Part shown: piece after piece, positions 1 to 64,000 of the stretch
How the letters are laid out: each line of letters opens with the position of its first letter
Position numbering within the stretch: the stretch's first letter is position 1
NCBI GenBank assembly: GCA_964630255.1
Contig: CAZVRP010000002.1
Coordinates: forward strand, 1,774-65,773
Reading direction: 5' to 3'
Origin: an uncultured Oscillospiraceae bacterium
GTDB taxonomy: Bacteria > Bacillota > Clostridia > Oscillospirales > Oscillospiraceae
DNA: 64,000 bases
Program-made: the position numbers and the translations under genes
Notes under the pieces: generated by a model
Seen by the model: only the letters and a program-made list of their open reading frames with translations
Databases searched by the model: none
Told to the model about the DNA's origin: nothing

Positions 1-180
1 ATCCGCCCCCGTGCGCACCAGCTCCCGGCTGGCCCGCCCGCCGATTACTGCGTACAGGGCGTCGATGATGATGGATTTGCCCGCGCCCGTCTCGCCGGTC
101 AGAACATTCAACCCCGCCCGGAACTGGACATCGGCCCGCTCCACCACCGCGATATTCTCGATGTGGAGGCTTCTAAGCAT
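1..180 (-). CDS. recN: DNA repair protein RecN, first 60 codons only (gene runs off the left edge)
   Basis: Reverse translation from the ATG at 180 gives MLRSLHIENIAVVERADVQFRAGLNVLTGETGAGKSIIIDAL, with Walker A GETGAGKS. It lies next to argR, as in Bacillus and Clostridium. Confidence 0.85.
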   Translation of the reverse strand, partial: MLRSLHIENIAVVERADVQFRAGLNVLTGETGAGKSIIIDALYAVIGGRASRELVRTGAD

Positions 181-193
181 CTTCCCCCACCCC

Positions 194-649
194 TTACCGG
201 CGGTAAGACCGGCGCAGCTGGGCGCATAGGCGTTCCGCAGAGGCCGCGTTGCGCATGACGATGATGCCGGTATCGTCTCCGGCCACAGAGCCCAGAACGG
301 CATCCTCGCCCATGGCGTCCACGGCGCCGCAGACGGCGGAGGCCAGCCCCGGCAGGGTCTTGATGACTACCGTATGCAGGGCGTGGTCAAAGCCCACGCA
401 GCCCTCCCGGAATATCTCCTCCATGCGGCGGGCCTCGTCACTGGCCTCGTCCTGACCGGCCAGCGCATAGCGGTATTTCCCGTCCGGGGACACCTCCTTC
501 ACCAGCCGCAGCTCCTTGATGTCCCGGGAGACGGTTGCCTGGGTGCTGCTCACGCCCCGGGCCCGGAGGGCCTCCAAAAGCTGTCCCTGAGTCTCGATAT
601 CCTCCTGGGCGATGATCTCCAGAATCACGTTTTGTCTGGAACTTTTCAT
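194..649 (-). CDS. argR: Arginine repressor ArgR/AhrC
   Basis: 151 aa. The winged-helix N-terminus reads QGQLLEALRARGVSSTQATVSRDIKEL and the C-terminal oligomerisation domain contains GTVAGDDT-like GSVAGDDTGIIV. A GGGGAGAGG RBS precedes the ATG. Confidence 0.9.
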   Translation of the reverse strand: MKSSRQNVILEIIAQEDIETQGQLLEALRARGVSSTQATVSRDIKELRLVKEVSPDGKYRYALAGQDEASDEARRMEEIFREGCVGFDHALHTVVIKTLPGLASAVCGAVDAMGEDAVLGSVAGDDTGIIVMRNAASAERLCAQLRRSYRR

Positions 650-1500
650 AACCTCTCCCCCAATTTTTCAAATGCCGTTTCGTAAAAGCTCTTGGTGCCC
701 AGATGGGCGATCAGCAGCTTGTGGGCCGACCTTCTCACGATGACCTGATCGTTCTCCTCCAGATCGGTCATGCCCCGCCCGTCCACAGACAGCACGCACC
801 GCCGTTCCTGACCGATCTCCGACGGCACCACGGTCACCACCCGGTCCGGCGTCAGGACAAAAGACCGGGCCGCCAGCATGTGGGCACAGATGGGCGTCAG
901 GATGATGGTCTCCGCCCCCGGCTCCACCAAAGGCCCGCCCGCCGCCATGGAATAGGCCGTGGAGCCCGTGGGCGAAGATATGATGATCCCGTCCCCGGAA
1001 AACGCCAAAATGCGGTTCCCGTCTCCCAATGCCGTGAAACGGACAGTCTGGACGATGCCGGAGATGACCGCCTCGTTCAGTCCCGTGTCGGCAAATATCC
1101 GCCGGTCATCCCGGACGATCTCCACATCCAGCATCATCCGAGGCACCATCTCAAAATCACCGGCGGCCGCCTTTTTCAAAAGCCCGACGCTGCCCCGGTC
1201 CAGTTCTGTGAGAAAACCCTTGTGGCCCAGATTCACCCCCACCAGGGGCACGGCGTGGTGCATCACCTGAGGCGCGATGCGCAATATGGTCCCGTCCCCG
1301 CCCAGGGTCACCAGAAGATCGGCCCCCTCCAGCGCGGCGTCCAGCTCTTCCGTCTCAAAGGGCGCGGGCATATCCGCCGGGCCGCAGACAGGGCTTACCA
1401 GAACACGGCAGCCCTCCTTCTCCAGCATCTCCTTCACCCGAACGGTGAAGGAGAGGTCCCCATCCCGCTGGACATTGGGACACAAAACGACCCTTTTCAT
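646..1500 (-). CDS. nadK: NAD kinase
   Basis: The internal ATG at 1500 (MKRVVLCPN) was chosen because the longer ORF overlaps tlyA. Motifs are LGGDGT (VTLGGDGTILR) and the C-terminal GDGIIISSPTGSTAYSMAAGGP. The stop overlaps the argR start. Confidence 0.9.
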   Translation of the reverse strand: MKRVVLCPNVQRDGDLSFTVRVKEMLEKEGCRVLVSPVCGPADMPAPFETEELDAALEGADLLVTLGGDGTILRIAPQVMHHAVPLVGVNLGHKGFLTELDRGSVGLLKKAAAGDFEMVPRMMLDVEIVRDDRRIFADTGLNEAVISGIVQTVRFTALGDGNRILAFSGDGIIISSPTGSTAYSMAAGGPLVEPGAETIILTPICAHMLAARSFVLTPDRVVTVVPSEIGQERRCVLSVDGRGMTDLEENDQVIVRRSAHKLLIAHLGTKSFYETAFEKLGERL

Positions 1501-1504
1501 ATCG

Positions 1505-2317
1505 TCAGCTCCCCTCTCCGGCCCTGTCAAGGGTCTCATGGGACCGGCGGACGATCCTGTCGCAGTCCGCCTCCGCCGCCCGGCCCTCCGTTTTGAGCCA
1601 GGCAAGATACTCTATGTTTCCCTCCGGGCCGCGCACCGGGGAAAAATCCAATCCCCCAAGAACGAAGCCCATTCGGGCGCTCTGCCCGATGAACCGCTCC
1701 AGTACCTCTTTATGTACCGCCGGGTCCCGGACCACGCCCTTCTTCCCAACCTTCTCCCTGCCGGCCTCAAACTGGGGCTTCACCAGGCAGATCGCCTGTC
1801 CTCCCGGCCCCAGCAGACCCTTCACCGCAGGCAACACCAGATGCAGGGAGATGAAGGACATATCCATCACCGCCATGTCCACGGGACCGGGAAACATGTC
1901 CGGCGTCAGGTGTCTGGCGTTGGTGCGCTCCATAACCGTGACACGCCCGTCGTTCCGCAGGCTCCAGGCCAGCTGGCCGTAGCCCACATCCACGGCGTAT
2001 ACATGCCTCGCCCCCCGCTGCAAAAGGCAGTCCGTAAAGCCGCCGGTGGAGGCGCCGCAGTCCACGCACACCAGTCCGGCAGGATCGATGGCAAATACGT
2101 CCAGGGCCTTTTCCAGCTTCAGGCCGCCCCGGCTCACATAGGGGAGCTTCTCCCCCCTGACCTGTATATCCGATGCCTCTGCTACCGGCGCGCCGGGCTT
2201 CGTCTGCCTCTGACCGTCCACATAGACGGAGCCCGCCATGATGAGCGCCTTGGCCTTCTCCCGGCTTTCCGCCAGGTTCAGGTCGAACACCCGTTGGTCA
2301 AGTCTGATCTTTCCCAT
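1505..2317 (-). CDS. tlyA: TlyA-family 16S/23S rRNA (cytidine-2'-O)-methyltransferase with S4 domain
   Basis: Start at MGKIRLDQRVFDLNLAESREKAKALIMAGSVYVDG (S4 domain). The SAM motif is VCVDCGASTGGFTDCLLQRGA. The position between dxs and nadK is conserved. Confidence 0.85.
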   Translation of the reverse strand: MGKIRLDQRVFDLNLAESREKAKALIMAGSVYVDGQRQTKPGAPVAEASDIQVRGEKLPYVSRGGLKLEKALDVFAIDPAGLVCVDCGASTGGFTDCLLQRGARHVYAVDVGYGQLAWSLRNDGRVTVMERTNARHLTPDMFPGPVDMAVMDMSFISLHLVLPAVKGLLGPGGQAICLVKPQFEAGREKVGKKGVVRDPAVHKEVLERFIGQSARMGFVLGGLDFSPVRGPEGNIEYLAWLKTEGRAAEADCDRIVRRSHETLDRAGEGS

Positions 2318-4154
2318 GCAGCATCTCCATGACCGTTCCGGCAATACCGGGGCCGTCCAGCCCCAGCTTCTCCCGCAGCGCTTCCGGCGTCCCGTGCTCC
2401 AGGATGCCGCTGTCCAGATTGATGAGCCGGCCACATCGAAGGCACAGGCCGCGCTCCTCCGCCATGGACAGCAGCCGTCCCCCGATACAGCCGGCGCGGC
2501 ACACATCCTCCGGCACCGCCAGCACCCTGGTCTTCTCTGCGGAGGCCATGACTGCGTCCGCCTCCAAGGGGCACAGGACGCTGATCTTCACCACCTCCGC
2601 CGAAACGCCCCGCCGGGCCAGGATAGCGGCGGCCTCCATCGCCTCGTTTATCTCCATGCCGTATGCGGCAATGGTCACATCCGTCCCCTCCCGCAGTACC
2701 GCACAGGGCGTCTGAGACGCATCCTCCCGGAAAGCTCCCTCGCCGCCTCGGGGATAGCGCACGGCCACCGGACCCGTATCCTCCAGAACGGCCCGGCGAA
2801 GCATGGTACGCAGCTCGGCGAAGTTGGCCGGGGCATATATGCGCATCCCCGGCACGCTGGACAGATAGGCCACGTCGAAGGAACCCTGATGGGTCTCCCC
2901 GTCCCGGCCCACGATGCCCGCCCGGTCCACGGCAAGCACCACGTGCAGCCCCATCAGGGCCACATCGTGGATGAGCATATCATAGCTGCGCTGCAAAAAG
3001 GTGGAATACACCGCGAAGACCGGCTTGAGTCCCTGGGACGCCATGCCCGCCGCCATGGCGCAGGCGTGTTCTTCAGCGATGCCCACGTCGTAAAACCGCT
3101 CCGGCCACGTCTCCTGGAACCCGATGAGCCCGGTGCCCTCTTTCATGGCGGCCGTGATGGCCACCACAGACGTATCCTCCCCGGCCAGTTCCGTCAGCGT
3201 CCGGCCAAAGACAGAGGAGAAATTCTCCCCCGTATAACGGGGGACGCCGCTGGCCGGGTCGAAAGCTCCCACGCCGTGAAATGCCTCCGGGGCCTTCTCC
3301 GCCGGCGCATAGCCCCTTCCCTTCTGGGTGATGACATGGACCAGCACGGGCTTTTTCTGCTCCTTGGCCCAGCGCAGGACACCCTCCGTCTTTCTGATGT
3401 CATGGCCGTCGATGGGGCCGATATATTCATAACCAAAATCGTCAAATATGTTCTCCGGGATGATCCGCTCCTTGAGCCACCGCTTCATGCGGCTCAGAAT
3501 CGCGGAGAGATACGGTATCCGGGGGAGGAAGGAGTTTCGGTACCACTTCTTGAACTTGATATACTCCACCCGGGTACGCATATTACTGAGCATAGCCGCC
3601 AAGCCGCCCACGCTTTCGTTGATGCTCATCCCGTTATCGTTGAGGATGACCACCAGCGGCTCTCCGCTCTTTCCCGCGTCCGACAGCCCCTCAAAGGCCA
3701 TGCCGCCGTTAAGGGCGCCGTCGCCTATGAGAGCCACCACATCGTAGTCCTCGCCCAGCGCCGTCCTGGCCCGGGCCATGCCCAGCGCCACAGACACCGA
3801 GTTGGAGGCATGCCCCGCGATAAACGCGTCGTGGACGCTCTCCCGGGGCTTGGGGAAGCCGGACATCCCTCCCAGAGAGCGGAAGTCGGCAAATCCATCC
3901 CGACGGCCGGTGAGCAGCTTATGGGTATAGCACTGGTGTCCCACATCGAACACCAGCCGGTCCCGGCCGGTATCATATACCCGGTGTATGGCTACCGTCA
4001 GCTCCACGGCGCCCAGATTCGATGCCAGATGGCCGCCCTCCTTGGACAGGACCCGTATCAAAAATGTCCGTATCTCCCCGCACAGGTCGTCCAGGACCTC
4101 CTCCGGCAGCGCCTTCACATCCATATCGTCATTTAAAATATCCAGCAAACCCAT
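2298..4154 (-). CDS. dxs: 1-deoxy-D-xylulose-5-phosphate synthase
   Basis: 619 aa from MGLLDILNDDMDVKAL. Features are the TPP motif GDGALNGGMAFEGLS, HLASNLGAVELTVAIH, and the transketolase pyrimidine and C-terminal domains. The 49 upstream codons in the track are AT-rich leader, not coding. Confidence 0.95.
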   Translation of the reverse strand: MGLLDILNDDMDVKALPEEVLDDLCGEIRTFLIRVLSKEGGHLASNLGAVELTVAIHRVYDTGRDRLVFDVGHQCYTHKLLTGRRDGFADFRSLGGMSGFPKPRESVHDAFIAGHASNSVSVALGMARARTALGEDYDVVALIGDGALNGGMAFEGLSDAGKSGEPLVVILNDNGMSINESVGGLAAMLSNMRTRVEYIKFKKWYRNSFLPRIPYLSAILSRMKRWLKERIIPENIFDDFGYEYIGPIDGHDIRKTEGVLRWAKEQKKPVLVHVITQKGRGYAPAEKAPEAFHGVGAFDPASGVPRYTGENFSSVFGRTLTELAGEDTSVVAITAAMKEGTGLIGFQETWPERFYDVGIAEEHACAMAAGMASQGLKPVFAVYSTFLQRSYDMLIHDVALMGLHVVLAVDRAGIVGRDGETHQGSFDVAYLSSVPGMRIYAPANFAELRTMLRRAVLEDTGPVAVRYPRGGEGAFREDASQTPCAVLREGTDVTIAAYGMEINEAMEAAAILARRGVSAEVVKISVLCPLEADAVMASAEKTRVLAVPEDVCRAGCIGGRLLSMAEERGLCLRCGRLINLDSGILEHGTPEALREKLGLDGPGIAGTVMEMLHGKDQT

Positions 4155-4205
4155 ATCGGCTCCAAAATCTATCTCAAATCGCGTGGCATATTTTTTAGTT
4201 TTATC

Positions 4206-4234
4206 ATCATAACAAAATACACCTTGAAATTCAA
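4206..4234 (-). promoter_or_regulatory. Sigma-A type promoter for dxs (TTGAAT-17-TATGAT)
   Basis: Minus strand reads TTGAATttcaaggtgtattttgtTATGAT, about 50 nt upstream of the dxs ATG. The -35 lies inside a 10-bp perfect palindrome, ACACCTTGAA/TTCAAGGTGT. Confidence 0.5.
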
Positions 4235-4449
4235 GGTGTGTTTTGCATATTTTCAGTGGAGGATGAATATTTTCATCGTCTTGCGGAATGCCCTCTGTCA
4301 TCTCGCTTACGCGCTGGAATCGTTAAACCCATACCCGGCCTTGCTGATGGTCAGCGTCTCGTTCCGGGCCGTCACGTCTTCGGATTTGAGGACCCGCTTC
4401 CATAAACAGTCCGTTTTTCCAGGCTCTTTCTGCCCATGACCGTCCCGCT

Positions 4450-5265
4450 TCAGTTGTTCCGGCCAGCCAGTTTTTCCGTCAGCTGTCGGAGAAATCCGGT
4501 ATCCTCAAAGCCGTCCAGCAGCTCCAGGGCCTTCCGCGTATACAGTTCCGTCAGCGCGGCGCACTTATCCGCCCCAAGCAGGGCGCAGAAGCCGTCCCCG
4601 TCCAACAGGTCGTCCCGACACTGGAACGCCATGCCCAACGCCATGCCGAAGCCCTCCGCAGCGGCGATGACCGTCTCGTCCGCGCCGGCGGCCGCCGCGC
4701 CCATAGCGCAGGCTGCGCCCATGAGGCTCGCGGTCTTGCCCAGATCGGCGGCGGACAGGCTCTCCGCCGTCCCGCCGCCGCCGTTCAGATCCATGAACTG
4801 CCCGCCGCATATACCGGACACGCCCGCCGCCCGGCTGAGGATGCGGCAGCAGCGAAACCGCTCCGCCTCTCCGATGTCCGCGGCGCATACGGCCTGGAAC
4901 GCCTCCGCCTGGAGGCAGTCGCCGGCCAGCACGGCGGTGGTCTCACCAAAGACCTTGTGGCTGGTGGGCCGGCCCCGACGCTCATCGTCATCGTCCATAC
5001 AGGGCAGATCGTCGTGGATCAGACTGTAGGTATGCAGAAGCTCCGCCCCGCAGGCAACGGGCACAGTCCTGGCCGCATCGCCGCCGCATATCCGGGCGAA
5101 CTCCAGACACAGCACCGGCCGCACACGTTTGCCGCCGGCCAGCACGCTGTAGGCCATGGCCTGACGCAGGCCGTCCGCGCCGTCTCCCGTCGGGACAAAA
5201 TACCCCGCCAGGGCGGCGTCGATCATGGTCCGGTATTTTTCGTATCTCTCGTCCATGGCGCTCAC
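4450..5265 (-). CDS. ispA: Polyprenyl (farnesyl/geranylgeranyl) diphosphate synthase
   Basis: First Asp-rich motif is LIHDDLPCMDDDDERRGRPTSH. Second is FQCRDDLLD. The start overlaps the xseB stop (ATGA). Confidence 0.85.
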   Translation of the reverse strand: MSAMDERYEKYRTMIDAALAGYFVPTGDGADGLRQAMAYSVLAGGKRVRPVLCLEFARICGGDAARTVPVACGAELLHTYSLIHDDLPCMDDDDERRGRPTSHKVFGETTAVLAGDCLQAEAFQAVCAADIGEAERFRCCRILSRAAGVSGICGGQFMDLNGGGGTAESLSAADLGKTASLMGAACAMGAAAAGADETVIAAAEGFGMALGMAFQCRDDLLDGDGFCALLGADKCAALTELYTRKALELLDGFEDTGFLRQLTEKLAGRNN

Positions 5266-5486
5266 TCAAAGGGCATCTCTTCCGGCTCTCCGTCGGGCCC
5301 TTTGCGGAGCTGGACCACCTTCTGCTCCGCCTCGTCCAAAAGCGTCCCGCAGGCACGGATGAGTCCCGCGCCCTCCTCAAACAGGCCCAGACTCTCCGCC
5401 AAGGGGGCGTCACCCTTCTCCAGGAGCTTCACAATTTCCTCCAGCCGGGCCAGACCTTCCTCAAACGTCTTTTTCTTTTCAGCCAT
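5262..5486 (-). CDS. xseB: Exodeoxyribonuclease VII small subunit
   Basis: 74 aa from MAEKKKTFEEGLARLEEIVKLLEKGDAPLAESL, a typical XseB N-terminus. It overlaps the 3' end of xseA. Confidence 0.85.
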   Translation of the reverse strand: MAEKKKTFEEGLARLEEIVKLLEKGDAPLAESLGLFEEGAGLIRACGTLLDEAEQKVVQLRKGPDGEPEEMPFE

Positions 5487-6681
5487 GATGTATCTCCTCC
5501 ACAACGCAGTCCAGACTCCCCCCGGACAGGCGCACATTTACCTTGTCGCCTTTGGCGACCTCATCCAACCTGCGGACGGCAGATCCGTTTTTCTCCAGGA
5601 TGGAATAGCCCCGTCCCAGCACCTTCAGAGGACTCAGTGCATCCAACTTGGCCGCCAGGGCCACATAGCCCTGGCGCTTTTCGCTCATCAGCTTCTCTCC
5701 CGCTCCGGCCAGATTTGACCGGGCATAATCAAGAGCCATGCGCTTTGCCCCCAAATAGACCTCCGGGTCCGTCAGCGCGGGCCGCTCCGAAAGCTCGCTC
5801 AGCCTGCGGGAGAGCCGGTCCAGCTTGACGGCCATGGCCTGCTGGAGCCGGATGCCCGCCTGGGCCACATAAGCCGCCACCTCTTCCATATCCGGTCCCG
5901 CGATCTCCGCGGCGTTGGAGGGCGTGGCCGCCCGCCGGTCCGCCACATAGTCCGCTATGGTCACGTCCGGCTCATGGCCCACGGCGGAGATGACCGGCAT
6001 CTCCGACTCATAGATGGCCCGGGCCACCCGCTCATCGTTGAAAGCCCACAGATCCTCCATGGAGCCGCCGCCCCGGCCGGTGATGATGAGGTCCGCCACC
6101 CGGTACCGGTTGGCGTAGCGTATGGCGCCCACGATCTCCGGCGGGGCCTCAGCCCCCTGCACCCGCACAGGCAGTATCAATATCTTTGCCAGCGGCCAGC
6201 GCTTGCCAAGGACCCGGATGATATCGTGCACCGCCGCCCCCGCGCCGCTGGTGATGACGGCGATACGCCGGGGAAAGGCCGGCAGCGGCTTTTTATGGGC
6301 CGGGTCGAAAAGGCCCTCGGCGGCCAGCTTGGCCTTCAGCTGTTCAAAGGCCACCTGCAGATCCCCAGCGCCCTCCGGCATCAGCTCGTTCACATACAGC
6401 TGATAGGCCCCGTCCCGGGGGAACACCGACACCCGGCCTGCCGCCGTGACGGACATGCCGCTCTCCGGCCGGAACCGGAGCCTGGACGCGCTGGAGCGAA
6501 ACATCACGCACCGCAGGCTGCTATTGCCGTCCTTCATTGTGAAGTAGTGGTGTCCGGAGGGATATATCTTGTAGTTGGACAGCTCCCCTTTTACCGACAC
6601 CCGGTTCAGCATGGGGTCGGCGTCCATGAGCTGCTTTATGTGCTCATTCAGGGCGGAGACGGTAAAGACCATCTCATTCAT
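5479..6681 (-). CDS. xseA: Exodeoxyribonuclease VII large subunit
   Basis: 400 aa. OB-fold N-terminus is VSALNEHIKQLMDADPMLNRVSVKGELSNYKIYPSGHHYFTMKD. Catalytic region is RGGGSMEDLWAFNDERVARAI. Confidence 0.9.
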   Translation of the reverse strand: MNEMVFTVSALNEHIKQLMDADPMLNRVSVKGELSNYKIYPSGHHYFTMKDGNSSLRCVMFRSSASRLRFRPESGMSVTAAGRVSVFPRDGAYQLYVNELMPEGAGDLQVAFEQLKAKLAAEGLFDPAHKKPLPAFPRRIAVITSGAGAAVHDIIRVLGKRWPLAKILILPVRVQGAEAPPEIVGAIRYANRYRVADLIITGRGGGSMEDLWAFNDERVARAIYESEMPVISAVGHEPDVTIADYVADRRAATPSNAAEIAGPDMEEVAAYVAQAGIRLQQAMAVKLDRLSRRLSELSERPALTDPEVYLGAKRMALDYARSNLAGAGEKLMSEKRQGYVALAAKLDALSPLKVLGRGYSILEKNGSAVRRLDEVAKGDKVNVRLSGGSLDCVVEEIHHG

Positions 6682-7171
6682 GGAGCTCGTCCTCCGCCTG
6701 CGTGTCCTCCTCAGGCTCGTCCTGCTTCATGACCTCCGACCGGTAAAAGCCGCCCAGCACGCCGTTGACGAACGCCACCACATCCGCATCCTCATAGCTT
6801 TTGGCCAGCTCCACCGCCTCGTCCATACTGGCGGCGTCCGGCACATCCGGCATATACAGTATCTCAAAGATGGCCTGGCGCAGGATGGACGCGGCGCTGC
6901 GGGAGATGCGCTCCGGCCGCCATCCCTTGGCGTACCTGCCGATATACCCGTCCAGCTCCTCCCGGTGTTCCGTCACTCCGGCCACGCTGCGCACGATAAA
7001 ATCAAGGTCCTTCCGGGAGGGCTTTTCCCCATAGATATCCCCCTCCGAAGACAGGGATGCATAGTGCTCTGGCTCAAAAAAATCCTCCACCACCGCCTGT
7101 GGATCACGCCCGGCAGCAGCGATGGAAAAGCCAAGCTGGATAGCGATCTCTCTTGCCGCAGATCTGGTCAT
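6674..7171 (-). CDS. nusB: Transcription antitermination factor NusB
   Basis: The ATG at 7171 is preceded by GGAGG; the track's GTG at 7183 contains the RBS. Sequence: MTRSAAREIAIQLGF...ILRQAIFEILYMPDVP...AFVNGVLG. Confidence 0.9.
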   Translation of the reverse strand: MTRSAAREIAIQLGFSIAAAGRDPQAVVEDFFEPEHYASLSSEGDIYGEKPSRKDLDFIVRSVAGVTEHREELDGYIGRYAKGWRPERISRSAASILRQAIFEILYMPDVPDAASMDEAVELAKSYEDADVVAFVNGVLGGFYRSEVMKQDEPEEDTQAEDELHE

Positions 7172-7201
7172 AACTGCCTCCACATACTACAAATACAACA
7201 A

Positions 7202-7222
7202 GGAGCCCCGCTGTGGGGCTCC
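7202..7222 (-). terminator. Hairpin GGAGCCCC-N5-GGGGCTCC between asp23 and nusB, with T-rich flanks on both strands
   Basis: 8-bp GC stem. On the minus strand it is followed by TTGTTGTATTTG. Confidence 0.5.
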
Positions 7223-7238
7223 AAATTTTTGTTCTCTC

Positions 7239-7598
7239 TTACTTATCAAAGGATATGCCGGTAACATGGACGTTCACCACGGTGCTCATACCGGTGACGG
7301 ACTCCACCTCGCTGCACACCGTATCCTGTACCCGCACGGCGATATCGGTGATGCTGCCGGTGGCGCGGACATTGATGAGCACGTCGATGGTGATCTTCTC
7401 GTCTAAAAAGCGAATTTTAAGGCCCTTAACGGGGTTTTTCCGCCCAAAGAGTTCCACCAGTTCCGGCGTGGTAGGGCTGCCCATTCCGGAGACGCCTTCC
7501 ACCTCGGCCACGGCGGCGCCCACCATAACGGCGATCACATCCTCGGAAATATTGACCGTGCCCTTTTCTTCCTGTTTGGTGATGTAATTCTCTGCCAT
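7239..7598 (-). CDS. Asp23/Gls24 family alkaline-shock protein
   Basis: MAENYITKQEEKGTVNISEDVIAVMVGAAVAEVEGV...VNVHVTGISF. A GGGGAGG RBS sits 9 nt upstream. The position between spoIIIAH and nusB is conserved (yqhY-like). Confidence 0.85.
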   Translation of the reverse strand: MAENYITKQEEKGTVNISEDVIAVMVGAAVAEVEGVSGMGSPTTPELVELFGRKNPVKGLKIRFLDEKITIDVLINVRATGSITDIAVRVQDTVCSEVESVTGMSTVVNVHVTGISFDK

Positions 7599-7706
7599 CG
7601 CCCAAAACCTCCCCATGCGTGGTTGGGGATATTATAGCACATGCTTTCCAAAAAGAAAAGAGGCAATCTGTCAAATGCCGGAAATCGCGGGGCGGCATCC
7701 GGTTTT

Positions 7707-8267
7707 TTAGTCGGTGACTTCCACGATGTTCAGCGCCTGAGCGGTGTAATCGGTGTTGGAGATCACGGCCTCGGTGATCTGAGCCACCTGGGTCTCCGTC
7801 AGGCCATCCACCGGCGCGGGTACGGCCACTGTCACGCCCTCATCGGACACCAGCACTACGCAGTCCGCGAAATTCTTGGCCAGCAGCTGGTTTTCCAGCA
7901 GGCTCTCCTGCAGGTTCCAGGAGGCCATGGCATTGATCTGCCGCATGGATTCATCGATCACCTCCTGGGAGGTGTCCTCCGCGGCGCAGGCCATCTCCAA
8001 AAGCTCCAGCGCTTCGTCCCGGGAGGTCTGGCGGGTCAGCCGCGCCTCGTCGAAATAGGCGGATACGGCCACGCTCTGTCCCTCCGCGGCGGCGGAAGCC
8101 GCCAGATATTCCTCCTCCGCGGCCAGCATGGCCGCATCCTCCGCCGCTACCATGGCGGAGTCGGCCGTGCCCCAGCGGCTGTTGTAGGACCAGTTCAGAT
8201 ATACCGCCGCGCCCACAAACACCAGCACCGCCGCGATCACGATGTTTCGCTTCAAATTCTTTCTCAA
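7707..8267 (-). CDS. spoIIIAH: Stage III sporulation protein AH
   Basis: TTG start, 7 nt after GGAGGG. It has a single N-terminal TM (IVIAAVLVFVGAAVYLNW) and a YscJ/FliF-like C-terminal domain. It is the last gene of the spoIIIA operon. Confidence 0.75.
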   Translation of the reverse strand: MRKNLKRNIVIAAVLVFVGAAVYLNWSYNSRWGTADSAMVAAEDAAMLAAEEEYLAASAAAEGQSVAVSAYFDEARLTRQTSRDEALELLEMACAAEDTSQEVIDESMRQINAMASWNLQESLLENQLLAKNFADCVVLVSDEGVTVAVPAPVDGLTETQVAQITEAVISNTDYTAQALNIVEVTD

Positions 8268-8270
8268 GGT

Positions 8271-8615
8271 TCATCCCTCCGACTTTATCATGTTATGGAT
8301 CACTATTCTGTCCGCGCCCAGCCCGGTATAACACCGCACCGCCTCCGTGATGTCCAGACGCACTGTGACGCTGTCCGCTCCTTGGCATACCACTGCCGCT
8401 CCGTTTTCTGACAGCAGAACCTTTACCTGCCCCACCCCTTCCATATAGGAGAGCAGCTCCTCCAGCCTCGCCTCCTCCGCGCTCTCCCCGCCGGACGCCT
8501 CGGACAGGGTCTGGCCCGACGGCCAAAGCAGCAGCGCCAGTCCCACGGCAGCCACCAGAAGCACATACTTCCACTGGCCCGCACGCTCCGCCAGAGCCTT
8601 CCATCGGTCACTCAT
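8271..8615 (-). CDS. spoIIIAG: Stage III sporulation protein AG
   Basis: MSDRWKALAERAGQWKYVLLVAAVGLALLL then ...VKVLLSENGAAVVCQGADSVTVRLDITEAV. Operon position fits. GGAGGG RBS. Confidence 0.75.
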   Translation of the reverse strand: MSDRWKALAERAGQWKYVLLVAAVGLALLLWPSGQTLSEASGGESAEEARLEELLSYMEGVGQVKVLLSENGAAVVCQGADSVTVRLDITEAVRCYTGLGADRIVIHNMIKSEG

Positions 8616-9078
8616 CGTCCCTCCAGTCCTGCCGCTCCCGGGGGATGCCCAGCTCGGCTTCGATGACCGAGGACAGACCGGCGTCATACGCCCCGTCCAC
8701 CGTCACCTGCCACGGATACCACAGCAGCTCCTCGCTGTCCCACCGGGCCGACAGATCGACGCCGTCTACGGCGGCGCCCTTCTCGGCCGCTTTGCCTAAT
8801 ATATATGCCTCCAGTTGTTCCTCTATGTATGTCCGATTGAGCATTTTTGTCTCTTCCTCCGCCTGCACTCTGATCTCGCCGGCCTGCATTTCATAGGCGG
8901 CCAGTCCCAGGGCCAGGGACGTCATATCCAGCTTCAGCACCGGCGACGCCACCGCCAGCGCGCACATCAGTCCGCAGGCCAGGCGGGTCACCTGCCGCAC
9001 CCGGCCGGGCGGCGTGGCCGCCATAGCCATGGAGCTCAGCAGCGAAGCGGCCGCGATCCCAATGATCCACTGTCTCAT
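8608..9078 (-). CDS. spoIIIAF: Stage III sporulation protein AF
   Basis: MRQWIIGIAAASLLSSMAMA... with two N-terminal TM segments. Operon position fits, and it overlaps both neighbours. Confidence 0.7.
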   Translation of the reverse strand: MRQWIIGIAAASLLSSMAMAATPPGRVRQVTRLACGLMCALAVASPVLKLDMTSLALGLAAYEMQAGEIRVQAEEETKMLNRTYIEEQLEAYILGKAAEKGAAVDGVDLSARWDSEELLWYPWQVTVDGAYDAGLSSVIEAELGIPRERQDWRDDE

Positions 9079-10142
9079 CCTGTCACCGACTCCATAGACA
9101 GCACGATGGACACGAACAGCATAGCGCCGGCGCTTCCGATCAGCCCCAGGGCCATGCCGTAGGCCGTGCCGATGCTCCCGATGAATTTGGCCAGCCGCGT
9201 GTCCGCAAAGGGCTCCGCGATGCAGGACGCCGCCTTGAACAGCAGATAGTGCAGCCCTAGGCTCAGAAAGGGTCCCGCACACACGCACAGCACCGCCGCC
9301 AGACCAAACGCTCCCACCGCTCCCCGGAGCAGGGCCGCTCCCGCCAGATAGGTTTCCGCCGCGTCTGCCAAGACGGAGCCCACCACCGGAAGCGCCGCCG
9401 ATATGGCGGTCTTCGTGAGGCTGCCGGCTACCTTATCGGCGCTGCCGGCAATCACCCCCGTCAAGGACAGGGCCAGTGTGAACACCGTGGTCAGCGCCGT
9501 CAGAAGCGTGGTGCAGGCCCAGCCGATGAGCTTTACCGGCCCGCCCAGCGCTCCGTTGGGCAGGGCGGCGTTGGCCGTGGCCGCCGCGACATAGGCGAAG
9601 ATCATGGGCAGGATCATCTGTATGCCCACCGTCATCAGAATATCCAGAAACAGCGCCGAAGCGGTATAACGGGCCGCGCCGGCGGCACCGTGGCCACCGG
9701 CGGCGGCAGCGGCGGCGAGGCAGGGCAGCAGAGCCTTGGAAAAGTCCGACAGGTCCCCCAGCGCCGTCTGCACCTGGGCCAGGAAGGACCGCATATCTCC
9801 AGCGCAGGCGGCCATGATGGCCAGCGCGCCGCCCAAGAGCATATATTCCGGCGTCTTGCCGTCGATGCTGATGGCGGCCGCCACCGAGCACAACAGCGTC
9901 ACCGCCAGAGCCACACAGGCGCTTCTGGCCGCCTGCCCCACCTGTTGAGAAAACGTCTCCTCGCACCACTGCCACACGCGCTGCCACAGCCCATTCCCAT
10001 CCATGGCCTCCTGGACCGTGATATCGCCCATGATCTCCCGAGCCGCCTCCGGCAACGCCTGCTCCACCCCGTCGGTGTCCACGGCCAGCGCCGGCACAGA
10101 CAGCAAAAAAATCATGGCCAGAATACACGCGATCATTCTCAT
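9075..10142 (-). CDS. spoIIIAE: Stage III sporulation protein AE
   Basis: 355 aa from MRMIACILAMIFLLSVPALA (signal peptide), followed by a polytopic Gly/Ala-rich membrane domain. The start overlaps the spoIIIAD stop (ATGA). The upstream 138 codons in the track are rejected. Confidence 0.85.
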   Translation of the reverse strand: MRMIACILAMIFLLSVPALAVDTDGVEQALPEAAREIMGDITVQEAMDGNGLWQRVWQWCEETFSQQVGQAARSACVALAVTLLCSVAAAISIDGKTPEYMLLGGALAIMAACAGDMRSFLAQVQTALGDLSDFSKALLPCLAAAAAAGGHGAAGAARYTASALFLDILMTVGIQMILPMIFAYVAAATANAALPNGALGGPVKLIGWACTTLLTALTTVFTLALSLTGVIAGSADKVAGSLTKTAISAALPVVGSVLADAAETYLAGAALLRGAVGAFGLAAVLCVCAGPFLSLGLHYLLFKAASCIAEPFADTRLAKFIGSIGTAYGMALGLIGSAGAMLFVSIVLSMESVTG

Positions 10143-10525
10143 GCCATTTCCCCGATCATGTCGAGCAGCGCCCGGATGAGGGGCAGGACCGTCACCATGG
10201 CGCAGGCCGTGCCGCACAGCTCCACCGACGAGGCTATGGCCCCCTGTCCCGCGTCCTTGCACAGGTCCGCCGACAGGCGCGTCACCACCCCGATGCCCAC
10301 GCATTTGAGCACCGGGCTCACAATGGCAGAGCTCAGCCCCGTCTGCTCCCGCGCCATGTCCACGATCTCCGCCAGATCCCGGAACAGTTCCATGGCCAGC
10401 CCTGCGGCCAGCAGACTTATGGCGATGCTCAGTGCCAGCCCCAGCTCTGGCGCGGCATGCCGCAGCAGCACGGAGATCAGCGCCCCGGCCAGGCCCAGAG
10501 CGGCCGCCTGGATCAGCGCGTTCAT
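10139..10525 (-). CDS. spoIIIAD: Stage III sporulation protein AD
   Basis: 128 aa: MNALIQAAALGLAGALISVLLRHAAPELGLALSIA...KCVGIGVVTRLSADLCKDAGQGAIASSVEL. Confidence 0.85.
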   Translation of the reverse strand: MNALIQAAALGLAGALISVLLRHAAPELGLALSIAISLLAAGLAMELFRDLAEIVDMAREQTGLSSAIVSPVLKCVGIGVVTRLSADLCKDAGQGAIASSVELCGTACAMVTVLPLIRALLDMIGEMA

Positions 10526-10719
10526 CCCAGCTCAAACAGGTCCCGGATGAGATCAAACAGCCCCGCGATCCGCTGGACCAAAATGATCAGCACCACCACC
10601 AGACCCGCGATGGTCACCATCAGCGCCTGTTCATCCCGCCCGGAACGGCTCAAAAGCACGTTGAGAACCGCCACCAGTATCCCCACCGCCGCGACCCTGA
10701 AAATCAAATCTACTTCCAT
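10522..10719 (-). CDS. spoIIIAC: Stage III sporulation protein AC
   Basis: 65 aa: MEVDLIFRVAAVGILVAVLNVLLSRSGRDEQALMVTIAGLVVVL. Confidence 0.85.
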   Translation of the reverse strand: MEVDLIFRVAAVGILVAVLNVLLSRSGRDEQALMVTIAGLVVVLIILVQRIAGLFDLIRDLFELG

Positions 10720-10737
10720 ATATCCCTGTCCTCAGCC

Positions 10738-11235
10738 TCACATCAGGAGCACAGCCGCCACCGCGCCGCTGGCAGCGGAAAGGCCGATATATATCCGCCC
10801 TTTGTCCCGCACCGCCGCGCCGGCCTCGTCCCTGGCCTGTTCCATGTCCCGCAGGCAGACCGCCACCGCCCGCAGCTGCTCTTCCGTACCATACCGTCCC
10901 AATACATGGCCCAGAGGCAGCAGTATGGCCCGTTCGCGCCCCGGAAGGGGCCTCACCGCGTCATCCCATATCCCGGCAAACTCCCGCTCTCCCAGGCTCT
11001 CCAGACCTGTTTCCATACGGCGGCCCAGCGCCGCTCCGGCCCCCTCCGCCTGCTCCGCCAGCGTTTTGAACAGCGCCGGCAGCGGCGTGTGGAACCGGGC
11101 CAGCTCAAACTCCATCAGCGCCAGCATCCGGCACAGTTCCGAGCGGCGGACAGCCTGGGCCCGAAGGGCCTGCAGCGCCATCAGCCCCGCCAGGAGTCCC
11201 GCCGCCGTCAGCAGCGCCGCTCCGGTCAAACGCAT
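10738..11235 (-). CDS. spoIIIAB: Stage III sporulation protein AB
   Basis: 165 aa from the ATG at 11235 (MRLTGAALLTAAGLLAGLMAL...), overlapping the spoIIIAA stop. The longer 359-aa ORF would overlap spoIIIAA. Confidence 0.75.
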   Translation of the reverse strand: MRLTGAALLTAAGLLAGLMALQALRAQAVRRSELCRMLALMEFELARFHTPLPALFKTLAEQAEGAGAALGRRMETGLESLGEREFAGIWDDAVRPLPGRERAILLPLGHVLGRYGTEEQLRAVAVCLRDMEQARDEAGAAVRDKGRIYIGLSAASGAVAAVLLM

Positions 11236-12104
11236 GGCGCCGCCTCCACTGTATACAGCCGCTCTCCATGTCGGTTTTCCACCCACACCCGCCTCTGAAA
11301 GGCCCCGGCGTCCAAAAGCCGGCGGCACGTCCGGCTCTCCGGCTCTCCGCTCTCCCCATGTGCGGTCGCCAGCAGAAGAACGCCGCATCCCACCGCCTCC
11401 AGGAGCGCCCGGGCGTCTCCGGGCCCGGCGATCTCGTCCATGGCCACGATCTGGGGATTCATCACCCGCAAAAGCATCTCTATGCCTTCCGCCTTGGGAA
11501 TGCCTGACATCACATCCGTACAGGGCCCCACATCGAACCGGGGCTCTCCGGCATAGGCGTCCGCGATCTCCCCCCGCTCGTCTGCCACCGCCAGACGGTA
11601 GCCCGCCTCCGACAGCCGCCGTATCAGCGCCCGCAGCAAGGTCGTCTTCCCCCCGCCGGGGGTGGATACGATCAGGGTGGAGCGAAATCCGCCCTCCGTG
11701 AGCGCCTCCCATACGCCGTCGGCGCAGCCGGGCACCTCCCGGGGCACCCGCAGAGCCAAGGATGAGAAATCCCGCATCCCCTCCGGACCGCTCCGACCCA
11801 TGACAGCCGTGCCGCATACGCCCACCCGCACCCCGCCCGGGGCCGGCACGAATCCCCGGATGAGCTTATCTCCCGCCGCGTGGAGCGAGGCGCATGTGGC
11901 CGTTTCCAGCACGGAGCGCAGATCGTCCTCCGTCACACGGTCCATGCCAAGGCCGTATTCCCTGCCCCGTATGAGGGCCGTCATCCGGCGGCCCCGCCGC
12001 AGTCTCAGCTCCTCGCACGCTTCCCGCTCCTCCGCCGGCAGCCGCATCGCGGCCAGCCGAAGGGCCGGCGGCAGCAGCGCCGCAGCCGCCATATAACCGT
12101 CCAT
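11226..12104 (-). CDS. spoIIIAA: Stage III sporulation protein AA (secretion-type ATPase)
   Basis: Walker A is STPGGGKTTLLRALI. Walker B-like is IVAMDEI. It is the first gene of the operon. Confidence 0.85.
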   Translation of the reverse strand: MDGYMAAAALLPPALRLAAMRLPAEEREACEELRLRRGRRMTALIRGREYGLGMDRVTEDDLRSVLETATCASLHAAGDKLIRGFVPAPGGVRVGVCGTAVMGRSGPEGMRDFSSLALRVPREVPGCADGVWEALTEGGFRSTLIVSTPGGGKTTLLRALIRRLSEAGYRLAVADERGEIADAYAGEPRFDVGPCTDVMSGIPKAEGIEMLLRVMNPQIVAMDEIAGPGDARALLEAVGCGVLLLATAHGESGEPESRTCRRLLDAGAFQRRVWVENRHGERLYTVEAAPCV

Positions 12105-12201
12105 GGCCTCATCTCCTCACAGGACAAGTCTATTTGCCCGGGCCTCCCTTTATGCCTGCACACAGGATACCAGTATTCATAGACTATTCACACCCCATAT
12201 A

Positions 12202-12230
12202 TTGACATTGAACTTTGCTTTTGGTAACAT
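12202..12230 (+). promoter_or_regulatory. Sigma-A type promoter for the ABC exporter pair (TTGACA-17-TAACAT)
   Basis: TTGACAttgaactttgcttttggTAACAT, about 50 nt upstream of the ATG at 12282. Confidence 0.5.
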
Positions 12231-12281
12231 ATACAAATAAAGAATTTACTATGATTCTTGGAAAGGAGCAGTTCCTATCCC

Positions 12282-14027
12282 ATGCGACAAATCCTGACAG
12301 GATACTGGGACAAGTACCGCAATTCCCTGTTCCTGACCCCTATTTTTGTGCTGCTGGAAACTGTTGTTACTCTGGCTCTGCCCACCATCATGTCGAACAT
12401 CGTTGATGTGGGCGTAGCCAGCGGCGACCGGCAGTATATCATTGTTTGCGGGCTTTTGATGACCGGTCTCGCGCTGATGAGCGCCGTGTCGGGCTATTTC
12501 AGCACATGGCACGCCTCCCGGGCCTCCAACGGCTTCGGCTCCAATCTGCGGGTGGCCATGTATCACCACATCCAGGAGTTTTCCTTCGCGGACATCGACC
12601 GATTCTCCACCGCCAGTCTCATCACCCGCACCACCAGTGATGTGCGGCAGCTGCAAATGGCCGTGCAGCAGATGCTCCGCACCTTCATCCAAGCGCCGTT
12701 CCAGCTTCTGGTGGCGCTGGTCATCGTGTTTACCTACAGCTGGAAGCTGGCGCTCATCTATCTGGTGGCGGTGCCCGTCCTGTTTATCGGCGTCATCTCC
12801 GTCATGACCTTCGTGGATAAGATGTTCCTCATCGTCCAGCAGAAGCTGGACGCCATGAACGCCGATATCCAGGAGAACCTCATCGCCATCCGGGTGGTGA
12901 AGGCGTTCGTGCGCCAGCACTACGAGCGGCAAAAATTCAAAAAGACCAACGATGACCTGACCCGGGCCAACCTGAAGGCCGTGGGCATCATCATCGTCAT
13001 GAGTCCTCTCGCCACCATCATCCTGAACGCCGTGACCCTGTGCCTATACTGGTTCGGCGGGCGCATGGTGGCCACGGGCGAACTCCAGTCCGGCCAGCTT
13101 CTGGCCGTCATCAGCTACCTCACCCAGATCATGATGAGCGTCATGATGTTCTGCATGGTGCTGATGCAGTACACCCGCAGCCGGGCCTGCGGCAAGCGTA
13201 TCGCCGAGGTCTTGAACACCGTGCCCGACATCCAGAACAAGCCGGACGCAAAGCCGCGCACCATTGCCAGGGACCACGGAATGGTAGAGTTTCGGGACGT
13301 TTCCTTCCGCTACTCCAAGGCCGGCGCGGGCGAGGACGTGCTGAAAAACATATCCTTCACCGCCAGGCCCGGCCAGACGGTGGCCATCGTTGGCGGCACA
13401 GGCTCCGGCAAGTCCAGCCTTGTCAACCTGATCCCTCGGTTTTACGATGTGACCGGGGGCGCGGTGCTGGTGGACGGCATCGATGTGCGGGATTACCGCA
13501 TAGAGGACCTGCGCACCGGCGTGGGCATGGTTCTGCAAAACAATATCCTGTTCACCGGCACCATCCGGGAGAACATCGCCTGGGGCAAGGCGGACGCCAC
13601 TGACGAGGAGATCATCGCCGCTCTGAAAAGCGCCCAGGCATGGGATTTCGTCTCCGAAATGCCCCAGGGCCTCAACACCTATATCCACCAGGGCGGCACC
13701 AACGTATCCGGCGGCCAGAAGCAGCGGCTGTGCATCGCCCGGGCCATGCTCAAGCATCCCGCCATTCTCATCCTGGACGACAGCACCAGCGCCGTGGACT
13801 CCGACACCGAAGGCCGCATCCGGGACAGCTTCTCCCGGGATCTGGCGGACACCACCGTGTTCATCATCGCTCAGCGCATATCCTCCGTGGTAACGGCAGA
13901 CATGATAATCGTCCTGGACGAGGGGCGCATCGAAGCCACCGGCACCCATGAGGAGCTGATGCGCACCAGTCCGATCTACAAGGAAATCTTTACATCTCAG
14001 GTAAAGGAGGCGCTGGCCGATGGCTGA
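12282..14027 (+). CDS. ABC exporter permease/ATPase, degenerate-site half (LmrC/BmrC/TM287-like)
   Basis: The ATG at 12282 follows GGAAAGGAG. It has a six-TM domain and an NBD: Walker A GGTGSGKSS, signature VSGGQ, Walker B ILILDDSTSAVD (Asp replaces the catalytic Glu), and H-loop IIAQR. Confidence 0.9.
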   Translation: MRQILTGYWDKYRNSLFLTPIFVLLETVVTLALPTIMSNIVDVGVASGDRQYIIVCGLLMTGLALMSAVSGYFSTWHASRASNGFGSNLRVAMYHHIQEFSFADIDRFSTASLITRTTSDVRQLQMAVQQMLRTFIQAPFQLLVALVIVFTYSWKLALIYLVAVPVLFIGVISVMTFVDKMFLIVQQKLDAMNADIQENLIAIRVVKAFVRQHYERQKFKKTNDDLTRANLKAVGIIIVMSPLATIILNAVTLCLYWFGGRMVATGELQSGQLLAVISYLTQIMMSVMMFCMVLMQYTRSRACGKRIAEVLNTVPDIQNKPDAKPRTIARDHGMVEFRDVSFRYSKAGAGEDVLKNISFTARPGQTVAIVGGTGSGKSSLVNLIPRFYDVTGGAVLVDGIDVRDYRIEDLRTGVGMVLQNNILFTGTIRENIAWGKADATDEEIIAALKSAQAWDFVSEMPQGLNTYIHQGGTNVSGGQKQRLCIARAMLKHPAILILDDSTSAVDSDTEGRIRDSFSRDLADTTVFIIAQRISSVVTADMIIVLDEGRIEATGTHEELMRTSPIYKEIFTSQVKEALADG

Positions 14028-16011
14028 AAAACAGAGCGTATTCTCCCAGCTGAAAGCCCGGCTGGCTGTGGACAACGTCGATGTAAACGACGAAAACATC
14101 TACAAGAACATCGCCCGGGGCCCCGGCCCCGGCGGCGGAAAAGATTTCCGCAAGCCAAAGGACACCAAGGGAACCTTGCTGCGCATTCTGAGTTATGCCG
14201 GCAAGAGCAAAAAGCTCATCATCCTCGTCGTTTTGATGATGCTCATCTCCACAGGCTGCACCCTGGTGGCCAGCTATTTCCTGCGGCCCCTTATAGACGA
14301 TTACATCGTCCCCCTCATCACCCAGCCGGAAAAGGATTTTCTCCCGCTGCTGAGACAGCTTGGTATCCTGGCGTGCATCTACCTGGCCAGCGCCATCGCC
14401 ACCTATTTCACCTCCCGCAGCTGCATGCAGCTGGCCCAGTGGTCCACCAACGCCATCCGCCAGGATCTGTTTTCCGCGCTGCAGGACCTTCCCATCACCT
14501 ACTACGACCAGCACCCACACGGAGAACTGATGAGCCGCTTCACCAACGACGCGGACAACGTGCAGATGTGCCTGGAGCAGGGCATCGTTCAGTTCCTGTC
14601 CGGCATCATCACCTTTGTGGGCACAGTGGTGCTGATGGTGGTGCTCAGCTGGAAGCTGTTCATCATCACCGTCATCACCATCGTCCTCTCTGTTCTTCTG
14701 GTGAAGGGGGTCGGAAAATACTCCAAGATACTCTTCAAAAAGCAGCAGTCTTCCCTGGGCGTCATGAACGGCTATATCGAGGAGCTGCTTGACGGCCTGA
14801 AGGTCGTCAAGGCCTTCAGCTATGAGGAGCGGAGCAAGGCAGAGTTCGGCGAGCTGAACGACGAGTACCGGGAAAACGCCATCTTCGCAAACTTCCTGGG
14901 CGCCATCATCTTTCCCACAATGAACGCCGTCATGAACGTCTGTTATGCCGTCACCGCGGTCCTGGGCGGCTTCATGACCGTCATGGGCAGCTTCACCATC
15001 GGTTCTCTGGGCGTATACCTCAACTACATCCGCCAGGTGACCATGCCCATCAATATGATGAGCAACCAGGCCATCAACCTGTTCTCGGCCATCGCCGGCG
15101 CGGAGCGCATTTTCGCCGTCATCGACCATGAGCCGGAGCCGGACGACGGCACCGTCACTCTGGTCACCGTCAACCGGAGCGGGGACGGCGTCCTCACCGA
15201 GACCGGCCACGGCGAACGCACAGGCCTCTGGGCCTGGAAGATCCCCCAGGCCGACGGTTCCTTCGAATTCAGAGAGGTCATGGGCAATGTGCGGCTGGAG
15301 GACGTGCGGTTTTCCTATGTGCCGGATAAGCCGGTGCTCAAGGGCGTCACCGTATGGGCAAAGCCCGGCCAGAAGATCGCGTTCGTTGGCTCCACCGGCG
15401 CTGGCAAGACCACCGTCACCAACCTCATCAACCGCTTTTATGAGATCGACAGCGGCCGCATCCTTTTCGATGGCATCGATGTGAAGGATATCAAAAAGGC
15501 CGGTCTGCGCCGGAGCATGGGTATCGTGCTCCAGGACACCAACCTGTTCACCGGCACCGTCATGGACAACATCCGCTACGGCAAGCTGGACGCCACCGAC
15601 GATGAGTGCATCCAGGCGGCCAAGGCCGCCAACGCCCACGGTTTTATCAGCCGCCTGCCTGACGGCTACAACACCATGATAAGCGGCAACGGTCAAAACC
15701 TGTCCCAGGGCCAGCGCCAGCTTCTGGCCATCGCCCGCACCGCCGTGGCCCGCCATCCGGTGCTGATCCTGGACGAGGCCACCAGCTCCATCGATACCCG
15801 CACGGAAAAGCTCATCGACCGGGGCATGGACGCTCTGATGGAGGGCCGCACCGTGTTCGTCATCGCCCACCGCCTGTCCACCGTCCGCAACGCCCAGGCC
15901 ATCGTGGTCATTGAGCATGGCGAGATCGTGGAGCGGGGCAGCCACGACGAGCTTCTGGAGCGGCAAGGCCGGTATTATATGCTCTACACCGGCCAGAGTG
16001 AGCTGGATTGA
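14020..16011 (+). CDS. ABC exporter permease/ATPase, consensus-site half (LmrD/BmrD/TM288-like)
   Basis: Overlaps the upstream gene by 8 nt. Walker A is GSTGAGKTT, the signature is degenerate (LSQGQ), Walker B is LILDEATSSID, and the H-loop is IAHRLS. Confidence 0.9.
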   Translation: MAEKQSVFSQLKARLAVDNVDVNDENIYKNIARGPGPGGGKDFRKPKDTKGTLLRILSYAGKSKKLIILVVLMMLISTGCTLVASYFLRPLIDDYIVPLITQPEKDFLPLLRQLGILACIYLASAIATYFTSRSCMQLAQWSTNAIRQDLFSALQDLPITYYDQHPHGELMSRFTNDADNVQMCLEQGIVQFLSGIITFVGTVVLMVVLSWKLFIITVITIVLSVLLVKGVGKYSKILFKKQQSSLGVMNGYIEELLDGLKVVKAFSYEERSKAEFGELNDEYRENAIFANFLGAIIFPTMNAVMNVCYAVTAVLGGFMTVMGSFTIGSLGVYLNYIRQVTMPINMMSNQAINLFSAIAGAERIFAVIDHEPEPDDGTVTLVTVNRSGDGVLTETGHGERTGLWAWKIPQADGSFEFREVMGNVRLEDVRFSYVPDKPVLKGVTVWAKPGQKIAFVGSTGAGKTTVTNLINRFYEIDSGRILFDGIDVKDIKKAGLRRSMGIVLQDTNLFTGTVMDNIRYGKLDATDDECIQAAKAANAHGFISRLPDGYNTMISGNGQNLSQGQRQLLAIARTAVARHPVLILDEATSSIDTRTEKLIDRGMDALMEGRTVFVIAHRLSTVRNAQAIVVIEHGEIVERGSHDELLERQGRYYMLYTGQSELD

Positions 16012-16106
16012 TGCTTTGAACATTTGTGCCGCACGACCCACCGTATTGTACCAGGCACTCAGCCCGGTCACCGAGCGCGGCAACAGGACCGAAAGGCGGT
16101 GTAACG

Positions 16107-16661
16107 TTGGACAGCTGGGAAAAACTCAAGGCCGACTGCGGCGGCTGCCAAAACTGTGAACTGGGCAGGACCCGGCATAACCTTGTGTTTGGCGTGGGCA
16201 ATGAACACGCCGACGTGATGTTCATCGGCGAGGGTCCCGGCGAACAGGAGGACCTGCGGGGGGAACCCTTCGTGGGACCTGCGGGGCAGCTTTTGGACAC
16301 CATGCTGGCAATCATCGATCTGGACCGGACAAAGGTGTATATCGCCAACATCGTCAAGTGCCGGCCGCCCAGAAACCGGGACCCGCTGCCGGATGAGCAG
16401 TCCGCCTGTATCGGCTGGCTCCACCGGCAGATCGCCCTGGTCGACCCAAAGATCATGGTCTTTCTGGGGCGCATCGCCGCCATGGCATTTATCAAGCCGG
16501 ACTTTCGCATCACCCGGGAGCACGGGCAATGGTTCGATGTAGCCGGCCGCCGGGCCATAGCCATGTACCACCCCTCCGCCCTGCTCCGGGACCCCTCCAA
16601 GCGACCGGAGACCTTTGTAGACCTAAAGATATTGCAGCAGGAGATCAAAAAAACCTTATGA
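16107..16661 (+). CDS. Family 4 uracil-DNA glycosylase
   Basis: CGGCQNCELGRTRHNLVFGVGNEHADVMFIGEGPGEQEDLRGEPFVGPAGQLL...KCRPP...HPSALLR. The start is uncertain: TTG at 16107 after GAAAGG, or GTG at 16026. Confidence 0.8.
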   Translation: MDSWEKLKADCGGCQNCELGRTRHNLVFGVGNEHADVMFIGEGPGEQEDLRGEPFVGPAGQLLDTMLAIIDLDRTKVYIANIVKCRPPRNRDPLPDEQSACIGWLHRQIALVDPKIMVFLGRIAAMAFIKPDFRITREHGQWFDVAGRRAIAMYHPSALLRDPSKRPETFVDLKILQQEIKKTL

Positions 16662-17560
16662 TTGACTTACACCCCATCTCTCTGACCGACAAGTCCTGGA
16701 TTGATGCCTGTGTCCTGGCAGAAAATTCCCCCAGCGCGGATTATAATTTCGGCAACATGTTCCTCTGGGATGAAACCTTCCACCAGCAGGTAGGCCGGCT
16801 GAACGGCCGTATGATCGTGCTCCCCTGCTATGAGGACGATCCTTTTTTCTCCTGGCCTGTCGGCTCCGGCGAGCTTCTGCCGGTCCTGGAGGAGATGCGC
16901 GCCTATGCCGGAACCCACGGTTTCCCTTTTGTCCTCCGGGGCGTGACGGCGGATCATCTTCCCATGGCGTGGGAGCTGTGGGGAGACACATGTACCGTCA
17001 TGGAAGAGCGGAACCTGTGGGACTATCTCTATGCCGCGGAAAAGCTGGACACGCTCTCCGGAAAGCATCTGCACGGAAAGCGCAACCATATCAACCGCTT
17101 TGAGGCGGAAAACGACTGGCATTTCGCTCCTTTGACCCAGGCGGATTTTCCCGCCTGCCGGGTCATGCTGGACGAGTGGATGGACTCCTGCGGCGAGGAT
17201 GAACGCGACGGCATCGACGATGAGTACCGGGCTATACGCCGGGCCTTTGAGCACTACGAGGACCTAGGCCTGGACGGCGGCGCATTGTGGGTTGGCGACC
17301 GGCCCGTGGCTTTTACCATGGGGGAGGTCATCAGCTCCGACACCTTTGACACCCACTTTGAAAAAGCGTATGCGGACATCAACGGCGCATACACTATGAT
17401 AAACCGGGAGTTTGTCCGCTACATCCGGCGCAAATATCCAAGCGTCCAATGGATAAACCGGGAGGATGACACCGGCCGGCTCAGCCTCCGCCAATCCAAG
17501 CTCAGCTACCATCCGGACCGGATGGTTGAAAAATACAAGTTGGTGTTTGACAATGTCTGA
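16658..17560 (+). CDS. DUF2156 (MprF C-terminal, lysyl-PG-synthase-like) domain protein
   Basis: The ATG overlaps the UDG stop (ATGA). Motifs typical of DUF2156: DYLYAAEKLDTLSGKHLHGKRNHINRF, FEKAYADINGAYTMINREF, NREDDTGRLSLRQSKLSYHP. Confidence 0.75.
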   Translation: MIDLHPISLTDKSWIDACVLAENSPSADYNFGNMFLWDETFHQQVGRLNGRMIVLPCYEDDPFFSWPVGSGELLPVLEEMRAYAGTHGFPFVLRGVTADHLPMAWELWGDTCTVMEERNLWDYLYAAEKLDTLSGKHLHGKRNHINRFEAENDWHFAPLTQADFPACRVMLDEWMDSCGEDERDGIDDEYRAIRRAFEHYEDLGLDGGALWVGDRPVAFTMGEVISSDTFDTHFEKAYADINGAYTMINREFVRYIRRKYPSVQWINREDDTGRLSLRQSKLSYHPDRMVEKYKLVFDNV

Positions 17561-18407
17561 TCATATTCTGCGCCCATGGAAAGCGGATGATATCCCCCAG
17601 CTCACAGACCTGTGGCGCCTGGCCTTTGGGGATGACGAGGAGTATATCAATACCTTCCGGGAAATTTTTTTGAAAAGCGGCGGCTGCATCGTTGCCGAGG
17701 CGGACGGGAAGGTAGTCTCCGCCATGTATATCCTGGACGGTCCCACCCTGTACCCCTTCCGGCAGGAAAAGCTCTCCACCGCCTATACCTACGCCCTGGC
17801 GACCCTGCCTGAATACCGGGGCCGCGGCATCGGCACGGCAGTATACAAGGCGTGCGTCGCCGCCGCCCTGGAGCGGGCGGACGCCGCCTGCGTCCTGCCG
17901 GCGGAAAAAGAGCTCTCCCACTTCTATGAGACCGCCTCCGGCAGTACGCCTATCAGCTATGTGCGCCAGGCCCGCTTCATCCGGGAGGAGCTGCGGGTGA
18001 CCGGACGGTGTATGACAGCCCGCATCACCGCTGCGGAGTACGCCCGCTACCGGGACATGGCCCTGGGCGGTATGCCCTACGCCTCCCTGCCGGACAGCTT
18101 TCTTGACCTGGAGGAATATTACACGGAAAAGACCGGCGGAGGGTTCTTCCTCACCGCAGAGGGCGTGGCCGCCGTGGAGATGGATGGCAACATCTGCCAT
18201 GTCAAGGAGCTTCTTACCCCCGGCGGGGACGGCATGGCCTCCCTGGCAGGCGTGGCGGCCTTCTGCCCGGCCCGGGAATACATCGTCCGCTCCCCCGCTT
18301 TCCTGCGCGGCCCCGGCGAGGTACAGCCCTTCATGCTGGCGGCTCTGAAAAAGCCCGCCGCCTATCCCTTGCCGACCGATCTCTGGTGGGGGGTCGCTTT
18401 CGATTGA
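17553..18407 (+). CDS. GNAT N-acetyltransferase with a C-terminal extra domain
   Basis: The ATG at 17553 overlaps the DUF2156 gene end. The acetyl-CoA motif is LATLPEYRGRGIGTAVYKA. About 130 aa of additional C-terminal domain follow. Confidence 0.75.
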   Translation: MSDHILRPWKADDIPQLTDLWRLAFGDDEEYINTFREIFLKSGGCIVAEADGKVVSAMYILDGPTLYPFRQEKLSTAYTYALATLPEYRGRGIGTAVYKACVAAALERADAACVLPAEKELSHFYETASGSTPISYVRQARFIREELRVTGRCMTARITAAEYARYRDMALGGMPYASLPDSFLDLEEYYTEKTGGGFFLTAEGVAAVEMDGNICHVKELLTPGGDGMASLAGVAAFCPAREYIVRSPAFLRGPGEVQPFMLAALKKPAAYPLPTDLWWGVAFD

Positions 18408-18563
18408 TGCGTAAAGCCGTGTTTTTTGCGACTTGCGCAAATATTTCACGATATTTAATACTTTTGAAACAATCTTTCGCTTGCTTTTGTAACATCCGTT
18501 CTGTAGACTAATACTTGCAAGAGTCAGTTTCATCTTTTTCATTTTGTCCTCAATCCATAAGGG

Positions 18564-18607
18564 AACCGCCGGAACGATGTCGCAAGTTCCGGCGGTTTTC
18601 TTTTTTG
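18564..18607 (+). terminator. Rho-independent terminator (12-bp stem plus T tract)
   Basis: AACCGCCGGAAC-gatgtcgcaa-GTTCCGGCGGTT followed by TTCTTTTTT. Confidence 0.75.
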
Positions 18608-18653
18608 GCTATTTGTAGTATACTGGGACCAACGAATCAGAGGTCGGATCATT

Positions 18654-21218
18654 ATGAAAAGACTTGCCATAGGCATACTGGCCCACGTGGACGCCGGAAA
18701 AACGACCTTGTCGGAGGGTATGCTGTATCTCACGGGAAAAATCAAAAAGCTGGGCCGGGTGGACCACAGGAACACCTACCTGGACACCCACGACCTGGAG
18801 CGGGCCCGAGGCATCACCATCTTCTCCAAGCAGGCCATATTGCAGGCCGGAGACATGGAGATAACCCTGCTGGACACACCGGGGCATATAGACTTCTCCC
18901 CCGAGGCGGAGCGTGTTTTACAGGTGCTGGACTACGCCATTCTGGTCATCAGCGGCACAGACGGCGTCCAGGCCCACACGGAGACGCTGTGGGCTCTCCT
19001 GCGCCGGTATCGGGTCCCCGTCTTTCTGTTCGTCACCAAGATGGATGTGAACGGCGCGGACCGGGCCGCCGTCATGGCCGATCTGCGCAGCCGTCTGGAC
19101 GGCGGATGCGTGGACTTCTCCCCCGCCCCGCCCGCTGTCCGGGACGAGGAGGCTATCGCCATGCTGGACGAGGCTGCACTGGACCGCTACATGGAATCCG
19201 GCGCCGTTCCCAGGGACGACATCGTCCGCATGATCCGGGAACGAAAGCTGTTTCCCTGTTTTTTCGGTTCGGGACTCAAGCTGGACGGCGTGGAGGCATT
19301 TCTGTCCGCCCTGGACCGGTATACCGCCGCGTCTGCCTATCCCGCTCCCTTTGGGGCCCGTGTCTACAAGATCGCACGGGATGGCACAGGGAACCGGCTG
19401 ACCTATTTGAAGGTCACGGGCGGCAGTCTCTCCGTCCGTGCGCCCATGCGCTATCTGCCTCTTCACGGCCAGGAGCCGGTGGAGGAAAAGATCAGTCAGA
19501 TACGCCTGTACTCCGGCATCAAATTCGACGCCGCCGACACCGTCCAGGCCGGCCAGGTATGCGCCGTGACGGGCCTGTCCCAGACCTGGCCGGGCCAAGG
19601 TTTGGGGGCGGAGCCGGACGGGGACGAGCCCTTCCTCACCCCGGTGATGGGCTACCGCATAGTCCTGCCGCCTGACTGTGACGCCCGGGTGATGCTTCCT
19701 AAGCTCAAGCAGCTGGAGGAAGAGGAGCCACAGCTCCATATCCTTTGGCAGGAGCGTCTGGGCCAGATACATGTACAGCTCATGGGCGCCGTGCAGATAG
19801 AGGTGCTCAAAAGCCTGATCCGTTCCCGGTTCGATGTGGATGTCGATATCGACGCCGGGCAGGTCCTTTACCGGGAGACCATCGCGGGTCCCGTGGAGGG
19901 CGTGGGCCATTTCGAGCCCTTGAAGCACTATGCGGAGGTCCATCTTCTGCTGGAGCCCGGGCCGCCCGGCTCCGGCATCGTGCTGGACACCGCCTGCAGC
20001 GAGGATGTGCTGGACCGGAACTGGCAGCGGCTCATACTCACCCATCTGGAGGAGAAGCGGCATTTGGGTGTGCTGACCGGCTCTCCCCTCACCGATGTGA
20101 AGATCACCCTTCTGACCGGACGAGCCCATGTGAAGCACACTGAGGGCGGGGATTTCCGCCAGGCCACCTACCGGGCGGTACGCCAGGGGCTCATGCAGGC
20201 CCAGAGCGTACTGCTGGAACCCTGTTACGCCTTCCGGCTGGAGGTGCCCGCCGCCCAGATCGGGCGGGCCATCAGCGATATACGGTCCATGGGCGGGACC
20301 CATGACAGCCCTGTCGCTGCGGAGGACCGCATGATCCTCACCGGCACGGCCCCCGTATCCTCCATGGGCGATTATATGGCTCAGGTAGCCGCCTATACCG
20401 GCGGCCGGGGCCGCCTTGCCTGCCATGCAAACGGCTACCGGCCCTGCCATAATGCCCAAGCGGTCATCGAGGCCATGGGCTACGACCCGGAGGCGGACCT
20501 GGAAAACACGCCGGACAGCGTGTTCTGTGCCCACGGCGGCGGCTTTCCGGTGAAGTGGGACAAGGTGCGCGAGTATATGCACCTGGAGAGCGGCCTGAAA
20601 GACCCCCCGCAGCCTCCGGAGGATGATACCGCGCCCCGGCTTCGCCGCGAAAATCTGAACATCGACGAAAAAGAGCTGGCAGCCATCATGGAGCGGGAAT
20701 TCGGCCCCATCCGCCGGAAACAGTACGCCGCCCCTCAGGTGAACAGCGCCCCCGGCATCCAGTTCCAGGCCCGGAAGACCCGGGAGCACATCATCGTGGA
20801 CGGCTACAACGTCATCTTCGCCTGGCCGGAGCTGAAAGCGCTGGCCGCCAAGGGCCTGGGCCTGGCCCGGACCCGGCTTTTGGATATGCTGGCCAACTAC
20901 CAAGGCTATACCCAGTGCGACATGATAGCGGTCTTCGATGCCTATAAGGTCCCCGGCGGCCAGGGGAGCCGGGAAAACCAGGGGAATGTTCACATCGCCT
21001 ATACCAAGGAGAACGAGACGGCGGATATGTACATTGAGCGGCTGGTGAACGATATCGGCAAAAATGAGACCGTGCGGGTGGTGACCTCCGACCGGCTCAT
21101 CCGCTTGGGGGCGCTGCGCTCCGGCGTACTGCGCACATCCTCCTCGGAGTTCAAGGCGGAACTGGATCGGGTCCTGGAGCAGATATCCCAGGCCGTCAGG
21201 CGGTCACAGGAGCAATAA
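18654..21218 (+). CDS. TetM/TetO/EF-G-like translational GTPase fused to a C-terminal YacP/Rae1-type NYN ribonuclease domain
   Basis: 854 aa. G motifs are AHVDAGKTT, RGITI, DTPGH and TKMD, with domains II-V colinear with ribosomal protection proteins. From residue 705 onward the tail reads HIIVDGYNVIF...AVFDAY...YTKENETADMYIERL...VVTSDRL, matching the Rae1/YacP signature. Confidence 0.85.
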   Translation: MKRLAIGILAHVDAGKTTLSEGMLYLTGKIKKLGRVDHRNTYLDTHDLERARGITIFSKQAILQAGDMEITLLDTPGHIDFSPEAERVLQVLDYAILVISGTDGVQAHTETLWALLRRYRVPVFLFVTKMDVNGADRAAVMADLRSRLDGGCVDFSPAPPAVRDEEAIAMLDEAALDRYMESGAVPRDDIVRMIRERKLFPCFFGSGLKLDGVEAFLSALDRYTAASAYPAPFGARVYKIARDGTGNRLTYLKVTGGSLSVRAPMRYLPLHGQEPVEEKISQIRLYSGIKFDAADTVQAGQVCAVTGLSQTWPGQGLGAEPDGDEPFLTPVMGYRIVLPPDCDARVMLPKLKQLEEEEPQLHILWQERLGQIHVQLMGAVQIEVLKSLIRSRFDVDVDIDAGQVLYRETIAGPVEGVGHFEPLKHYAEVHLLLEPGPPGSGIVLDTACSEDVLDRNWQRLILTHLEEKRHLGVLTGSPLTDVKITLLTGRAHVKHTEGGDFRQATYRAVRQGLMQAQSVLLEPCYAFRLEVPAAQIGRAISDIRSMGGTHDSPVAAEDRMILTGTAPVSSMGDYMAQVAAYTGGRGRLACHANGYRPCHNAQAVIEAMGYDPEADLENTPDSVFCAHGGGFPVKWDKVREYMHLESGLKDPPQPPEDDTAPRLRRENLNIDEKELAAIMEREFGPIRRKQYAAPQVNSAPGIQFQARKTREHIIVDGYNVIFAWPELKALAAKGLGLARTRLLDMLANYQGYTQCDMIAVFDAYKVPGGQGSRENQGNVHIAYTKENETADMYIERLVNDIGKNETVRVVTSDRLIRLGALRSGVLRTSSSEFKAELDRVLEQISQAVRRSQEQ

Positions 21219-21964
21219 TGGAAAAAAAGCTTGAAAACCGCATAGAGGAACTGGCCGCCCGGTGTGAAAAGACCAGCTGCGTCACCGCCACCGGCTTTCT
21301 CACCATGGCCGAGCAGATGGACGTGACCGTCTGGGCAAAGCGGCAGACGGATGTGAAACTGTGTTTCCACGGGGGCGATACCGCCTGCGAACGAAAGGCC
21401 GCCTTCTTCCTCCCCTACTATATGGAGGCGGAGGACCTGGACGCCGGGGAGTATATCCGCGCCGTGAAGGTGACCGCCTACTTCGGTGAGCCATCCCACC
21501 GGGACTATATGGGCGCGGCTCTGGGCCTGGGCATCCGACGGGAATGGCTCGGTGACTTCCGGGTCCGGGGGAGCACAGCCTATATCTTCTGCCTGCCCTC
21601 CGTGGCAGGGCTTCTCACCGACGAGCTGACAAAAGCCGGGCGGGTGAGCGTCAGGACCGTCCCCTGCTCCCTGGCTGATGTGCCCGCGCCGGAGAGGAAG
21701 GTGAAAAGGCTCACTTTCACCGTCAAAAGCCTGCGGCTGGATGCGGCGGCCGGCAGTATGTTCGGCCTGTCCCGCACCGCCGCGGCAGAGCTTATCCGGG
21801 CAGGGGCCGCAAGCCTCAATCACGTCCTATGCCAGCATGTGGACGCCCCCATCGGTGAGGGAGACGTGATCTCCCTTCGGGGGTACGGCAAGGGTGCAAT
21901 CATGAAGATCGGCAGCAAATCCCGTAAAGACCGGACCTTTGTCGAGGCAGAGATATATCTTTAG
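21218..21964 (+). CDS. ylmH: YlmH-like S4-domain RNA-binding protein
   Basis: The ATG overlaps the upstream stop (TAATG). Colinear with B. subtilis YlmH: ERKAAFFLPYY, DYMGAALGLGIRREWLGDF, KSLRLDAA, GDVISLRGYGKG, KSRKDRT. Confidence 0.8.
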   Translation: MEKKLENRIEELAARCEKTSCVTATGFLTMAEQMDVTVWAKRQTDVKLCFHGGDTACERKAAFFLPYYMEAEDLDAGEYIRAVKVTAYFGEPSHRDYMGAALGLGIRREWLGDFRVRGSTAYIFCLPSVAGLLTDELTKAGRVSVRTVPCSLADVPAPERKVKRLTFTVKSLRLDAAAGSMFGLSRTAAAELIRAGAASLNHVLCQHVDAPIGEGDVISLRGYGKGAIMKIGSKSRKDRTFVEAEIYL

Positions 21965-22055
21965 GACTTTACCTGTCCCTCCGATTTGCCGTAACGGCCC
22001 GGGAAGAAAACTTCCCGGACCGTATTTTTTTCTGCGTTCGGCGCAAACTAAGGCC

Positions 22056-23075
22056 ATGGAAACAAAACGATTGGGAAATCAGACCGTCCATCTCGCGCTT
22101 CAGCCGGGCATCGCCGCGGCTGCCTGCGTCGGCGGCAAAAAAGAGGGCCAGGGTCCACTGAGGAAATATTTTGATTATTTGAGCGACGACTCCCGCTTCG
22201 GCGCCAGGAGCTGGGAAAAGGCGGAGAGCGCCATGCTGAAGATGTGCTACTCCATCGCCTGCGACAAGGCGAAAACCGCGCCAGGGGATGTGGAATATGT
22301 GTTCTCCGGTGACCTTTTGAATCAGTGCGCCGGGTCCGCCTATGCCATGCGGGAGTGCGGTGTGCCCTATTTCGGGCTCTACGGCGCCTGCTCCACCATG
22401 GCGGAGGGGCTGTCCCTGGCCGCCATGCTGATCGACGGCGGCTTTTGCGATATCGCGGCGGCGGCCACCAGCTCTCATTTCTGCTCCGCCGAGCGGCAGT
22501 ACCGCTATCCCCTCCAGTATGGCAGCCAGCGGCCGCCTACGGCCCAGTGGACCGTGACCGGCGCGGGCGCGGCCATATTGAAAGGCGATGGTCCCGCCCC
22601 TTATGTGACCCATATCACCACCGGCGCCATCACCGACGCGGGCGTCACGGATATGAACAACATGGGCGCGGCCATGGCCCCCGCGGCCTATGACACCCTG
22701 GCCGCCCACTTTGAGGACACCGGCCGGAGTCCGGACTACTATGACGCTATCGTCACCGGCGACCTGGGCGTGGTAGGCTCCGACATCCTGCGAGATCTGT
22801 TTATGAGAGACGGCGTCGATCTGGGCCTCCGGTATATGGACTGCGGACGGCTCATCTACTCCATCGAGAGCCAGGACGCCCACAGCGGCGGTTCAGGCTG
22901 CGGCTGCTCTGCCTCCGTCCTGTGCGGCCACCTGCTCCATGGGATGCTGGAGGGCCACTGGAGCCGTCTGCTGTTCGCCGCCACCGGCGCCATGATGAGC
23001 CCCACCACCAATCAGCAGGGCGAGAGCATCCCAGCCATCTGTCATGCGGTAGCTCTGGAAAATACCCGATGCTGA
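22056..23075 (+). CDS. spoVAD: Stage V sporulation protein AD
   Basis: 339 aa from METKRLGNQTV. Thiolase-like fold: GDLLNQCAGSAYAMRECGVPYFGLYGACSTMAEGL...GGSGCGCSA. Confidence 0.9.
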   Translation: METKRLGNQTVHLALQPGIAAAACVGGKKEGQGPLRKYFDYLSDDSRFGARSWEKAESAMLKMCYSIACDKAKTAPGDVEYVFSGDLLNQCAGSAYAMRECGVPYFGLYGACSTMAEGLSLAAMLIDGGFCDIAAAATSSHFCSAERQYRYPLQYGSQRPPTAQWTVTGAGAAILKGDGPAPYVTHITTGAITDAGVTDMNNMGAAMAPAAYDTLAAHFEDTGRSPDYYDAIVTGDLGVVGSDILRDLFMRDGVDLGLRYMDCGRLIYSIESQDAHSGGSGCGCSASVLCGHLLHGMLEGHWSRLLFAATGAMMSPTTNQQGESIPAICHAVALENTRC

Positions 23076-23096
23076 AATCGGAGGTGGAATGTTGAC

Positions 23097-23468
23097 ATGA
23101 ACGATACTTTGATGAGCTTTTTAAAGGCCTTTCTTGTGGGCGGGGGGCTGTGCCTTATCGGCCAGCTTCTCATCGACCTGACGAAGCTGACGCCCGCCCG
23201 CATCCTCACCGTATATGTGGTAGCCGGCGTGGTCCTGGGGGCCGTCGGCCTATACCAGCCCTTTGCCGACTGGGCGGGGGCCGGCGCCACTGTTCCGCTG
23301 ACTGGTTTTGGGAACCTTCTGGCCAAGGGTGTGCGGGACGCCGTGGCCCAGCACGGAGTGATCGGCGCTTTCACCGGCGGCTTTACTGCCGCAGCGGGCG
23401 GCATCTGCGCGGCAATTTTTTTCGGCCTCATCGTCGCGCTTGTGTTCAAGAGCAAGGAGAAATACTGA
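23097..23468 (+). CDS. spoVAEB: Stage V sporulation protein AEb (SpoVAC/SpoVAEB family)
   Basis: 123 aa, nearly colinear with B. subtilis SpoVAEb: AFLVGGGLCLIGQLLIDLTKLTPA...AGAGATVPLTGFGNLLAKG...ALVFKSK. Confidence 0.85.
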   Translation: MNDTLMSFLKAFLVGGGLCLIGQLLIDLTKLTPARILTVYVVAGVVLGAVGLYQPFADWAGAGATVPLTGFGNLLAKGVRDAVAQHGVIGAFTGGFTAAAGGICAAIFFGLIVALVFKSKEKY

Positions 23469-23477
23469 TATAAAAAT

Positions 23478-23506
23478 CCCAGGAGGAGCGGCAAGCTCCT
23501 CCTGGG
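23478..23506. terminator. Bidirectional terminator between convergent genes
   Basis: CCCAGGAGGAGC-ggcaa-GCTCCTCCTGGG, a 12-bp stem with T-rich runs on both sides. Confidence 0.75.
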
Positions 23507-23515
23507 GTCGTGTTT

Positions 23516-23887
23516 TTAAGCCTTAGGCTCCTCCGCCGCAGGCGTCTCCACCTCGGAGGCGGCGGCCTGGGCGGCGTCGGCGGCAGTCACGGGGGCCTCC
23601 GGCGCGACCTCTGCGGCGGCAGGCGCGGCGGGCTTCTCCTCCTCATTGAAGACCACCAGATCGTCCTCCACCTTTTTGCCGGCGTTCTCATCGATGTTCA
23701 AAACCTTCATGGCCTTTTTCTTGGCCTTACGCCACAGCACACCGGCGACAGCGCCGCCGGCCACCACCACGCCCACCACAGCCTGGATGGCGAAGGTGGT
23801 CACGGAGGGGTCTACATAGGCGTGGGCAGGCATCATGAGGATGGCGCTGAAGCAGACCATATAAAACAGGGTACGGAGAGTTTTCAA
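23516..23887 (-). CDS. Hypothetical small membrane protein (signal peptide, one TM, Ala/Pro/Glu-rich tail)
   Basis: TTG start, 8 nt after AAGGA. Sequence: KTLRTLFYMVCFSAILMMPAHA; TM AIQAVVGVVVAGGAVAGVLW; low-complexity tail. I recognise no family. Confidence 0.5.
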   Translation of the reverse strand: MKTLRTLFYMVCFSAILMMPAHAYVDPSVTTFAIQAVVGVVVAGGAVAGVLWRKAKKKAMKVLNIDENAGKKVEDDLVVFNEEEKPAAPAAAEVAPEAPVTAADAAQAAASEVETPAAEEPKA

Positions 23888-23942
23888 TGGTTCGTCCTTC
23901 TTTCTTAAATTATGAGTAGTATAACATCGGCGTAAAAGTTAA

Positions 23943-24731
23943 TCAAGGAAAATCTTCATAGCTTTTGTCCAGCGCCCTCAATTCCGCCAGGGTGTCGATC
24001 TCGACGATATCCCCGGGGGCGCACAGCCGCGCCCGAACGGCGTACTGATCCGGGTATAGGTTCAATGGCACCTGCTCAAAGAAGATATCCCGGCCTCCAG
24101 GCGCATTGAACGCTTCCCGGATATGACCTGCCAGTCGGGCGCCGTCCGCAGCCGTCCAGTAAGACAGCACGAACATCTGACAGCAGTCCTCTCCGCCCTT
24201 TTGCACGGACCGGATGCGGCCTTCTCCGTCCACGGTGAAGCACCAGTCGTCAGTGCGTTCCACCGGCAGGGCCAGAAAGTTGGACTCATACTGGTATTTG
24301 GTGATGAGTCCGGGATCAGACAGCAGCAAATCCGCCTCCATCACATAGGCGTTTTGCAGATGCTCCGCCGCCAGCAGCGTGGAGTAAATGGCGTTGGTCC
24401 GGGCGTACAGGCCGTTTTCAATAAATTGCACGGTCGGGTATTTTTCCAGCAGGACATTGAACATCTCCGCCTTATAGCCCCGGACGATGTATATCTCCTC
24501 AATGCCGGCGGCCGTCACCGCGTCCAGCAGAGAGTCGATGATGCGCCTTCCATGCACCGTCACCAGAGGCTTGGGAATCCGCTCTGTCAGAGGCGCCATG
24601 CGGCTGCCAAACCCGGCGGCCATGAATACGGCCCGCCGCACCCGATAAGGCTCCAGCGCCGCCAGCTCCGCCTCTGTGGCCAGGCCAAGCCGCTCTTTTC
24701 CCGTCAGCCGGTCAAACTCCGCTCTCGTCAT
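23943..24731 (-). CDS. LicC-like phospho-alcohol (phosphocholine-type) cytidylyltransferase
   Basis: The NTP-transferase motif is AVFMAAGFGSRMAPLTERIPKPLV. The LicC-like body is IVRGYKAEMF...NAIYS...MEADLL. The start overlaps the kinase gene stop. Confidence 0.75.
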   Translation of the reverse strand: MTRAEFDRLTGKERLGLATEAELAALEPYRVRRAVFMAAGFGSRMAPLTERIPKPLVTVHGRRIIDSLLDAVTAAGIEEIYIVRGYKAEMFNVLLEKYPTVQFIENGLYARTNAIYSTLLAAEHLQNAYVMEADLLLSDPGLITKYQYESNFLALPVERTDDWCFTVDGEGRIRSVQKGGEDCCQMFVLSYWTAADGARLAGHIREAFNAPGGRDIFFEQVPLNLYPDQYAVRARLCAPGDIVEIDTLAELRALDKSYEDFP

Positions 24732-25642
24732 ACCGCCGCCTCCCCATAATGGGCCATGCGCTCAAGGCTGTCCCGGGCGTAGGTGACGCCCAACAGAGCA
24801 TAGTCCCGGTAAAAGGCACGGCTATCTGGCTCCATCTTTGCCTTGAACACGCTCCAGGCGCCCCACATAATGGCCACGGCGGCACAAAAGCCGAAAAGCT
24901 CCCTGCACTCACCGGCTGTGGGCTCCCGGTCCAGATACATCCCCAGCAGCTTCACGCAGGCGGCCTCGTCCAATTCTCCGTCATGGCAGAAGTCCCCCAG
25001 GTCCTCCATGGGCACGCTGACGGCGGCGTACTCCCAGTCGATCAGAGCCGGGGTCCGGCCCGCCGGAAACAGAAAGTTGTGGGGCAGGCTGTCCCCATGG
25101 ACCACCTGGAATCGGCTCTCGTCCTCATAGAGCTTTGAGCAGGCGGCAATGACCGTCTCACGCACGTTCCAGAAATCACGGGGATAAAACTCGTTTCCAT
25201 CCACCCTCTCCACACACTGGATGTAGTACGTCAGCCGGTCCAGAGCCGTATTGCGCTTTTCTCCCCGCAGACGCAGCCCATGAAACCGGCGCAAAAGCGC
25301 CATCGCGCCGCGCAGCTCGCTTTCATCAGATGTATCGACCACATGGCAGTCCGGCCAGTACTCCGTTACACGCACACCTGTATCCGGGTCAAAATAACAT
25401 ATAATATCCGTGATGTTCTCATGCCGCAGCCGCGCATACAAGGCGCACTCCGCCCGGCGGTCGCAGAACATTTCCGTGCCCCGGCCGGGTACCCTGAGCA
25501 GATAGTCGCCCTGGTCCGTGCGGAACACATATGTATCGTTGGATATGCCTCGGCCCGGATTATCATAGGCGTCCAACACACTGTCCGGGGACATATCCAT
25601 CACCTGAAGGAACAGCTCCGTTATCTCTTTATTCACTCCCAT
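24728..25642 (-). CDS. Choline/ethanolamine-kinase-like (LicA/APH fold) kinase
   Basis: Start at MGVNKEITE (25642). Brenner motif is VVHGDSLPHNFLF. Choline-kinase motif is LIDWEYAAVSVPMEDLG. Confidence 0.75.
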   Translation of the reverse strand: MGVNKEITELFLQVMDMSPDSVLDAYDNPGRGISNDTYVFRTDQGDYLLRVPGRGTEMFCDRRAECALYARLRHENITDIICYFDPDTGVRVTEYWPDCHVVDTSDESELRGAMALLRRFHGLRLRGEKRNTALDRLTYYIQCVERVDGNEFYPRDFWNVRETVIAACSKLYEDESRFQVVHGDSLPHNFLFPAGRTPALIDWEYAAVSVPMEDLGDFCHDGELDEAACVKLLGMYLDREPTAGECRELFGFCAAVAIMWGAWSVFKAKMEPDSRAFYRDYALLGVTYARDSLERMAHYGEAAV

Positions 25643-25658
25643 GGACAAGAACCTTTCC

Positions 25659-27236
25659 TCAGATGAACGCCCTGCGGAACAGGCGGTTCCATACGCTCCG
25701 GCACAGCAGTCCCAGCGCGCCGCAGGTCTTTCCTTCAAAAAGCCTGCCCGCCAGGTATAGGGCCTTGACCCGGATAGCGCCGATATCCTCCGCCGTGAGA
25801 GGATCGCCGTCCAGGACCACAAAATCCGCGATCTTTCCCACAGTCAGGCTCCCCCGCTCCTTCTCATCAAAGCTCATATAGGCGGGGTTGTAGGTGATCA
25901 TCCGCAGGGCGTCCAGCCGGTCAAGCCTCTCATCCGGGTCTGGATGACTGGTGGAGCAGGCCATGGCCCGCAGAGGGTCCGGCCTGGTGCACGGCCCGTC
26001 CGATCCGTCCCCCATCACGATGCTCAGCCTGCTGAGGCTCCCCAGGGGGTTGAGTCTGGCCGCCCGTTCCGCGCCCAGGATGCGGTCCAAATATTCCTGT
26101 GGCTCCTGCTTCCAGTATATAAAGGGCGACTGGACCGCCAGGCACAGCCCAAGCTTCTTCACCCGCTCCATCTGGTCCGGGTGGATCATGCAGGCGTGAA
26201 TCATCACATGCCGGGCGTCGGTCCATGGCTTGTCCGCCATGGCCGCCTCATAGGCGGTGATACACTGCTCCACCGCCGCGTCGCCGATAGCATGCATGGA
26301 TATCTGCAGGCCCATCCGGTTGGCCCGGACGGCGAAGTCGCTCACCTGCTCCTGGGTGTAATAGAGTATCCCCTTGTTCTCCGGGTCGTTGGCATAGGGC
26401 TCCAGCAGCGCCGCATCCTCCGATCCGAAGCAGCCGTCCAAGGCCAGCTTGAAGCATCCCCCTACCCGGGGCAGCTTGCGTTTTTTTACCGCCTCCAGAT
26501 CCATGGTCTGGAAGAAGATACGGTATGCCTGGGGCAGACCCGGCGCCAGAATGTTTATCATATCCACATCCAGGTCCCCGGGATAGCCTACGCCCTCCAC
26601 GTTGTGAACCAGACCGATGCCCTTCTCCGCCAGAGCCGCAGCCCCCTTGGACAGGCCCCGCACCACGTCCATAATGGGGATCTTGGCCGTGACCTCGTTG
26701 ACGCCCTTGAAAAAGGCGTTCTGATACAGCCAGCCTGTCTCGGCGTCGCAGCCCGGATCGGACTTGACCTCATCGGACAGCATGGCCAGCATGGCGCTGT
26801 TGCACACGGCCGCGTGTCCGTCGTACTTCATGACCACCAGAGGACGGTCCGTCCACTTGTCCATGTCCTTCCGCTCCGGCAGACGCCCCTCCGCCACCGT
26901 GTGGGCGGAGCAGCCGTAGCCCATGAGTACTCTGGCCTTGGGGTGGGCGACGGCATAGGCGTGGACGATGGACGCCGCCTCGTCAAAGCTGGCGGCGTCC
27001 ATGAGATAAAAGGTCTGCTCAAAGGTGCACAGGGACTCAAAGTGCATGTGGGTGTCTCCAAAGGCAGGAGTCACCACAGTCCCGCCCAGATCAACGCGCC
27101 GGGCGCTCTGATACCGCGCCGGAACGTCGTCAGCCTCCCCCAGCCAGACAATCCGCCCCTTTTTCACCGCCATGGCGGTGAAAAACCGATTCTCCGGTTC
27201 GCAGGAGATGAACCTCGCATTGGTATAAAGCTCCAT
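25659..27236 (-). CDS. Amidohydrolase-3 (YtcJ-like metal-dependent hydrolase)
   Basis: 525 aa. N-terminal metal motif is PAFGDTHMHF. Further motifs are ...SMHAIGDAAV... and ...VLDGDPL at the C-terminus. Confidence 0.8.
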   Translation of the reverse strand: MELYTNARFISCEPENRFFTAMAVKKGRIVWLGEADDVPARYQSARRVDLGGTVVTPAFGDTHMHFESLCTFEQTFYLMDAASFDEAASIVHAYAVAHPKARVLMGYGCSAHTVAEGRLPERKDMDKWTDRPLVVMKYDGHAAVCNSAMLAMLSDEVKSDPGCDAETGWLYQNAFFKGVNEVTAKIPIMDVVRGLSKGAAALAEKGIGLVHNVEGVGYPGDLDVDMINILAPGLPQAYRIFFQTMDLEAVKKRKLPRVGGCFKLALDGCFGSEDAALLEPYANDPENKGILYYTQEQVSDFAVRANRMGLQISMHAIGDAAVEQCITAYEAAMADKPWTDARHVMIHACMIHPDQMERVKKLGLCLAVQSPFIYWKQEPQEYLDRILGAERAARLNPLGSLSRLSIVMGDGSDGPCTRPDPLRAMACSTSHPDPDERLDRLDALRMITYNPAYMSFDEKERGSLTVGKIADFVVLDGDPLTAEDIGAIRVKALYLAGRLFEGKTCGALGLLCRSVWNRLFRRAFI

Positions 27237-27250
27237 GCCGCTATCCTCCC

Positions 27251-29059
27251 TCAGCCGATATGTATCTGCTCCAGAGCGTCATACAGCGCCTGGTTGTCCG
27301 TCTCGTCCCGGACGGCCAGACGGATGAAGTCCCCGCCGCCGAAGCCGTTTTTTGCTGACAGGTCCTTGATGAGCAGATCGTTATTTTTCAAAAGCATATT
27401 GGCCAAATCCTTGGAGCGTATGCCCTCCACCCGGCACATGATGTAGTTGGCCTGCGAGGGATAGGGCTTCAAAAAGGGGAAGGAGGCCAGTTTTTCCGCC
27501 ATCTTGGTCCGCTGGCGGACGATCTCGTCGCAGGCCGCCTCGTAATGGGCGGCGTACAGACCGTAGATCTGGAAGAAATACTCACCAAAGGAGTTGATGT
27601 TCCAGATGGGCAGCAGACCGCGCAGTTTCTCCATCCAGGCCCGGTCGGCGCAGGCGGCCACACCCAGCCGCAGGCCGGGGACGCCATAGCTCTTGCTGAC
27701 GCTCTTGATCACCATCATGTTGGGGTATGTTTCCAGGATTTCATTGTCCAGCAGGGTGAACCGCATCGGTCCTTCAGCAAAATCCACGAAGGACTCGTCC
27801 ACCACGAACCTCGTCCCGTACTCCCGGCAGATCTCCGCCAGCTCCAGGACCTGCTCCCGGGTCAAAAACGCGCCGCTGGGATTGTCGGGATTGATGATGA
27901 CCAGCTCGTCCATCTCCCGGGCGGCCCGGCGAAGCTCGTCCATGTCGAAGCGGTAATCATGGGCCGCTCCGTTCAGGGGGACGATCTCACACTTGGGGAA
28001 GCAGCGGATATACTCGTTGAAGGCGGGGATGGAAATGGCCATGCGCCCTTTGACCGTCCGGCCCAGGGCATTAATGAGCTCGGCGGCGCCGTTGCCCGCC
28101 AAAAGATAGTCCTCCTTCACCCCGAACATCTTCCCCGCCACCAGCTTCTGCACATACATACCAGAGGGGTAGTCCGTCAGGAGGGTATGGAAGAAATACT
28201 CCATCTGCCTGACCATTTTGGGAGGTGGAAAATAGGGATTGACCAGATAGCAGAAATCCTTCAGGCCGTTGAACCGCCAATAGCCTCCAAAGTGGAGTTC
28301 ATAGGCCCGGAGCCGGTCCTCGTCGGCGGCGAAGAGGGTATTGGCGATGTCCAGGTCCTGCACATCGTCGATCTCATACCATTTCATATCCCCCATCTCA
28401 AACGCCTTGAGTCCGGCGAAGGGCAGATGGGCCAGGGCCTTGAGGACCATCTCATAGTATTGGTTCTCCCCATAGGCGCGGATGTATGCTTCCATGAACG
28501 GCAAATACTGCTTCCGGGAGAACGCCCGGCTGAATTTATAGACGTTCACCGTCTTATAGTACTGGTCGGCGCTGTCGAAGCGGAAATCCTTTTTCTCCAC
28601 GAACTCCCGGATGACGCCGTCCTCCCCCACCAAAGTCATGGTGCCGTCCATCCACTGCTCGAACTTGGCCACCGCCACCATATTGGGTTCCGGCGCGTCC
28701 ACCATGCGGCGGATGAGCGACCGATCATAGATCAGGTCGGATTCCAGCAGGATGGTATCATCCCGGGCCAGCTGCTCCCGGGCCAGATACAGAGAATAGA
28801 TATTATTGGTGCTGGCATAGTCCGGGTTTTCCACGAATTCCAGCTCAAAATCCCCCAGCTTCTCCCGGGCGAACGCTTGCAGCTTCTCGCCCTCATAGCC
28901 TGTCACGATGACGAATTTATGTATGCCCGCCAGGCGCAGCGCGTCCGCCGCATGCTCCAGCAGCGTCTGTCCGCCCACCTTCACCATGCACTTGGTCTGA
29001 CCGTCCGTATAGGCGCCCAGACGCTTGCCCATGCCGGCCGCCAGCATCAATGCCTGCAT
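27251..29059 (-). CDS. Bifunctional N-terminal nucleotidyltransferase / C-terminal class I-II PLP enzyme (HisC/CobD fold)
   Basis: The N-terminus is MQALMLAAGMGKRLGAYTDGQTKCMVKV (NTP-transferase G-loop). The C-terminal half has the PLP-lysine region IKSVSKSYGVPGLRLGVAAC, plus NPDNPSG. Confidence 0.8.
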   Translation of the reverse strand: MQALMLAAGMGKRLGAYTDGQTKCMVKVGGQTLLEHAADALRLAGIHKFVIVTGYEGEKLQAFAREKLGDFELEFVENPDYASTNNIYSLYLAREQLARDDTILLESDLIYDRSLIRRMVDAPEPNMVAVAKFEQWMDGTMTLVGEDGVIREFVEKKDFRFDSADQYYKTVNVYKFSRAFSRKQYLPFMEAYIRAYGENQYYEMVLKALAHLPFAGLKAFEMGDMKWYEIDDVQDLDIANTLFAADEDRLRAYELHFGGYWRFNGLKDFCYLVNPYFPPPKMVRQMEYFFHTLLTDYPSGMYVQKLVAGKMFGVKEDYLLAGNGAAELINALGRTVKGRMAISIPAFNEYIRCFPKCEIVPLNGAAHDYRFDMDELRRAAREMDELVIINPDNPSGAFLTREQVLELAEICREYGTRFVVDESFVDFAEGPMRFTLLDNEILETYPNMMVIKSVSKSYGVPGLRLGVAACADRAWMEKLRGLLPIWNINSFGEYFFQIYGLYAAHYEAACDEIVRQRTKMAEKLASFPFLKPYPSQANYIMCRVEGIRSKDLANMLLKNNDLLIKDLSAKNGFGGGDFIRLAVRDETDNQALYDALEQIHIG

Positions 29060-29078
29060 ATCATCCGCTCCCCTTTCA

Positions 29079-29876
29079 TCAATCTTCCCGGAGCAAACGG
29101 GCGTACAACCCTAAAAAATCGTAGCCCATCCGCCGGTGCAGAGACAGGGTGTTCTCATTTTCCGCCCCCAGAAAGGCAAGTCCGCGCTTTCCCTCCCGCA
29201 GCACCAGATTCCATGTACTGGCGGTGATGGCCCGGCCCAGTCCCCTGCCCCGGAGCTCTGTATCCGTGACCAAGCCGCTGATGACGGCCAGCTCCTCCGT
29301 CTCCGCGCTGGTGGCGTTGGTGGCCACCAGGCGGCCTGTCTCGTCCCGCATGACGAACAGGCGGCCAAAGCCGGTCTTCAAGCGGTCCGTGAGCTGCTGA
29401 CACAGGCTCTCATAGGTGTAGACGCTGTTATAGATCGGCTCCTTCATCATCAGAGCCGCGATCTCCGGCACATCGGCCATGCCCGCCTGCCGCACGGCCA
29501 GGTCGGACCTTCCGTCCATCAGGCGGCTGGTGGTGATGATATGGCTCAGCTCATAGGCGTACGTATCCTTCGTCTTTCCCAGCAGCTTGTCGATCGTCGC
29601 CTGAGAACCGGTGACGCACTTGGGCCGCAGCTCGTCTATCAGGCCCAGGGCGTCGCGCCAAGGGAACTTGTCCCGGCTGTAGAGATGCAGAGTGTCAAAA
29701 TACCGGTAGGCCACGCCCTCGATCTCCTCGCCGTCCCCGCTGATCCAAAGGCCCACATCCGGACCCTGTGCGCCGCATTCCAGCAGGTCCATATAGAGAT
29801 AGAAGCACTGGAACTTGCCCTCGCCTATGTACTCCACCACCTGGGGGATATAAGAATCGTCACATTTGATCGTCAC
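29079..29876 (-). CDS. GNAT family acetyltransferase
   Basis: The C-terminal acetyl-CoA motif is ISGLVTDTELRGRGLGRAITAST...LHRRMGY. Confidence 0.65.
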   Translation of the reverse strand: MTIKCDDSYIPQVVEYIGEGKFQCFYLYMDLLECGAQGPDVGLWISGDGEEIEGVAYRYFDTLHLYSRDKFPWRDALGLIDELRPKCVTGSQATIDKLLGKTKDTYAYELSHIITTSRLMDGRSDLAVRQAGMADVPEIAALMMKEPIYNSVYTYESLCQQLTDRLKTGFGRLFVMRDETGRLVATNATSAETEELAVISGLVTDTELRGRGLGRAITASTWNLVLREGKRGLAFLGAENENTLSLHRRMGYDFLGLYARLLRED

Positions 29877-29879
29877 GGC

Positions 29880-31769
29880 TCAGATTTCCCTTTCCTTCTT
29901 TTGATTTTCCAGCATCCGCCCGATGAGGTATTGGGCGGCGCATTTTCCGCTCTCGCCGAAGTTATATATCCGCTCCCGGCGCACCTGCTCCAGCGTCTCG
30001 GCCCACTCCCTGCGGCCGGACACCATGCCGTCGGCGGTCGCCGCCGCCTTTTTCCGGACCTCTCCCGGCTCCAGGGCCACGCCGATGACGCTCCGTATCT
30101 TCGCGTCCGGGGCGCACCGGGCGATGTCCTCATCGGACCAGTCCTCGTTCACCCGCTTCTGAGGGGTGTTGATGAACAGCACCGGCTTTTTCGTCGCCAG
30201 GGCGTACTCATAGCCGATGTTGGACCAATCCGTCACCAGCACATCCGCCGCGAACACCGTCTCATTGGAGCTGAAATTCAGCTGGAAACGGAAGCGGGCC
30301 GCGTCATAGTTCCTGCAGTCCGCCATGAGCTTTTCCAGCCGCTGGGGGAAGCGGCGTATGTACTGGGGATGAGGCCGGACCGTCACATCGTATCCCGCAG
30401 CCAGAAGGGGCTCCGCCAGATCGGCGAGGCAGCTCTCCAGAATGTTCCCCGCCTGCCAGGAGGGCGCGATCAGCACCGTCTTCACAGCGTGCACGGTCTT
30501 TTCCATCCGGTCATACTCCGCCGCCATGTTATCCACCACGCCATAGCCGCAGGGCACCAGCTTCTGGTCGGGCAGGCCGTATTTTTCGTTGTAGCCCCGC
30601 ATCTCCACGTCGAAGCCGGGCGTGGGGGTCAGCAGGGTGTCGAAGTGGTCCAGCGCGCCCTTGCGCAGCGTCACAAGGCCGGAAAAGATGCCGTGGAACA
30701 CATACACGTACTCGATGTCCTTGCGGACGTAGCTGCGCTTATAGTGATAGGTGTTCAGATCCGGCATGGTCATCAAAACGATGTCCGCGTCCATCTTCAT
30801 GAACAGGGTGATGAGCCGCCGCTCGCCGATATAATAAGGCTGGATACGCGGCTCCTTTTCCGCGATGGCGAATATCTGATCTTCCGGGTCGCTGGTGACA
30901 TAGTTTATCACCACGTTCGTCCGGGCCAGCAGCGCCTCGATGATGTTCTGGAAATATTTATAAAAACCGCTGGCCTCGGAATAGAACACCAGCCGCTTGT
31001 TGGCCACGGAGAAGAACCGCTTGTAATCGGCCTTCTCCCGCTTTTTCAGTTCTTTTGTCTGGGCCTGTCCAAACTGATCCAGATCCGCCAGCTCTTTCCG
31101 GCTTTGTTCCAGCGCCTCATAGTCCACATACTTTTTCGGCGGCATGACGGCGTTGCAGGCCAGCTGCACCAGGATGGAGAACAGGTTGGAGAATATCCAG
31201 TACAGCGCCACGCCTGTGGAAACAAAAATACCCAGCACAAAGGATATGCCAACGGATACGCCGTTGGTGGACATCTGTTCCGCCCGGCTCTGCTCCCGCT
31301 GGAGGGGATTGATCCGGTTCTGGGCAAAGCTCAGCACAATGGCCGCCAGGCCCGCTCCCAATGGCATGAGCCAGGTCCAGCCCCCGTCCCGGCAGGGGAT
31401 GAGGCCCAGCTTGGGCGCCGCGCCGGAGTCAGTGATGGTGTGGATGACCCCGATGAGTCCCAGAAGGATGATGATCTGGATGACCAGGGGGATCATGCTC
31501 AGAAGGGGCCGGTAATGGTGGCGCTTGTACAGCGCCGCCTGCTCGTCTCCGATGCGCTCCCGGTCGCCGTAATACTCCGCCTTGATGCGGTTCACATCCG
31601 GCATGATGGACACCATCTTCAGGCCGTTGGCGTTGGTCCACAGGGACACAGGCATCAGGATGATCTTCGTCAGCAGCGTGAACAGGGCGATCGCCGCCAC
31701 ATAGTTGGGTACCAGGGCGTAGCACCAATCCATCACATAGCCCAGGATACCCGCCAGAAAATCGATCAT
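29880..31769 (-). CDS. Fusion protein: N-terminal YidC/Oxa1 insertase domain + C-terminal TagB/TagF-type CDP-glycerol glycerophosphotransferase domain
   Basis: - Residues 1 to about 215 are YidC-like: NYVAAIALFTLLTKIILMPVSL, MPDVNRIKAEYYGD, PLLSMIPLVIQIIILLGL, GVALYWIFSNLFSILVQ.
- Residues from about 265 to 629 are TagF-like: VLIAPSWQ, VTVRPHPQ, VLVTDWSNIGYEYALATKKPVLFI. Confidence 0.85.
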   Translation of the reverse strand: MIDFLAGILGYVMDWCYALVPNYVAAIALFTLLTKIILMPVSLWTNANGLKMVSIMPDVNRIKAEYYGDRERIGDEQAALYKRHHYRPLLSMIPLVIQIIILLGLIGVIHTITDSGAAPKLGLIPCRDGGWTWLMPLGAGLAAIVLSFAQNRINPLQREQSRAEQMSTNGVSVGISFVLGIFVSTGVALYWIFSNLFSILVQLACNAVMPPKKYVDYEALEQSRKELADLDQFGQAQTKELKKREKADYKRFFSVANKRLVFYSEASGFYKYFQNIIEALLARTNVVINYVTSDPEDQIFAIAEKEPRIQPYYIGERRLITLFMKMDADIVLMTMPDLNTYHYKRSYVRKDIEYVYVFHGIFSGLVTLRKGALDHFDTLLTPTPGFDVEMRGYNEKYGLPDQKLVPCGYGVVDNMAAEYDRMEKTVHAVKTVLIAPSWQAGNILESCLADLAEPLLAAGYDVTVRPHPQYIRRFPQRLEKLMADCRNYDAARFRFQLNFSSNETVFAADVLVTDWSNIGYEYALATKKPVLFINTPQKRVNEDWSDEDIARCAPDAKIRSVIGVALEPGEVRKKAAATADGMVSGRREWAETLEQVRRERIYNFGESGKCAAQYLIGRMLENQKKEREI

Positions 31770-31793
31770 TCGTTCATCTCTCCGTTTGCGCCA

Positions 31794-33557
31794 TTAATAG
31801 AAGGAGTCATACAACGGCTCAATGGCGTCGGCCACGCCATAATAATACCAGTACCGCTCCTTGCTCATGATGGTATCCCGGTCGCCGTCATAGCGGAAAG
31901 TGCCGAAGACGTTGTACCGCTCGACGCCGTTGGCCTCCGCATCCCACTGGTCGATGTTGCCGATCCACTCCACCTCCGGGTAGCTGCGCATGTATCCCCA
32001 GACAGAGGTGGTGCGCATGCGGTGATCACCCTCCTCCCAATCATAGACGGTGGTGCCGTCGCAGTAATCGCTGTAATCCCCGCCCACCAGGGACAGGATG
32101 GTGGGGATGATATCCCCCTGGGCCACGGGAGCGCTGGTGGTGGTGAATTCCTCAAAGGTCTGGCCGGGCAGCTTGATGAGGAAGGCCGCCTGGAAGCACT
32201 CAAAGTATCCATGGTCGGCGGATATGATGATGGTGGCGTCGTCGTATACGCCGATCTGCTTCAGCTGGTCAAAATATTCCTCCAGGGCCAGAAGATAGCC
32301 GTGGAGCTGGTCCTCCCGGTTGGTCTCGTCCTCATCGCAGAGGTAGCCGTCATAGTCCACCACATAGGGGAAGTGAGCGCCCTGCATGTGATACCAGTTG
32401 AAGACCTTATGGTCATCGGTGAGGGTCAGCCCCTCCTCCTGGAGCGCCTCATAGAAGTCATAGTTGATGCGCAGCTTGGTCACGCCCTGATAGGCGGAGA
32501 CATCCACGATACCGCCGGTAGAGACGCAGAAAGGATTTTTCAGGATAGTAGGCATATAGCGGTACAGGGACATATCTATCAAAAACTCAAAAAACTGAGG
32601 CGTGATGACCAGATCCCCGGCCTCCACGATATTATCAGCCTTGCCCAGCATGTTCTCCGCGCCCAGGGCGGCGTAGTTGGACTCCAGGAACAGGTTCACC
32701 TGATACCCGTTTTCATGGAGCGTGTCATAGAAATTGTCGGCCTTCTCGCTGTGCCAGGCGTTGTATACCGCCTCCCTGGTGGGCACGGTGAGGTCCAGCT
32801 CATTGCCGGTGAGAAGGTACATCAAAGACGGGAAGGTGAAGGAGTACCGGGAGGACATGTTATCAAAATACAGAAAGTCCTTGAACACATCATAGAAGTG
32901 GGGGTCCCGCTCCAGCGCCTCCTCAAAGATGAGGGGAGAAAGCTGGTCAAGGGTCAGCACCAGGATATTTTCATCGCTGGAGAGGGTAAACTGCTCCTCC
33001 CCGGACAACTGGTAGTTGGGGACACTGTCGTCCTTGGGCACCCAGGTGGTCGCAAGGCTGACTCCCTGGGCCACGACCAGCGCTGCGCAGACGATGAAGC
33101 CGGCCGTACGCATGATATCCGGGAAAAACCAACCCAATGCCATGATCGCCAAAATACATATAGTCCATATAGCCAGGTTCTTATAGGCCGCCGGCGCATC
33201 GCCGCGCCAGTCGAACTCCGTACCGTCCAGTGTCCCCAGGTCGCCGTTGAGCAAAGCGCCCTGGAAATAGAAGAGCACAGAGATGCCCAGCAGCAGAGCA
33301 AACGCCAGGCGGTGGGCCTTGCCGGGGATGAGGGCGAACACCGCCGCAATCACGACAGACGCCGCAACCGTCACCCACGCAACGGAGAACAAAAGATCTC
33401 CGGCGGCGAAGGTCAGATACATCTGGTTGGCGTTCACGATATCCAGCGGGCCGAAAAACACACCTGTAAAGCACAGGAAAAACGCGGGAACGAGCAGCGT
33501 CAAAAACCGCTTGAGCCACCCTTTCCAATATCCGCCCCTTACCTTTTTCTCCTCCAT
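31794..33557 (-). CDS. LtaS/sulfatase-family membrane phosphotransferase
   Basis: The ATG at 33557 follows GGGAGG. It has five N-terminal TM segments and an extracellular sulfatase domain (LVLTLDQLSP, YSFTFPSLMYLLTG, IIISADHGY). Confidence 0.8.
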   Translation of the reverse strand: MEEKKVRGGYWKGWLKRFLTLLVPAFFLCFTGVFFGPLDIVNANQMYLTFAAGDLLFSVAWVTVAASVVIAAVFALIPGKAHRLAFALLLGISVLFYFQGALLNGDLGTLDGTEFDWRGDAPAAYKNLAIWTICILAIMALGWFFPDIMRTAGFIVCAALVVAQGVSLATTWVPKDDSVPNYQLSGEEQFTLSSDENILVLTLDQLSPLIFEEALERDPHFYDVFKDFLYFDNMSSRYSFTFPSLMYLLTGNELDLTVPTREAVYNAWHSEKADNFYDTLHENGYQVNLFLESNYAALGAENMLGKADNIVEAGDLVITPQFFEFLIDMSLYRYMPTILKNPFCVSTGGIVDVSAYQGVTKLRINYDFYEALQEEGLTLTDDHKVFNWYHMQGAHFPYVVDYDGYLCDEDETNREDQLHGYLLALEEYFDQLKQIGVYDDATIIISADHGYFECFQAAFLIKLPGQTFEEFTTTSAPVAQGDIIPTILSLVGGDYSDYCDGTTVYDWEEGDHRMRTTSVWGYMRSYPEVEWIGNIDQWDAEANGVERYNVFGTFRYDGDRDTIMSKERYWYYYGVADAIEPLYDSFY

Positions 33558-33806
33558 GGGACTATAAACCTCCCTGTTGACTTTTTCTTTGTAGCCTTGG
33601 CGCACATCATAAACAAATAGTAATATTTTTCGCTTTGCATACGACACACATTATACTACTATTTTACAACATTAAAATAATATCATGATTTTTCGCGGAT
33701 TACAACCTATTTTATGACAGTGCGCGATTTCCGCCGTTCTTCCGGGGGCAAAATGGGGGATTTTTGCAGGCAGGCAAGATTTTTCATCCATACGTGAACT
33801 TACCTA

Positions 33807-33835
33807 TTGACGGATGCCGGGAAAAAATTTATAAT
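33807..33835 (+). promoter_or_regulatory. Near-consensus sigma-A promoter (TTGACG-17-TATAAT) for the divergent acyltransferase
   Basis: TTGACGgatgccgggaaaaaattTATAAT, about 70 nt before the ATG at 33908. Confidence 0.6.
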
Positions 33836-33907
33836 TTCTTCATGAAATCTTAATGTTGTGGGGCGCAGCTTATGTCGCCCCGCAGCTATGTACAAGGAGT
33901 GTTCACC

Positions 33908-34948
33908 ATGCCGACTCTCGCCGCACCGCTGCAAGCACCCGCTCCCGCCGCCAGAAAGCGCTGGTGGCGGGCCGACAATATCCGCTGGATATTGCTTTTC
34001 AACGTCATCGCGGAGCACATGCTCACCCAGACGGACATCACCTACAACTGGCTGGTGACCGTGCTGGTGTGCTGGTCCCGCATGATAACCATGCCCGCCT
34101 TCTGCTTTTTGTCCGGGTACTTCTCCAAGAAAGGCGATAAGAGCTATCAGAGCGCTATTTTCGACTTTTTGATACCATATATCATCTTTGACACTCTGTT
34201 CGCGGCGATATTCGGCAGCTCCTCGCCCAACATCTTCTCCCCCACCTTCGCCTACTGGTATCTGCTTTGCATGTTCTGCTGGAAGATCATGACCAAGGCC
34301 CTGCAGCAGATCAAGTACATCATCCCGCTGAGCATCATTGTGGCCCTGCTTGTAGGCGGCCTGGACGATGTTGACCATTTCCTCAGTCTGAGCCGGACCA
34401 TCGGTTTCCTGCCTTTCTATGTGGTGGGCATGAAGATGAGCCGGGAGGACGTGGCCAAGCTGGAGAAGCTGCCCAAGCTCCCTGTACTGGCGGTGACCCT
34501 GGCTGTGATGGCGGTCTGGGGCTGGCTGAATGTCAAGGAATACTTCCACATCGATTTTTACTACTACTGGATGCCCTACAGCGGGGACGATACCTACTGC
34601 TATACCTTCTGGTACGGCTTCATGCTCCGGGCTCTTGGCTATGTGGTCAGCGGGCTTTTGATCGTTTTTCTGTTCTGCATGGTGCCGGATAAGTCCCTGC
34701 CCGTCATCCGGGACGGCGGCACCCGCACCATGGTCCCCTATCTGCTGCATACATACTTCATCATGAACATGAAATACCTTTACAGCTTTGTGCCCGCCCT
34801 GAACCACTGGTTCATCACCATCCCCATCGCCCTGGCCATGGGCGTGTTCCTGCTGTGGCTGCTGGGTCTGCCGGCACTGGACGAGCTATACAAGGACCTG
34901 ATGAAGTTTATAAAAAAGCTCCTTTACAAGGAGCCGGAAAAAAACTGA
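33908..34948 (+). CDS. Acyltransferase-3 family membrane O-acyltransferase
   Basis: The ATG at 33908 follows AAGGAG. Sequence: RADNIRWILLFNVIAEHML...MPAFCFLSGYF. About 10 TM segments. Confidence 0.75.
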   Translation: MPTLAAPLQAPAPAARKRWWRADNIRWILLFNVIAEHMLTQTDITYNWLVTVLVCWSRMITMPAFCFLSGYFSKKGDKSYQSAIFDFLIPYIIFDTLFAAIFGSSSPNIFSPTFAYWYLLCMFCWKIMTKALQQIKYIIPLSIIVALLVGGLDDVDHFLSLSRTIGFLPFYVVGMKMSREDVAKLEKLPKLPVLAVTLAVMAVWGWLNVKEYFHIDFYYYWMPYSGDDTYCYTFWYGFMLRALGYVVSGLLIVFLFCMVPDKSLPVIRDGGTRTMVPYLLHTYFIMNMKYLYSFVPALNHWFITIPIALAMGVFLLWLLGLPALDELYKDLMKFIKKLLYKEPEKN

Positions 34949-34960
34949 ACGCCTGGACGC

Positions 34961-35000
34961 AGAACACGGCCGCTCCCCTTCCTGGGGGCGGCCGTGTTCT
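34961..35000. terminator. Long hairpin between convergent genes (probable bidirectional terminator, weak U tract)
   Basis: AGAACACGGCCGC...GCGGCCGTGTTCT, a 13-bp stem with an inner CCCC/GGGG extension. Confidence 0.5.
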
Positions 35001-35025
35001 TATCCCGACATTCTTATCGCAAATA

Positions 35026-35595
35026 TCAGGTCTTCTCTCCGGTCGGAGCCTCGTCCCGGTGGAAACGCACGGCGCCGGTGCGGTCCAGCGCTACCATGAT
35101 GGCGGGGATGAGGATCAGCTGCAGGACAATGCCCGGAATGGCGGTCAAAAACGCGCCGGAGACGAACATCTGCCACGTGAACGCCTCGCCGCCCACGCCG
35201 CTGAGGATCGCCCGGGCCGCGGCCCAAACCACCCGGCCGCCCAGCATGGCGGCCACAAGGGCCTTATACAGGGTCCGCAAACACTGCCAGCGGGAACGGC
35301 TGTATAAAAAGCCCGCGATGGAACCGTAGGCCGCCAGCTCGAACGCCATGGCGATGGCCGTGGGGTAAAGGACCGGCATACCGAACAGAAGCGACCTCAG
35401 CAGCGGCGTGATAAAGCCCAGCACAAGCCCATACTGCCAGCCGCAGATGAGGCCGCACAGAAACACGGGAAAGTGCATGGGGCAGAGCATATTGCCGATC
35501 TGAGGTATCTGCCCGGTGATGAACGGAAGAACGAGGCCGATAGCCAGGAACATAGCCGAAAGGACAAGATTTTTGGTGCGGTGCTTCATATTCAT
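35026..35595 (-). CDS. ECF transporter S component (substrate unknown)
   Basis: 189 aa, six TM segments: LVLSAMFLAIGLVLPFITGQIPQIGNMLCPMHFPVFLCGLICGWQYG. No ecfA/ecfT genes are adjacent. Confidence 0.75.
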   Translation of the reverse strand: MNMKHRTKNLVLSAMFLAIGLVLPFITGQIPQIGNMLCPMHFPVFLCGLICGWQYGLVLGFITPLLRSLLFGMPVLYPTAIAMAFELAAYGSIAGFLYSRSRWQCLRTLYKALVAAMLGGRVVWAAARAILSGVGGEAFTWQMFVSGAFLTAIPGIVLQLILIPAIMVALDRTGAVRFHRDEAPTGEKT

Positions 35596-35720
35596 GCTTG
35601 GTTCTCCTTATCAAAAGTCATTGATCGCCGTCCTTCTGGTCGGCCGTGCCTTCCTGGCTTTTTTACGGAGCGCCTGGGGTATGAGCCTCCCCTGCCGCCT
35701 TCCTGACGGCGGGAACCGCT

Positions 35721-36287
35721 TTAAGGGAACAGTCTGCTCGTGTTGATTATAATGCTGTCCGCCCCGGTTTGGCAAGAGCGAAAATACATCTCCTCCATAG
35801 GAATCCATATATCCTGAAACGCCTGGAAACGCGTTCCCTCCCGTCTCATCAGCCGGCGGCGCTGCACATCGCTTCCGCAGGTGAGAAATATCTTCACATC
35901 ATACAGATCCGCGAGGCGGGGATGGTGGGAATAGCTGCCCTCTATCACTGTTAGCGGGCGCGGCGGCACGGTCACGGACGTTTTGCTCCTCCACGGACGG
36001 TAATCCACCGGCTGTCCCTCGCGGGCCGGGAGGAGCACCTCCCGCCGGACGCGGTCCAGGTCCATATTCCCCGCCGGGATATTCTCCCAATCGGGGTCGC
36101 GCCGGTCAAAGGGCATATAAAAATCGTCCATGTGGAAAACCCGGCAGGAAAACCGCGCCTCCATGGCGGCGGCCAAGGCCGTCTTTCCGCTGCCGCACCG
36201 GCCGTCGATGGCGGCGATCACCGGCGTCCCCGCCGTCAGGGCGGCCTCCACCGCCGCCATGGCCGGAGCAAAGCCCTCCCCGTTCAT
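35721..36287 (-). CDS. Uridine-kinase/PRK-family P-loop kinase
   Basis: 188 aa from MNGEGF. P-loop is AAIDGRCGSGKTALA. Colinear with Udk: VIEGSY...LADLYDVKIFLTCGSDVQRRRLMRR. Confidence 0.65.
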   Translation of the reverse strand: MNGEGFAPAMAAVEAALTAGTPVIAAIDGRCGSGKTALAAAMEARFSCRVFHMDDFYMPFDRRDPDWENIPAGNMDLDRVRREVLLPAREGQPVDYRPWRSKTSVTVPPRPLTVIEGSYSHHPRLADLYDVKIFLTCGSDVQRRRLMRREGTRFQAFQDIWIPMEEMYFRSCQTGADSIIINTSRLFP

Positions 36288-36289
36288 GC

Positions 36290-36721
36290 TCACGGGGCCA
36301 TCAGCGCTTTGACGTGGCCCGCCGCCCGGCGGAGGTACTCCTCCAGCCGGAGCTCCTCCGTTCCGGCTACGAAGACTCCGCAGGTGGAGGTGGGGATCAG
36401 GATCTTCACCGCCTCCGAGCCTGACACGGCGGCCGCCATAGCGGGGGACACCTCGCCCATGATGCCGTTGGCCAGGATCATGCCGATGGGACCAAGGATG
36501 ATATCTGCCCATCCAGCGTTGCAGATGACGGCGTTCTCCCCCGTCGCGCCCCGGGCTGCGCCGGCCTTGAGCATGGCGCTGGTGGCCATCACATTGGTTC
36601 CCACGCACACCAGTTCCCAGCCGTCGGGCAGTTCCTTTGCCAGAAGGCGCACCAGCTGCGCGCCGATGCCGCCGCCCTGGCCGTCCAGGACCAGGACCCG
36701 CCGCACTTCCTTATGCTTCAT
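36290..36721 (-). CDS. DUF3842-like protein
   Basis: 143 aa: VLVLDGQGGGIGAQLVRLL...GTNVMATSAMLKAGAARGATGENAVI...ILGPIGMILANGIMGE. The family was assigned from memory of the motif pattern. Confidence 0.55.
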   Translation of the reverse strand: MKHKEVRRVLVLDGQGGGIGAQLVRLLAKELPDGWELVCVGTNVMATSAMLKAGAARGATGENAVICNAGWADIILGPIGMILANGIMGEVSPAMAAAVSGSEAVKILIPTSTCGVFVAGTEELRLEEYLRRAAGHVKALMAP

Positions 36722-37793
36722 GGGGCACCACCCGCTTTCCGCGTCCAGGATCAAGCGCCGCCGTGGTGAGTACCGACAGCACAAAGCACGCCGGGGCGCA
36801 CACAAGGCACATGGTCCAAATATCCGAGTCCGGGAAAAAATACATATAGGGATAGATGACCACCAGATTATTGAGAAAATAGGCGTAGCTCTGATGGCCC
36901 AGCCAAACGGACAGCCGGTTGTCAAACAGCCTGGAAAACAGGCTTCTGCCCCGAAAGACGCTGATGACGAAGGCGAAAAACAGTATCACGAAAAGGAAGT
37001 CATACTTTCCGGAGTTGGAGTACATCCAAAGCGCGGAGGCCATCATCACCGCCAGTTCCAGCACCGTGGCGATCAGTCCCTCCCGCGGCAGCGTCACATC
37101 CTCCATCCACTCGTACACCCGGTAGGCGATGGCGCCCACGGTGATATCCGCAAACCCCCGGTAAAACCCCATAAACGGCGCGTACTGGGTAAAGATGATA
37201 GTGTTGGCCAGGCTCCCCTTCCTGTCAAAGATGGTGCCGTATATGAGCGCCAGCAGCACCGGCGCCAGGATCTTCAAAAACACGTCCTCGTGCCTGACCA
37301 GCAAATAGTAGATGATCAGGCTGGAAAACAGCAGCGCGCTCAGATACCAGCAGACGATGTTTATGTATTCGTTGCGCACGAAGCCGAACACATTCACCAG
37401 CAGAAGCTCCGCCCAGCCGATCTGAAACAGCTCCCGCAGCCGCAGCTCCTTTGTGAGCAGCATGATGGCCGCCACCATGCACCAGCTCAGCAAATGATGG
37501 GGATACAGGATCTTCACCCGCCGCTTCATGTAATCCACCGTGAGGGCCACGCCGTCCACAGCCTGTCCTCTCGGGACGCGGCGGCGGATGGATCGCAGCA
37601 TCAGAAAGCCGCTCAGGATGAAATACAGCTCCACGAACAGGTAGAATCCCACGAAAACGCCGTCCTCCTGGTCCCGGAAAGCGAAGAAGTAGCAGTGATA
37701 GCACAATATCATCACCGCGCACACAAAGCGGTAAAACTCCATGGCCCGGCACGGCTTGTCCGCGCTGTTCTGTTTTTGCATGGGCGGCCTCAT
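36711..37793 (-). CDS. Acyltransferase-3 family membrane protein
   Basis: FYRFVCAVMILCYHCYFF...LFVELYFILSGFLM. Polytopic. The start overlaps the upstream stop (ATGA). Confidence 0.7.
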   Translation of the reverse strand: MRPPMQKQNSADKPCRAMEFYRFVCAVMILCYHCYFFAFRDQEDGVFVGFYLFVELYFILSGFLMLRSIRRRVPRGQAVDGVALTVDYMKRRVKILYPHHLLSWCMVAAIMLLTKELRLRELFQIGWAELLLVNVFGFVRNEYINIVCWYLSALLFSSLIIYYLLVRHEDVFLKILAPVLLALIYGTIFDRKGSLANTIIFTQYAPFMGFYRGFADITVGAIAYRVYEWMEDVTLPREGLIATVLELAVMMASALWMYSNSGKYDFLFVILFFAFVISVFRGRSLFSRLFDNRLSVWLGHQSYAYFLNNLVVIYPYMYFFPDSDIWTMCLVCAPACFVLSVLTTAALDPGRGKRVVPHEA

Positions 37794-38704
37794 CTCTTAT
37801 TGGCCAGCAGCGGCGAGGCCAGCAGGTTGCGGTACAACACCTCCGTCAGCCGCCGCAGATTGTGTTCAGCCCCGAAGCTGGAGTGGGGCGTGACGATGAC
37901 ATTCGGCATATCCCACAGGGGGCTGTCCTCCGGCAGGGGCTCCGTCTCGAACACATCCAGCACCGCGCCTCCCAGACGGCCGCTCTCCAGGGCCTCCGTG
38001 ATGGCGCGTTCATCCACCACCGCGCCCCGGCAGATGTTCACCAGCACCGCGCCGTCCTTCATACGGGCAAAGCGTCCGCTATCCATGATGTGATAGGTCT
38101 CCCTGTTGCTGGGCAGGCACAGGATGACGATGTCCGCCCCCGGCAGACAGCCGTCCAGCTCCGCCATGGCCAGCACCTCGTCAAAGTGCTCCCGAGTCCC
38201 GGCCGTTCGGGCCAGGCCGGTCACATGGCAGCCAAAGGGCCGCAGCCGTTGGGCAAAGGCCGCGCCGATGCTCCCGGCCCCCACGATCAGCACCCGCTTG
38301 TCCCACAGCTCCAAAAGGTTCCTGCGCAAATTCCACTGGTGGGCGCGCTGCTCCCGGTCAAAGTCCCGAAACCGCTTATACAGGCTCAGTATCTCCCCGA
38401 TGGCAAACTCCGCGATGGGACCGCTGTACACGTCCCGGGCGTTGTGGAATTCTATGCCGTGGGAGCGGATATAGTCCATGGGCATGTGATCAAAGCCGGC
38501 CATGGATATCTGTATGTACTTCAGAGATGTGAACCGTTCGATGGGGACATAGGAAAACAAAAAGCGGCAGGCCACCGCCTCGAATGCCGACGGATCGCCC
38601 TCATAGCTCTCATCGGAACACCGCGTGACCTCCACGCCGGCCTCTGCCAGCCGCGCCAGATCATCCGCGGACAGCTCAAACTTATCCGTTGCCAGCAATT
38701 TCAT
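37790..38704 (-). CDS. D-isomer-specific 2-hydroxyacid dehydrogenase family protein
   Basis: The NAD motif is VLIVGAGSIGAAFAQRL. The catalytic region is NICRGAVVDE...TPHSS. Confidence 0.85.
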   Translation of the reverse strand: MKLLATDKFELSADDLARLAEAGVEVTRCSDESYEGDPSAFEAVACRFLFSYVPIERFTSLKYIQISMAGFDHMPMDYIRSHGIEFHNARDVYSGPIAEFAIGEILSLYKRFRDFDREQRAHQWNLRRNLLELWDKRVLIVGAGSIGAAFAQRLRPFGCHVTGLARTAGTREHFDEVLAMAELDGCLPGADIVILCLPSNRETYHIMDSGRFARMKDGAVLVNICRGAVVDERAITEALESGRLGGAVLDVFETEPLPEDSPLWDMPNVIVTPHSSFGAEHNLRRLTEVLYRNLLASPLLANKR

Positions 38705-40020
38705 ATCATATCCTCCCCGCGCACCACGCCCTTGATAAAGGGAGCGCGCTCCACTTTTCCCGGCCCGATCTCATAGCAGGCCCTGAGCTGCTCAGCCGCC
38801 GCCCGGGCGTCCGCCTCCGTTCGGGCGTGTACCGTACCCAAGCTCTCTCCGGCGGCCACCGCGTCGCCCACCTTTTTATGCAGCACCACGCCCACGGCCA
38901 GGTCGATCTTATCGTCCTTGGCCGCCCGGCCGCCGCCCAGGCGCATACTCACCAGGCCCACATCCTCCGCGTGGATGCGGTTCACCCAGCCGCTATCCGG
39001 CGCAGACGCCTCCATCGTCACCGGGGCACGTGGCAGCAGAGACGGGTCGTATACCGCCGCCGCGTCGCCGCCCTGGGCCCGTACGAACGCGGCAAACCGT
39101 TCCAGCGCCGCGCCGCCGGCCACGGCTTCCTCCAGCATGGCGCGGGCCCTCTCGTCATCGGAAGCGACGCCTCCGGCCCTGAGTATCTGGGTCCCCAAGG
39201 TCAGACACAGCTCCATCAGGTCCCCTCTGTACTCGCCCCGCAGGGCGGCCAGCGCCTCCTTCACCTCCAGGGCATTGCCCACGGCGTTTCCCAGAGGCTC
39301 GTCCATATCCGTCACCACGGCGATGACCTTCTTCCCCGCCCGGCTGCCCACGTCCGTCAGAGTCCGGGCCAGCTCAAAGGCCTCCTCATCCGTCCGCATA
39401 AAGGAGCCGGAGCCGGATTTCACGTCCAGCACGATCACATCCGCTCCCGCCGCCAGCTTCTTGCTGAGGATGCTGCTGACGATCAGCGGCCGGGAGGCCA
39501 CCGTGGCGGTCACATCCCGGAGGGCATAGAGCTTTTTATCCGCCGGGCACAGCTCGGCTGTCTGCCCGGCGATGGCAAAGCCGATGTCGTTGACCTGCTT
39601 GGTAAACGCCTCCTCCGTCAGGCTGACGGAGAAGCCGGGAAAGCTCTCCAGCTTATCCAGCGTCCCGCCGGTGTGTCCCAGTCCGCGTCCGGAGAGCTTT
39701 GCCATTTTCACCCCGCACGCGGCCACCATGGGACACAGCAGCAGGCTGGTCTTGTCCCCCACGCCGCCGGTGGAATGCTTGTCGGCCTTGACGCCCCGGA
39801 TACCGCTCAGATCGATGACATCGCCGGAGCGGAGCATGGCCATGGTCAGCTCATAGGTCTCCTCCCGGTCCATCCCCTGGAAATAGATGGCCATGGTCAT
39901 GGCGCTCATCTGATAGTCCGGGATATCGCCCTTCGTGTAGCCGTCGATCATCCAGCGTATCTCGTCGCCGGTGAGGACGCCGCCGTCTCTTTTTTTCTGG
40001 ATCAGATCGGTCATACGCAT
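38701..40020 (-). CDS. pdp: Pyrimidine-nucleoside (thymidine) phosphorylase
   Basis: The ATG at 40020 follows GAGGTG. Sequence: MRMTDLIQKKRDGGVLTGDEIRWMIDGYTKGDIPDYQMSA...DKHSTGGVGDKT...SGRGLGHTGGTLDKLE. Confidence 0.9.
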   Translation of the reverse strand: MRMTDLIQKKRDGGVLTGDEIRWMIDGYTKGDIPDYQMSAMTMAIYFQGMDREETYELTMAMLRSGDVIDLSGIRGVKADKHSTGGVGDKTSLLLCPMVAACGVKMAKLSGRGLGHTGGTLDKLESFPGFSVSLTEEAFTKQVNDIGFAIAGQTAELCPADKKLYALRDVTATVASRPLIVSSILSKKLAAGADVIVLDVKSGSGSFMRTDEEAFELARTLTDVGSRAGKKVIAVVTDMDEPLGNAVGNALEVKEALAALRGEYRGDLMELCLTLGTQILRAGGVASDDERARAMLEEAVAGGAALERFAAFVRAQGGDAAAVYDPSLLPRAPVTMEASAPDSGWVNRIHAEDVGLVSMRLGGGRAAKDDKIDLAVGVVLHKKVGDAVAAGESLGTVHARTEADARAAAEQLRACYEIGPGKVERAPFIKGVVRGEDMI

Positions 40021-40055
40021 GACGCGCACCTCAAAACATCATAGTTTGCCAAATG

Positions 40056-40084
40056 ATTATAGCACACTTTTCAATATTTGCCTA
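40056..40084 (-). promoter_or_regulatory. Candidate promoter for pdp (TAGGCA-17-TATAAT with TGC extended -10)
   Basis: Minus strand reads TAGGCAaatattgaaaagtgtgcTATAAT, about 30 nt upstream of the ATG. Confidence 0.45.
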
Positions 40085-40087
40085 CTA

Positions 40088-40450
40088 TTAGAAAAAATAT
40101 GGCCTGCCGCCCAGCCAGACCACATGCCTTGCTGTCTCCGGCGGCGTCGGCTTTTCCGGTTCCAGCGGCATTTGATCCGGCCGCGCCGCCGTGCTCACAG
40201 GCCGCTCCGCGGCGTACTGAGGCCGCTGAGGCAGACGTCTCATGTCCAAGGGCGTCAGACGCCTGGTAAGACGAAGCCGTCCCCCCTCCGGCGCGGGCAC
40301 TCCAAGATAGCCCTCTCCGTCGCCATACAGCCGCAGCCGGACCACCCGGCCCACGTCCCGCATATCCGCCCGCATCACAGTGACCGCGCCCTGGCGCTCC
40401 ACCGTAAGGACCCCCTCTTCCGTTCCGTCGATATAGATCGGCAACTGCAT
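40088..40450 (-). CDS. Hypothetical protein (about 120 aa, Arg/Pro-rich C-terminus)
   Basis: MQLPIYIDGTEEGVLTVERQGAVTVMRADM... Codon usage is GC3-rich like the neighbouring genes, but I recognise no family. The start codon abuts the mazF terminator. Confidence 0.4.
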   Translation of the reverse strand: MQLPIYIDGTEEGVLTVERQGAVTVMRADMRDVGRVVRLRLYGDGEGYLGVPAPEGGRLRLTRRLTPLDMRRLPQRPQYAAERPVSTAARPDQMPLEPEKPTPPETARHVVWLGGRPYFF

Positions 40451-40458
40451 ATACAAAA

Positions 40459-40491
40459 CCCCCGTTCATACCACAAGTGTATGAACGGGGG
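40459..40491 (-). terminator. Rho-independent terminator after mazF
   Basis: On the minus strand: CCCCCGTTCATA-cacttgtgg-TATGAACGGGGG followed by TTTTGTAT. Confidence 0.7.
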
Positions 40492-40498
40492 CCGAAGT

Positions 40499-40861
40499 TT
40501 ACGACAGAGACTGGTTCAGGCCAAAGCTGACAGCGATGGCGTCGTCCACCTTGTTCATGGTGGCGCCGCTGAGCTTTCCCATGCGCTCCCGGAGCCGGGA
40601 TTTGTCCAGCGTGCGGATCTGCTCCAGCAATATCACGCTGTCCCGGGTCAGGCCGCTGTCCGGGGCCGGTATCTCGATGTGGGTCGGCAGCCGAGCCTTC
40701 CCCACCTGGGAGGTGATGGCCGCCGCGATCACCGTGGGACTGTGGCGGTTTCCCGTGTCGTTTTGTATGATAAGCACCGGCCGCAGGCCTCCCTGCTCCG
40801 AGCCAACCACAGGGCTGAGATCGGCGTAATAGATGTCTCCGCGTCGAACCGGATTTGTCAT
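40499..40861 (-). CDS. mazF: MazF/PemK/EndoA-type mRNA interferase toxin
   Basis: 120 aa: [46 protein letters not shown]...[10 protein letters not shown]...[17 protein letters not shown]. Confidence 0.9.
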
Positions 40862-40983
40862 GTGCGCACCTTCCGTAAAAGAGTCGCCCGGTACATTCTA
40901 TGTACGGACATGCTCTTATTCTCCCACGGAAGGGATCATTTTATACAAGGACGCGCCGCCAATACGCCAAAAGCCGGGCCTTC

Positions 40984-42105
40984 TCAATCCGCGTACACCC
41001 GCGGCACCCGGGCGCTGACGGCGCAGACCAGCTCATAGTGGATGGTGCCGGCCAGCTCCGCCACATCCCCCGCCGGTATGGTCCGGCCGAATATCTCCGC
41101 CACGTCCCCGGCTTTCACATCCGTGCCGGTCACATCGGCCATGCACATGTCCATACATATCCGGCCGACCTGGGGCGCCTGATGCCCGGCGATATTCACG
41201 GTCAGCCTATTGGACAGCACCCGGTGCAGACCGTCGGCATAGCCGATGGGCAGCACCGCGATGCGGCTTGGCCGCTCCACGGTGAAGGTACGCCCGTAGC
41301 TGATAGTGTCCCCCGGTCGGTGTTCCTCCACGCAGGCCACCCGGCTTTTCAGCTCCATGGCGGGGATGAGATCGACGCCGCTCTTGTCCGGCCCCGGATA
41401 CAGCCCATACAGGGCCACGCCGGGCCGCACCATGTCCATGTATGTCTCCGGGAAGGACAGCATGGCTCCGGAGTTGGTGCAGTGGTGTATCTCAAAGCTT
41501 CGCCCCAACCGGTCCTCCACCGCCTCGAAGCCGGACTTGAACCGCTCCAGCTGCACGTAGGTGAAGTCCCGTACCGATTCATCTCCGTCCGAGACGCAAA
41601 AGTGGGTGAACACACCCTCCGCGTACAGGCCCGGAAGTCCCGCCGCCTGGGCGGCCGCCTCCAGGGCGCTCTCTCCAAAGGCGCGGAAGCCCGTGCGGCC
41701 CATGCCCGTCTCCAGCTTTAAATGGACCTTCAAGGTCCTCGACGTCCCCGCCAGCTCATGGCTCAGCGCCCGGGCCAGCTCCAGGCTTCCCACCGCCTGG
41801 GTGATGTTCATCTCCGCAAGCTCCACCGCATATTCCGGGGGCGTATACCCCAGTATCAGGATGGGCAGCGCTATCCCCGCCTGGCGCAGGGCACGGGCCT
41901 CGTCGATGCAGGCCACCGCCAGATACTCGCAGCCCAGGTCCGCCAGAAGCCGGGATACCGGCACGGCCCCGTGGCCATAGGCGTTGGCCTTCACCACGCC
42001 CAAAAACCGGCACCCCGGCGCCAGCCGGGCGCGCATGGCCCGATAGTTGTGCTCAATGGCCTCCAGGCTTATCTCCGCCCACGTCCTCTTTGTCCTGTCA
42101 TCCAT
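40984..42105 (-). CDS. alr: Alanine racemase
   Basis: The ATG at 42105 follows AAGGAGA. The PLP lysine is in GVVKANAYGHG. The C-terminal motif is YGRTFT...PIGYADG. Confidence 0.9.
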   Translation of the reverse strand: MDDRTKRTWAEISLEAIEHNYRAMRARLAPGCRFLGVVKANAYGHGAVPVSRLLADLGCEYLAVACIDEARALRQAGIALPILILGYTPPEYAVELAEMNITQAVGSLELARALSHELAGTSRTLKVHLKLETGMGRTGFRAFGESALEAAAQAAGLPGLYAEGVFTHFCVSDGDESVRDFTYVQLERFKSGFEAVEDRLGRSFEIHHCTNSGAMLSFPETYMDMVRPGVALYGLYPGPDKSGVDLIPAMELKSRVACVEEHRPGDTISYGRTFTVERPSRIAVLPIGYADGLHRVLSNRLTVNIAGHQAPQVGRICMDMCMADVTGTDVKAGDVAEIFGRTIPAGDVAELAGTIHYELVCAVSARVPRVYAD

Positions 42106-42133
42106 ATCTATGTATCTCCTTTGCGTGTTCTCT

Positions 42134-42700
42134 TTATAGCGGCGCCGCTGCCCATTCGGAAAAGGCGCAGGAGATGACCGTCCTTCCCTGGTCGGCAATC
42201 TCCGCGGCCACCGGCGCCAGAGTGTCCCCGTCGATCCACAGGGTCATCACGGAGTCCTCCCCCACATACAGGCGGGCCGCGATATCGCCGCTCTCCCACC
42301 ACAGCAGCTCCACATAGGCCGAGGCCATGGCGTCCATCATCACCGGCAGAGCGGACATAGGCGTCAGCCCCTCCCGGTCCAGCGGCCCCGCGCCCAGGAC
42401 CGTGTCCTCATAGGCCACGGTTGTCTCGCCCCGCTGGGCGGCGGCCCGGACCCCGGCGATCAGCTCCGGGGCCAGCACCTCCACTTCGGTCCGCTGTCCG
42501 TCATAGACCAGCGCCAGGGTGTATTCCGAAACAGTCTGCCCGTAATCCGCGGTGAGCTCCACCTTGGCGGTGATCTGCTCCGCCGCCGTCACAGTCTGCC
42601 GCAGCTTATCAAAGCCCATCTCCAGCCGCGCCTCCCGCTCCCCGCATCCCGGCAGGAGCAGCAGGGTCATCATCAGTGCGGAAATCACAGCTTTCCGCAT
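42134..42700 (-). CDS. Lipoprotein, LolA-like/unknown function
   Basis: The ATG at 42700 follows AAGGAGAG. Signal peptide plus lipobox: MRKAVISALMMTLLLLPGC. Confidence 0.6.
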   Translation of the reverse strand: MRKAVISALMMTLLLLPGCGEREARLEMGFDKLRQTVTAAEQITAKVELTADYGQTVSEYTLALVYDGQRTEVEVLAPELIAGVRAAAQRGETTVAYEDTVLGAGPLDREGLTPMSALPVMMDAMASAYVELLWWESGDIAARLYVGEDSVMTLWIDGDTLAPVAAEIADQGRTVISCAFSEWAAAPL

Positions 42701-42715
42701 ATAAAACAACTCTCC

Positions 42716-44233
42716 TTATCGTATAATCTCCTTTTCAGCCTCTCCCAAGAGTTCTATGATATCCCCGGCCCGCATGGCATATTCCCCAAACCGTTCGGCC
42801 GCTATATCCCCGGCCCGGGCATGGAGCCAGCAGGCCGTCACCACCGCCCGGCGGGGCGGCATCTGTCCCAGCAGCGCCCCGATCACGCCGGCCAGCACGT
42901 CTCCGCTGCCCCCTTTGGCCATACCCGGGTTTCCCGCATCGATGACATATCCCTTTCCGTCCGGGAATGCGCAGATGGTACGGTGGCCCTTAAGGACCAG
43001 GGCGCAGCCGTGCTCCCGGGCAAAAGCCGCGGCGTCCGTCAGCCGGTCGGCCACCGGGCGGCCCAAAAGCCGGGCAAACTCCCCCTCATGAGGCGTGAGC
43101 ACCACCGGCGCCGCCGCGTCCTCCAGCAGGGACATATCCTCCCCAATGGCCCACAGGGCGTCCGCGTCCGCCACCACGGGGCACTCCGCCTGGCGCAGGA
43201 TGCCGGCCACCACCGCCGCCGTGTCCCGACTGCGTCCCAGGCCTGGCCCGATGACGCACACATCGCATGTCTCCAGCCGGTCAAACAGGGCCGGCAGCGC
43301 GCTCCGGCTCACCTGTCCCTTCCCGCCGGCGATCAGAGGAAAGACCATAGCCTCATCGTTTTTTACGGCCTCTATGGTATATATATCCGCCGGGACGCCA
43401 AGATAGACCAGTCCCGCGCCCGCCCGGACAGCCGCCCTGGCACACAGACTGGGTGCGCCGGTATAGGCCGTGCTGCCGCCCACGACGAGCAGCCTGCCGT
43501 GATCCCCCTTGTGGGATGTCCTCTTGCGTCTTGGCAGGGCCAGATCGTCCCTATGTATGGCGTAAAGGCCGCATCCGGCTCCGGCCAGGATATCCTCCGG
43601 GATGCCGATATCCTCGATGATGAGTTCGCCGCGACACACGCACCCCGGCTCAACGAAATGGCCGGGCTTGGCCATGGAGAAGGTCACCGTGCAGTCGGCC
43701 CGCACGGCCTGTCCCATAATGGCCCCCGTATCCGCAGAGACCCCGCTGGGGATATCAGCCGATACAACCGGCCGGCCGGCGGCGTTCACGAGTCCCACGG
43801 CGGACAGGGCGTCCCCGGTCAGGGGCCTGCTCAGTCCCACGCCGAACAGGGCGTCCACCAGCACGTCCGTCCGCTTCAAAAGGGGCGGCAGGCTCTCATC
43901 CCCCGGATGAAAATCCTCCAGCGCACCCCCGGCGGACTGGAGCTCCCGCTCCATGGCGCGGGTGTCCTCCGTCATCTTCCCTCTGTCACCCACCAGAAAG
44001 GCGCGCACCCGGCAGCCCATGTCCATCAGGATGCGAGCCGCCGCCACGCCGTCGCCCCCATTGTTGCCGGGGCCGCAGAACACGACGGCGGTCCTCTCCG
44101 TCCCCATCCGGTCCGCCGCGGCCCGGGCAAGGGCGCCCGCCGCCGTCTCCATCAGCTTGAGGGACGATATCCCCCGGTCATGGATAGCCGCACTGTCGGC
44201 AGCCTTCATCCTTTTCGCGTCGGAAAGCTCCAT
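42716..44233 (-). CDS. nnr: Bifunctional NAD(P)H-hydrate repair enzyme (epimerase / ADP-dependent dehydratase)
   Basis: 505 aa. The YjeF-N part reads VFCGPGNNGGDG. The carbohydrate-kinase C-terminal part reads HKGDHGRLLVVGGS...GDVLAG. Confidence 0.9.
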   Translation of the reverse strand: MELSDAKRMKAADSAAIHDRGISSLKLMETAAGALARAAADRMGTERTAVVFCGPGNNGGDGVAAARILMDMGCRVRAFLVGDRGKMTEDTRAMERELQSAGGALEDFHPGDESLPPLLKRTDVLVDALFGVGLSRPLTGDALSAVGLVNAAGRPVVSADIPSGVSADTGAIMGQAVRADCTVTFSMAKPGHFVEPGCVCRGELIIEDIGIPEDILAGAGCGLYAIHRDDLALPRRKRTSHKGDHGRLLVVGGSTAYTGAPSLCARAAVRAGAGLVYLGVPADIYTIEAVKNDEAMVFPLIAGGKGQVSRSALPALFDRLETCDVCVIGPGLGRSRDTAAVVAGILRQAECPVVADADALWAIGEDMSLLEDAAAPVVLTPHEGEFARLLGRPVADRLTDAAAFAREHGCALVLKGHRTICAFPDGKGYVIDAGNPGMAKGGSGDVLAGVIGALLGQMPPRRAVVTACWLHARAGDIAAERFGEYAMRAGDIIELLGEAEKEIIR

Positions 44234-44302
44234 ATTCCATCATCCTTCCGTATGTATTTTCATTATAGTCTTCCCGTAAAAATTCGTCAATTTCAATTAT
44301 AG

Positions 44303-44331
44303 TTGCTAAAAAAGGAATATTGTGTTATAAA
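44303..44331 (+). promoter_or_regulatory. Sigma-A promoter for pheST (TTGCTA-17-TATAAA)
   Basis: TTGCTAaaaaaggaatattgtgtTATAAA, about 60 nt before the pheS ATG. Confidence 0.55.
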
Positions 44332-44391
44332 ATAAGCTCAAGGCATTTTTTGTTCGTTTATCTCTGTTATATACACAAGGAGCATTGAAAC

Positions 44392-45417
44392 ATGGAAGAA
44401 AAACTGCGGCAGCTGCGGGAACAGTCTCTGCAAGCCATCCGTGAGGCCGGCGGTCTGGAAGCCCTGGAGGCCGTGCGCGTGAAGTACCTGGGCAAAAAGG
44501 GCGAACTCACCGCCGTCCTGAAGCAGATGGGCGGTCTCTCCGCCGAGGAGCGCCCCCGGATGGGCCAGCTGGCAAACGACATCCGCACGGAGCTGACCAC
44601 GGCGCTGGACAACGCCCGCACAGCTTTGAGCGAAAAGGCCCTGGATCTTCGTCTCGCCGCGGAGCGGGAGGATGTGACCATACCCGGCAAGACGGTCCCT
44701 ATCGGCAGGGAACATCCCCTTACTAAGGTCATCAACGAGGCCAAGGAGATATTCATCGGCATGGGCTTTACCATTGCCGAGGGGCCGGAGGTGGAGCTGT
44801 CCAGCTATAACTTTGACCGGTTGAACACCGAGGAGGGGCACCCTGCTCGGGACCGGCAGGACACCTTCTATTTTGACGATAACGACGAGGTCCTTTTGCG
44901 CACCCAGACCAGCCCGGTCCAGGTGCGCGTCATGGAGACCCAGCCTCTCCCCATTCGCATCATCTCTCCCGGCCGGGTTTACCGCAAGGATGAGGTGGAC
45001 GCCACCCACAGCCCTATGTTCCATCAGATCGAGGGACTGGTGGTGGACGAGGGCATCACCTTCGGCGATCTGAAGGGCACCCTCAACGAGCTTGTGTGGC
45101 AGCTGTACGGGCCGGAGACCCGCACCCGCTTCCGGCCCCACCACTTCCCCTTCACCGAACCCAGCTGCGAGGTGGACATCGAGTGCTTCGAGTGCCGCGG
45201 TGCCGGCTGCCGCGTCTGCAAGGGCGAGGGCTGGATCGAGCTTCTGGGCGCCGGCATGGTCCACCCCAAGGTGCTGGCCGGCTGCGGCATCGACACGGAA
45301 AAATATTCCGGCTTCGCCTTTGGCGTGGGCGCGGAGCGCATGGCCATGTTCCGCTTCAATATCAGCGATATGCGCCTGCTGTTTGAAAACGACGTGCGCT
45401 TCCTGGAACAGTTTTGA
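44392..45417 (+). CDS. pheS: Phenylalanine--tRNA ligase alpha subunit
   Basis: 341 aa. Class II motifs: HPARDRQDTFY, RTQTSPVQVR, FRPHHFPFTEPS, GAGMVHP. Confidence 0.95.
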   Translation: MEEKLRQLREQSLQAIREAGGLEALEAVRVKYLGKKGELTAVLKQMGGLSAEERPRMGQLANDIRTELTTALDNARTALSEKALDLRLAAEREDVTIPGKTVPIGREHPLTKVINEAKEIFIGMGFTIAEGPEVELSSYNFDRLNTEEGHPARDRQDTFYFDDNDEVLLRTQTSPVQVRVMETQPLPIRIISPGRVYRKDEVDATHSPMFHQIEGLVVDEGITFGDLKGTLNELVWQLYGPETRTRFRPHHFPFTEPSCEVDIECFECRGAGCRVCKGEGWIELLGAGMVHPKVLAGCGIDTEKYSGFAFGVGAERMAMFRFNISDMRLLFENDVRFLEQF

Positions 45418-45430
45418 GGGGGTGTAGAAA

Positions 45431-47809
45431 ATGGATCTATCCAGAGAATGGCTGACTGATTATACGACTATCACGGCGTCCGACAAGGAATTCTGCGACC
45501 GAATGACCATGACCGGCTCCAAGGTGGAGGCCGTGACCCACACCGGCGAGGGCATCTCCCTGGTGGTGGCCGGACGCGTCACCTTCATGAGTCCCCATCC
45601 CGACTCCGACCACATGTGGGTCTGCAAGATCGATGCGGGCCAGGCTCGGGAGCTGACCATCGTCACGGGCGCCCAGAACGTGTCCATGGACGACATGGTC
45701 CCCGTGGCCCTGGACGGGGCTACCCTTCCCGGCGGCAAGGAGATCCGCAGCGCCAAGCTCCGGGGCGTCATGAGCGAGGGCATGCTGTGTTCTCTGAGCG
45801 AGCTGGGCTTGGATACCCATGACTATCCCTACGCCATCGAGGACGGCATCTTCATCATGCGCGAGCCCTGCGACCCCGGTGACGATATCAAGAAGGTCCT
45901 GGGTCTGGGCGACAGTGTGGTGGAATTCGAGATCACCAACAACCGCCCCGACTGTCTGAGCGTCATCGGTCTGGCACGGGAGGCCGCCGCTACCTTCGGC
46001 ACGGAGCTGAATATCCCCCAGCCCCAGGTGAAAGGAGCTGGGGACAGCATCGAGAACTACCTGTCTGTCCAGATCGATGAACCGGAGCTCTGTCCCCGGT
46101 ACACCGCCCGGATGGTCAAGAACATCAAGATCGAGCCCTCCCCCGCCTGGCTCCGCCGCCGGCTCCGCGCCTCTGGCATCCGGCCCATCAACAACATCGT
46201 GGACATCACCAACTACGTGATGCAGGAATACGGCCAGCCTATGCACGCCTTTGACTACAGCTGTGTGGGCGGCGGCAAGATCGTCGTCCGCCGGGCCGCC
46301 CACGGAGAAAGCCTGATGACCCTGGACGGCAACAACCGCAACCTCACTCCCAGCATGCTCGTCATCGCCGACGCGGAAAAGCCCATCGGCGTGGCCGGCG
46401 TCATGGGCGGCGGCAACTCCGAGATCGTGGACGAGACCCGGACCATCGTGTTTGAGTCCGCCAACTTCAACGGCACCTCCATCCGCAAGACCGCCATCGC
46501 CCTGGGTATGCGTACCGACGCCTCCAGCAAGTTTGAAAAGGGCCTGGACCCGGAGGGAACCATTCCCGCCGTGCAGCGGGCCTGCGAGCTGGTGGAGCTT
46601 CTGGGCGCGGGCGAGGTCATCGATGGCACGATCGACGTGGTAGCCAGTCCCGCCGTGCAGAAGACCGTACGCCTGGAGCCGGAGCGCATCAACGCCCTGC
46701 TGGGTACGAATCTCACCGGGGAGTACATGGTCGGCGTGCTGGAGAAGCTGGGCTTTACCATGCGGGGCGACCACATCGTTGTGCCCTCCTGGCGCAGCGA
46801 TATCGACCACTACGCCGACATCGCCGAGGAAGTGGCCCGTTTCTATGGCTACGACGTCATCGAGCCCACCATGTTCCGCGGCAAGACTGCCCAGGGCGGC
46901 TGGAGCGATAAGCAGCGGTTTGAAAACCGGCTGGCCGGCCTGTGCCAGTCCATGGGCTTTAACGAGATCCTCACCTACTCCTTCGGCAGCAAGAGCGCCT
47001 GGGACAAGATACGCCTGAGCGCCGACTCCCCCCTGCGCCATGGCCTCGTCATCCAAAACCCCCTGGGCGAGGACCGGAGCGTCATGCGCACCACCCCCAT
47101 GCCCTCCATGCTGGACGTGCTGGCCACCAACACCGCCAAGCGCAATCCCGCCGTGCGCCTGTATGAGCAGGCCACGGTCTACCGTCCGCTCCCGGACAGC
47201 CCGCTGGCCGATGAAAACCTGTGGCTGACCATGGGCGAGTACGGCGGAGACGCGGACTTCTTCCAGCTCAAAGGCTGTGTGGAGGCCATTCTGAAGGATA
47301 TGCGCATCGAAAACGTCTCCTACGCGGCGGAGAGCGGCAACGCCTCCTTCCACCCCGGCCGCTGCGCCTGGATCACCGCCGGTGGCGAGACCATCGGCAT
47401 CATCGGCCAGATCCATCCCGCCGTGTGCGGCGCCTATGATCTGCCGGGCGAGACGTTCTATGCCCAGCTGGACGTCCGTCTCATGCGGGCCCACCAGGGT
47501 CCGGAGCGGACATTCCGGCCGCTGCCCCGGTTCCCCGCCGTCAGCCGGGACCTGGCTCTGGTCTGCCGGGAGGATATCCCCGTGGCCGCGCTGGTGGATA
47601 CCATCACCGCCGCCGGCCGGCCGTATCTGGAGGATGTGAAGCTGTTCGACGTGTATAAGGGCGCCCCCATTCCCGACGGAAGCAAGAGCGTGGCCTTCTC
47701 CCTCACCCTGCGGGCGGCGGACCAGACCCTGACGGAGGAGCATACCGCCGATACCATGAACGCCATTCTGGCTGCCCTCGGCACGGAACACGGCGCGTCC
47801 ATCCGATAA
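45431..47809 (+). CDS. pheT: Phenylalanine--tRNA ligase beta subunit
   Basis: 792 aa with tRNA-binding, B3/4, B5 and FDX-ACB domains. It immediately follows pheS. Confidence 0.95.
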   Translation: MDLSREWLTDYTTITASDKEFCDRMTMTGSKVEAVTHTGEGISLVVAGRVTFMSPHPDSDHMWVCKIDAGQARELTIVTGAQNVSMDDMVPVALDGATLPGGKEIRSAKLRGVMSEGMLCSLSELGLDTHDYPYAIEDGIFIMREPCDPGDDIKKVLGLGDSVVEFEITNNRPDCLSVIGLAREAAATFGTELNIPQPQVKGAGDSIENYLSVQIDEPELCPRYTARMVKNIKIEPSPAWLRRRLRASGIRPINNIVDITNYVMQEYGQPMHAFDYSCVGGGKIVVRRAAHGESLMTLDGNNRNLTPSMLVIADAEKPIGVAGVMGGGNSEIVDETRTIVFESANFNGTSIRKTAIALGMRTDASSKFEKGLDPEGTIPAVQRACELVELLGAGEVIDGTIDVVASPAVQKTVRLEPERINALLGTNLTGEYMVGVLEKLGFTMRGDHIVVPSWRSDIDHYADIAEEVARFYGYDVIEPTMFRGKTAQGGWSDKQRFENRLAGLCQSMGFNEILTYSFGSKSAWDKIRLSADSPLRHGLVIQNPLGEDRSVMRTTPMPSMLDVLATNTAKRNPAVRLYEQATVYRPLPDSPLADENLWLTMGEYGGDADFFQLKGCVEAILKDMRIENVSYAAESGNASFHPGRCAWITAGGETIGIIGQIHPAVCGAYDLPGETFYAQLDVRLMRAHQGPERTFRPLPRFPAVSRDLALVCREDIPVAALVDTITAAGRPYLEDVKLFDVYKGAPIPDGSKSVAFSLTLRAADQTLTEEHTADTMNAILAALGTEHGASIR

Positions 47810-47936
47810 GAAAGCAATTTTTAATATTTTTGTAACATCTTTCCCTCTATTCCTATGCTATAATGCAACATAGCAGGGTATGCTTGCCCTTGTGGACAAG
47901 CCATCCCAATGATCGACAGCAAGGAGGGATATGAGC

Positions 47937-48179
47937 ATGGAAGATTCCACCCGCAAATTCAAGGTCCTGGACCATAGCGCGGAGATACGGGAGATCATGT
48001 CGAGCGTATACAGCGCTCTTCTGGTGAAAGGCTACAACCCAATCAATCAGATCGTAGGCTATATCCTCTCCGAGGACCCCACCTACATCACAAACTACAA
48101 CAACGCCCGCGCCCTGATCTGCCGTCTGGACCGGGACGATCTGCTGCAGGAGCTCGTGTCCTCCTATCTGCAAAAGTAA
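47937..48179 (+). CDS. ireB: IreB-family (UPF0297/YrzL) regulatory phosphoprotein
   Basis: MEDSTRKFKV...IMSSVYSALLVKGYNPINQIVGYILSEDPTYITNYNNARALI. The ATG at 47937 is 8 nt after GGAGGG; the track's ATG at 47931 is too close to the RBS. Confidence 0.75.
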   Translation: MEDSTRKFKVLDHSAEIREIMSSVYSALLVKGYNPINQIVGYILSEDPTYITNYNNARALICRLDRDDLLQELVSSYLQK

Positions 48180-48185
48180 TACGGC

Positions 48186-48217
48186 AGCGGCGCCGCTTTT
48201 GCGGCGCCGCTCTTTCT
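48186..48217 (+). terminator. Rho-independent terminator after ireB
   Basis: AGCGGCGCCGC-tttt-GCGGCGCCGCT followed by CTTTCT. Confidence 0.8.
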
Positions 48218-48302
48218 GTCTCCGGAGGGTTTTAAAATCCTCCGGCGTCTGCTATAATAAATAAATCGTCAAATCGTCGTTATAGCACAAGGAGGCACAT
48301 GT

Positions 48303-49361
48303 ATGGCAGTATCTCTGACAAAGGCCCGGGAACTGACCGACCGTCTTCCCCGGACGGCGCTGGGCTTCTTCCCTACGCCCCTATACAGACTGGATAACCT
48401 GTCACGGGAGCTGGGCGTCAATCTTTATATCAAGCGGGACGATTTCACCGGCATGAATCTGTTCGGCGGCAACAAGATACGCAAGCTGGAATATCTGCTG
48501 GGCGAGGCCAAGGCCCGGGGCTGTGAATATGCCGTCACCTATGGCGCCACCCAATCCAACCACGCTATGGAGACCGCCGCCAGCTGCCGGCGGGCGGGCA
48601 TCCGGCCCATCTTATACCTCACGGCGGTGGTGGAGCCGGACGAGGCGGACGTGCGCTCCAATCTTCTGCTGGACAGGATACTGGGCGCGGAGATACATAT
48701 CGTGGACATTCTCCCCGGTGAAACGGAGGACGACGCGGACGCCAGAGCCGCCGGGATGGGCGCCGAGCATGCCCGGTCCCTGACGGAGTCCGGCCACCCC
48801 TGCGCCGACATTCCCATGGGCGGCGCCAACGAGACAGGCTCCGTGGGCTTTGCACGGGGTTATGTGGAGATGCGGGAGCAGGCCGAGGCCCTTGGTATCG
48901 CCCCGGACTATATTTTCCATTCCACCGGCACCGGCGGCACCATGGCCGGTCTGGCCGCCGGAAGGGCGCTTCTGGGCGGCGCGGAGCGGATCATTTCCGT
49001 CACTGCCAGTCCTAAGAACGAGCCGGTTTACCTGAAAAAAGTGGCGGGGCTTTCCAACAGGGTCCTGACCATGCTGGGCGCGGCGGAGCGGGTGGACGCC
49101 GCCGATCTTCAGATCGATCTGAATTACTATCTGCCGGGCTATGAAAAGCCCAACTCCTTGGCCTCCGAGGCCATCCGGCTCATGGCCCGCACCGAGGGTC
49201 TATTTCTGGACCCTGTATACACCGGCAAGGCCTTTGCCGGACTTCTGGACTGGGTGCGCGGCGGCCGGATCGAACCGGACAGCACCGTGCTCTTCTGGCA
49301 TACCGGCGGCGCTACCGCTCTTTTTGCCGAGCAGGAGATACTGGGCAATATATACAGCTGA
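48303..49361 (+). CDS. D-cysteine desulfhydrase / ACC deaminase family PLP enzyme
   Basis: The family motif with the PLP lysine is FGGNKIRKLEYLLGEA. Also TYGATQSNH and a GTGGT loop. Confidence 0.8.
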   Translation: MAVSLTKARELTDRLPRTALGFFPTPLYRLDNLSRELGVNLYIKRDDFTGMNLFGGNKIRKLEYLLGEAKARGCEYAVTYGATQSNHAMETAASCRRAGIRPILYLTAVVEPDEADVRSNLLLDRILGAEIHIVDILPGETEDDADARAAGMGAEHARSLTESGHPCADIPMGGANETGSVGFARGYVEMREQAEALGIAPDYIFHSTGTGGTMAGLAAGRALLGGAERIISVTASPKNEPVYLKKVAGLSNRVLTMLGAAERVDAADLQIDLNYYLPGYEKPNSLASEAIRLMARTEGLFLDPVYTGKAFAGLLDWVRGGRIEPDSTVLFWHTGGATALFAEQEILGNIYS

Positions 49362-49382
49362 ACAAAGGGAGGCAGACCCGCC

Positions 49383-49955
49383 ATGAATTTTCGCTTTGCC
49401 ACAGAAAACGACGCCCCCGCCCTGCGGGACATATATGGGCAGTACATAGCCACCTCCATCACCTTTGAGACGGAGCTGCCTACGGTGGAGGAATTTGCCG
49501 GGCGCATCCAGGACATCCGCCGGGAGTGGCCCTATCTGATCTGGGAGGAGGATGGCCGCGCCGCAGGCTATGCTTACGCCCACCACGCCAGGGAGCGGGC
49601 GGCATATAACTGGTATGTGGAACTGTCTATCTACCTTGACCGATCGCGCACCGGCCGCGGGGCGGGAGCCCGGCTCTATGCCCTGCTGCTGGATATGCTG
49701 CGCCTGCAGGGCGTCAAGACCGCCATGGGATGCGTAACCGCGCCCAATCCCGCCAGCGAGGCCCTGCATAGGGCTATGGGCTTTCGCCTGACAGGCACAT
49801 CACTCAATGCGGGCTATAAAAACGGCGCCTGGCACGATGTGCTCTGGTTTGAAAAGGCCATCGGCCTCTACGACATCCCCCCCGCGCCGGTCGTCCCCAT
49901 CGGCGCCGTGCCCCGCCGGGCGCTGGAGGCGGTCATGGGGAAGCACACCGGATAA
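49383..49955 (+). CDS. GNAT acetyltransferase, phosphinothricin/methionine-sulfoximine acetyltransferase-like
   Basis: FRFATENDAPALRDIYGQYIATSITFETELPTVEEF...YLDRSRTGRGAGARLY...NPASEALHRAMGF. Confidence 0.75.
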   Translation: MNFRFATENDAPALRDIYGQYIATSITFETELPTVEEFAGRIQDIRREWPYLIWEEDGRAAGYAYAHHARERAAYNWYVELSIYLDRSRTGRGAGARLYALLLDMLRLQGVKTAMGCVTAPNPASEALHRAMGFRLTGTSLNAGYKNGAWHDVLWFEKAIGLYDIPPAPVVPIGAVPRRALEAVMGKHTG

Positions 49956-50068
49956 GCCCTGTTCTTTCCCTGGCGGACCTACTTGACTATATCAAAAACA
50001 CTCGGCAATATGCTGGGTGTTTTATTTGTTTTTTGACTGTTTTTGTAATATTTTTCGTGAAAAACCTC

Positions 50069-50097
50069 TTGCAAAGGTCCCGATTGCTTGGTATCAT
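50069..50097 (+). promoter_or_regulatory. Sigma-A promoter for the hydrogenase operon (TTGCAA-17-TATCAT)
   Basis: TTGCAAaggtcccgattgcttggTATCAT, about 75 nt before the hydC ATG. Confidence 0.5.
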
Positions 50098-50111
50098 AAC
50101 AAAGGAACAGG

Positions 50112-50137
50112 ATTTGTTAGTTTTTAAATTAACATAT
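50112..50137 (+). promoter_or_regulatory. Inverted repeat ATTTGTTA-N10-TAACATAT just downstream of the hyd promoter (possible repressor operator, with Rex-like half sites)
   Basis: 8-bp arms with 7/8 complementarity. The half sites TTGTTA/TAACA resemble the clostridial Rex half site, but the spacing is 4 bp longer than the consensus. Confidence 0.3.
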
Positions 50138-50172
50138 CCGCGTCATACAGGAACCATCGAGGAGGGACACCC

Positions 50173-50646
50173 ATGTTAGACCGGTCCTATTACGACAAGG
50201 CGGATGAGTTCGTTGAGCGGCATGGCCGCAAAGCCGCCTCGCTGATCCCCATCCTCCAGGACATCCAGGCGGAGTACCGCTACCTGCCGGAGGAGCTTCT
50301 GGCCTATGTGGCGGACGCCATTGGCATCACAGAGGCAAAGGCCTACAGCGTTGCCACGTTCTATGAGAACTTTTCCTTTGAACCCAAGGGCAAATACGTC
50401 ATCAAAGTCTGCGACGGCACGGCCTGCCATGTGCGCAAATCCGGCCCAGTTCGGGACGCGCTGCTCAGAGAACTCGGCCTGAGCAACAAAAAGCACACCA
50501 CAGACGACATGCTGTTTACCGTGGAGACGGTATCCTGCCTTGGAGCCTGCGGCCTTGCGCCCACACTCACCGTCAACGACGAGGTCCACCCAAAAATGAC
50601 GCCTGAAAAGGCCATGGATCTATTGAAAGAACTGAGGGGGGAATGA
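50173..50646 (+). CDS. hydC: [FeFe] hydrogenase gamma subunit, NuoE-like [2Fe-2S] thioredoxin-like ferredoxin
   Basis: 157 aa. Cys motif: VCDGTACHV...SCLGACGLAP. Confidence 0.85.
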   Translation: MLDRSYYDKADEFVERHGRKAASLIPILQDIQAEYRYLPEELLAYVADAIGITEAKAYSVATFYENFSFEPKGKYVIKVCDGTACHVRKSGPVRDALLRELGLSNKKHTTDDMLFTVETVSCLGACGLAPTLTVNDEVHPKMTPEKAMDLLKELRGE

Positions 50647-50649
50647 CCC

Positions 50650-52521
50650 ATGAGCATAGCCACAAGAGAAGAACTTATCGCCAAACGCGATGAGGCCCGG
50701 CGGGCCATCGATGCGTATACCTGCCGCGTATTGGTATGCTCCGGCACCGGGTGCATCGCCTCAGGTTCCATGCTCATTTACGAGCAGATGAGAAAGCTCT
50801 GCGAGAGCTTGCCAGGCGTACTGGTCGAAATGCTGCATGAGGTCCCCCATGTGGGCGTGGTGAAGACCGGCTGCCAGGGCCTTTGCGAGCTGGGCCCTCT
50901 GATGCGCATAGAGCCACAGGGTTATCAGTACGTACATGTTCAGCTCACGGACTGCCAGGAGATCGTGGATCGCACGATCCTGGGCGGCATGCCTATCGAG
51001 CGCCTTTTCTACGAGCGGAACGATAAGCCCTGCCCCCGCCCCGATGATATTCCCTTTTTAAAGCTGCAGACCCGGGTAGTGCTGGAAAACTGCGGCAAAA
51101 TCGACGCTGAATCCATCGACGAGTACATCGCCTCCGGAGGATACGCGGCCCTGGCCAAGGCCCTGTTTGACATGACGCCCCAGGACGTCATCGACGAGGT
51201 CTCCAGGTCCGGCCTGCGGGGCCGCGGCGGCGCTGGCTTTGCCGCCGGCAAGAAATGGAGCCAGGTAGCCGGCCAGGCGGAAAAGGTGCGCTACGTCGTC
51301 TGCAACGGCGATGAGGGCGACCCGGGCGCATTCATGGACGGCTCCGTCATGGAGGGCGACCCCTACAAGATGATCGAGGGCATGACCATAGCGGCCTATG
51401 CGGTCGGCGCGGAGGAGGGATACATATATGTCCGCGCCGAGTACCCCATGTCCGTCAAACGGCTGCGGATGGCCATGGAGCAAGCCCGGGAGTACGGACT
51501 TCTGGGCGACAACATCCTGGGCAGCGGCGTGAACTTCCATCTGCACATCAACCGGGGCGCCGGCGCTTTCGTCTGCGGCGAGGGTTCCGCGCTGACCGCC
51601 TCCATCGAGGGCAACCGGGGCATGCCCCGGGTCAAGCCGCCGCGGACGGTGGAAAAGGGCCTGTGGGAAAAGCCCACCGTCCTCAACAACGTGGAGACCT
51701 ACGCTAACGTGCCCCAGATCATCAACAGGGGCGCGGAATGGTTCCGCAGCATCGGCACGGAAACGAGCCCGGGCACCAAAACCTTCTCTCTGACCGGCTC
51801 CATTGAGAACACCGGCCTTATCGAGGTTCCCATGGGCACGACGCTGCGCCATATCATCTATGACATCGGCGGCGGCCTCAAGAGCGGCGCGGCCTTCAAG
51901 GCCGTTCAGATCGGCGGGCCCTCCGGCGGCTGCCTCACCGAGGAGCAGCTGGATGTTCCTTTAGACTTCGACTCCGTGAAGAAGCTGGACGCCATCGTTG
52001 GCTCCGGCGGCCTGGTGGTCATGGATGAGAACACCTGCATGGTGGAGGTGGCCCGGTTCTTCATGAGCTTCACCCAGCGGGAGAGCTGCGGCAAGTGCAT
52101 CCCCTGCCGGGAGGGCACCAAGCGTATGCTGGAGACCCTGGAGCGCATCGTGGAGGGCAAGGGAAAGCTGAGCGATCTGGACGAGATGGAGGAGCTGGCT
52201 GAGATGGTCCAGAACATGTCTCTCTGCGGCCTTGGCAAAAGCGCCCCTCTGCCCGTCATCAGCACCATAAAAAGGTTCCGGAATGAGTATGAGGAGCACA
52301 TCGTGCAAAAGCGCTGCCGGGCCAAGGTCTGCACGGCGCTGCGCCAGTACCATATAAACCCGGAATTCTGCATCGGCTGCGGCAAGTGCGCGAGAAACTG
52401 TCCCGCCGGCGCCATCACCGGCAAGGTCAAGACCCCCTACAGGATCAACAACGACCTCTGCATCAAGTGCGGCGCCTGCAAGGACAACTGCAACTTCAGC
52501 GCCGTGTACGTAGAAGTGTAA
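50650..52521 (+). CDS. hydB: [FeFe] hydrogenase beta subunit, NuoF-like NADH/FMN-binding flavoprotein
   Basis: 623 aa. The FMN/NADH region is GRGGAGFAAGKKW...VVCNGDEGDPGAF. The SLBB/4Fe-4S region is ESCGKCIPCREG. Two C-terminal ferredoxin CxxCxxCxxxCP motifs follow. Confidence 0.9.
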   Translation: MSIATREELIAKRDEARRAIDAYTCRVLVCSGTGCIASGSMLIYEQMRKLCESLPGVLVEMLHEVPHVGVVKTGCQGLCELGPLMRIEPQGYQYVHVQLTDCQEIVDRTILGGMPIERLFYERNDKPCPRPDDIPFLKLQTRVVLENCGKIDAESIDEYIASGGYAALAKALFDMTPQDVIDEVSRSGLRGRGGAGFAAGKKWSQVAGQAEKVRYVVCNGDEGDPGAFMDGSVMEGDPYKMIEGMTIAAYAVGAEEGYIYVRAEYPMSVKRLRMAMEQAREYGLLGDNILGSGVNFHLHINRGAGAFVCGEGSALTASIEGNRGMPRVKPPRTVEKGLWEKPTVLNNVETYANVPQIINRGAEWFRSIGTETSPGTKTFSLTGSIENTGLIEVPMGTTLRHIIYDIGGGLKSGAAFKAVQIGGPSGGCLTEEQLDVPLDFDSVKKLDAIVGSGGLVVMDENTCMVEVARFFMSFTQRESCGKCIPCREGTKRMLETLERIVEGKGKLSDLDEMEELAEMVQNMSLCGLGKSAPLPVISTIKRFRNEYEEHIVQKRCRAKVCTALRQYHINPEFCIGCGKCARNCPAGAITGKVKTPYRINNDLCIKCGACKDNCNFSAVYVEV

Positions 52522-52533
52522 GGAGGACCAGCG

Positions 52534-54228
52534 ATGCCTATTATGACGATCGACGGCCGCAAGGTCGCTTTCACAGATGAACAAAACGTCCTGAGCGTCG
52601 TCCGCAAGGCGGGTATCAACATCCCCACCCTGTGCTATCAGCCGGAGCTGTCCATCTATGGCGCCTGCCGGCTGTGTACCGTGGAGGACGACAAGGGCAA
52701 GACCTTTGCCTCCTGCTCGGAGCGTCCCCGGGATGGCATGGTGATCTACACCAACACCGCCCGGCTGCGCCTATATAGAAAGCTCATCGTAGAGCTTCTG
52801 CTGGGCTCCCACTGCCGGACCAGCTGCACCACCTGCCGGGAGAACGGCGAATGCAAGCTCCAGGAGCTGACCCATAAGCTGGGCATCCGGAACATCCGCT
52901 TTGAAAACTACAAGCCCGAGTATGAGCTGGATACCTCCTCCCCCGCCATCGCCCGCGACCCCAACAAGTGCATCCTGTGCGGCAACTGCGTCCGGGCCTG
53001 CGAGGAACTCCAGGGTATCGGGGTGCTGGGCTTCGCTCACCGTGGCACAGACGCCATAGTCATCCCCGCCTTCAACAAGCCTCTGGCGGAGACCCAGTGC
53101 GTCAACTGCGGCCAGTGCCGGGTCTATTGTCCCACCGGCGCCATCACCCTCTGGTCCAACAAGACAGCGGTCTGGGCCCGTCTGGCCGACCCCGGCACCC
53201 GGGTGGTGGCTCAGGTCGCCCCCGCGGTCCGGGTGGCCATCGGCGAGCGCTTTGGCCTGCCCAAGGGCAAGAGCGTCATCGGACGGATCGTCAACGCCCT
53301 GCACAAGATGGGCTTTGACGAGGTGTATGACACCACCTTCGGCGCAGACCTGACCATCATGGAGGAAACCCGGGAATTTCTGGACCGGCTGGATAACGGC
53401 GGCACACTGCCCCTGTTCACCTCCTGCTGCCCTGCCTGGGTGAAGCTGCTCACCGACCAGTATAAGGACCTTATCCCCCACATCTCCACCTGCCGAAGCC
53501 CCCAGGGGATGCTCTCGGCTGTCATCAAAGAGTATTACCGCGACCCGGCCCATAACGATGGGCGCAAGACCGTCATGGTCTCCATCATGCCCTGCGCGGC
53601 GAAGAAGGCCGAGGCCCTGCGGCCCAACAGCAAAACAAAGGGCGAGCAGGACACGGATATCGTTATCACCACCTCCGAGCTGCTGCAGATGATCGAGGAA
53701 TACGGCCTGGATCTGTCCACTCTGGATACAGAGGCATGCGACATGCCCTTTGGCTTTGGCTCCGGCGGCGGCGTCATCTTCGGCGTCACCGGCGGCGTGA
53801 CGGAAGCTGTCCTGCGCCGGCTGTCCCCCAGCCATTCCGGCGGCGCCCTGCAGCTCATCGCCCAGAGCGGCGTCCGGGGCTATGCCGGTGTGAAGGAGTT
53901 CACCGTTCCCTACAAGGACACGGAGATCAGAATCGCCGTGGTCAGCGGCCTTGCCAACGCCCGAAAGGTGCTGGAGCGCATCCGTAAGGGCGAGGCGGAA
54001 TACCATCTGGTGGAGGTCATGGCCTGCACCGGCGGCTGTGTCATGGGCGGCGGTCAGCCCACCTATGGCCGGCGAAGCGGCACCCAGGCGGCCCGCACCG
54101 AGGGCATCTATGCGGCCGATAGCTCCGCCATCGTCAAAAAGAGCGATGAAAACCCTCTCATCGTGAATCTCTATCGGAGCTTCCTCAAGGGCAGGACCCA
54201 CGAGCTGCTGCACAATCAGTTTTATTAA
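52534..54228 (+). CDS. hydA: [FeFe] hydrogenase catalytic subunit
   Basis: H-cluster motifs are TSCCPAWV, MPCAAKKAE and EVMACTGGCVMGGGQP. The N-terminus carries 2Fe-2S and 4Fe-4S ferredoxin domains. Confidence 0.9.
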   Translation: MPIMTIDGRKVAFTDEQNVLSVVRKAGINIPTLCYQPELSIYGACRLCTVEDDKGKTFASCSERPRDGMVIYTNTARLRLYRKLIVELLLGSHCRTSCTTCRENGECKLQELTHKLGIRNIRFENYKPEYELDTSSPAIARDPNKCILCGNCVRACEELQGIGVLGFAHRGTDAIVIPAFNKPLAETQCVNCGQCRVYCPTGAITLWSNKTAVWARLADPGTRVVAQVAPAVRVAIGERFGLPKGKSVIGRIVNALHKMGFDEVYDTTFGADLTIMEETREFLDRLDNGGTLPLFTSCCPAWVKLLTDQYKDLIPHISTCRSPQGMLSAVIKEYYRDPAHNDGRKTVMVSIMPCAAKKAEALRPNSKTKGEQDTDIVITTSELLQMIEEYGLDLSTLDTEACDMPFGFGSGGGVIFGVTGGVTEAVLRRLSPSHSGGALQLIAQSGVRGYAGVKEFTVPYKDTEIRIAVVSGLANARKVLERIRKGEAEYHLVEVMACTGGCVMGGGQPTYGRRSGTQAARTEGIYAADSSAIVKKSDENPLIVNLYRSFLKGRTHELLHNQFY

Positions 54229-54235
54229 TCCTCAA

Positions 54236-54283
54236 AACAAACCGGCCGGCATGTCAAGCATCTGACATGCCGGCCGGTTTGTT
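54236..54283. terminator. 21-bp perfect hairpin between convergent hydA and the nucleotidyltransferase gene (bidirectional terminator)
   Basis: AACAAACCGGCCGGCATGTCA-agcatc-TGACATGCCGGCCGGTTTGTT. Confidence 0.85.
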
Positions 54284-54290
54284 GATCGCG

Positions 54291-55205
54291 TCACAGATCC
54301 CCGAACAGATCGTCGGCCCTGTACACCCCCGCCTCGATAAGGCGGCTGAACGCCGCCGCCACAGGTTCCCTGTCCTCGCGGTACGTCATGCCAAACCATT
54401 TGTCGTCCGTGGACAGAACCTTCACCCTGACCTTATGCTCGCGCAAAAGCTGGCCCACGATCTCCGGCAGAAGATATTCGTCCTTCAGCGGGTCGCCCAT
54501 ACTCTCCTTAAACGCCTCGAAACCGGCCTCCAGCCCGTCCATAAAAGCAGACGGCAGCATCCACAGATTCATGGAGACCAGCCCGTCCCCATCCAGGGGC
54601 CGCAGGCCGTCATCCTCCCGCACCGCCGCGCCCTCCGGCGTCTTGACGATATTGTGCGTCTCCCGGATATCCGTCAGATATCGGTTTTCATCGACGGCGC
54701 ATACGCCTCGCGTCACCCCGCCCACCTCGGAAAGGGTATTTTTCAGCACAAAGCCCACCATGCCATAGAGCTCAGACTCCTCCGGCCGGTAAGCGCTCAA
54801 AAAGTCAAATGCCTGGACGTATGCCTGCTTGCCGTAATAGTCATCGGCGTTGATGACCGCGAAAGGACCGTCCAGCAGCTCCTTGCAGCACAGTATCGCC
54901 TGACCCGTGCCCCATGGCTTCGTCCGGCCCTCCGGCATATTCTCCGCCTCTTGGAACGCGTAGGCCCACTTCACACCAAGCTCCCGGAACCGGACCTCCA
55001 TCCGATCGCCGATGACCTCCATAAAATCATCGTAAATATCCTTGCGGATGATGAACACGACCCGGTCGAATCCCGCCTCTATGGCGTCGTGGATGGAATA
55101 ATCAATGATGAGCTCACCATTGGGTCCCACGGACTCCAGCTGCTTTATCCCCGCGCCGTACCGCGAGCCGATGCCCGCCGCCAGAACCACAAGCGTTATA
55201 TCCAT
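54291..55205 (-). CDS. Sugar-phosphate nucleotidyltransferase family protein
   Basis: The G-loop is VVLAAGIGSRYGAGIKQL. Also KPWGTGQA and NADDYYG. Confidence 0.7.
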   Translation of the reverse strand: MDITLVVLAAGIGSRYGAGIKQLESVGPNGELIIDYSIHDAIEAGFDRVVFIIRKDIYDDFMEVIGDRMEVRFRELGVKWAYAFQEAENMPEGRTKPWGTGQAILCCKELLDGPFAVINADDYYGKQAYVQAFDFLSAYRPEESELYGMVGFVLKNTLSEVGGVTRGVCAVDENRYLTDIRETHNIVKTPEGAAVREDDGLRPLDGDGLVSMNLWMLPSAFMDGLEAGFEAFKESMGDPLKDEYLLPEIVGQLLREHKVRVKVLSTDDKWFGMTYREDREPVAAAFSRLIEAGVYRADDLFGDL

Positions 55206-55382
55206 GTCGCACGCCCTCCCTGCTGTCTGATCATTTTGAAGCGTTAAGCATTAGCATTATAGTATATTTCTCCCATATTGACAAGACAATTGTTCCTTAA
55301 TTTATAGAAGCGTCCCGTAAAACTGCACAAACAACGCTCCTCCTATCTGTAAAAATTTGGCCGGCGCCGGCTTGACCGCCCA

Positions 55383-55411
55383 TTGACTTCACCTCTTTAG
55401 CGTGGTAACAT
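55383..55411 (+). promoter_or_regulatory. Sigma-A promoter for the yerC-his operon (TTGACT-17-TAACAT)
   Basis: TTGACTtcacctctttagcgtggTAACAT. A second TTGAC copy lies 11 bp upstream. Confidence 0.5.
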
Positions 55412-55448
55412 GATCAAGTGATTATTTTTTCCCCAGGAGGTCGTTCCC

Positions 55449-55748
55449 ATGTCCCTGCCCCGAAGCGCTGAAACAGACGTTCTGTTCCGCTCCATCCTCG
55501 CGTTGGAAAACGTGGAGGAGTGCTATCGATATTTTGAGGATCTGTGCACCGTCCGGGAGGTTCAGTCCATCGGACAGCGGCTGGCCGTAGCCCGGATGCT
55601 GGCCAACGGCCAGTCCTATCAGCAGACCATCGCCGAGACCGGCGCCAGCTCCGCCACCATCAGCCGGGTAAAGCGGTGCCTGGATTATGGCGCGGGCGGC
55701 TATCAGATCGTGCTGGATCGTCTGACCGGGCGGGAGGATACCCCGTGA
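55449..55748 (+). CDS. YerC/YecD TrpR-like DNA-binding protein (HisR-type candidate regulator of his genes)
   Basis: 99 aa: LFRSILALENVEECYRYFEDLCTVREVQSIGQRLAVARML...SYQQTIAETGASSATISRVKRCL. The stop overlaps the hisZ GTG start. Confidence 0.75.
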   Translation: MSLPRSAETDVLFRSILALENVEECYRYFEDLCTVREVQSIGQRLAVARMLANGQSYQQTIAETGASSATISRVKRCLDYGAGGYQIVLDRLTGREDTP

Positions 55749-56836
55749 ACGCCATCATCCCCCCGGCGGAACAGGTTTCCCTCACCCTGCGCGGACTGTA
55801 TCAGACCTACGGCTACCAGCAGTACAAAATGAGCAAATTTGAGGAATATGACCTGTATGCCCAGAACAAAAACTTCCTCGCCAGCCCCCAGATCCTCACC
55901 TTCAGCGACCAGAACGGCCGCCTCATGGCTCTAAAGCCGGACATCACCCTGTCCATTATCAAAAACACCCGGGACGACAAGCAGACCAGAAAGGTGTGGT
56001 ACACCGAGAATGTGTATCGCGTTCCCCGGAACGCCTGCGGCTTTCGGGAGATCATGCAGACCGGACTGGAGTACATCGGCGCTATCGACCTGTACGCCAT
56101 GTGCGAGGTGATGATGCTGGCGGCCCGCAGTCTGGAGACCATCAGCCCCCGCTATGTGCTGGAGCTGTCTCATATGGGTATTTTGACGGGCGTCCTCGCG
56201 GACATGAATGTGTCCGCCGCCACGGCGAGTGCGCTCATGACCGCCTTCGGCGAAAAGAACATCCACTCGTTGACCGCCGCCTGCGCACAGGGCGGGCTGA
56301 GCGAAGACGCAGCCGCCTTCCTCACCGAGCTGTGCCGTCTGTCCGGCCCGGCCGAGGAGACCATCGGACGCCTGCTGGCGCTGCCCCTGCCCCCCGCCGC
56401 CATGGAGGCCGCCCGGGAGCTGGAAGCCCTGTGCCGCCTGCTGACTGGCTTTGGGCGGTATAACGTGAGCTTCGACATGTCCGTCATCAATGACACAGAC
56501 TACTACAACGGCCTGCTCTTTCGCGGCTTTGTGGACGGCATCCACACCGGCATCCTGTCCGGCGGCCGGTATGACAGTCTTCTCAACCGCATGGGACGCC
56601 GCGGGGGCGCCATCGGCTTTGCGGTGTATCTTGACGAGCTGGAGCGCTTTTTGACCCGCCGGCCGGAAAAGGACGTGGACACTCTTCTGGTATACGGCCC
56701 TTCGGATGACCCCGCCCAGATCATCGCCGCCGCCCAGGCAGAGGTGGCCAGAGGCCGCACTGTGCGCGTTCAGCCCGCCGGCGGCTCATCCGTCACCTAC
56801 GACCGGCGCATCGGCCCGGATGGCGGGGAGGCATGA
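55745..56836 (+). CDS. hisZ: ATP phosphoribosyltransferase regulatory subunit
   Basis: The GTG at 55745 gives VNAIIPPAEQVSLTLRGLYQTYGYQQYKMSKFEEYDLY. It is a HisRS-like catalytic core without an anticodon domain and directly precedes short-form hisG. Confidence 0.85.
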   Translation: MNAIIPPAEQVSLTLRGLYQTYGYQQYKMSKFEEYDLYAQNKNFLASPQILTFSDQNGRLMALKPDITLSIIKNTRDDKQTRKVWYTENVYRVPRNACGFREIMQTGLEYIGAIDLYAMCEVMMLAARSLETISPRYVLELSHMGILTGVLADMNVSAATASALMTAFGEKNIHSLTAACAQGGLSEDAAAFLTELCRLSGPAEETIGRLLALPLPPAAMEAARELEALCRLLTGFGRYNVSFDMSVINDTDYYNGLLFRGFVDGIHTGILSGGRYDSLLNRMGRRGGAIGFAVYLDELERFLTRRPEKDVDTLLVYGPSDDPAQIIAAAQAEVARGRTVRVQPAGGSSVTYDRRIGPDGGEA

Positions 56837-56839
56837 GAT

Positions 56840-57487
56840 ATGGAACAGTTTTTGAATATAGCCCTGCCCAAGGGGCGTCTGGGGGAAAAGGTGTACGGTC
56901 TTTTCCAGGCGGCGGGCTACGACTGCCCCGCCCTGCTGGAACCGAATCGGAAGCTGATTTTTGAAAACGAGGCTGCGGGCGTCCGGTATTTTTGGGCCAA
57001 GCCCTCGGATGTGGCCATCTATGTGGAGCGGGGGGCAGCGGACATCGGCGTGGCCGGAAAGGATATCCTGATGGAGTACACGCCGGACGTGTATGAGCTT
57101 CTGGACCTAAACATGGGAAAATGCCGTATGTGCGTGGCCGGCTTTAAGGATTTTCGGGACGACATGGCCCACACCCTGCGGGTGGCCACTAAGTTTCCCA
57201 ACATCACCCGGGACTATTACGCCTCCCAGAGCCGGGAGATCGATATCATCAAAATGAACGGCTCCATCGAACTGGCTCCCATCGTGGGGCTGTCGGATGT
57301 GATCGTGGACATCGTGGAGACGGGCAAGACCCTGATGGAAAACGGCCTGGCGCCGCTGGAGACCATCGCCCCCATCAGCGCCCGGCTCATCGCCAACAAG
57401 GCCCGGTTCAAGTTTGCCGGCGGCCGCGTCGAGACCCTGTGTGACCGCATCGCCCCGCTTTTGGAGCAAAAGGAGACCAGTATATGA
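56840..57487 (+). CDS. hisG: ATP phosphoribosyltransferase (short form)
   Basis: 215 aa: LNIALPKGRLGE...DVAIYVERGAADIGVAGKDIL...DIVETGKTL. Confidence 0.9.
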   Translation: MEQFLNIALPKGRLGEKVYGLFQAAGYDCPALLEPNRKLIFENEAAGVRYFWAKPSDVAIYVERGAADIGVAGKDILMEYTPDVYELLDLNMGKCRMCVAGFKDFRDDMAHTLRVATKFPNITRDYYASQSREIDIIKMNGSIELAPIVGLSDVIVDIVETGKTLMENGLAPLETIAPISARLIANKARFKFAGGRVETLCDRIAPLLEQKETSI

Positions 57488-58764
57488 GGATATACCGTTT
57501 TGGAGAGGTTCCCCTGGAGGACCTTTTGATACGGACAGTGGAGACCTCCGGGGTATCGGACGCGGTGCGGGATATCATCGCAGACGTGGCCCGCCGCGGG
57601 GACGAGGCCCTCATGGACTACGCCCGCCGGTTCGACAGCTCCGCCCCAATAGCTCTGGAGGTCACCGGTGAGGAGGTAGACCGGGCCTGGGAGAGCACCG
57701 ACCCGGCCCTGCGCCAGGTGATGGAGACGGCCGCCGCCAACATCCGCGCCTTTCACGAAAGGCAGATACCCCAGGGCTACCGGCTGGAACGGCCGGACGG
57801 TTCCTTTCTGGGGGTGAAGGTCACGCCCATCGAGAAAGTGGGGCTGTGCGTGCCCGGGCACACCGCCGCCTATCCCTCCACGGTGCTGATGACAGCCATC
57901 CCGGCCAAACTGGCCGGATGCCGGGAGCTGATAATGATCTCACCTCCCGGCCCGAACGGAAAGCAGCCGGACGCCATCCTGGCCGCCGCCCGCATCGCCG
58001 GGGTGGACCGGATCTTTCGGGTGGGCGGAGCCCAGGGTGTGGCGGCTCTGGCATACGGGACGGAGACGGTCCCCCGAGTGGACAAGATCGTGGGTCCCGG
58101 CGGCGCCTATGTGGCGGAGGCCAAGCGTCAGGTTTTCGGCCGGGTGGACATCGACATGATCGCTGGCCCCAGCGAGATATTGGTGATAGCGGACGACAGC
58201 TGCGATCCCGCCCATGTGGCTGCGGACTTGTTAAGTCAGGCGGAGCACGACCGGCTCTCCGCCGCCGTGCTCATCACGGACAGCATGGCCCTGGCCCAAG
58301 CCGTGAGCGCCGAGCTTGAGCGGCAGCTCGCCCTTCTGCCCCGGGAAGATATCGCCCGGGCATCTATGGAGAGCAACGGCAAGATCATCGTGACGGAGGA
58401 CCTGCCCGCCGCTGTGGAGGCCGCGAACCTTCTGGCCCCGGAGCATCTGGAGCTGTGCGTGGACGACCCCATGCCTTATCTTGATCTGGTGCGAAACGCG
58501 GGCTCCGTGTTTTTGGGTAAGTATACCCCGGAGGCTCTGGGCGACTACCTTGCCGGACCCAACCACACCTTGCCCACCTGCGGCGCGGCCCGGTTTTCCA
58601 GCCCTCTGGGTGTGGAGGATTTCGTCAAGCGGACCCAGTATTCCTGCTACAGCGCCAAGGCTCTGGAGAGAGTCAGCGGCGACGTCGCCCTGTTCGCCCG
58701 GGCGGAGGGTCTGGAGGGCCATGCCCGCTCCGCCCTCATCCGATTTGAGGAGGCGGGACGATGA
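57484..58764 (+). CDS. hisD: Histidinol dehydrogenase
   Basis: 426 aa: GGAQGVAALAYGTE...VDKIVGPGGAYV...SQAEHD...APEHLEL. Confidence 0.95.
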   Translation: MRIYRFGEVPLEDLLIRTVETSGVSDAVRDIIADVARRGDEALMDYARRFDSSAPIALEVTGEEVDRAWESTDPALRQVMETAAANIRAFHERQIPQGYRLERPDGSFLGVKVTPIEKVGLCVPGHTAAYPSTVLMTAIPAKLAGCRELIMISPPGPNGKQPDAILAAARIAGVDRIFRVGGAQGVAALAYGTETVPRVDKIVGPGGAYVAEAKRQVFGRVDIDMIAGPSEILVIADDSCDPAHVAADLLSQAEHDRLSAAVLITDSMALAQAVSAELERQLALLPREDIARASMESNGKIIVTEDLPAAVEAANLLAPEHLELCVDDPMPYLDLVRNAGSVFLGKYTPEALGDYLAGPNHTLPTCGAARFSSPLGVEDFVKRTQYSCYSAKALERVSGDVALFARAEGLEGHARSALIRFEEAGR

Positions 58765-59831
58765 GCCGTTTTTTTAGCCGCGGATTTGCCGATCTGAAGG
58801 CCTATACCCCCGGCGAGCAGCCCCGGAGCGGGCAGTATGTGAAGCTCAACACCAACGAGTCCCCCTTCCCCCCCTCTCCTCAGGTTCTGGAGGCTGCGGC
58901 GCGGGAGGCCCGGCGGCTGAATCTCTACTGTGACCCGGCCTGCACGGAGCTGCGGCAGGCAGCCGCGGAGCTCCACGGCCTTGATCCGGAGAATATTCTG
59001 CCTGTCAACGGCTCGGACGAGGCTCTGTATTTCGCTTTCATGGCCTTTTGCGACGAAACCCGGCCCATGGCCTTCTCCGACATCACCTATGGTTTTTACC
59101 CGGTATACGCCGCCGTGAACCGTATCCCAGCCCACGTGATACCTTTGAAAGAGGACTTTTCCCTGGACCCGGCGGACTATATGGGTCTTGGCGAAAACAT
59201 GGTCATCGCCAACCCAAACGCCCCCACAGGCATGGCCCTGCCCCGGGACCGGATTGAGGATATCATCCGCTCCAATCCGGACAATGTGGTCGTCATTGAC
59301 GAGGCGTATGTGGATTTCGGCGGAGAGAGCTGCGTCCCTCTCATACACAGGTATGACAACCTTCTGGTGATACAGACCTTCTCCAAATCCCGCTCCCTGG
59401 CGGGGGCCCGGCTGGGCTTTGCCCTGGGCAGCCGGGAACTCATCGCCGACCTGAACACCCTCAAATTCTCCACGAATCCCTATAACGTCAACCGCATGAC
59501 CCAGGCCGCCGGCGCGGCGGCCATCGCCTCCAACGACTACTACATGGCAAACTGCCGCGCGATCATGCAGATCCGGTCCTATACCGCCAGGGCCCTGGAG
59601 GACATGGGCTTTGAGGTGCTCCCCTCCGCCGCGAACTTCCTCTTCGCCCGGCGCCCTGACACGGACGGGGCCGAACTGCATGCCGCCCTTCGGGCCCGGC
59701 GTGTGCTGGTGCGCCGTTTTGACGCGCCCCGCATCCGGGACTGGCTTCGCATCACCGTGGGCTCGCGGGAGCAGATGGACGCCCTGCTGGCCGCCGTCAG
59801 GGCTATTTTGACTGAAAGAGAGGTCATCTGA
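58761..59831 (+). CDS. hisC: Histidinol-phosphate aminotransferase
   Basis: 356 aa. Motifs: NPNAPTG, and QTFSKSRSLAGARLGF containing the PLP lysine. Confidence 0.9.
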   Translation: MSRFFSRGFADLKAYTPGEQPRSGQYVKLNTNESPFPPSPQVLEAAAREARRLNLYCDPACTELRQAAAELHGLDPENILPVNGSDEALYFAFMAFCDETRPMAFSDITYGFYPVYAAVNRIPAHVIPLKEDFSLDPADYMGLGENMVIANPNAPTGMALPRDRIEDIIRSNPDNVVVIDEAYVDFGGESCVPLIHRYDNLLVIQTFSKSRSLAGARLGFALGSRELIADLNTLKFSTNPYNVNRMTQAAGAAAIASNDYYMANCRAIMQIRSYTARALEDMGFEVLPSAANFLFARRPDTDGAELHAALRARRVLVRRFDAPRIRDWLRITVGSREQMDALLAAVRAILTEREVI

Positions 59832-59834
59832 AAC

Positions 59835-60422
59835 ATGCGCAACGCCGTCATAGAACGCAAGACCGCCGAGACCGACATAAAGCTGCGCCTGTGCCTGGAC
59901 GGCTCAGGTAAGACCAGTATCCACACAGGCATCGGCTTTCTGGACCACATGATGACCCTGTTCGCCGCCCATGGACACTTCGACCTGGCCGTATCCTGTC
60001 AGGGCGACCTGCATGTGGACGGACACCACACCACGGAGGATATCGCCATCGCCCTGGGCGCGGCATTTGCCCAGGCGCTGGGGGACAAGCGGGGCATCCG
60101 CCGGTACGGGGACGTCCTGCTGCCCATGGACGAGGCTCTGGTACTCTGCGCCGTGGATATCTCCGGCCGGAGCTGTTTGCGGTACAGCCTGCGGCTCCCC
60201 AGTCAGCGGACGGGAGATTTTGACACGGAGCTGGCGGAGGAATTTTTCACCGCCTTCACCCGCGCCGCCGGCGTCACGCTGCATCTGCGGCAGCTGGACG
60301 GGGTGAACACCCACCATATTCTGGAGGCCGCCTTCAAGGGCTTCGGCCGGGCCATGGCCCAGGCCGTCAGCGTGGACGCGTCCCGGCCGGACGCCATCCC
60401 CTCCACCAAAGGGGTGCTGTGA
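59835..60422 (+). CDS. hisB: Imidazoleglycerol-phosphate dehydratase
   Basis: 195 aa: RKTAETDI...GIGFLDHMM...DGHHTTEDIAIALG...NTHHILEAAFKGFGRA. Confidence 0.95.
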   Translation: MRNAVIERKTAETDIKLRLCLDGSGKTSIHTGIGFLDHMMTLFAAHGHFDLAVSCQGDLHVDGHHTTEDIAIALGAAFAQALGDKRGIRRYGDVLLPMDEALVLCAVDISGRSCLRYSLRLPSQRTGDFDTELAEEFFTAFTRAAGVTLHLRQLDGVNTHHILEAAFKGFGRAMAQAVSVDASRPDAIPSTKGVL

Positions 60423-61030
60423 TGATCGCCATCGTGGATTACGGCGTGGGGAACCTGTTCTCATTGCGGCACTCCCTGGCCAATGTGGGAGCGGATGCCG
60501 CCGTCACCTCGGATAAAACAGTCATCGCCGGCGCGGACAAGATCATCCTTCCCGGCGTGGGAGCCTTTGGTGACGCGGCGAAAAAGCTGCGGGACGCCGG
60601 CCTGGATCAGGTGCTCTGCGACCAGGCGCGGACAGGCAAATATATCATGGGCATCTGCCTGGGGATGCAGCTTTTGTTCGACCGGAGCTTTGAGTTTGGC
60701 AAACACCCCGGTCTGGGGCTTATCCCGGGGGATGTCATCGACATGACGCCAGATCTTCCGGCGGGCTATAAGGTCCCCCATATCGGATGGAACGCCCTGC
60801 ATTTCCGCCGGAGCCACCCCCTGTTCCGGTACACCCGGGAGGGGGAGTGTGTGTACTTTGTCCACAGCTACTACGCCAGCCGGTGCGGCGACGCGATAAT
60901 CGCCACTGCTGAATATGGGCCGGAGCTGACCGCCGCCGTGGCCAGGGACAATGTGCTGGGCTGCCAGTTCCATCCGGAAAAGAGCGGTCCCGTGGGGCTT
61001 GCCATTCTCAAAGCATTCTGCGAACTATAG
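60419..61030 (+). CDS. hisH: Imidazole glycerol phosphate synthase, glutaminase subunit
   Basis: 203 aa: IAIVDYGVGNLFS...LPGVGAFG...GICLGMQLL...PHIGWN...FHPEKS. Confidence 0.95.
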   Translation: MMIAIVDYGVGNLFSLRHSLANVGADAAVTSDKTVIAGADKIILPGVGAFGDAAKKLRDAGLDQVLCDQARTGKYIMGICLGMQLLFDRSFEFGKHPGLGLIPGDVIDMTPDLPAGYKVPHIGWNALHFRRSHPLFRYTREGECVYFVHSYYASRCGDAIIATAEYGPELTAAVARDNVLGCQFHPEKSGPVGLAILKAFCEL

Positions 61031-61038
61031 GAGCGTAT

Positions 61039-61752
61039 ATGAACATCTTACCCGCTATTGATCTGTATGAGGGCAAGGCCGTGCGTCTTTTCCGCGGCGA
61101 CTATGACCAGATGACCGTCTACAGCCACGACCCCCTTTCCGTGGCCCGGGATTTTGAGGCCGCCGGGGCGGAATACATCCACATGGTGGACCTGGCGGGG
61201 GCCAGGGACGGGACCACGCCAAACTTCGATGTCGTGGCCGCCGTGGCCGCGAACACCGGTCTTAAGGTGGAGATAGGCGGCGGCGTCCGCAGTGAGGGCG
61301 TTATCCGCCGGTATCTGGACGCGGGCGTCAGCCGGGTGATTCTGGGCACCGCCGCCGTCACGGACTGGGACTTTTTTGCCGCCATGGCCGCCAAATACGG
61401 CCCCCGTCTGGCCGCCGGGGCTGACTGCCGGGACGGCCTGGTGGCCATCAAGGGCTGGAAGGAGACATCCGCCCTCACCTGCTATGACTTCTGCAGAAAG
61501 CTACAGGACGCCGGGGTGGGGACCGTTATATGCACAGACATCTCCAAGGATGGCGCCTTGGGCGGGACGAACCGGGCGCTGTACCGGGCCCTAACGGGAG
61601 CGCTGGATATTCAGATCATCGCCTCCGGCGGCGTATCCAGCCTGGAGGATATCGCCGCCCTGCGGGATATGGGCCTGCACGGGGCCATACTGGGCAGGGC
61701 GTACTACACCGGGGCGGTGAATCTGATAGAAGCGATCGAGGTGGCCAAATGA
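61039..61752 (+). CDS. hisA: ProFAR isomerase
   Basis: 237 aa: ILPAIDLYEGKAVRL..GDY...HMVDLAGA...GGGVRS...SGGVSSLEDI. Confidence 0.95.
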   Translation: MNILPAIDLYEGKAVRLFRGDYDQMTVYSHDPLSVARDFEAAGAEYIHMVDLAGARDGTTPNFDVVAAVAANTGLKVEIGGGVRSEGVIRRYLDAGVSRVILGTAAVTDWDFFAAMAAKYGPRLAAGADCRDGLVAIKGWKETSALTCYDFCRKLQDAGVGTVICTDISKDGALGGTNRALYRALTGALDIQIIASGGVSSLEDIAALRDMGLHGAILGRAYYTGAVNLIEAIEVAK

Positions 61753-62507
61753 TCACAAAGCGCATCATACCCTGCCTGGATGTAAAGGACGGCCGGGTAG
61801 TCAAGGGCGTCAATTTCATGGGGCTGGCGGACGTGTCCCATCCGGTGAAGCTGGCGGAATACTACTCCCAGTGCGGCGCGGACGAGCTGGTGTTTTATGA
61901 CATCACCGCCTCTGCCGAGGGCCGCGCCATCTTCACAGATATCCTGCGCCAGGCGGCCTCCACCGTGTTCATCCCCCTCACCGTTGGCGGCGGCATCCGA
62001 ACCCTGGCGGACTTTGACCGGGTTTTAAAGTGCGGCGCGGACAAGGTGAGCGTGAATTCCGGCGCCCTGGCGGACCCGCAGCTCATCTATACCGCCGCCA
62101 AGCGATACGGAAGTCAGTGCGTGGTGCTGTCCGTGGACGCCAAGCGGATGGACGGCGGCTTTCGGGTATTCGCCAAGGGCGGCCGGGAGGACACCGGGCT
62201 GGACGCCATCGAGTGGATACGCCGGGGCGTGGAGCTGGGCGCAGGCGAGATCGTGCTCAACTCCATCGACACCGACGGTGTGCACGGGGGGTTCGATCTG
62301 GAGATGCTGGATGCGGTTTGCCAGGTGGTGAACGTGCCTGTGATCGCCTCCGGCGGCGCGGGGTGCATCCAGGATTTCATCACGCTGTTCAAGACACTGC
62401 CCAAGGTGGACGCGGGCCTGGCCGCCGGCATCTTCCACTTCGGGGAGGTATCCATCGCGGAGCTTAAGGACGCCCTGGCGGCAAATCATATCCTTGTGAG
62501 GAGATAA
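61749..62507 (+). CDS. hisF: Imidazole glycerol phosphate synthase, cyclase subunit
   Basis: The ATG at 61749 overlaps the hisA stop. Sequence: MITKRIIPCLDVKDGRVVKGVNF...TVGGGIRT...DKVSVNS...DTDGV..GFD...ASGGAG. Confidence 0.95.
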   Translation: MITKRIIPCLDVKDGRVVKGVNFMGLADVSHPVKLAEYYSQCGADELVFYDITASAEGRAIFTDILRQAASTVFIPLTVGGGIRTLADFDRVLKCGADKVSVNSGALADPQLIYTAAKRYGSQCVVLSVDAKRMDGGFRVFAKGGREDTGLDAIEWIRRGVELGAGEIVLNSIDTDGVHGGFDLEMLDAVCQVVNVPVIASGGAGCIQDFITLFKTLPKVDAGLAAGIFHFGEVSIAELKDALAANHILVRR

Positions 62508-62512
62508 TCTTT

Positions 62513-63160
62513 ATGCTTGACATCGACAGCCTGAAATTCGACGACCGGGGCCTCATCCCCGCCATCGTGGTGGATTCCGCCAGCAAGAAGGTGCTGACGC
62601 TGGCCTATATGAACCGGGAGAGCCTGTCTATATCCATGGAAAAGGGCCTCACCTGCTTTTTCAGCCGCAGCCGTCAGCGGCTCTGGCTCAAGGGAGAGAC
62701 CAGCGGCAACTATCAGCACATCGTATCCATCACCGCCGACTGCGACCGGGACGCCCTGGTGGTGGAGGTCCGGAAGGACGGCCCCGCCTGCCATCTGGGC
62801 ACAGACAGCTGCTTCAACGACACGCTGTACCTGGGCGAGACAGTCCCGGCCTTCCAGTATGAGGGGCTCATGGACCTGCTCCGTGGACGGAAGGAACACC
62901 CGCGGGAGGGGTCCTATACCTCCTACCTCTTTGAAAAAGGGACGGACAAAATACTGAAAAAGATCGGCGAGGAGGCCACGGAGGTAGTTATTGCCGCCAA
63001 GGACGACGACCGGGCCAACACTGTCTATGAACTGGCGGACCTGGCCTATCATGCCATGGTGCTCATGGTGCAGATGGGCATCGGCCTGGAGGATGTGAAG
63101 GCCGAGCTGGCCTCCCGCCACGTTATCGACCGCAAGGTCAAGCAAGAGAAAATGGTATGA
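62513..63160 (+). CDS. hisIE: Bifunctional phosphoribosyl-AMP cyclohydrolase / phosphoribosyl-ATP pyrophosphatase
   Basis: 215 aa. HisI part: LIPAIVVD...LAYMNRESL...SRSRQRLWLKGETSGN...DCDRDAL. HisE part: SYTSYLFEKGTDKILKKIGEEATE. Confidence 0.9.
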   Translation: MLDIDSLKFDDRGLIPAIVVDSASKKVLTLAYMNRESLSISMEKGLTCFFSRSRQRLWLKGETSGNYQHIVSITADCDRDALVVEVRKDGPACHLGTDSCFNDTLYLGETVPAFQYEGLMDLLRGRKEHPREGSYTSYLFEKGTDKILKKIGEEATEVVIAAKDDDRANTVYELADLAYHAMVLMVQMGIGLEDVKAELASRHVIDRKVKQEKMV

Positions 63161-64000
63161 CGTGTAAGCAGAACCTGCACACTCATACGACCTTCGATGA
63201 CGGGGCCGGCACCCCGGCGGAGATGGCACGGGCCGCCCTGGCGGCCGGGCTGACCAGTCTTGGCTTTTCCGGTCATAGCCCCATGGCGTATGAAAACGAT
63301 TGGGCCCTGACGGCGGACACGCTCCCGAAATACCGGAGGGAGGTTGAGCGGGTCCGGTCAGCCTATGAGGGCCGTCTGGCCGTCTACTGCGGCCTGGAGT
63401 GGGACGCCTCATCCCCCATGCCTTCCGATGACTATGACTATATCATCGGCTCGCTGCACCTCATCTCCCCGGGAGAGGAGAGCGCCTCCATCGACTATGA
63501 ACCCTCCATCACCCGGGATATACTGGACCGCCGGTTCGGCGGGGACAGCCAGGCCATGGTGCGGGCCTATTTTGACCAGTACGCCGCCTTGGCGGCCGAC
63601 CCCCGCATAGATATCATCGGCCACTTCGACCTCATCACCAAGTTCTGCGAATCGGACGGCCTGTTCGACGCCCACGCTCCCTATCTGCTGCGCTGTGCCA
63701 GACAGGCCATGGAGCCGCTGGCCCGGGCCGGCAAGATATTCGAGGTGAACACCGGGGCCATGGCCCGGGGCCGCCGCTCCGAGCCCTATCCTTCCGTTCC
63801 CCTGCTCCGGACGCTTTTGGATATGGGCGGCCGGGTCACCCTCTCCTCCGACGCCCACAGCGCGGATAAGGTAGCCTATGGCTTTGCCGGAATGGAGCGG
63901 CTTTTGAAGGACATCGGCTTTGCTGAGATATGGATGTATGACGGAAACAGCTTCGTTCCCACAGCGCTTAGTAAGCCTCAAATACAGGGGCGGGCTTGTC
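63157..64000 (+). CDS. hisJ: PHP-family histidinol-phosphatase (HisJ/HisK type), runs to or past the right edge
   Basis: Not in the ORF track because no stop falls within the window. My own translation from the ATG at 63157, which overlaps the hisIE stop, gives MTCKQNLHTHTTFDDGAGTPAEMARAALAAGLTSLGFSGHSP...IIGHFDLITKF...FEVNTGAM...LSSDAHS. Confidence 0.8.
   Translation, partial: MTCKQNLHTHTTFDDGAGTPAEMARAALAAGLTSLGFSGHSPMAYENDWALTADTLPKYRREVERVRSAYEGRLAVYCGLEWDASSPMPSDDYDYIIGSLHLISPGEESASIDYEPSITRDILDRRFGGDSQAMVRAYFDQYAALAADPRIDIIGHFDLITKFCESDGLFDAHAPYLLRCARQAMEPLARAGKIFEVNTGAMARGRRSEPYPSVPLLRTLLDMGGRVTLSSDAHSADKVAYGFAGMERLLKDIGFAEIWMYDGNSFVPTALSKPQIQGRAC

Follow-up and report, generated by a model that had tools for sequence, protein, structure and literature searches.

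An open reading frame from an uncultured Oscillospiraceae bacterium encodes a YidC/Oxa1-type membrane module joined to a TagF-like phosphotransferase, a fusion that is real and widespread in gut anaerobes. The protein combines a YidC core of five transmembrane (TM) helices, whose polar groove is intact, with a TagF-type GT-B phosphotransferase on the cytoplasmic side, and its gene is genetically locked to those of an LtaS/EptA-like membrane phosphotransferase (here called L), a small procoat-like membrane protein (here called S) and the makers of cytidylyl-activated head groups. The most likely function of this gene set, which is undescribed in the literature, is to add phosphonate or amino-alcohol-phosphate groups to the surface of the cell. 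We infer that a role of the YidC module as a conduit or scramblase best explains the gene set as a whole.

The fusion gene lies at 29880..31769 on the minus strand of the window, by which we mean the whole 64-kb (64,000-nucleotide) stretch of DNA that was analysed. It encodes 629 amino acids without internal stops, from an ATG that is preceded, 8 nt upstream, by the Shine-Dalgarno sequence GGAGAG. The full-length architecture occurs in more than 110 clusters at 90% identity, spanning 55-100% identity, and in the genomes of 72 species; these are 72 of the 185,579 species covered by a pattern-limited scan, across which the distribution is patchy. The join between the YidC module and the GT-B domain is a conserved cytoplasmic linker (residues 215-255; 31005..31127, minus strand) that forms two helices in the secondary structure of the AlphaFold2 model, and the junction itself, residues 211-255, is conserved in the family alignment. 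Because the full-length architecture is conserved across clusters and species, the fusion is not an assembly artefact, and the single in-frame reading frame of the original prediction stands. A frameshift between two separate genes was considered on the same evidence and ruled out. The full-length AlphaFold2 model is confident (mean pLDDT 88.6, pTM 0.71) and matches solved structures of both YidC and TagF, and both domains score above the curated Pfam cut-offs, so that the domain assignment, the motifs and the topology first proposed from the sequence all hold. Public annotation names the protein solely as 'membrane protein insertase YidC'. A targeted literature search, in which phosphonate papers and their supplements were searched by term, found no description of the architecture, in keeping with the earlier remark that no characterised example was known.

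The YidC-type module comprises residues 1-214 (31128..31769, minus strand) and was recognised by Pfam, TIGR03592, alignment, the AlphaFold2 model and Foldseek. The Pfam profile 60KD_IMP matches residues 23-206 (E=1.2e-29; 103.8 bits against a cut-off of 35) over positions 1-162 of its 163, and NCBIfam TIGR03592 (yidC_oxa1_cterm) gives 90.6 bits against a cut-off of 84.3. Escherichia coli YidC (3wvf) aligns to the fusion with E=1.2e-9, placing K35 opposite R366, and Foldseek superimposes E. coli YidC (6al2_A) on the model over the N-terminal 213 columns with an rmsd of 3.9 Å. The C1 cytoplasmic hairpin is present in the model between TM1 and TM2, as helices 39-65 and 70-83. The polar groove is lined by T31, K35, Q98, W191 and N195; across 87 fusion sequences the TM1 residue K35 is Lys in 84 and Arg in 3, Q98 is kept in 86, and W191 and N195 are kept in all 87, and the YidC part as a whole is conserved to the same degree as the enzyme part. 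By profile, groove residues and fold, the module is therefore a member of the YidC/Oxa1/Alb3 insertase family. It shares the five-TM core, C1 hairpin, TM1 basic residue and polar groove with the YidC/SpoIIIJ/Oxa1 insertases (PF02096, TIGR03592), but differs from them in being an accessory paralogue with Lys rather than Arg in TM1, in having a 375-aa enzyme domain in place of the C-terminal tail, and in always residing in a decoration operon beside the gene of a small partner.

The TagF-like GT-B phosphotransferase domain comprises residues 256-629 and, with the stop codon, corresponds to 29880..31004 of the minus strand; it was delimited using Pfam, a family profile, conservation and Foldseek. 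The Pfam match to Glyphos_transf is partial, covering residues 394-533 and profile positions 150-292 of 367 (E=5.3e-8; 32.7 bits against a cut-off of 22.1). When the fusion was searched against the PDB as a single sequence, YidC was the only match, whereas a family profile of the C-terminal half of the domain matches the TagF-like polymerases Cps3D and TarL (8qoy, 8va1) with E of about 1e-6, and the top PDB match of the model in Foldseek is TagF (3l7k_D, E=2.7e-9). H467, in the 'RPHP' motif (within VTVRPHPQ), aligns with H433 in the 'KMHP' motif of TarL and is invariant in 87 of 87 sequences; H433 of TarL, like H584 of TagF, is the invariant histidine of the C-terminal subdomain that protonates the leaving group (PMC10901376). 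A second histidine, H359 in the 'FHG' motif, is likewise invariant in 87 of 87 and lies in the N-terminal Rossmann half of the GT-B fold in the model. The catalytic-base histidine of the N-terminal subdomain is H444 in TagF and H300 in TarL; the profile of the N-terminal GT-B half gave no PDB sequence match even at E<=10, and H359 could not be aligned to H444. The invariant residues of the domain are H359, R465, H467, D514, S516 and E521. By profile, fold and the C-terminal-subdomain histidine, the domain belongs to the TagF/TagB/TarL family.

Compared with TagF, TagB and TarL themselves (PF04464; 3l7k, 8va1, 8qoy), the domain shares the GT-B fold, the HP-motif histidine, putatively the second invariant histidine ('FHG') and a cytoplasmic membrane location (PMC10901376), but is distant (32.7 bits over a partial profile), is anchored by YidC instead of amphipathic helices, lacks tagD and tarIJ as partners and shows no sign of polymerase function. 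Its neighbours make CMP-phosphonates or CDP-amino-alcohols, and therefore the donor, and probably the acceptor, would differ from those of the TagF/TagB/TarL enzymes. CDP-glycerol, the donor first proposed, is very unlikely, since the window operon contains no glycerol-3-phosphate cytidylyltransferase or other tagD-type gene and the module is accompanied instead by genes for LicC/PntC-type nucleotidyltransferases, for 2-aminoethylphosphonate (AEP) or hydroxyethylphosphonate (HEP) synthesis, or for kinases and decarboxylases. A CDP-glycerol donor or a teichoic-acid polymerase role was accordingly rejected as the default assignment.

The window operon runs along the minus strand. Upstream is a promoter-like site (TTGTAA-17-TATTAT with an extended TG; 33677..33705), found only by a consensus scan, which is not in itself evidence of function, and the operon ends at a hairpin terminator (23478..23506) with a 12-bp stem of 9 G-C pairs and a T-run. 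Between the fusion and S are encoded a GNAT/FR47-like acetyltransferase of 265 aa (29079..29876), which has weak GNAT matches in Pfam and NCBIfam and is specific to the window clade (19 loci); a 602-aa nucleotidyltransferase fused to a CobD-like PLP enzyme of the threonine-phosphate decarboxylase family (27251..29059; Pfam NTP_transf_3 and Aminotran_1_2); an Amidohydro_3 family hydrolase of 525 aa (25659..27236); a kinase of the choline/ethanolamine-kinase or APH family (24728..25648; 306 aa as called); and a LicC/PntC-like nucleotidyltransferase of 262 aa (23943..24731), whose family is found near the fusion in 36 of the 72 loci. A divergent gene on the plus strand (33908..34948), for an Acyl_transf_3 membrane acyltransferase, is conserved beside the operon in 15 loci of the window clade. 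The nucleotidyltransferase-CobD fusion scores 175 bits with TIGR01140, which is under the cut-off, co-occurs with the YidC-TagF gene in 17 loci and adjoins an unfused TagF-like gene in locus L077; it is a candidate maker of a CDP-amino-alcohol donor, and a literature search for it returned cobalamin papers only. A choline-type kinase domain like that of the window kinase is fused C-terminally to YidC-TagF in P0157. The window operon lies outside any glycopolymer cluster: it holds no glycosyltransferase or exporter, its flanks are housekeeping genes, and no LicD-family transferase was found among its genes scanned with Pfam.

The donor set of the window therefore consists of a kinase and nucleotidyltransferases (the LicC-like enzyme, the ChoK/APH kinase and the nucleotidyltransferase-CobD fusion). 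Many relatives have the full AEP pathway together with PntC, and others have HEP or kinase and decarboxylase genes. Genes for a cytidylyltransferase-PEP mutase fusion, phosphonopyruvate decarboxylase, AepZ and a PntC-like enzyme flank the YidC-TagF gene in about 19-28 loci, and the three pathway enzymes score above their equivalog cut-offs. In the AEP operons of Lachnospiraceae and relatives, YidC-TagF and L are the only transferases. The cytidylyltransferase and the kinase or phosphonate genes of the Lic/Pnt pathways are thus found in both the window and its relatives. In four split systems (L076, L078, L079 and L080) the small, YidC-like and TagF-like proteins are encoded by adjacent genes, the YidC-like one having 199-229 aa. 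In loci L075 and L077 the TagF-like gene stands unfused and the 8 kb seen contain no YidC-like gene, and in C. aminobutyricum, Natronincola and L076 the module sits inside polysaccharide clusters with Wzt, GT1/GT2, RgpF, Bac_transf or LCP genes.

L, a protein of 587 aa, is encoded at 31794..33557 on the minus strand (with an alternative GTG start at 33647) and was characterised by profile, AlphaFold2 model and Foldseek. The model (pLDDT 89.2, pTM 0.84) has five TM helices and an extracytoplasmic domain of alkaline-phosphatase fold, and its Foldseek matches are PbgA, EptA, MCR-1 and LtaP. The Pfam matches to Sulfatase and Phosphodiest are weak; the family profile matches Staphylococcus aureus LtaS (2w5q, E=1.7e-11), aligning 'ADHG' with the 'GDH' of LtaS. 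D204, T241, H395 and D448-H449 are invariant, giving an invariant Thr and metal ligands. On the strength of this modelled build, the predicted Thr nucleophile and the metal ligands, L appears to be a lipid head-group transferase of LtaS/EptA type; it does not reach the LtaS equivalog NF053595 (18 bits against a cut-off of 970). L is within 10 kb of the fusion in 57 of 72 loci, where it usually abuts it, and is itself fused to YidC-TagF in 16 of 54 representative clusters, eight as L-YidC-TagF and eight as YidC-TagF-L, the topology being consistent in both orders. This co-occurrence and the natural triple fusions give strong support to the functional link to an LtaS-like neighbour that had been suggested. 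Several loci have 2-4 L paralogues for a single fusion, the pattern to be expected if a single donor serves more than one acceptor. The other 15 of the 72 loci, Lentisphaerota-labelled ones among them, have no L within 10 kb, and none was seen in the split loci L078 and L080 (the contig of L079 stops at the TagF-like gene); L is therefore frequent, not obligatory.

S, a protein of 123 aa that the original prediction had not noticed, is encoded at 23516..23887 on the minus strand and is found by its family HMM in the window with E=7.7e-41; it has no Pfam or NCBIfam family. Its layout is a signal peptide ending in AHA, then YVDPSVTTFAIQAV..., one TM helix, and a cytoplasmic tail that is basic, then acidic. 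The cleavage region reads A|YVDPS, and the family shares an invariant Tyr+1-x-Asp/Asn-Pro in the tail that follows the signal peptide; of the tail hydroxyls only that of Tyr+1 is strictly invariant, Ser5 being replaced by Ala or Asn in some members. S is present in 66 of 72 fusion loci, and none of the four split systems lacks it; its gene always has the orientation of the YidC-coding gene and usually abuts it. S persists where L, YidC and TagF form one polypeptide, and in some loci a core of S, YidC-like and TagF-like proteins and donor enzymes occurs without L. S is fused to L in L067 and L071 through its C-terminus and its N-terminus is never fused, while in L065 and P0143 YidC-TagF carries an N-terminal Peptidase_S26 (signal peptidase I) domain. 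Covariation of the kind that a salt bridge between the groove Lys and the tail Asp of S would predict was looked for: K35 is paired with Asp in 61 of 61 fused systems, with no variation, and in the split systems the YidC-like protein has Asn for the groove Lys in 4 of 4, the tail residue of S being Asn in two of them and Asp in the other two.

We tentatively propose, as the leading reading though at less than even odds, that the fusion sits at the centre of a membrane machine, complete in itself, and that a four-step relay in this machine adds a phospho- or phosphono-alcohol head group to the cell envelope. First, the operon enzymes would make a CMP- or CDP-activated head group, which in many relatives would be CMP-2-aminoethylphosphonate or CMP-hydroxyethylphosphonate and in the window is probably a CDP-amino-alcohol produced by the kinase, the CobD-like decarboxylase and the two nucleotidyltransferases. 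Second, the TagF-like domain, at the cytoplasmic mouth of the YidC groove, would move the phospho(no)-alcohol from the nucleotide to the hydroxyl of a membrane-embedded carrier, releasing CMP; most simply, and this is a guess, the carrier would be diacylglycerol or a glycolipid, and we know of no TagF-family enzyme that acts on diacylglycerol. Third, the polar head group would cross to the outer leaflet via the YidC groove, probably with S, in a scramblase-type passage. Fourth, the Thr nucleophile of L would take the head group from the lipid, much as LtaS, GacH and EptA take head groups from phospholipids through a Thr nucleophile, and deliver it to a final acceptor that may be wall polysaccharide, teichoic acid, a glycolipid or a protein, with regeneration of the lipid. 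A precedent for the third step is that E. coli YidC scrambles NBD-PE in proteoliposomes (bioRxiv 10.1101/2023.09.01.555937).

The broader notion that a YidC-type groove has come to serve a dedicated group-transfer relay as its route across the membrane, with either S or a lipid as carrier, comes close to an even chance. In the most radical form of it the carrier would be S, the N-terminal tail left after cleavage serving as a swinging arm instead of a lipid: the arm would dip into the cytoplasm-facing groove, be charged by the TagF domain, flip out and be discharged by L. Such an arm would explain the universal presence of S, its unfused N-terminus, its C-terminal fusions to L and the signal-peptidase-I fusions, as well as the retention of S beside a single-polypeptide L-YidC-TagF. 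As regards the four-step relay, support comes from the invariant catalytic residues, the linkage of L and donor genes, the self-contained window operon, the intact groove, the adjacency of the parts in the split systems and the scrambling precedent of E. coli YidC. The universal S and the signal-peptidase fusions suit a protein-insertion role at least as naturally, and further counterpoints are the loci in which L is missing (15 of 72), the Asn in place of the groove Lys in split YidC-like proteins, the failure of H359 to align by sequence with H444 of TagF, and the lack of a YidC-like gene in the stretch seen of L075 and L077.

Protein insertion leads to an alternative that we consider on the unlikely side, namely that the YidC module is a dedicated insertase for S, using the route of YidC and signal peptidase I known from M13 procoat, and that the TagF domain acts on or serves S, not a lipid. 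At the mouth of the groove the TagF domain might then modify a tail hydroxyl of S, either ahead of insertion or while it proceeds, with L, where present, acting downstream. Again with rather low probability, S would end up as a peptide that displays the phospho(no) group on the surface, as a carrier, or as a subunit that is always required. S is built like a YidC-only substrate, with an AxA-site leader, a translocated tail of about 8-10 residues containing an acidic residue, one TM helix and a basic tail, and its near-universal, co-oriented occurrence, its fusion solely via the C-terminus, the Peptidase_S26 fusions, the conserved groove and C1 hairpin, and the loci with a core lacking L all agree with such a role. 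However, this alternative leaves unexplained the fusion of L to YidC-TagF in 16 of 54 clusters and the several L paralogues per fusion; bulk decoration would be very expensive if each protein carrier were used only once, the tail hydroxyls other than that of Tyr+1 are not strictly invariant, and a housekeeping YidC could insert such a protein. The idea in the original prediction of an insertase dedicated to the LtaS-like neighbour fares worse than one dedicated to S, given the presence of S in 66 of 72 loci and the signal-peptidase-I fusions.

LicD and TagF proper decorate undecaprenyl-linked glycopolymer precursors on the cytoplasmic face. It is doubtful that the TagF-like domain does likewise with the YidC module as anchor or scaffold only, a proposal in which the polymer's own exporter would carry the product out, with L and S merely co-localised in a multi-enzyme complex. 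Such an arrangement would follow the norm of the TagF family, whose enzymes depend on association with the membrane and normally work at its inner leaflet on lipid-linked polymers (PMC10901376), and would suit both the polysaccharide clusters of C. aminobutyricum, Natronincola and L076 and the unfused TagF-like genes of L075 and L077, where no YidC-like gene is present in the stretch seen. A mere anchor, as the original prediction had also envisaged, is nevertheless disfavoured, since the polar groove residues hardly vary and the YidC-like part persists in the split systems as a separate gene, which would not be expected of an anchor. A passive anchor should not hold T31, K35, Q98, W191 and N195 so constant, nor evolve at the slow pace of the catalytic domain; the L fusions, S and the signal-peptidase fusions would go unexplained, and the window operon lies outside glycopolymer clusters. 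That the protein is an ordinary housekeeping YidC with an extra domain, or two genes joined by a sequencing or gene-calling artefact, agrees with the name given by public pipelines but is scarcely credible in view of the conservation in more than 100 clusters and 72 species, the patchy distribution, the best YidC equivalog score of 68 bits against a cut-off of 479 (far under every YidC equivalog cut-off), the context, which is an accessory operon throughout and never rnpA-yidC-jag, and L022, whose contig carries a canonical 546-aa YidC (TIGR03592, 205 bits) in addition to the fusion. The fusion is thus an extra paralogue and not the housekeeping insertase, as seen directly in that one genome; the separate housekeeping yidC for which the original prediction had suggested a check is found in L022, but no second yidC was found within the 64-kb window. 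Overall, the original interpretation is partly supported.

Returning to the group-transfer relay, its logic resembles that of several known systems. With the Lic and Pnt pathways (LicA-LicC-LicD; PntC), as set out in PMC6697681, it shares the sequence of a kinase or phosphonate pathway, a cytidylyltransferase and surface transfer, but the place of LicD is taken by YidC-TagF, L and S, an arrangement that the paper does not mention. The same paper states that PntC enzymes make CMP-AEP in many bacteria and proposes LicD-like users by analogy (PMC6697681). L shares five TM helices, an extracytoplasmic domain, a Thr nucleophile and metal ligands with LtaS, GacH, EptA/MCR-1, PptA and OpgB, but is fused or linked to a cytoplasmic charging enzyme and is far under the LtaS cut-off. 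LtaS, GacH, EptA/MCR-1, PptA and OpgB draw on bulk phospholipids (PG, PE) as donors and work without a dedicated charging enzyme in the cytoplasm. The three-component systems GtrB/GtrA/GtrC, CsbB/GtcA/YfhO and ArnC/ArnEF/ArnT are alike in the proposed logic of cytoplasmic charging, a small flipping component and an outside transferase; however, the components are non-homologous, the window operon having no GT-A, GtrA-like or GT-C proteins, the group transferred would be a phospho(no)-alcohol and not a sugar, and the parts can be fused into one polypeptide. Compared with M13 procoat or Pf3 coat and leader peptidase, S is procoat-like and some relatives have signal peptidase I joined to the YidC module, but the insertase-like module is dedicated, fused to an enzyme and operon-linked to its putative client S.

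These findings mean that hundreds of database entries named 'membrane protein insertase YidC' are mis-described, and make YidC-TagF a concrete candidate for the CMP-AEP-using step of phosphonate tailoring. Gut Clostridia (Oscillospiraceae, Lachnospiraceae and the Eubacterium coprostanoligenes group) commonly carry the system, and zwitterionic surface decorations such as phosphocholine and AEP should affect how the host recognises a cell, how phages adsorb to it and how well it resists cationic peptides. For YidC biology, the system is a natural experiment, in which a paralogue is firmly tied to a phosphotransferase on each side of the membrane and has a small partner, and in some cases a signal peptidase, of its own; the debated scramblase activity of the Oxa1 family, or specialised insertion, therefore becomes testable in a defined system. 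If the lipid-carrier form of the relay, with scrambling by YidC and S, is true, it would provide the missing transferase step of phosphonate surface tailoring and would be the first case in which lipid scrambling by the Oxa1 family has a dedicated physiological use.

The open reading frame at 29880-31769 on the minus strand encodes 629 residues from an ATG start after GGAGAG and contains no internal stops. Pfam places 60KD_IMP on residues 23-206 (103.8 bits, cut-off 35) and Glyphos_transf on residues 394-533 (32.7 bits, cut-off 22.1), and the protein narrowly passes TIGR03592, the NCBIfam model of the YidC core (90.6 vs 84.3 bits), but reaches none of the NCBIfam YidC equivalog models, being short of each by hundreds of bits. 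In a single-sequence search of the PDB, residues 5-202 align to E. coli YidC, with K35 facing R366, and a profile of the C-terminal half, to which its stand-alone relatives contributed, matches the TagF-like polymerases Cps3D (8qoy) and TarL (8va1), placing the 'RPHP' of the fusion on the 'KMHP' of TarL. The AlphaFold2 model, for which 32 homologues were used as input, is confident (pLDDT 88.6, pTM 0.71) and consists of five TM helices with a C1 hairpin, followed by two linker helices and a GT-B domain. Its top Foldseek match is TagF (3l7k, E=2.7e-9) and its N-terminal part resembles E. coli YidC (6al2) with an rmsd of 3.9 Å over 213 columns. The original prediction, that a YidC domain is fused in frame to a TagF-type domain, is thus borne out by the Pfam and TIGR03592 matches, the PDB alignments, the full-length model and its structural neighbours.

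The full-length architecture is common to more than 110 clusters formed at 90% identity, which are 55-100% identical, and a scan with each species represented by one genome gave 72 carrier species. Together these rule out the reading of the fusion as an artefact, and it is a conserved gene. An exhaustive HMMER search against 1.84 billion representatives gave 392 matches at E<=1e-30. The only name these proteins carry in the databases is 'membrane protein insertase YidC'. Carriers are mostly Oscillospiraceae, Lachnospiraceae (including strain A4), the Eubacterium coprostanoligenes group (ATCC 51222), Ruminococcus and Clostridium aminobutyricum DSM 2634, with a few MAGs labelled Lentisphaerota, Eggerthellaceae and others; the taxonomic labels of some loci may be binning errors. 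Some loci that are 43-52% identical to clostridial versions (L019, L020 and L051) come from MAGs with the labels Planctomycetia, Methanocorpusculum (an archaeon) and Bacteroides, which suggests binning errors or horizontal transfer. The three Lentisphaerota loci (L022, L030 and L032) look real, one being on a 741-kb contig, and have no LtaS-like gene nearby.

In a set of 87 diverse sequences, the YidC part has a median identity of 0.46 to the window protein, and the two halves of the GT-B domain 0.56 and 0.38; the YidC part is conserved to the same degree as the enzyme part. The groove residues T31, K35, Q98, W191 and N195 are essentially invariant in this set (K35 is Lys in 84 and Arg in 3), as are H359, R465, H467, D514, S516 and E521 of the enzyme. 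Since the retention of polar residues within the membrane is unexpected for a passive anchor, we disfavour such a role. The YidC groove is under strong selection. In TarL, the histidine of 'KMHP' (H433, TagF H584) serves in leaving-group protonation, and catalysis relies on H300 (TagF H444) as the base (PMC10901376); H359 of the fusion may be the equivalent of TagF H444, on the basis of its invariance and the whole-domain fold match only.

In the window, the fusion belongs to a minus-strand operon that opens with a promoter-like site (33705-33677) and closes with a strong hairpin terminator (23506-23478). Its first four genes encode L (an LtaS/EptA-like membrane phosphotransferase), the YidC-TagF fusion, a GNAT-like protein and NT-CobD (a nucleotidyltransferase fused to a CobD-like PLP enzyme), and its last four an amidohydrolase, a choline/APH-type kinase, a LicC-like nucleotidyltransferase and S, a small procoat-like membrane protein of 123 aa. 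No glycosyltransferase or exporter is found among the operon genes, and housekeeping genes lie on either side, among them SpoVAD, PheRS and alanine racemase. An ORF of 1494 aa on the opposite strand (29136-33620, plus strand), which covers the entire region of the fusion and the LtaS-like gene, was rejected as a high-GC artefact, because its codon-position GC (0.80/0.38/0.58) mirrors the real genes. Between 28001 and 36000, the 5' half of the operon and the adjacent acyltransferase region have a GC of 0.54-0.59, below that of the flanks (0.60-0.66), which is compatible with horizontal acquisition. Elsewhere on the plus strand, the window encodes an unusual 854-aa fusion (18654-21218) of an EF-G/TetM-like translational GTPase (GTP_EFTU, EFG_III/IV/C) to a C-terminal YacP-like NYN nuclease domain, and a stand-alone protein of 343 aa (16529-17560) whose sole match is LPG_synthase_C, the C-terminal domain of MprF-type aminoacyl-phosphatidylglycerol synthases.

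In 57 of the 72 loci L is encoded no more than 10 kb from the fusion, typically stopping about 12 nt upstream of the fusion start, even in copies that are only 23-30% identical to the window L; the other 15 have no L nearby, so that it is not universal, and in several loci one fusion is accompanied by two to four L paralogues. The family profile matches S. aureus LtaS (E=1.7e-11), with 'ADHG' of L on 'GDH' of LtaS, and D204, T241, H395, D448 and H449 are invariant. The model of L (pLDDT 89.2, pTM 0.84) has five TM helices and an alkaline-phosphatase-fold domain, and matches full-length PbgA, EptA and MCR-1, and also LtaP. L may also be joined to the fusion covalently: among the best 150 representatives, eight clusters have the order L-YidC-TagF and eight YidC-TagF-L, beside 38 of plain YidC-TagF, and one triple fusion was checked on its contig (L074). 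By hydropathy L is N-in/C-out and the YidC core N-out/C-in, so both orders are topologically coherent.

De novo clustering of fusion neighbours brought out S, a protein of about 100 aa that recurs among them and that an HMM places at 23516-23887 (minus strand) in the window, directly after the triple fusion of L074 (5587-5853) and in 66 of the 72 loci. Of the remaining six, four end at a contig edge, one (L063) has a frame-broken N-terminus and L024 is the only apparent real absence. S is built from a leader that ends at an AxA-type site, a translocated tail of Y-(V/I/L)-D-P-(S/A) plus about five residues (tail peptide YVDPSVTTFAIQ...), one TM helix, and a cytoplasmic tail with a basic and then an acidic stretch; no Pfam family matched it. 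In two loci (L067 and L071) L carries the S module as an N-terminal fusion. Peptidase_S26 (signal peptidase I) is fused N-terminally to YidC-TagF in L065 (4289-6934) and in the representative protein P0143 (117 and 108 bits). The classical procoat route uses YidC and leader peptidase for a protein whose translocated tail is short and acidic. Another representative, P0157, has a choline/APH-type kinase fused at the end of YidC-TagF. We also observed an extracytoplasmic repeat domain of 200-300 aa with 'GWAF...SGFY' motifs and no Pfam match, which is a separate gene in the Natronincola locus L075 (571-1485) and, in P0124 and P0126, is fused behind a signal anchor, N-terminal to YidC-TagF.

We examined the contigs of the closest unfused TagF-like relatives (about 370-390 aa). 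Four of these loci (L076, L078, L079 and L080) are split systems, and each has a stand-alone YidC-like gene of 199-229 aa, called in L076 from 63 bits on 60KD_IMP and in the others from precomputed Pfam assignments, with an S-type gene immediately upstream and a CT-PEP mutase, an Fe-dependent alcohol dehydrogenase and the TagF-like gene adjoining. Because these loci keep both genes together, the YidC-TagF partnership is functional and no accident of fusion. The YidC-like proteins of these loci have Asn at the position of Lys35, and their S proteins have Asn in two cases and Asp in two at the tail position that is Asp, beside a Lys35, in 61 of 61 fused systems. In two further loci with an unfused enzyme (L075 and L077), no YidC-like gene was seen in the 8 kb covered. 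Phosphonopyruvate decarboxylase was called in all of the four except L078, and the alcohol dehydrogenase stands in for an AEP (2-aminoethylphosphonate) transaminase, which suggests that the head group is hydroxyethylphosphonate rather than AEP. L076 also has L and sits in an RgpF rhamnan cluster, and in C. aminobutyricum L, the fusion and S close a Wzt/GT1/GT2 polysaccharide cluster.

The genes flanking the fusion in about 19-28 loci are AepZ, a cytidylyltransferase-PEP mutase fusion and phosphonopyruvate decarboxylase, which score 410, 411 and 381 bits against cut-offs of 361, 320 and 312, and a PntC/LicC-like nucleotidyltransferase. This set constitutes the AEP pathway and its activating enzyme. 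Earlier transferase candidates were LicD-like only, proposed by analogy, and YidC, TagF and sulfatase-type proteins were never mentioned (PMC6697681). The window clade has kinase, NT-CobD, LicC-like and GNAT genes in place of the AEP set, and in L077 an NT-aminotransferase fusion of the NT-CobD kind adjoins the unfused TagF-like gene. Because the AEP set occurs in some loci and the kinase and NT-CobD genes in the window clade, the transfer machinery is constant and the head-group supply variable; from the CobD-like decarboxylase we infer that the window donor is a CDP-amino-alcohol.

Whether a separate housekeeping yidC exists, as the original prediction raised, has a divided answer: there is no second yidC in the 64-kb window, but in one relative, L022 (Lentisphaeria), a canonical 546-aa YidC with a periplasmic N-domain (TIGR03592, 205 bits) shares a contig with the fusion, at a distance of 4.5 kb. 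This copy, the patchy distribution and the accessory-operon context disfavour a housekeeping role and argue that the fusion is an extra YidC paralogue.

The TagF-type transferase and its nucleotide-activated head group belong to the inside of the membrane and the LtaS/EptA-type enzyme to the outside; the YidC groove joins the two sides, sometimes covalently. Characterised LtaS/EptA-type enzymes take the head group from membrane lipids through a Thr intermediate. The simplest model using every part, which we advance tentatively, is a trans-membrane relay, in which TagF, releasing CMP, would charge a carrier in the membrane (diacylglycerol or a glycolipid being the simplest choice), the head group would cross via the YidC groove together with S, and L would hand it to one or several acceptors. 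E. coli YidC has phospholipid scrambling activity in vitro (bioRxiv 10.1101/2023.09.01.555937). The main rival of the relay, that YidC is an insertase dedicated to S, with S being the modified item, a carrier or a subunit, accounts for S and the signal-peptidase fusions better but for the L fusions worse, and we regard it as somewhat unlikely. That the YidC module is only a scaffold fits the polysaccharide-cluster contexts but neither the conserved groove, the split YidC-like genes, nor S and L, and is improbable. These models are compatible with each other, as YidC may first insert S and afterwards function alongside it.

The families of all the domains, and envelope head-group tailoring as the overall purpose, are already known. 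A machinery of YidC paralogue, TagF-type and LtaS-type enzymes and procoat-like S, sometimes with signal peptidase, was not found among the Pfam/NCBIfam models scanned or in the searchable literature, in agreement with the earlier statement that no characterised example was known. There is a substantial chance that the trans-membrane step is mechanistically new.
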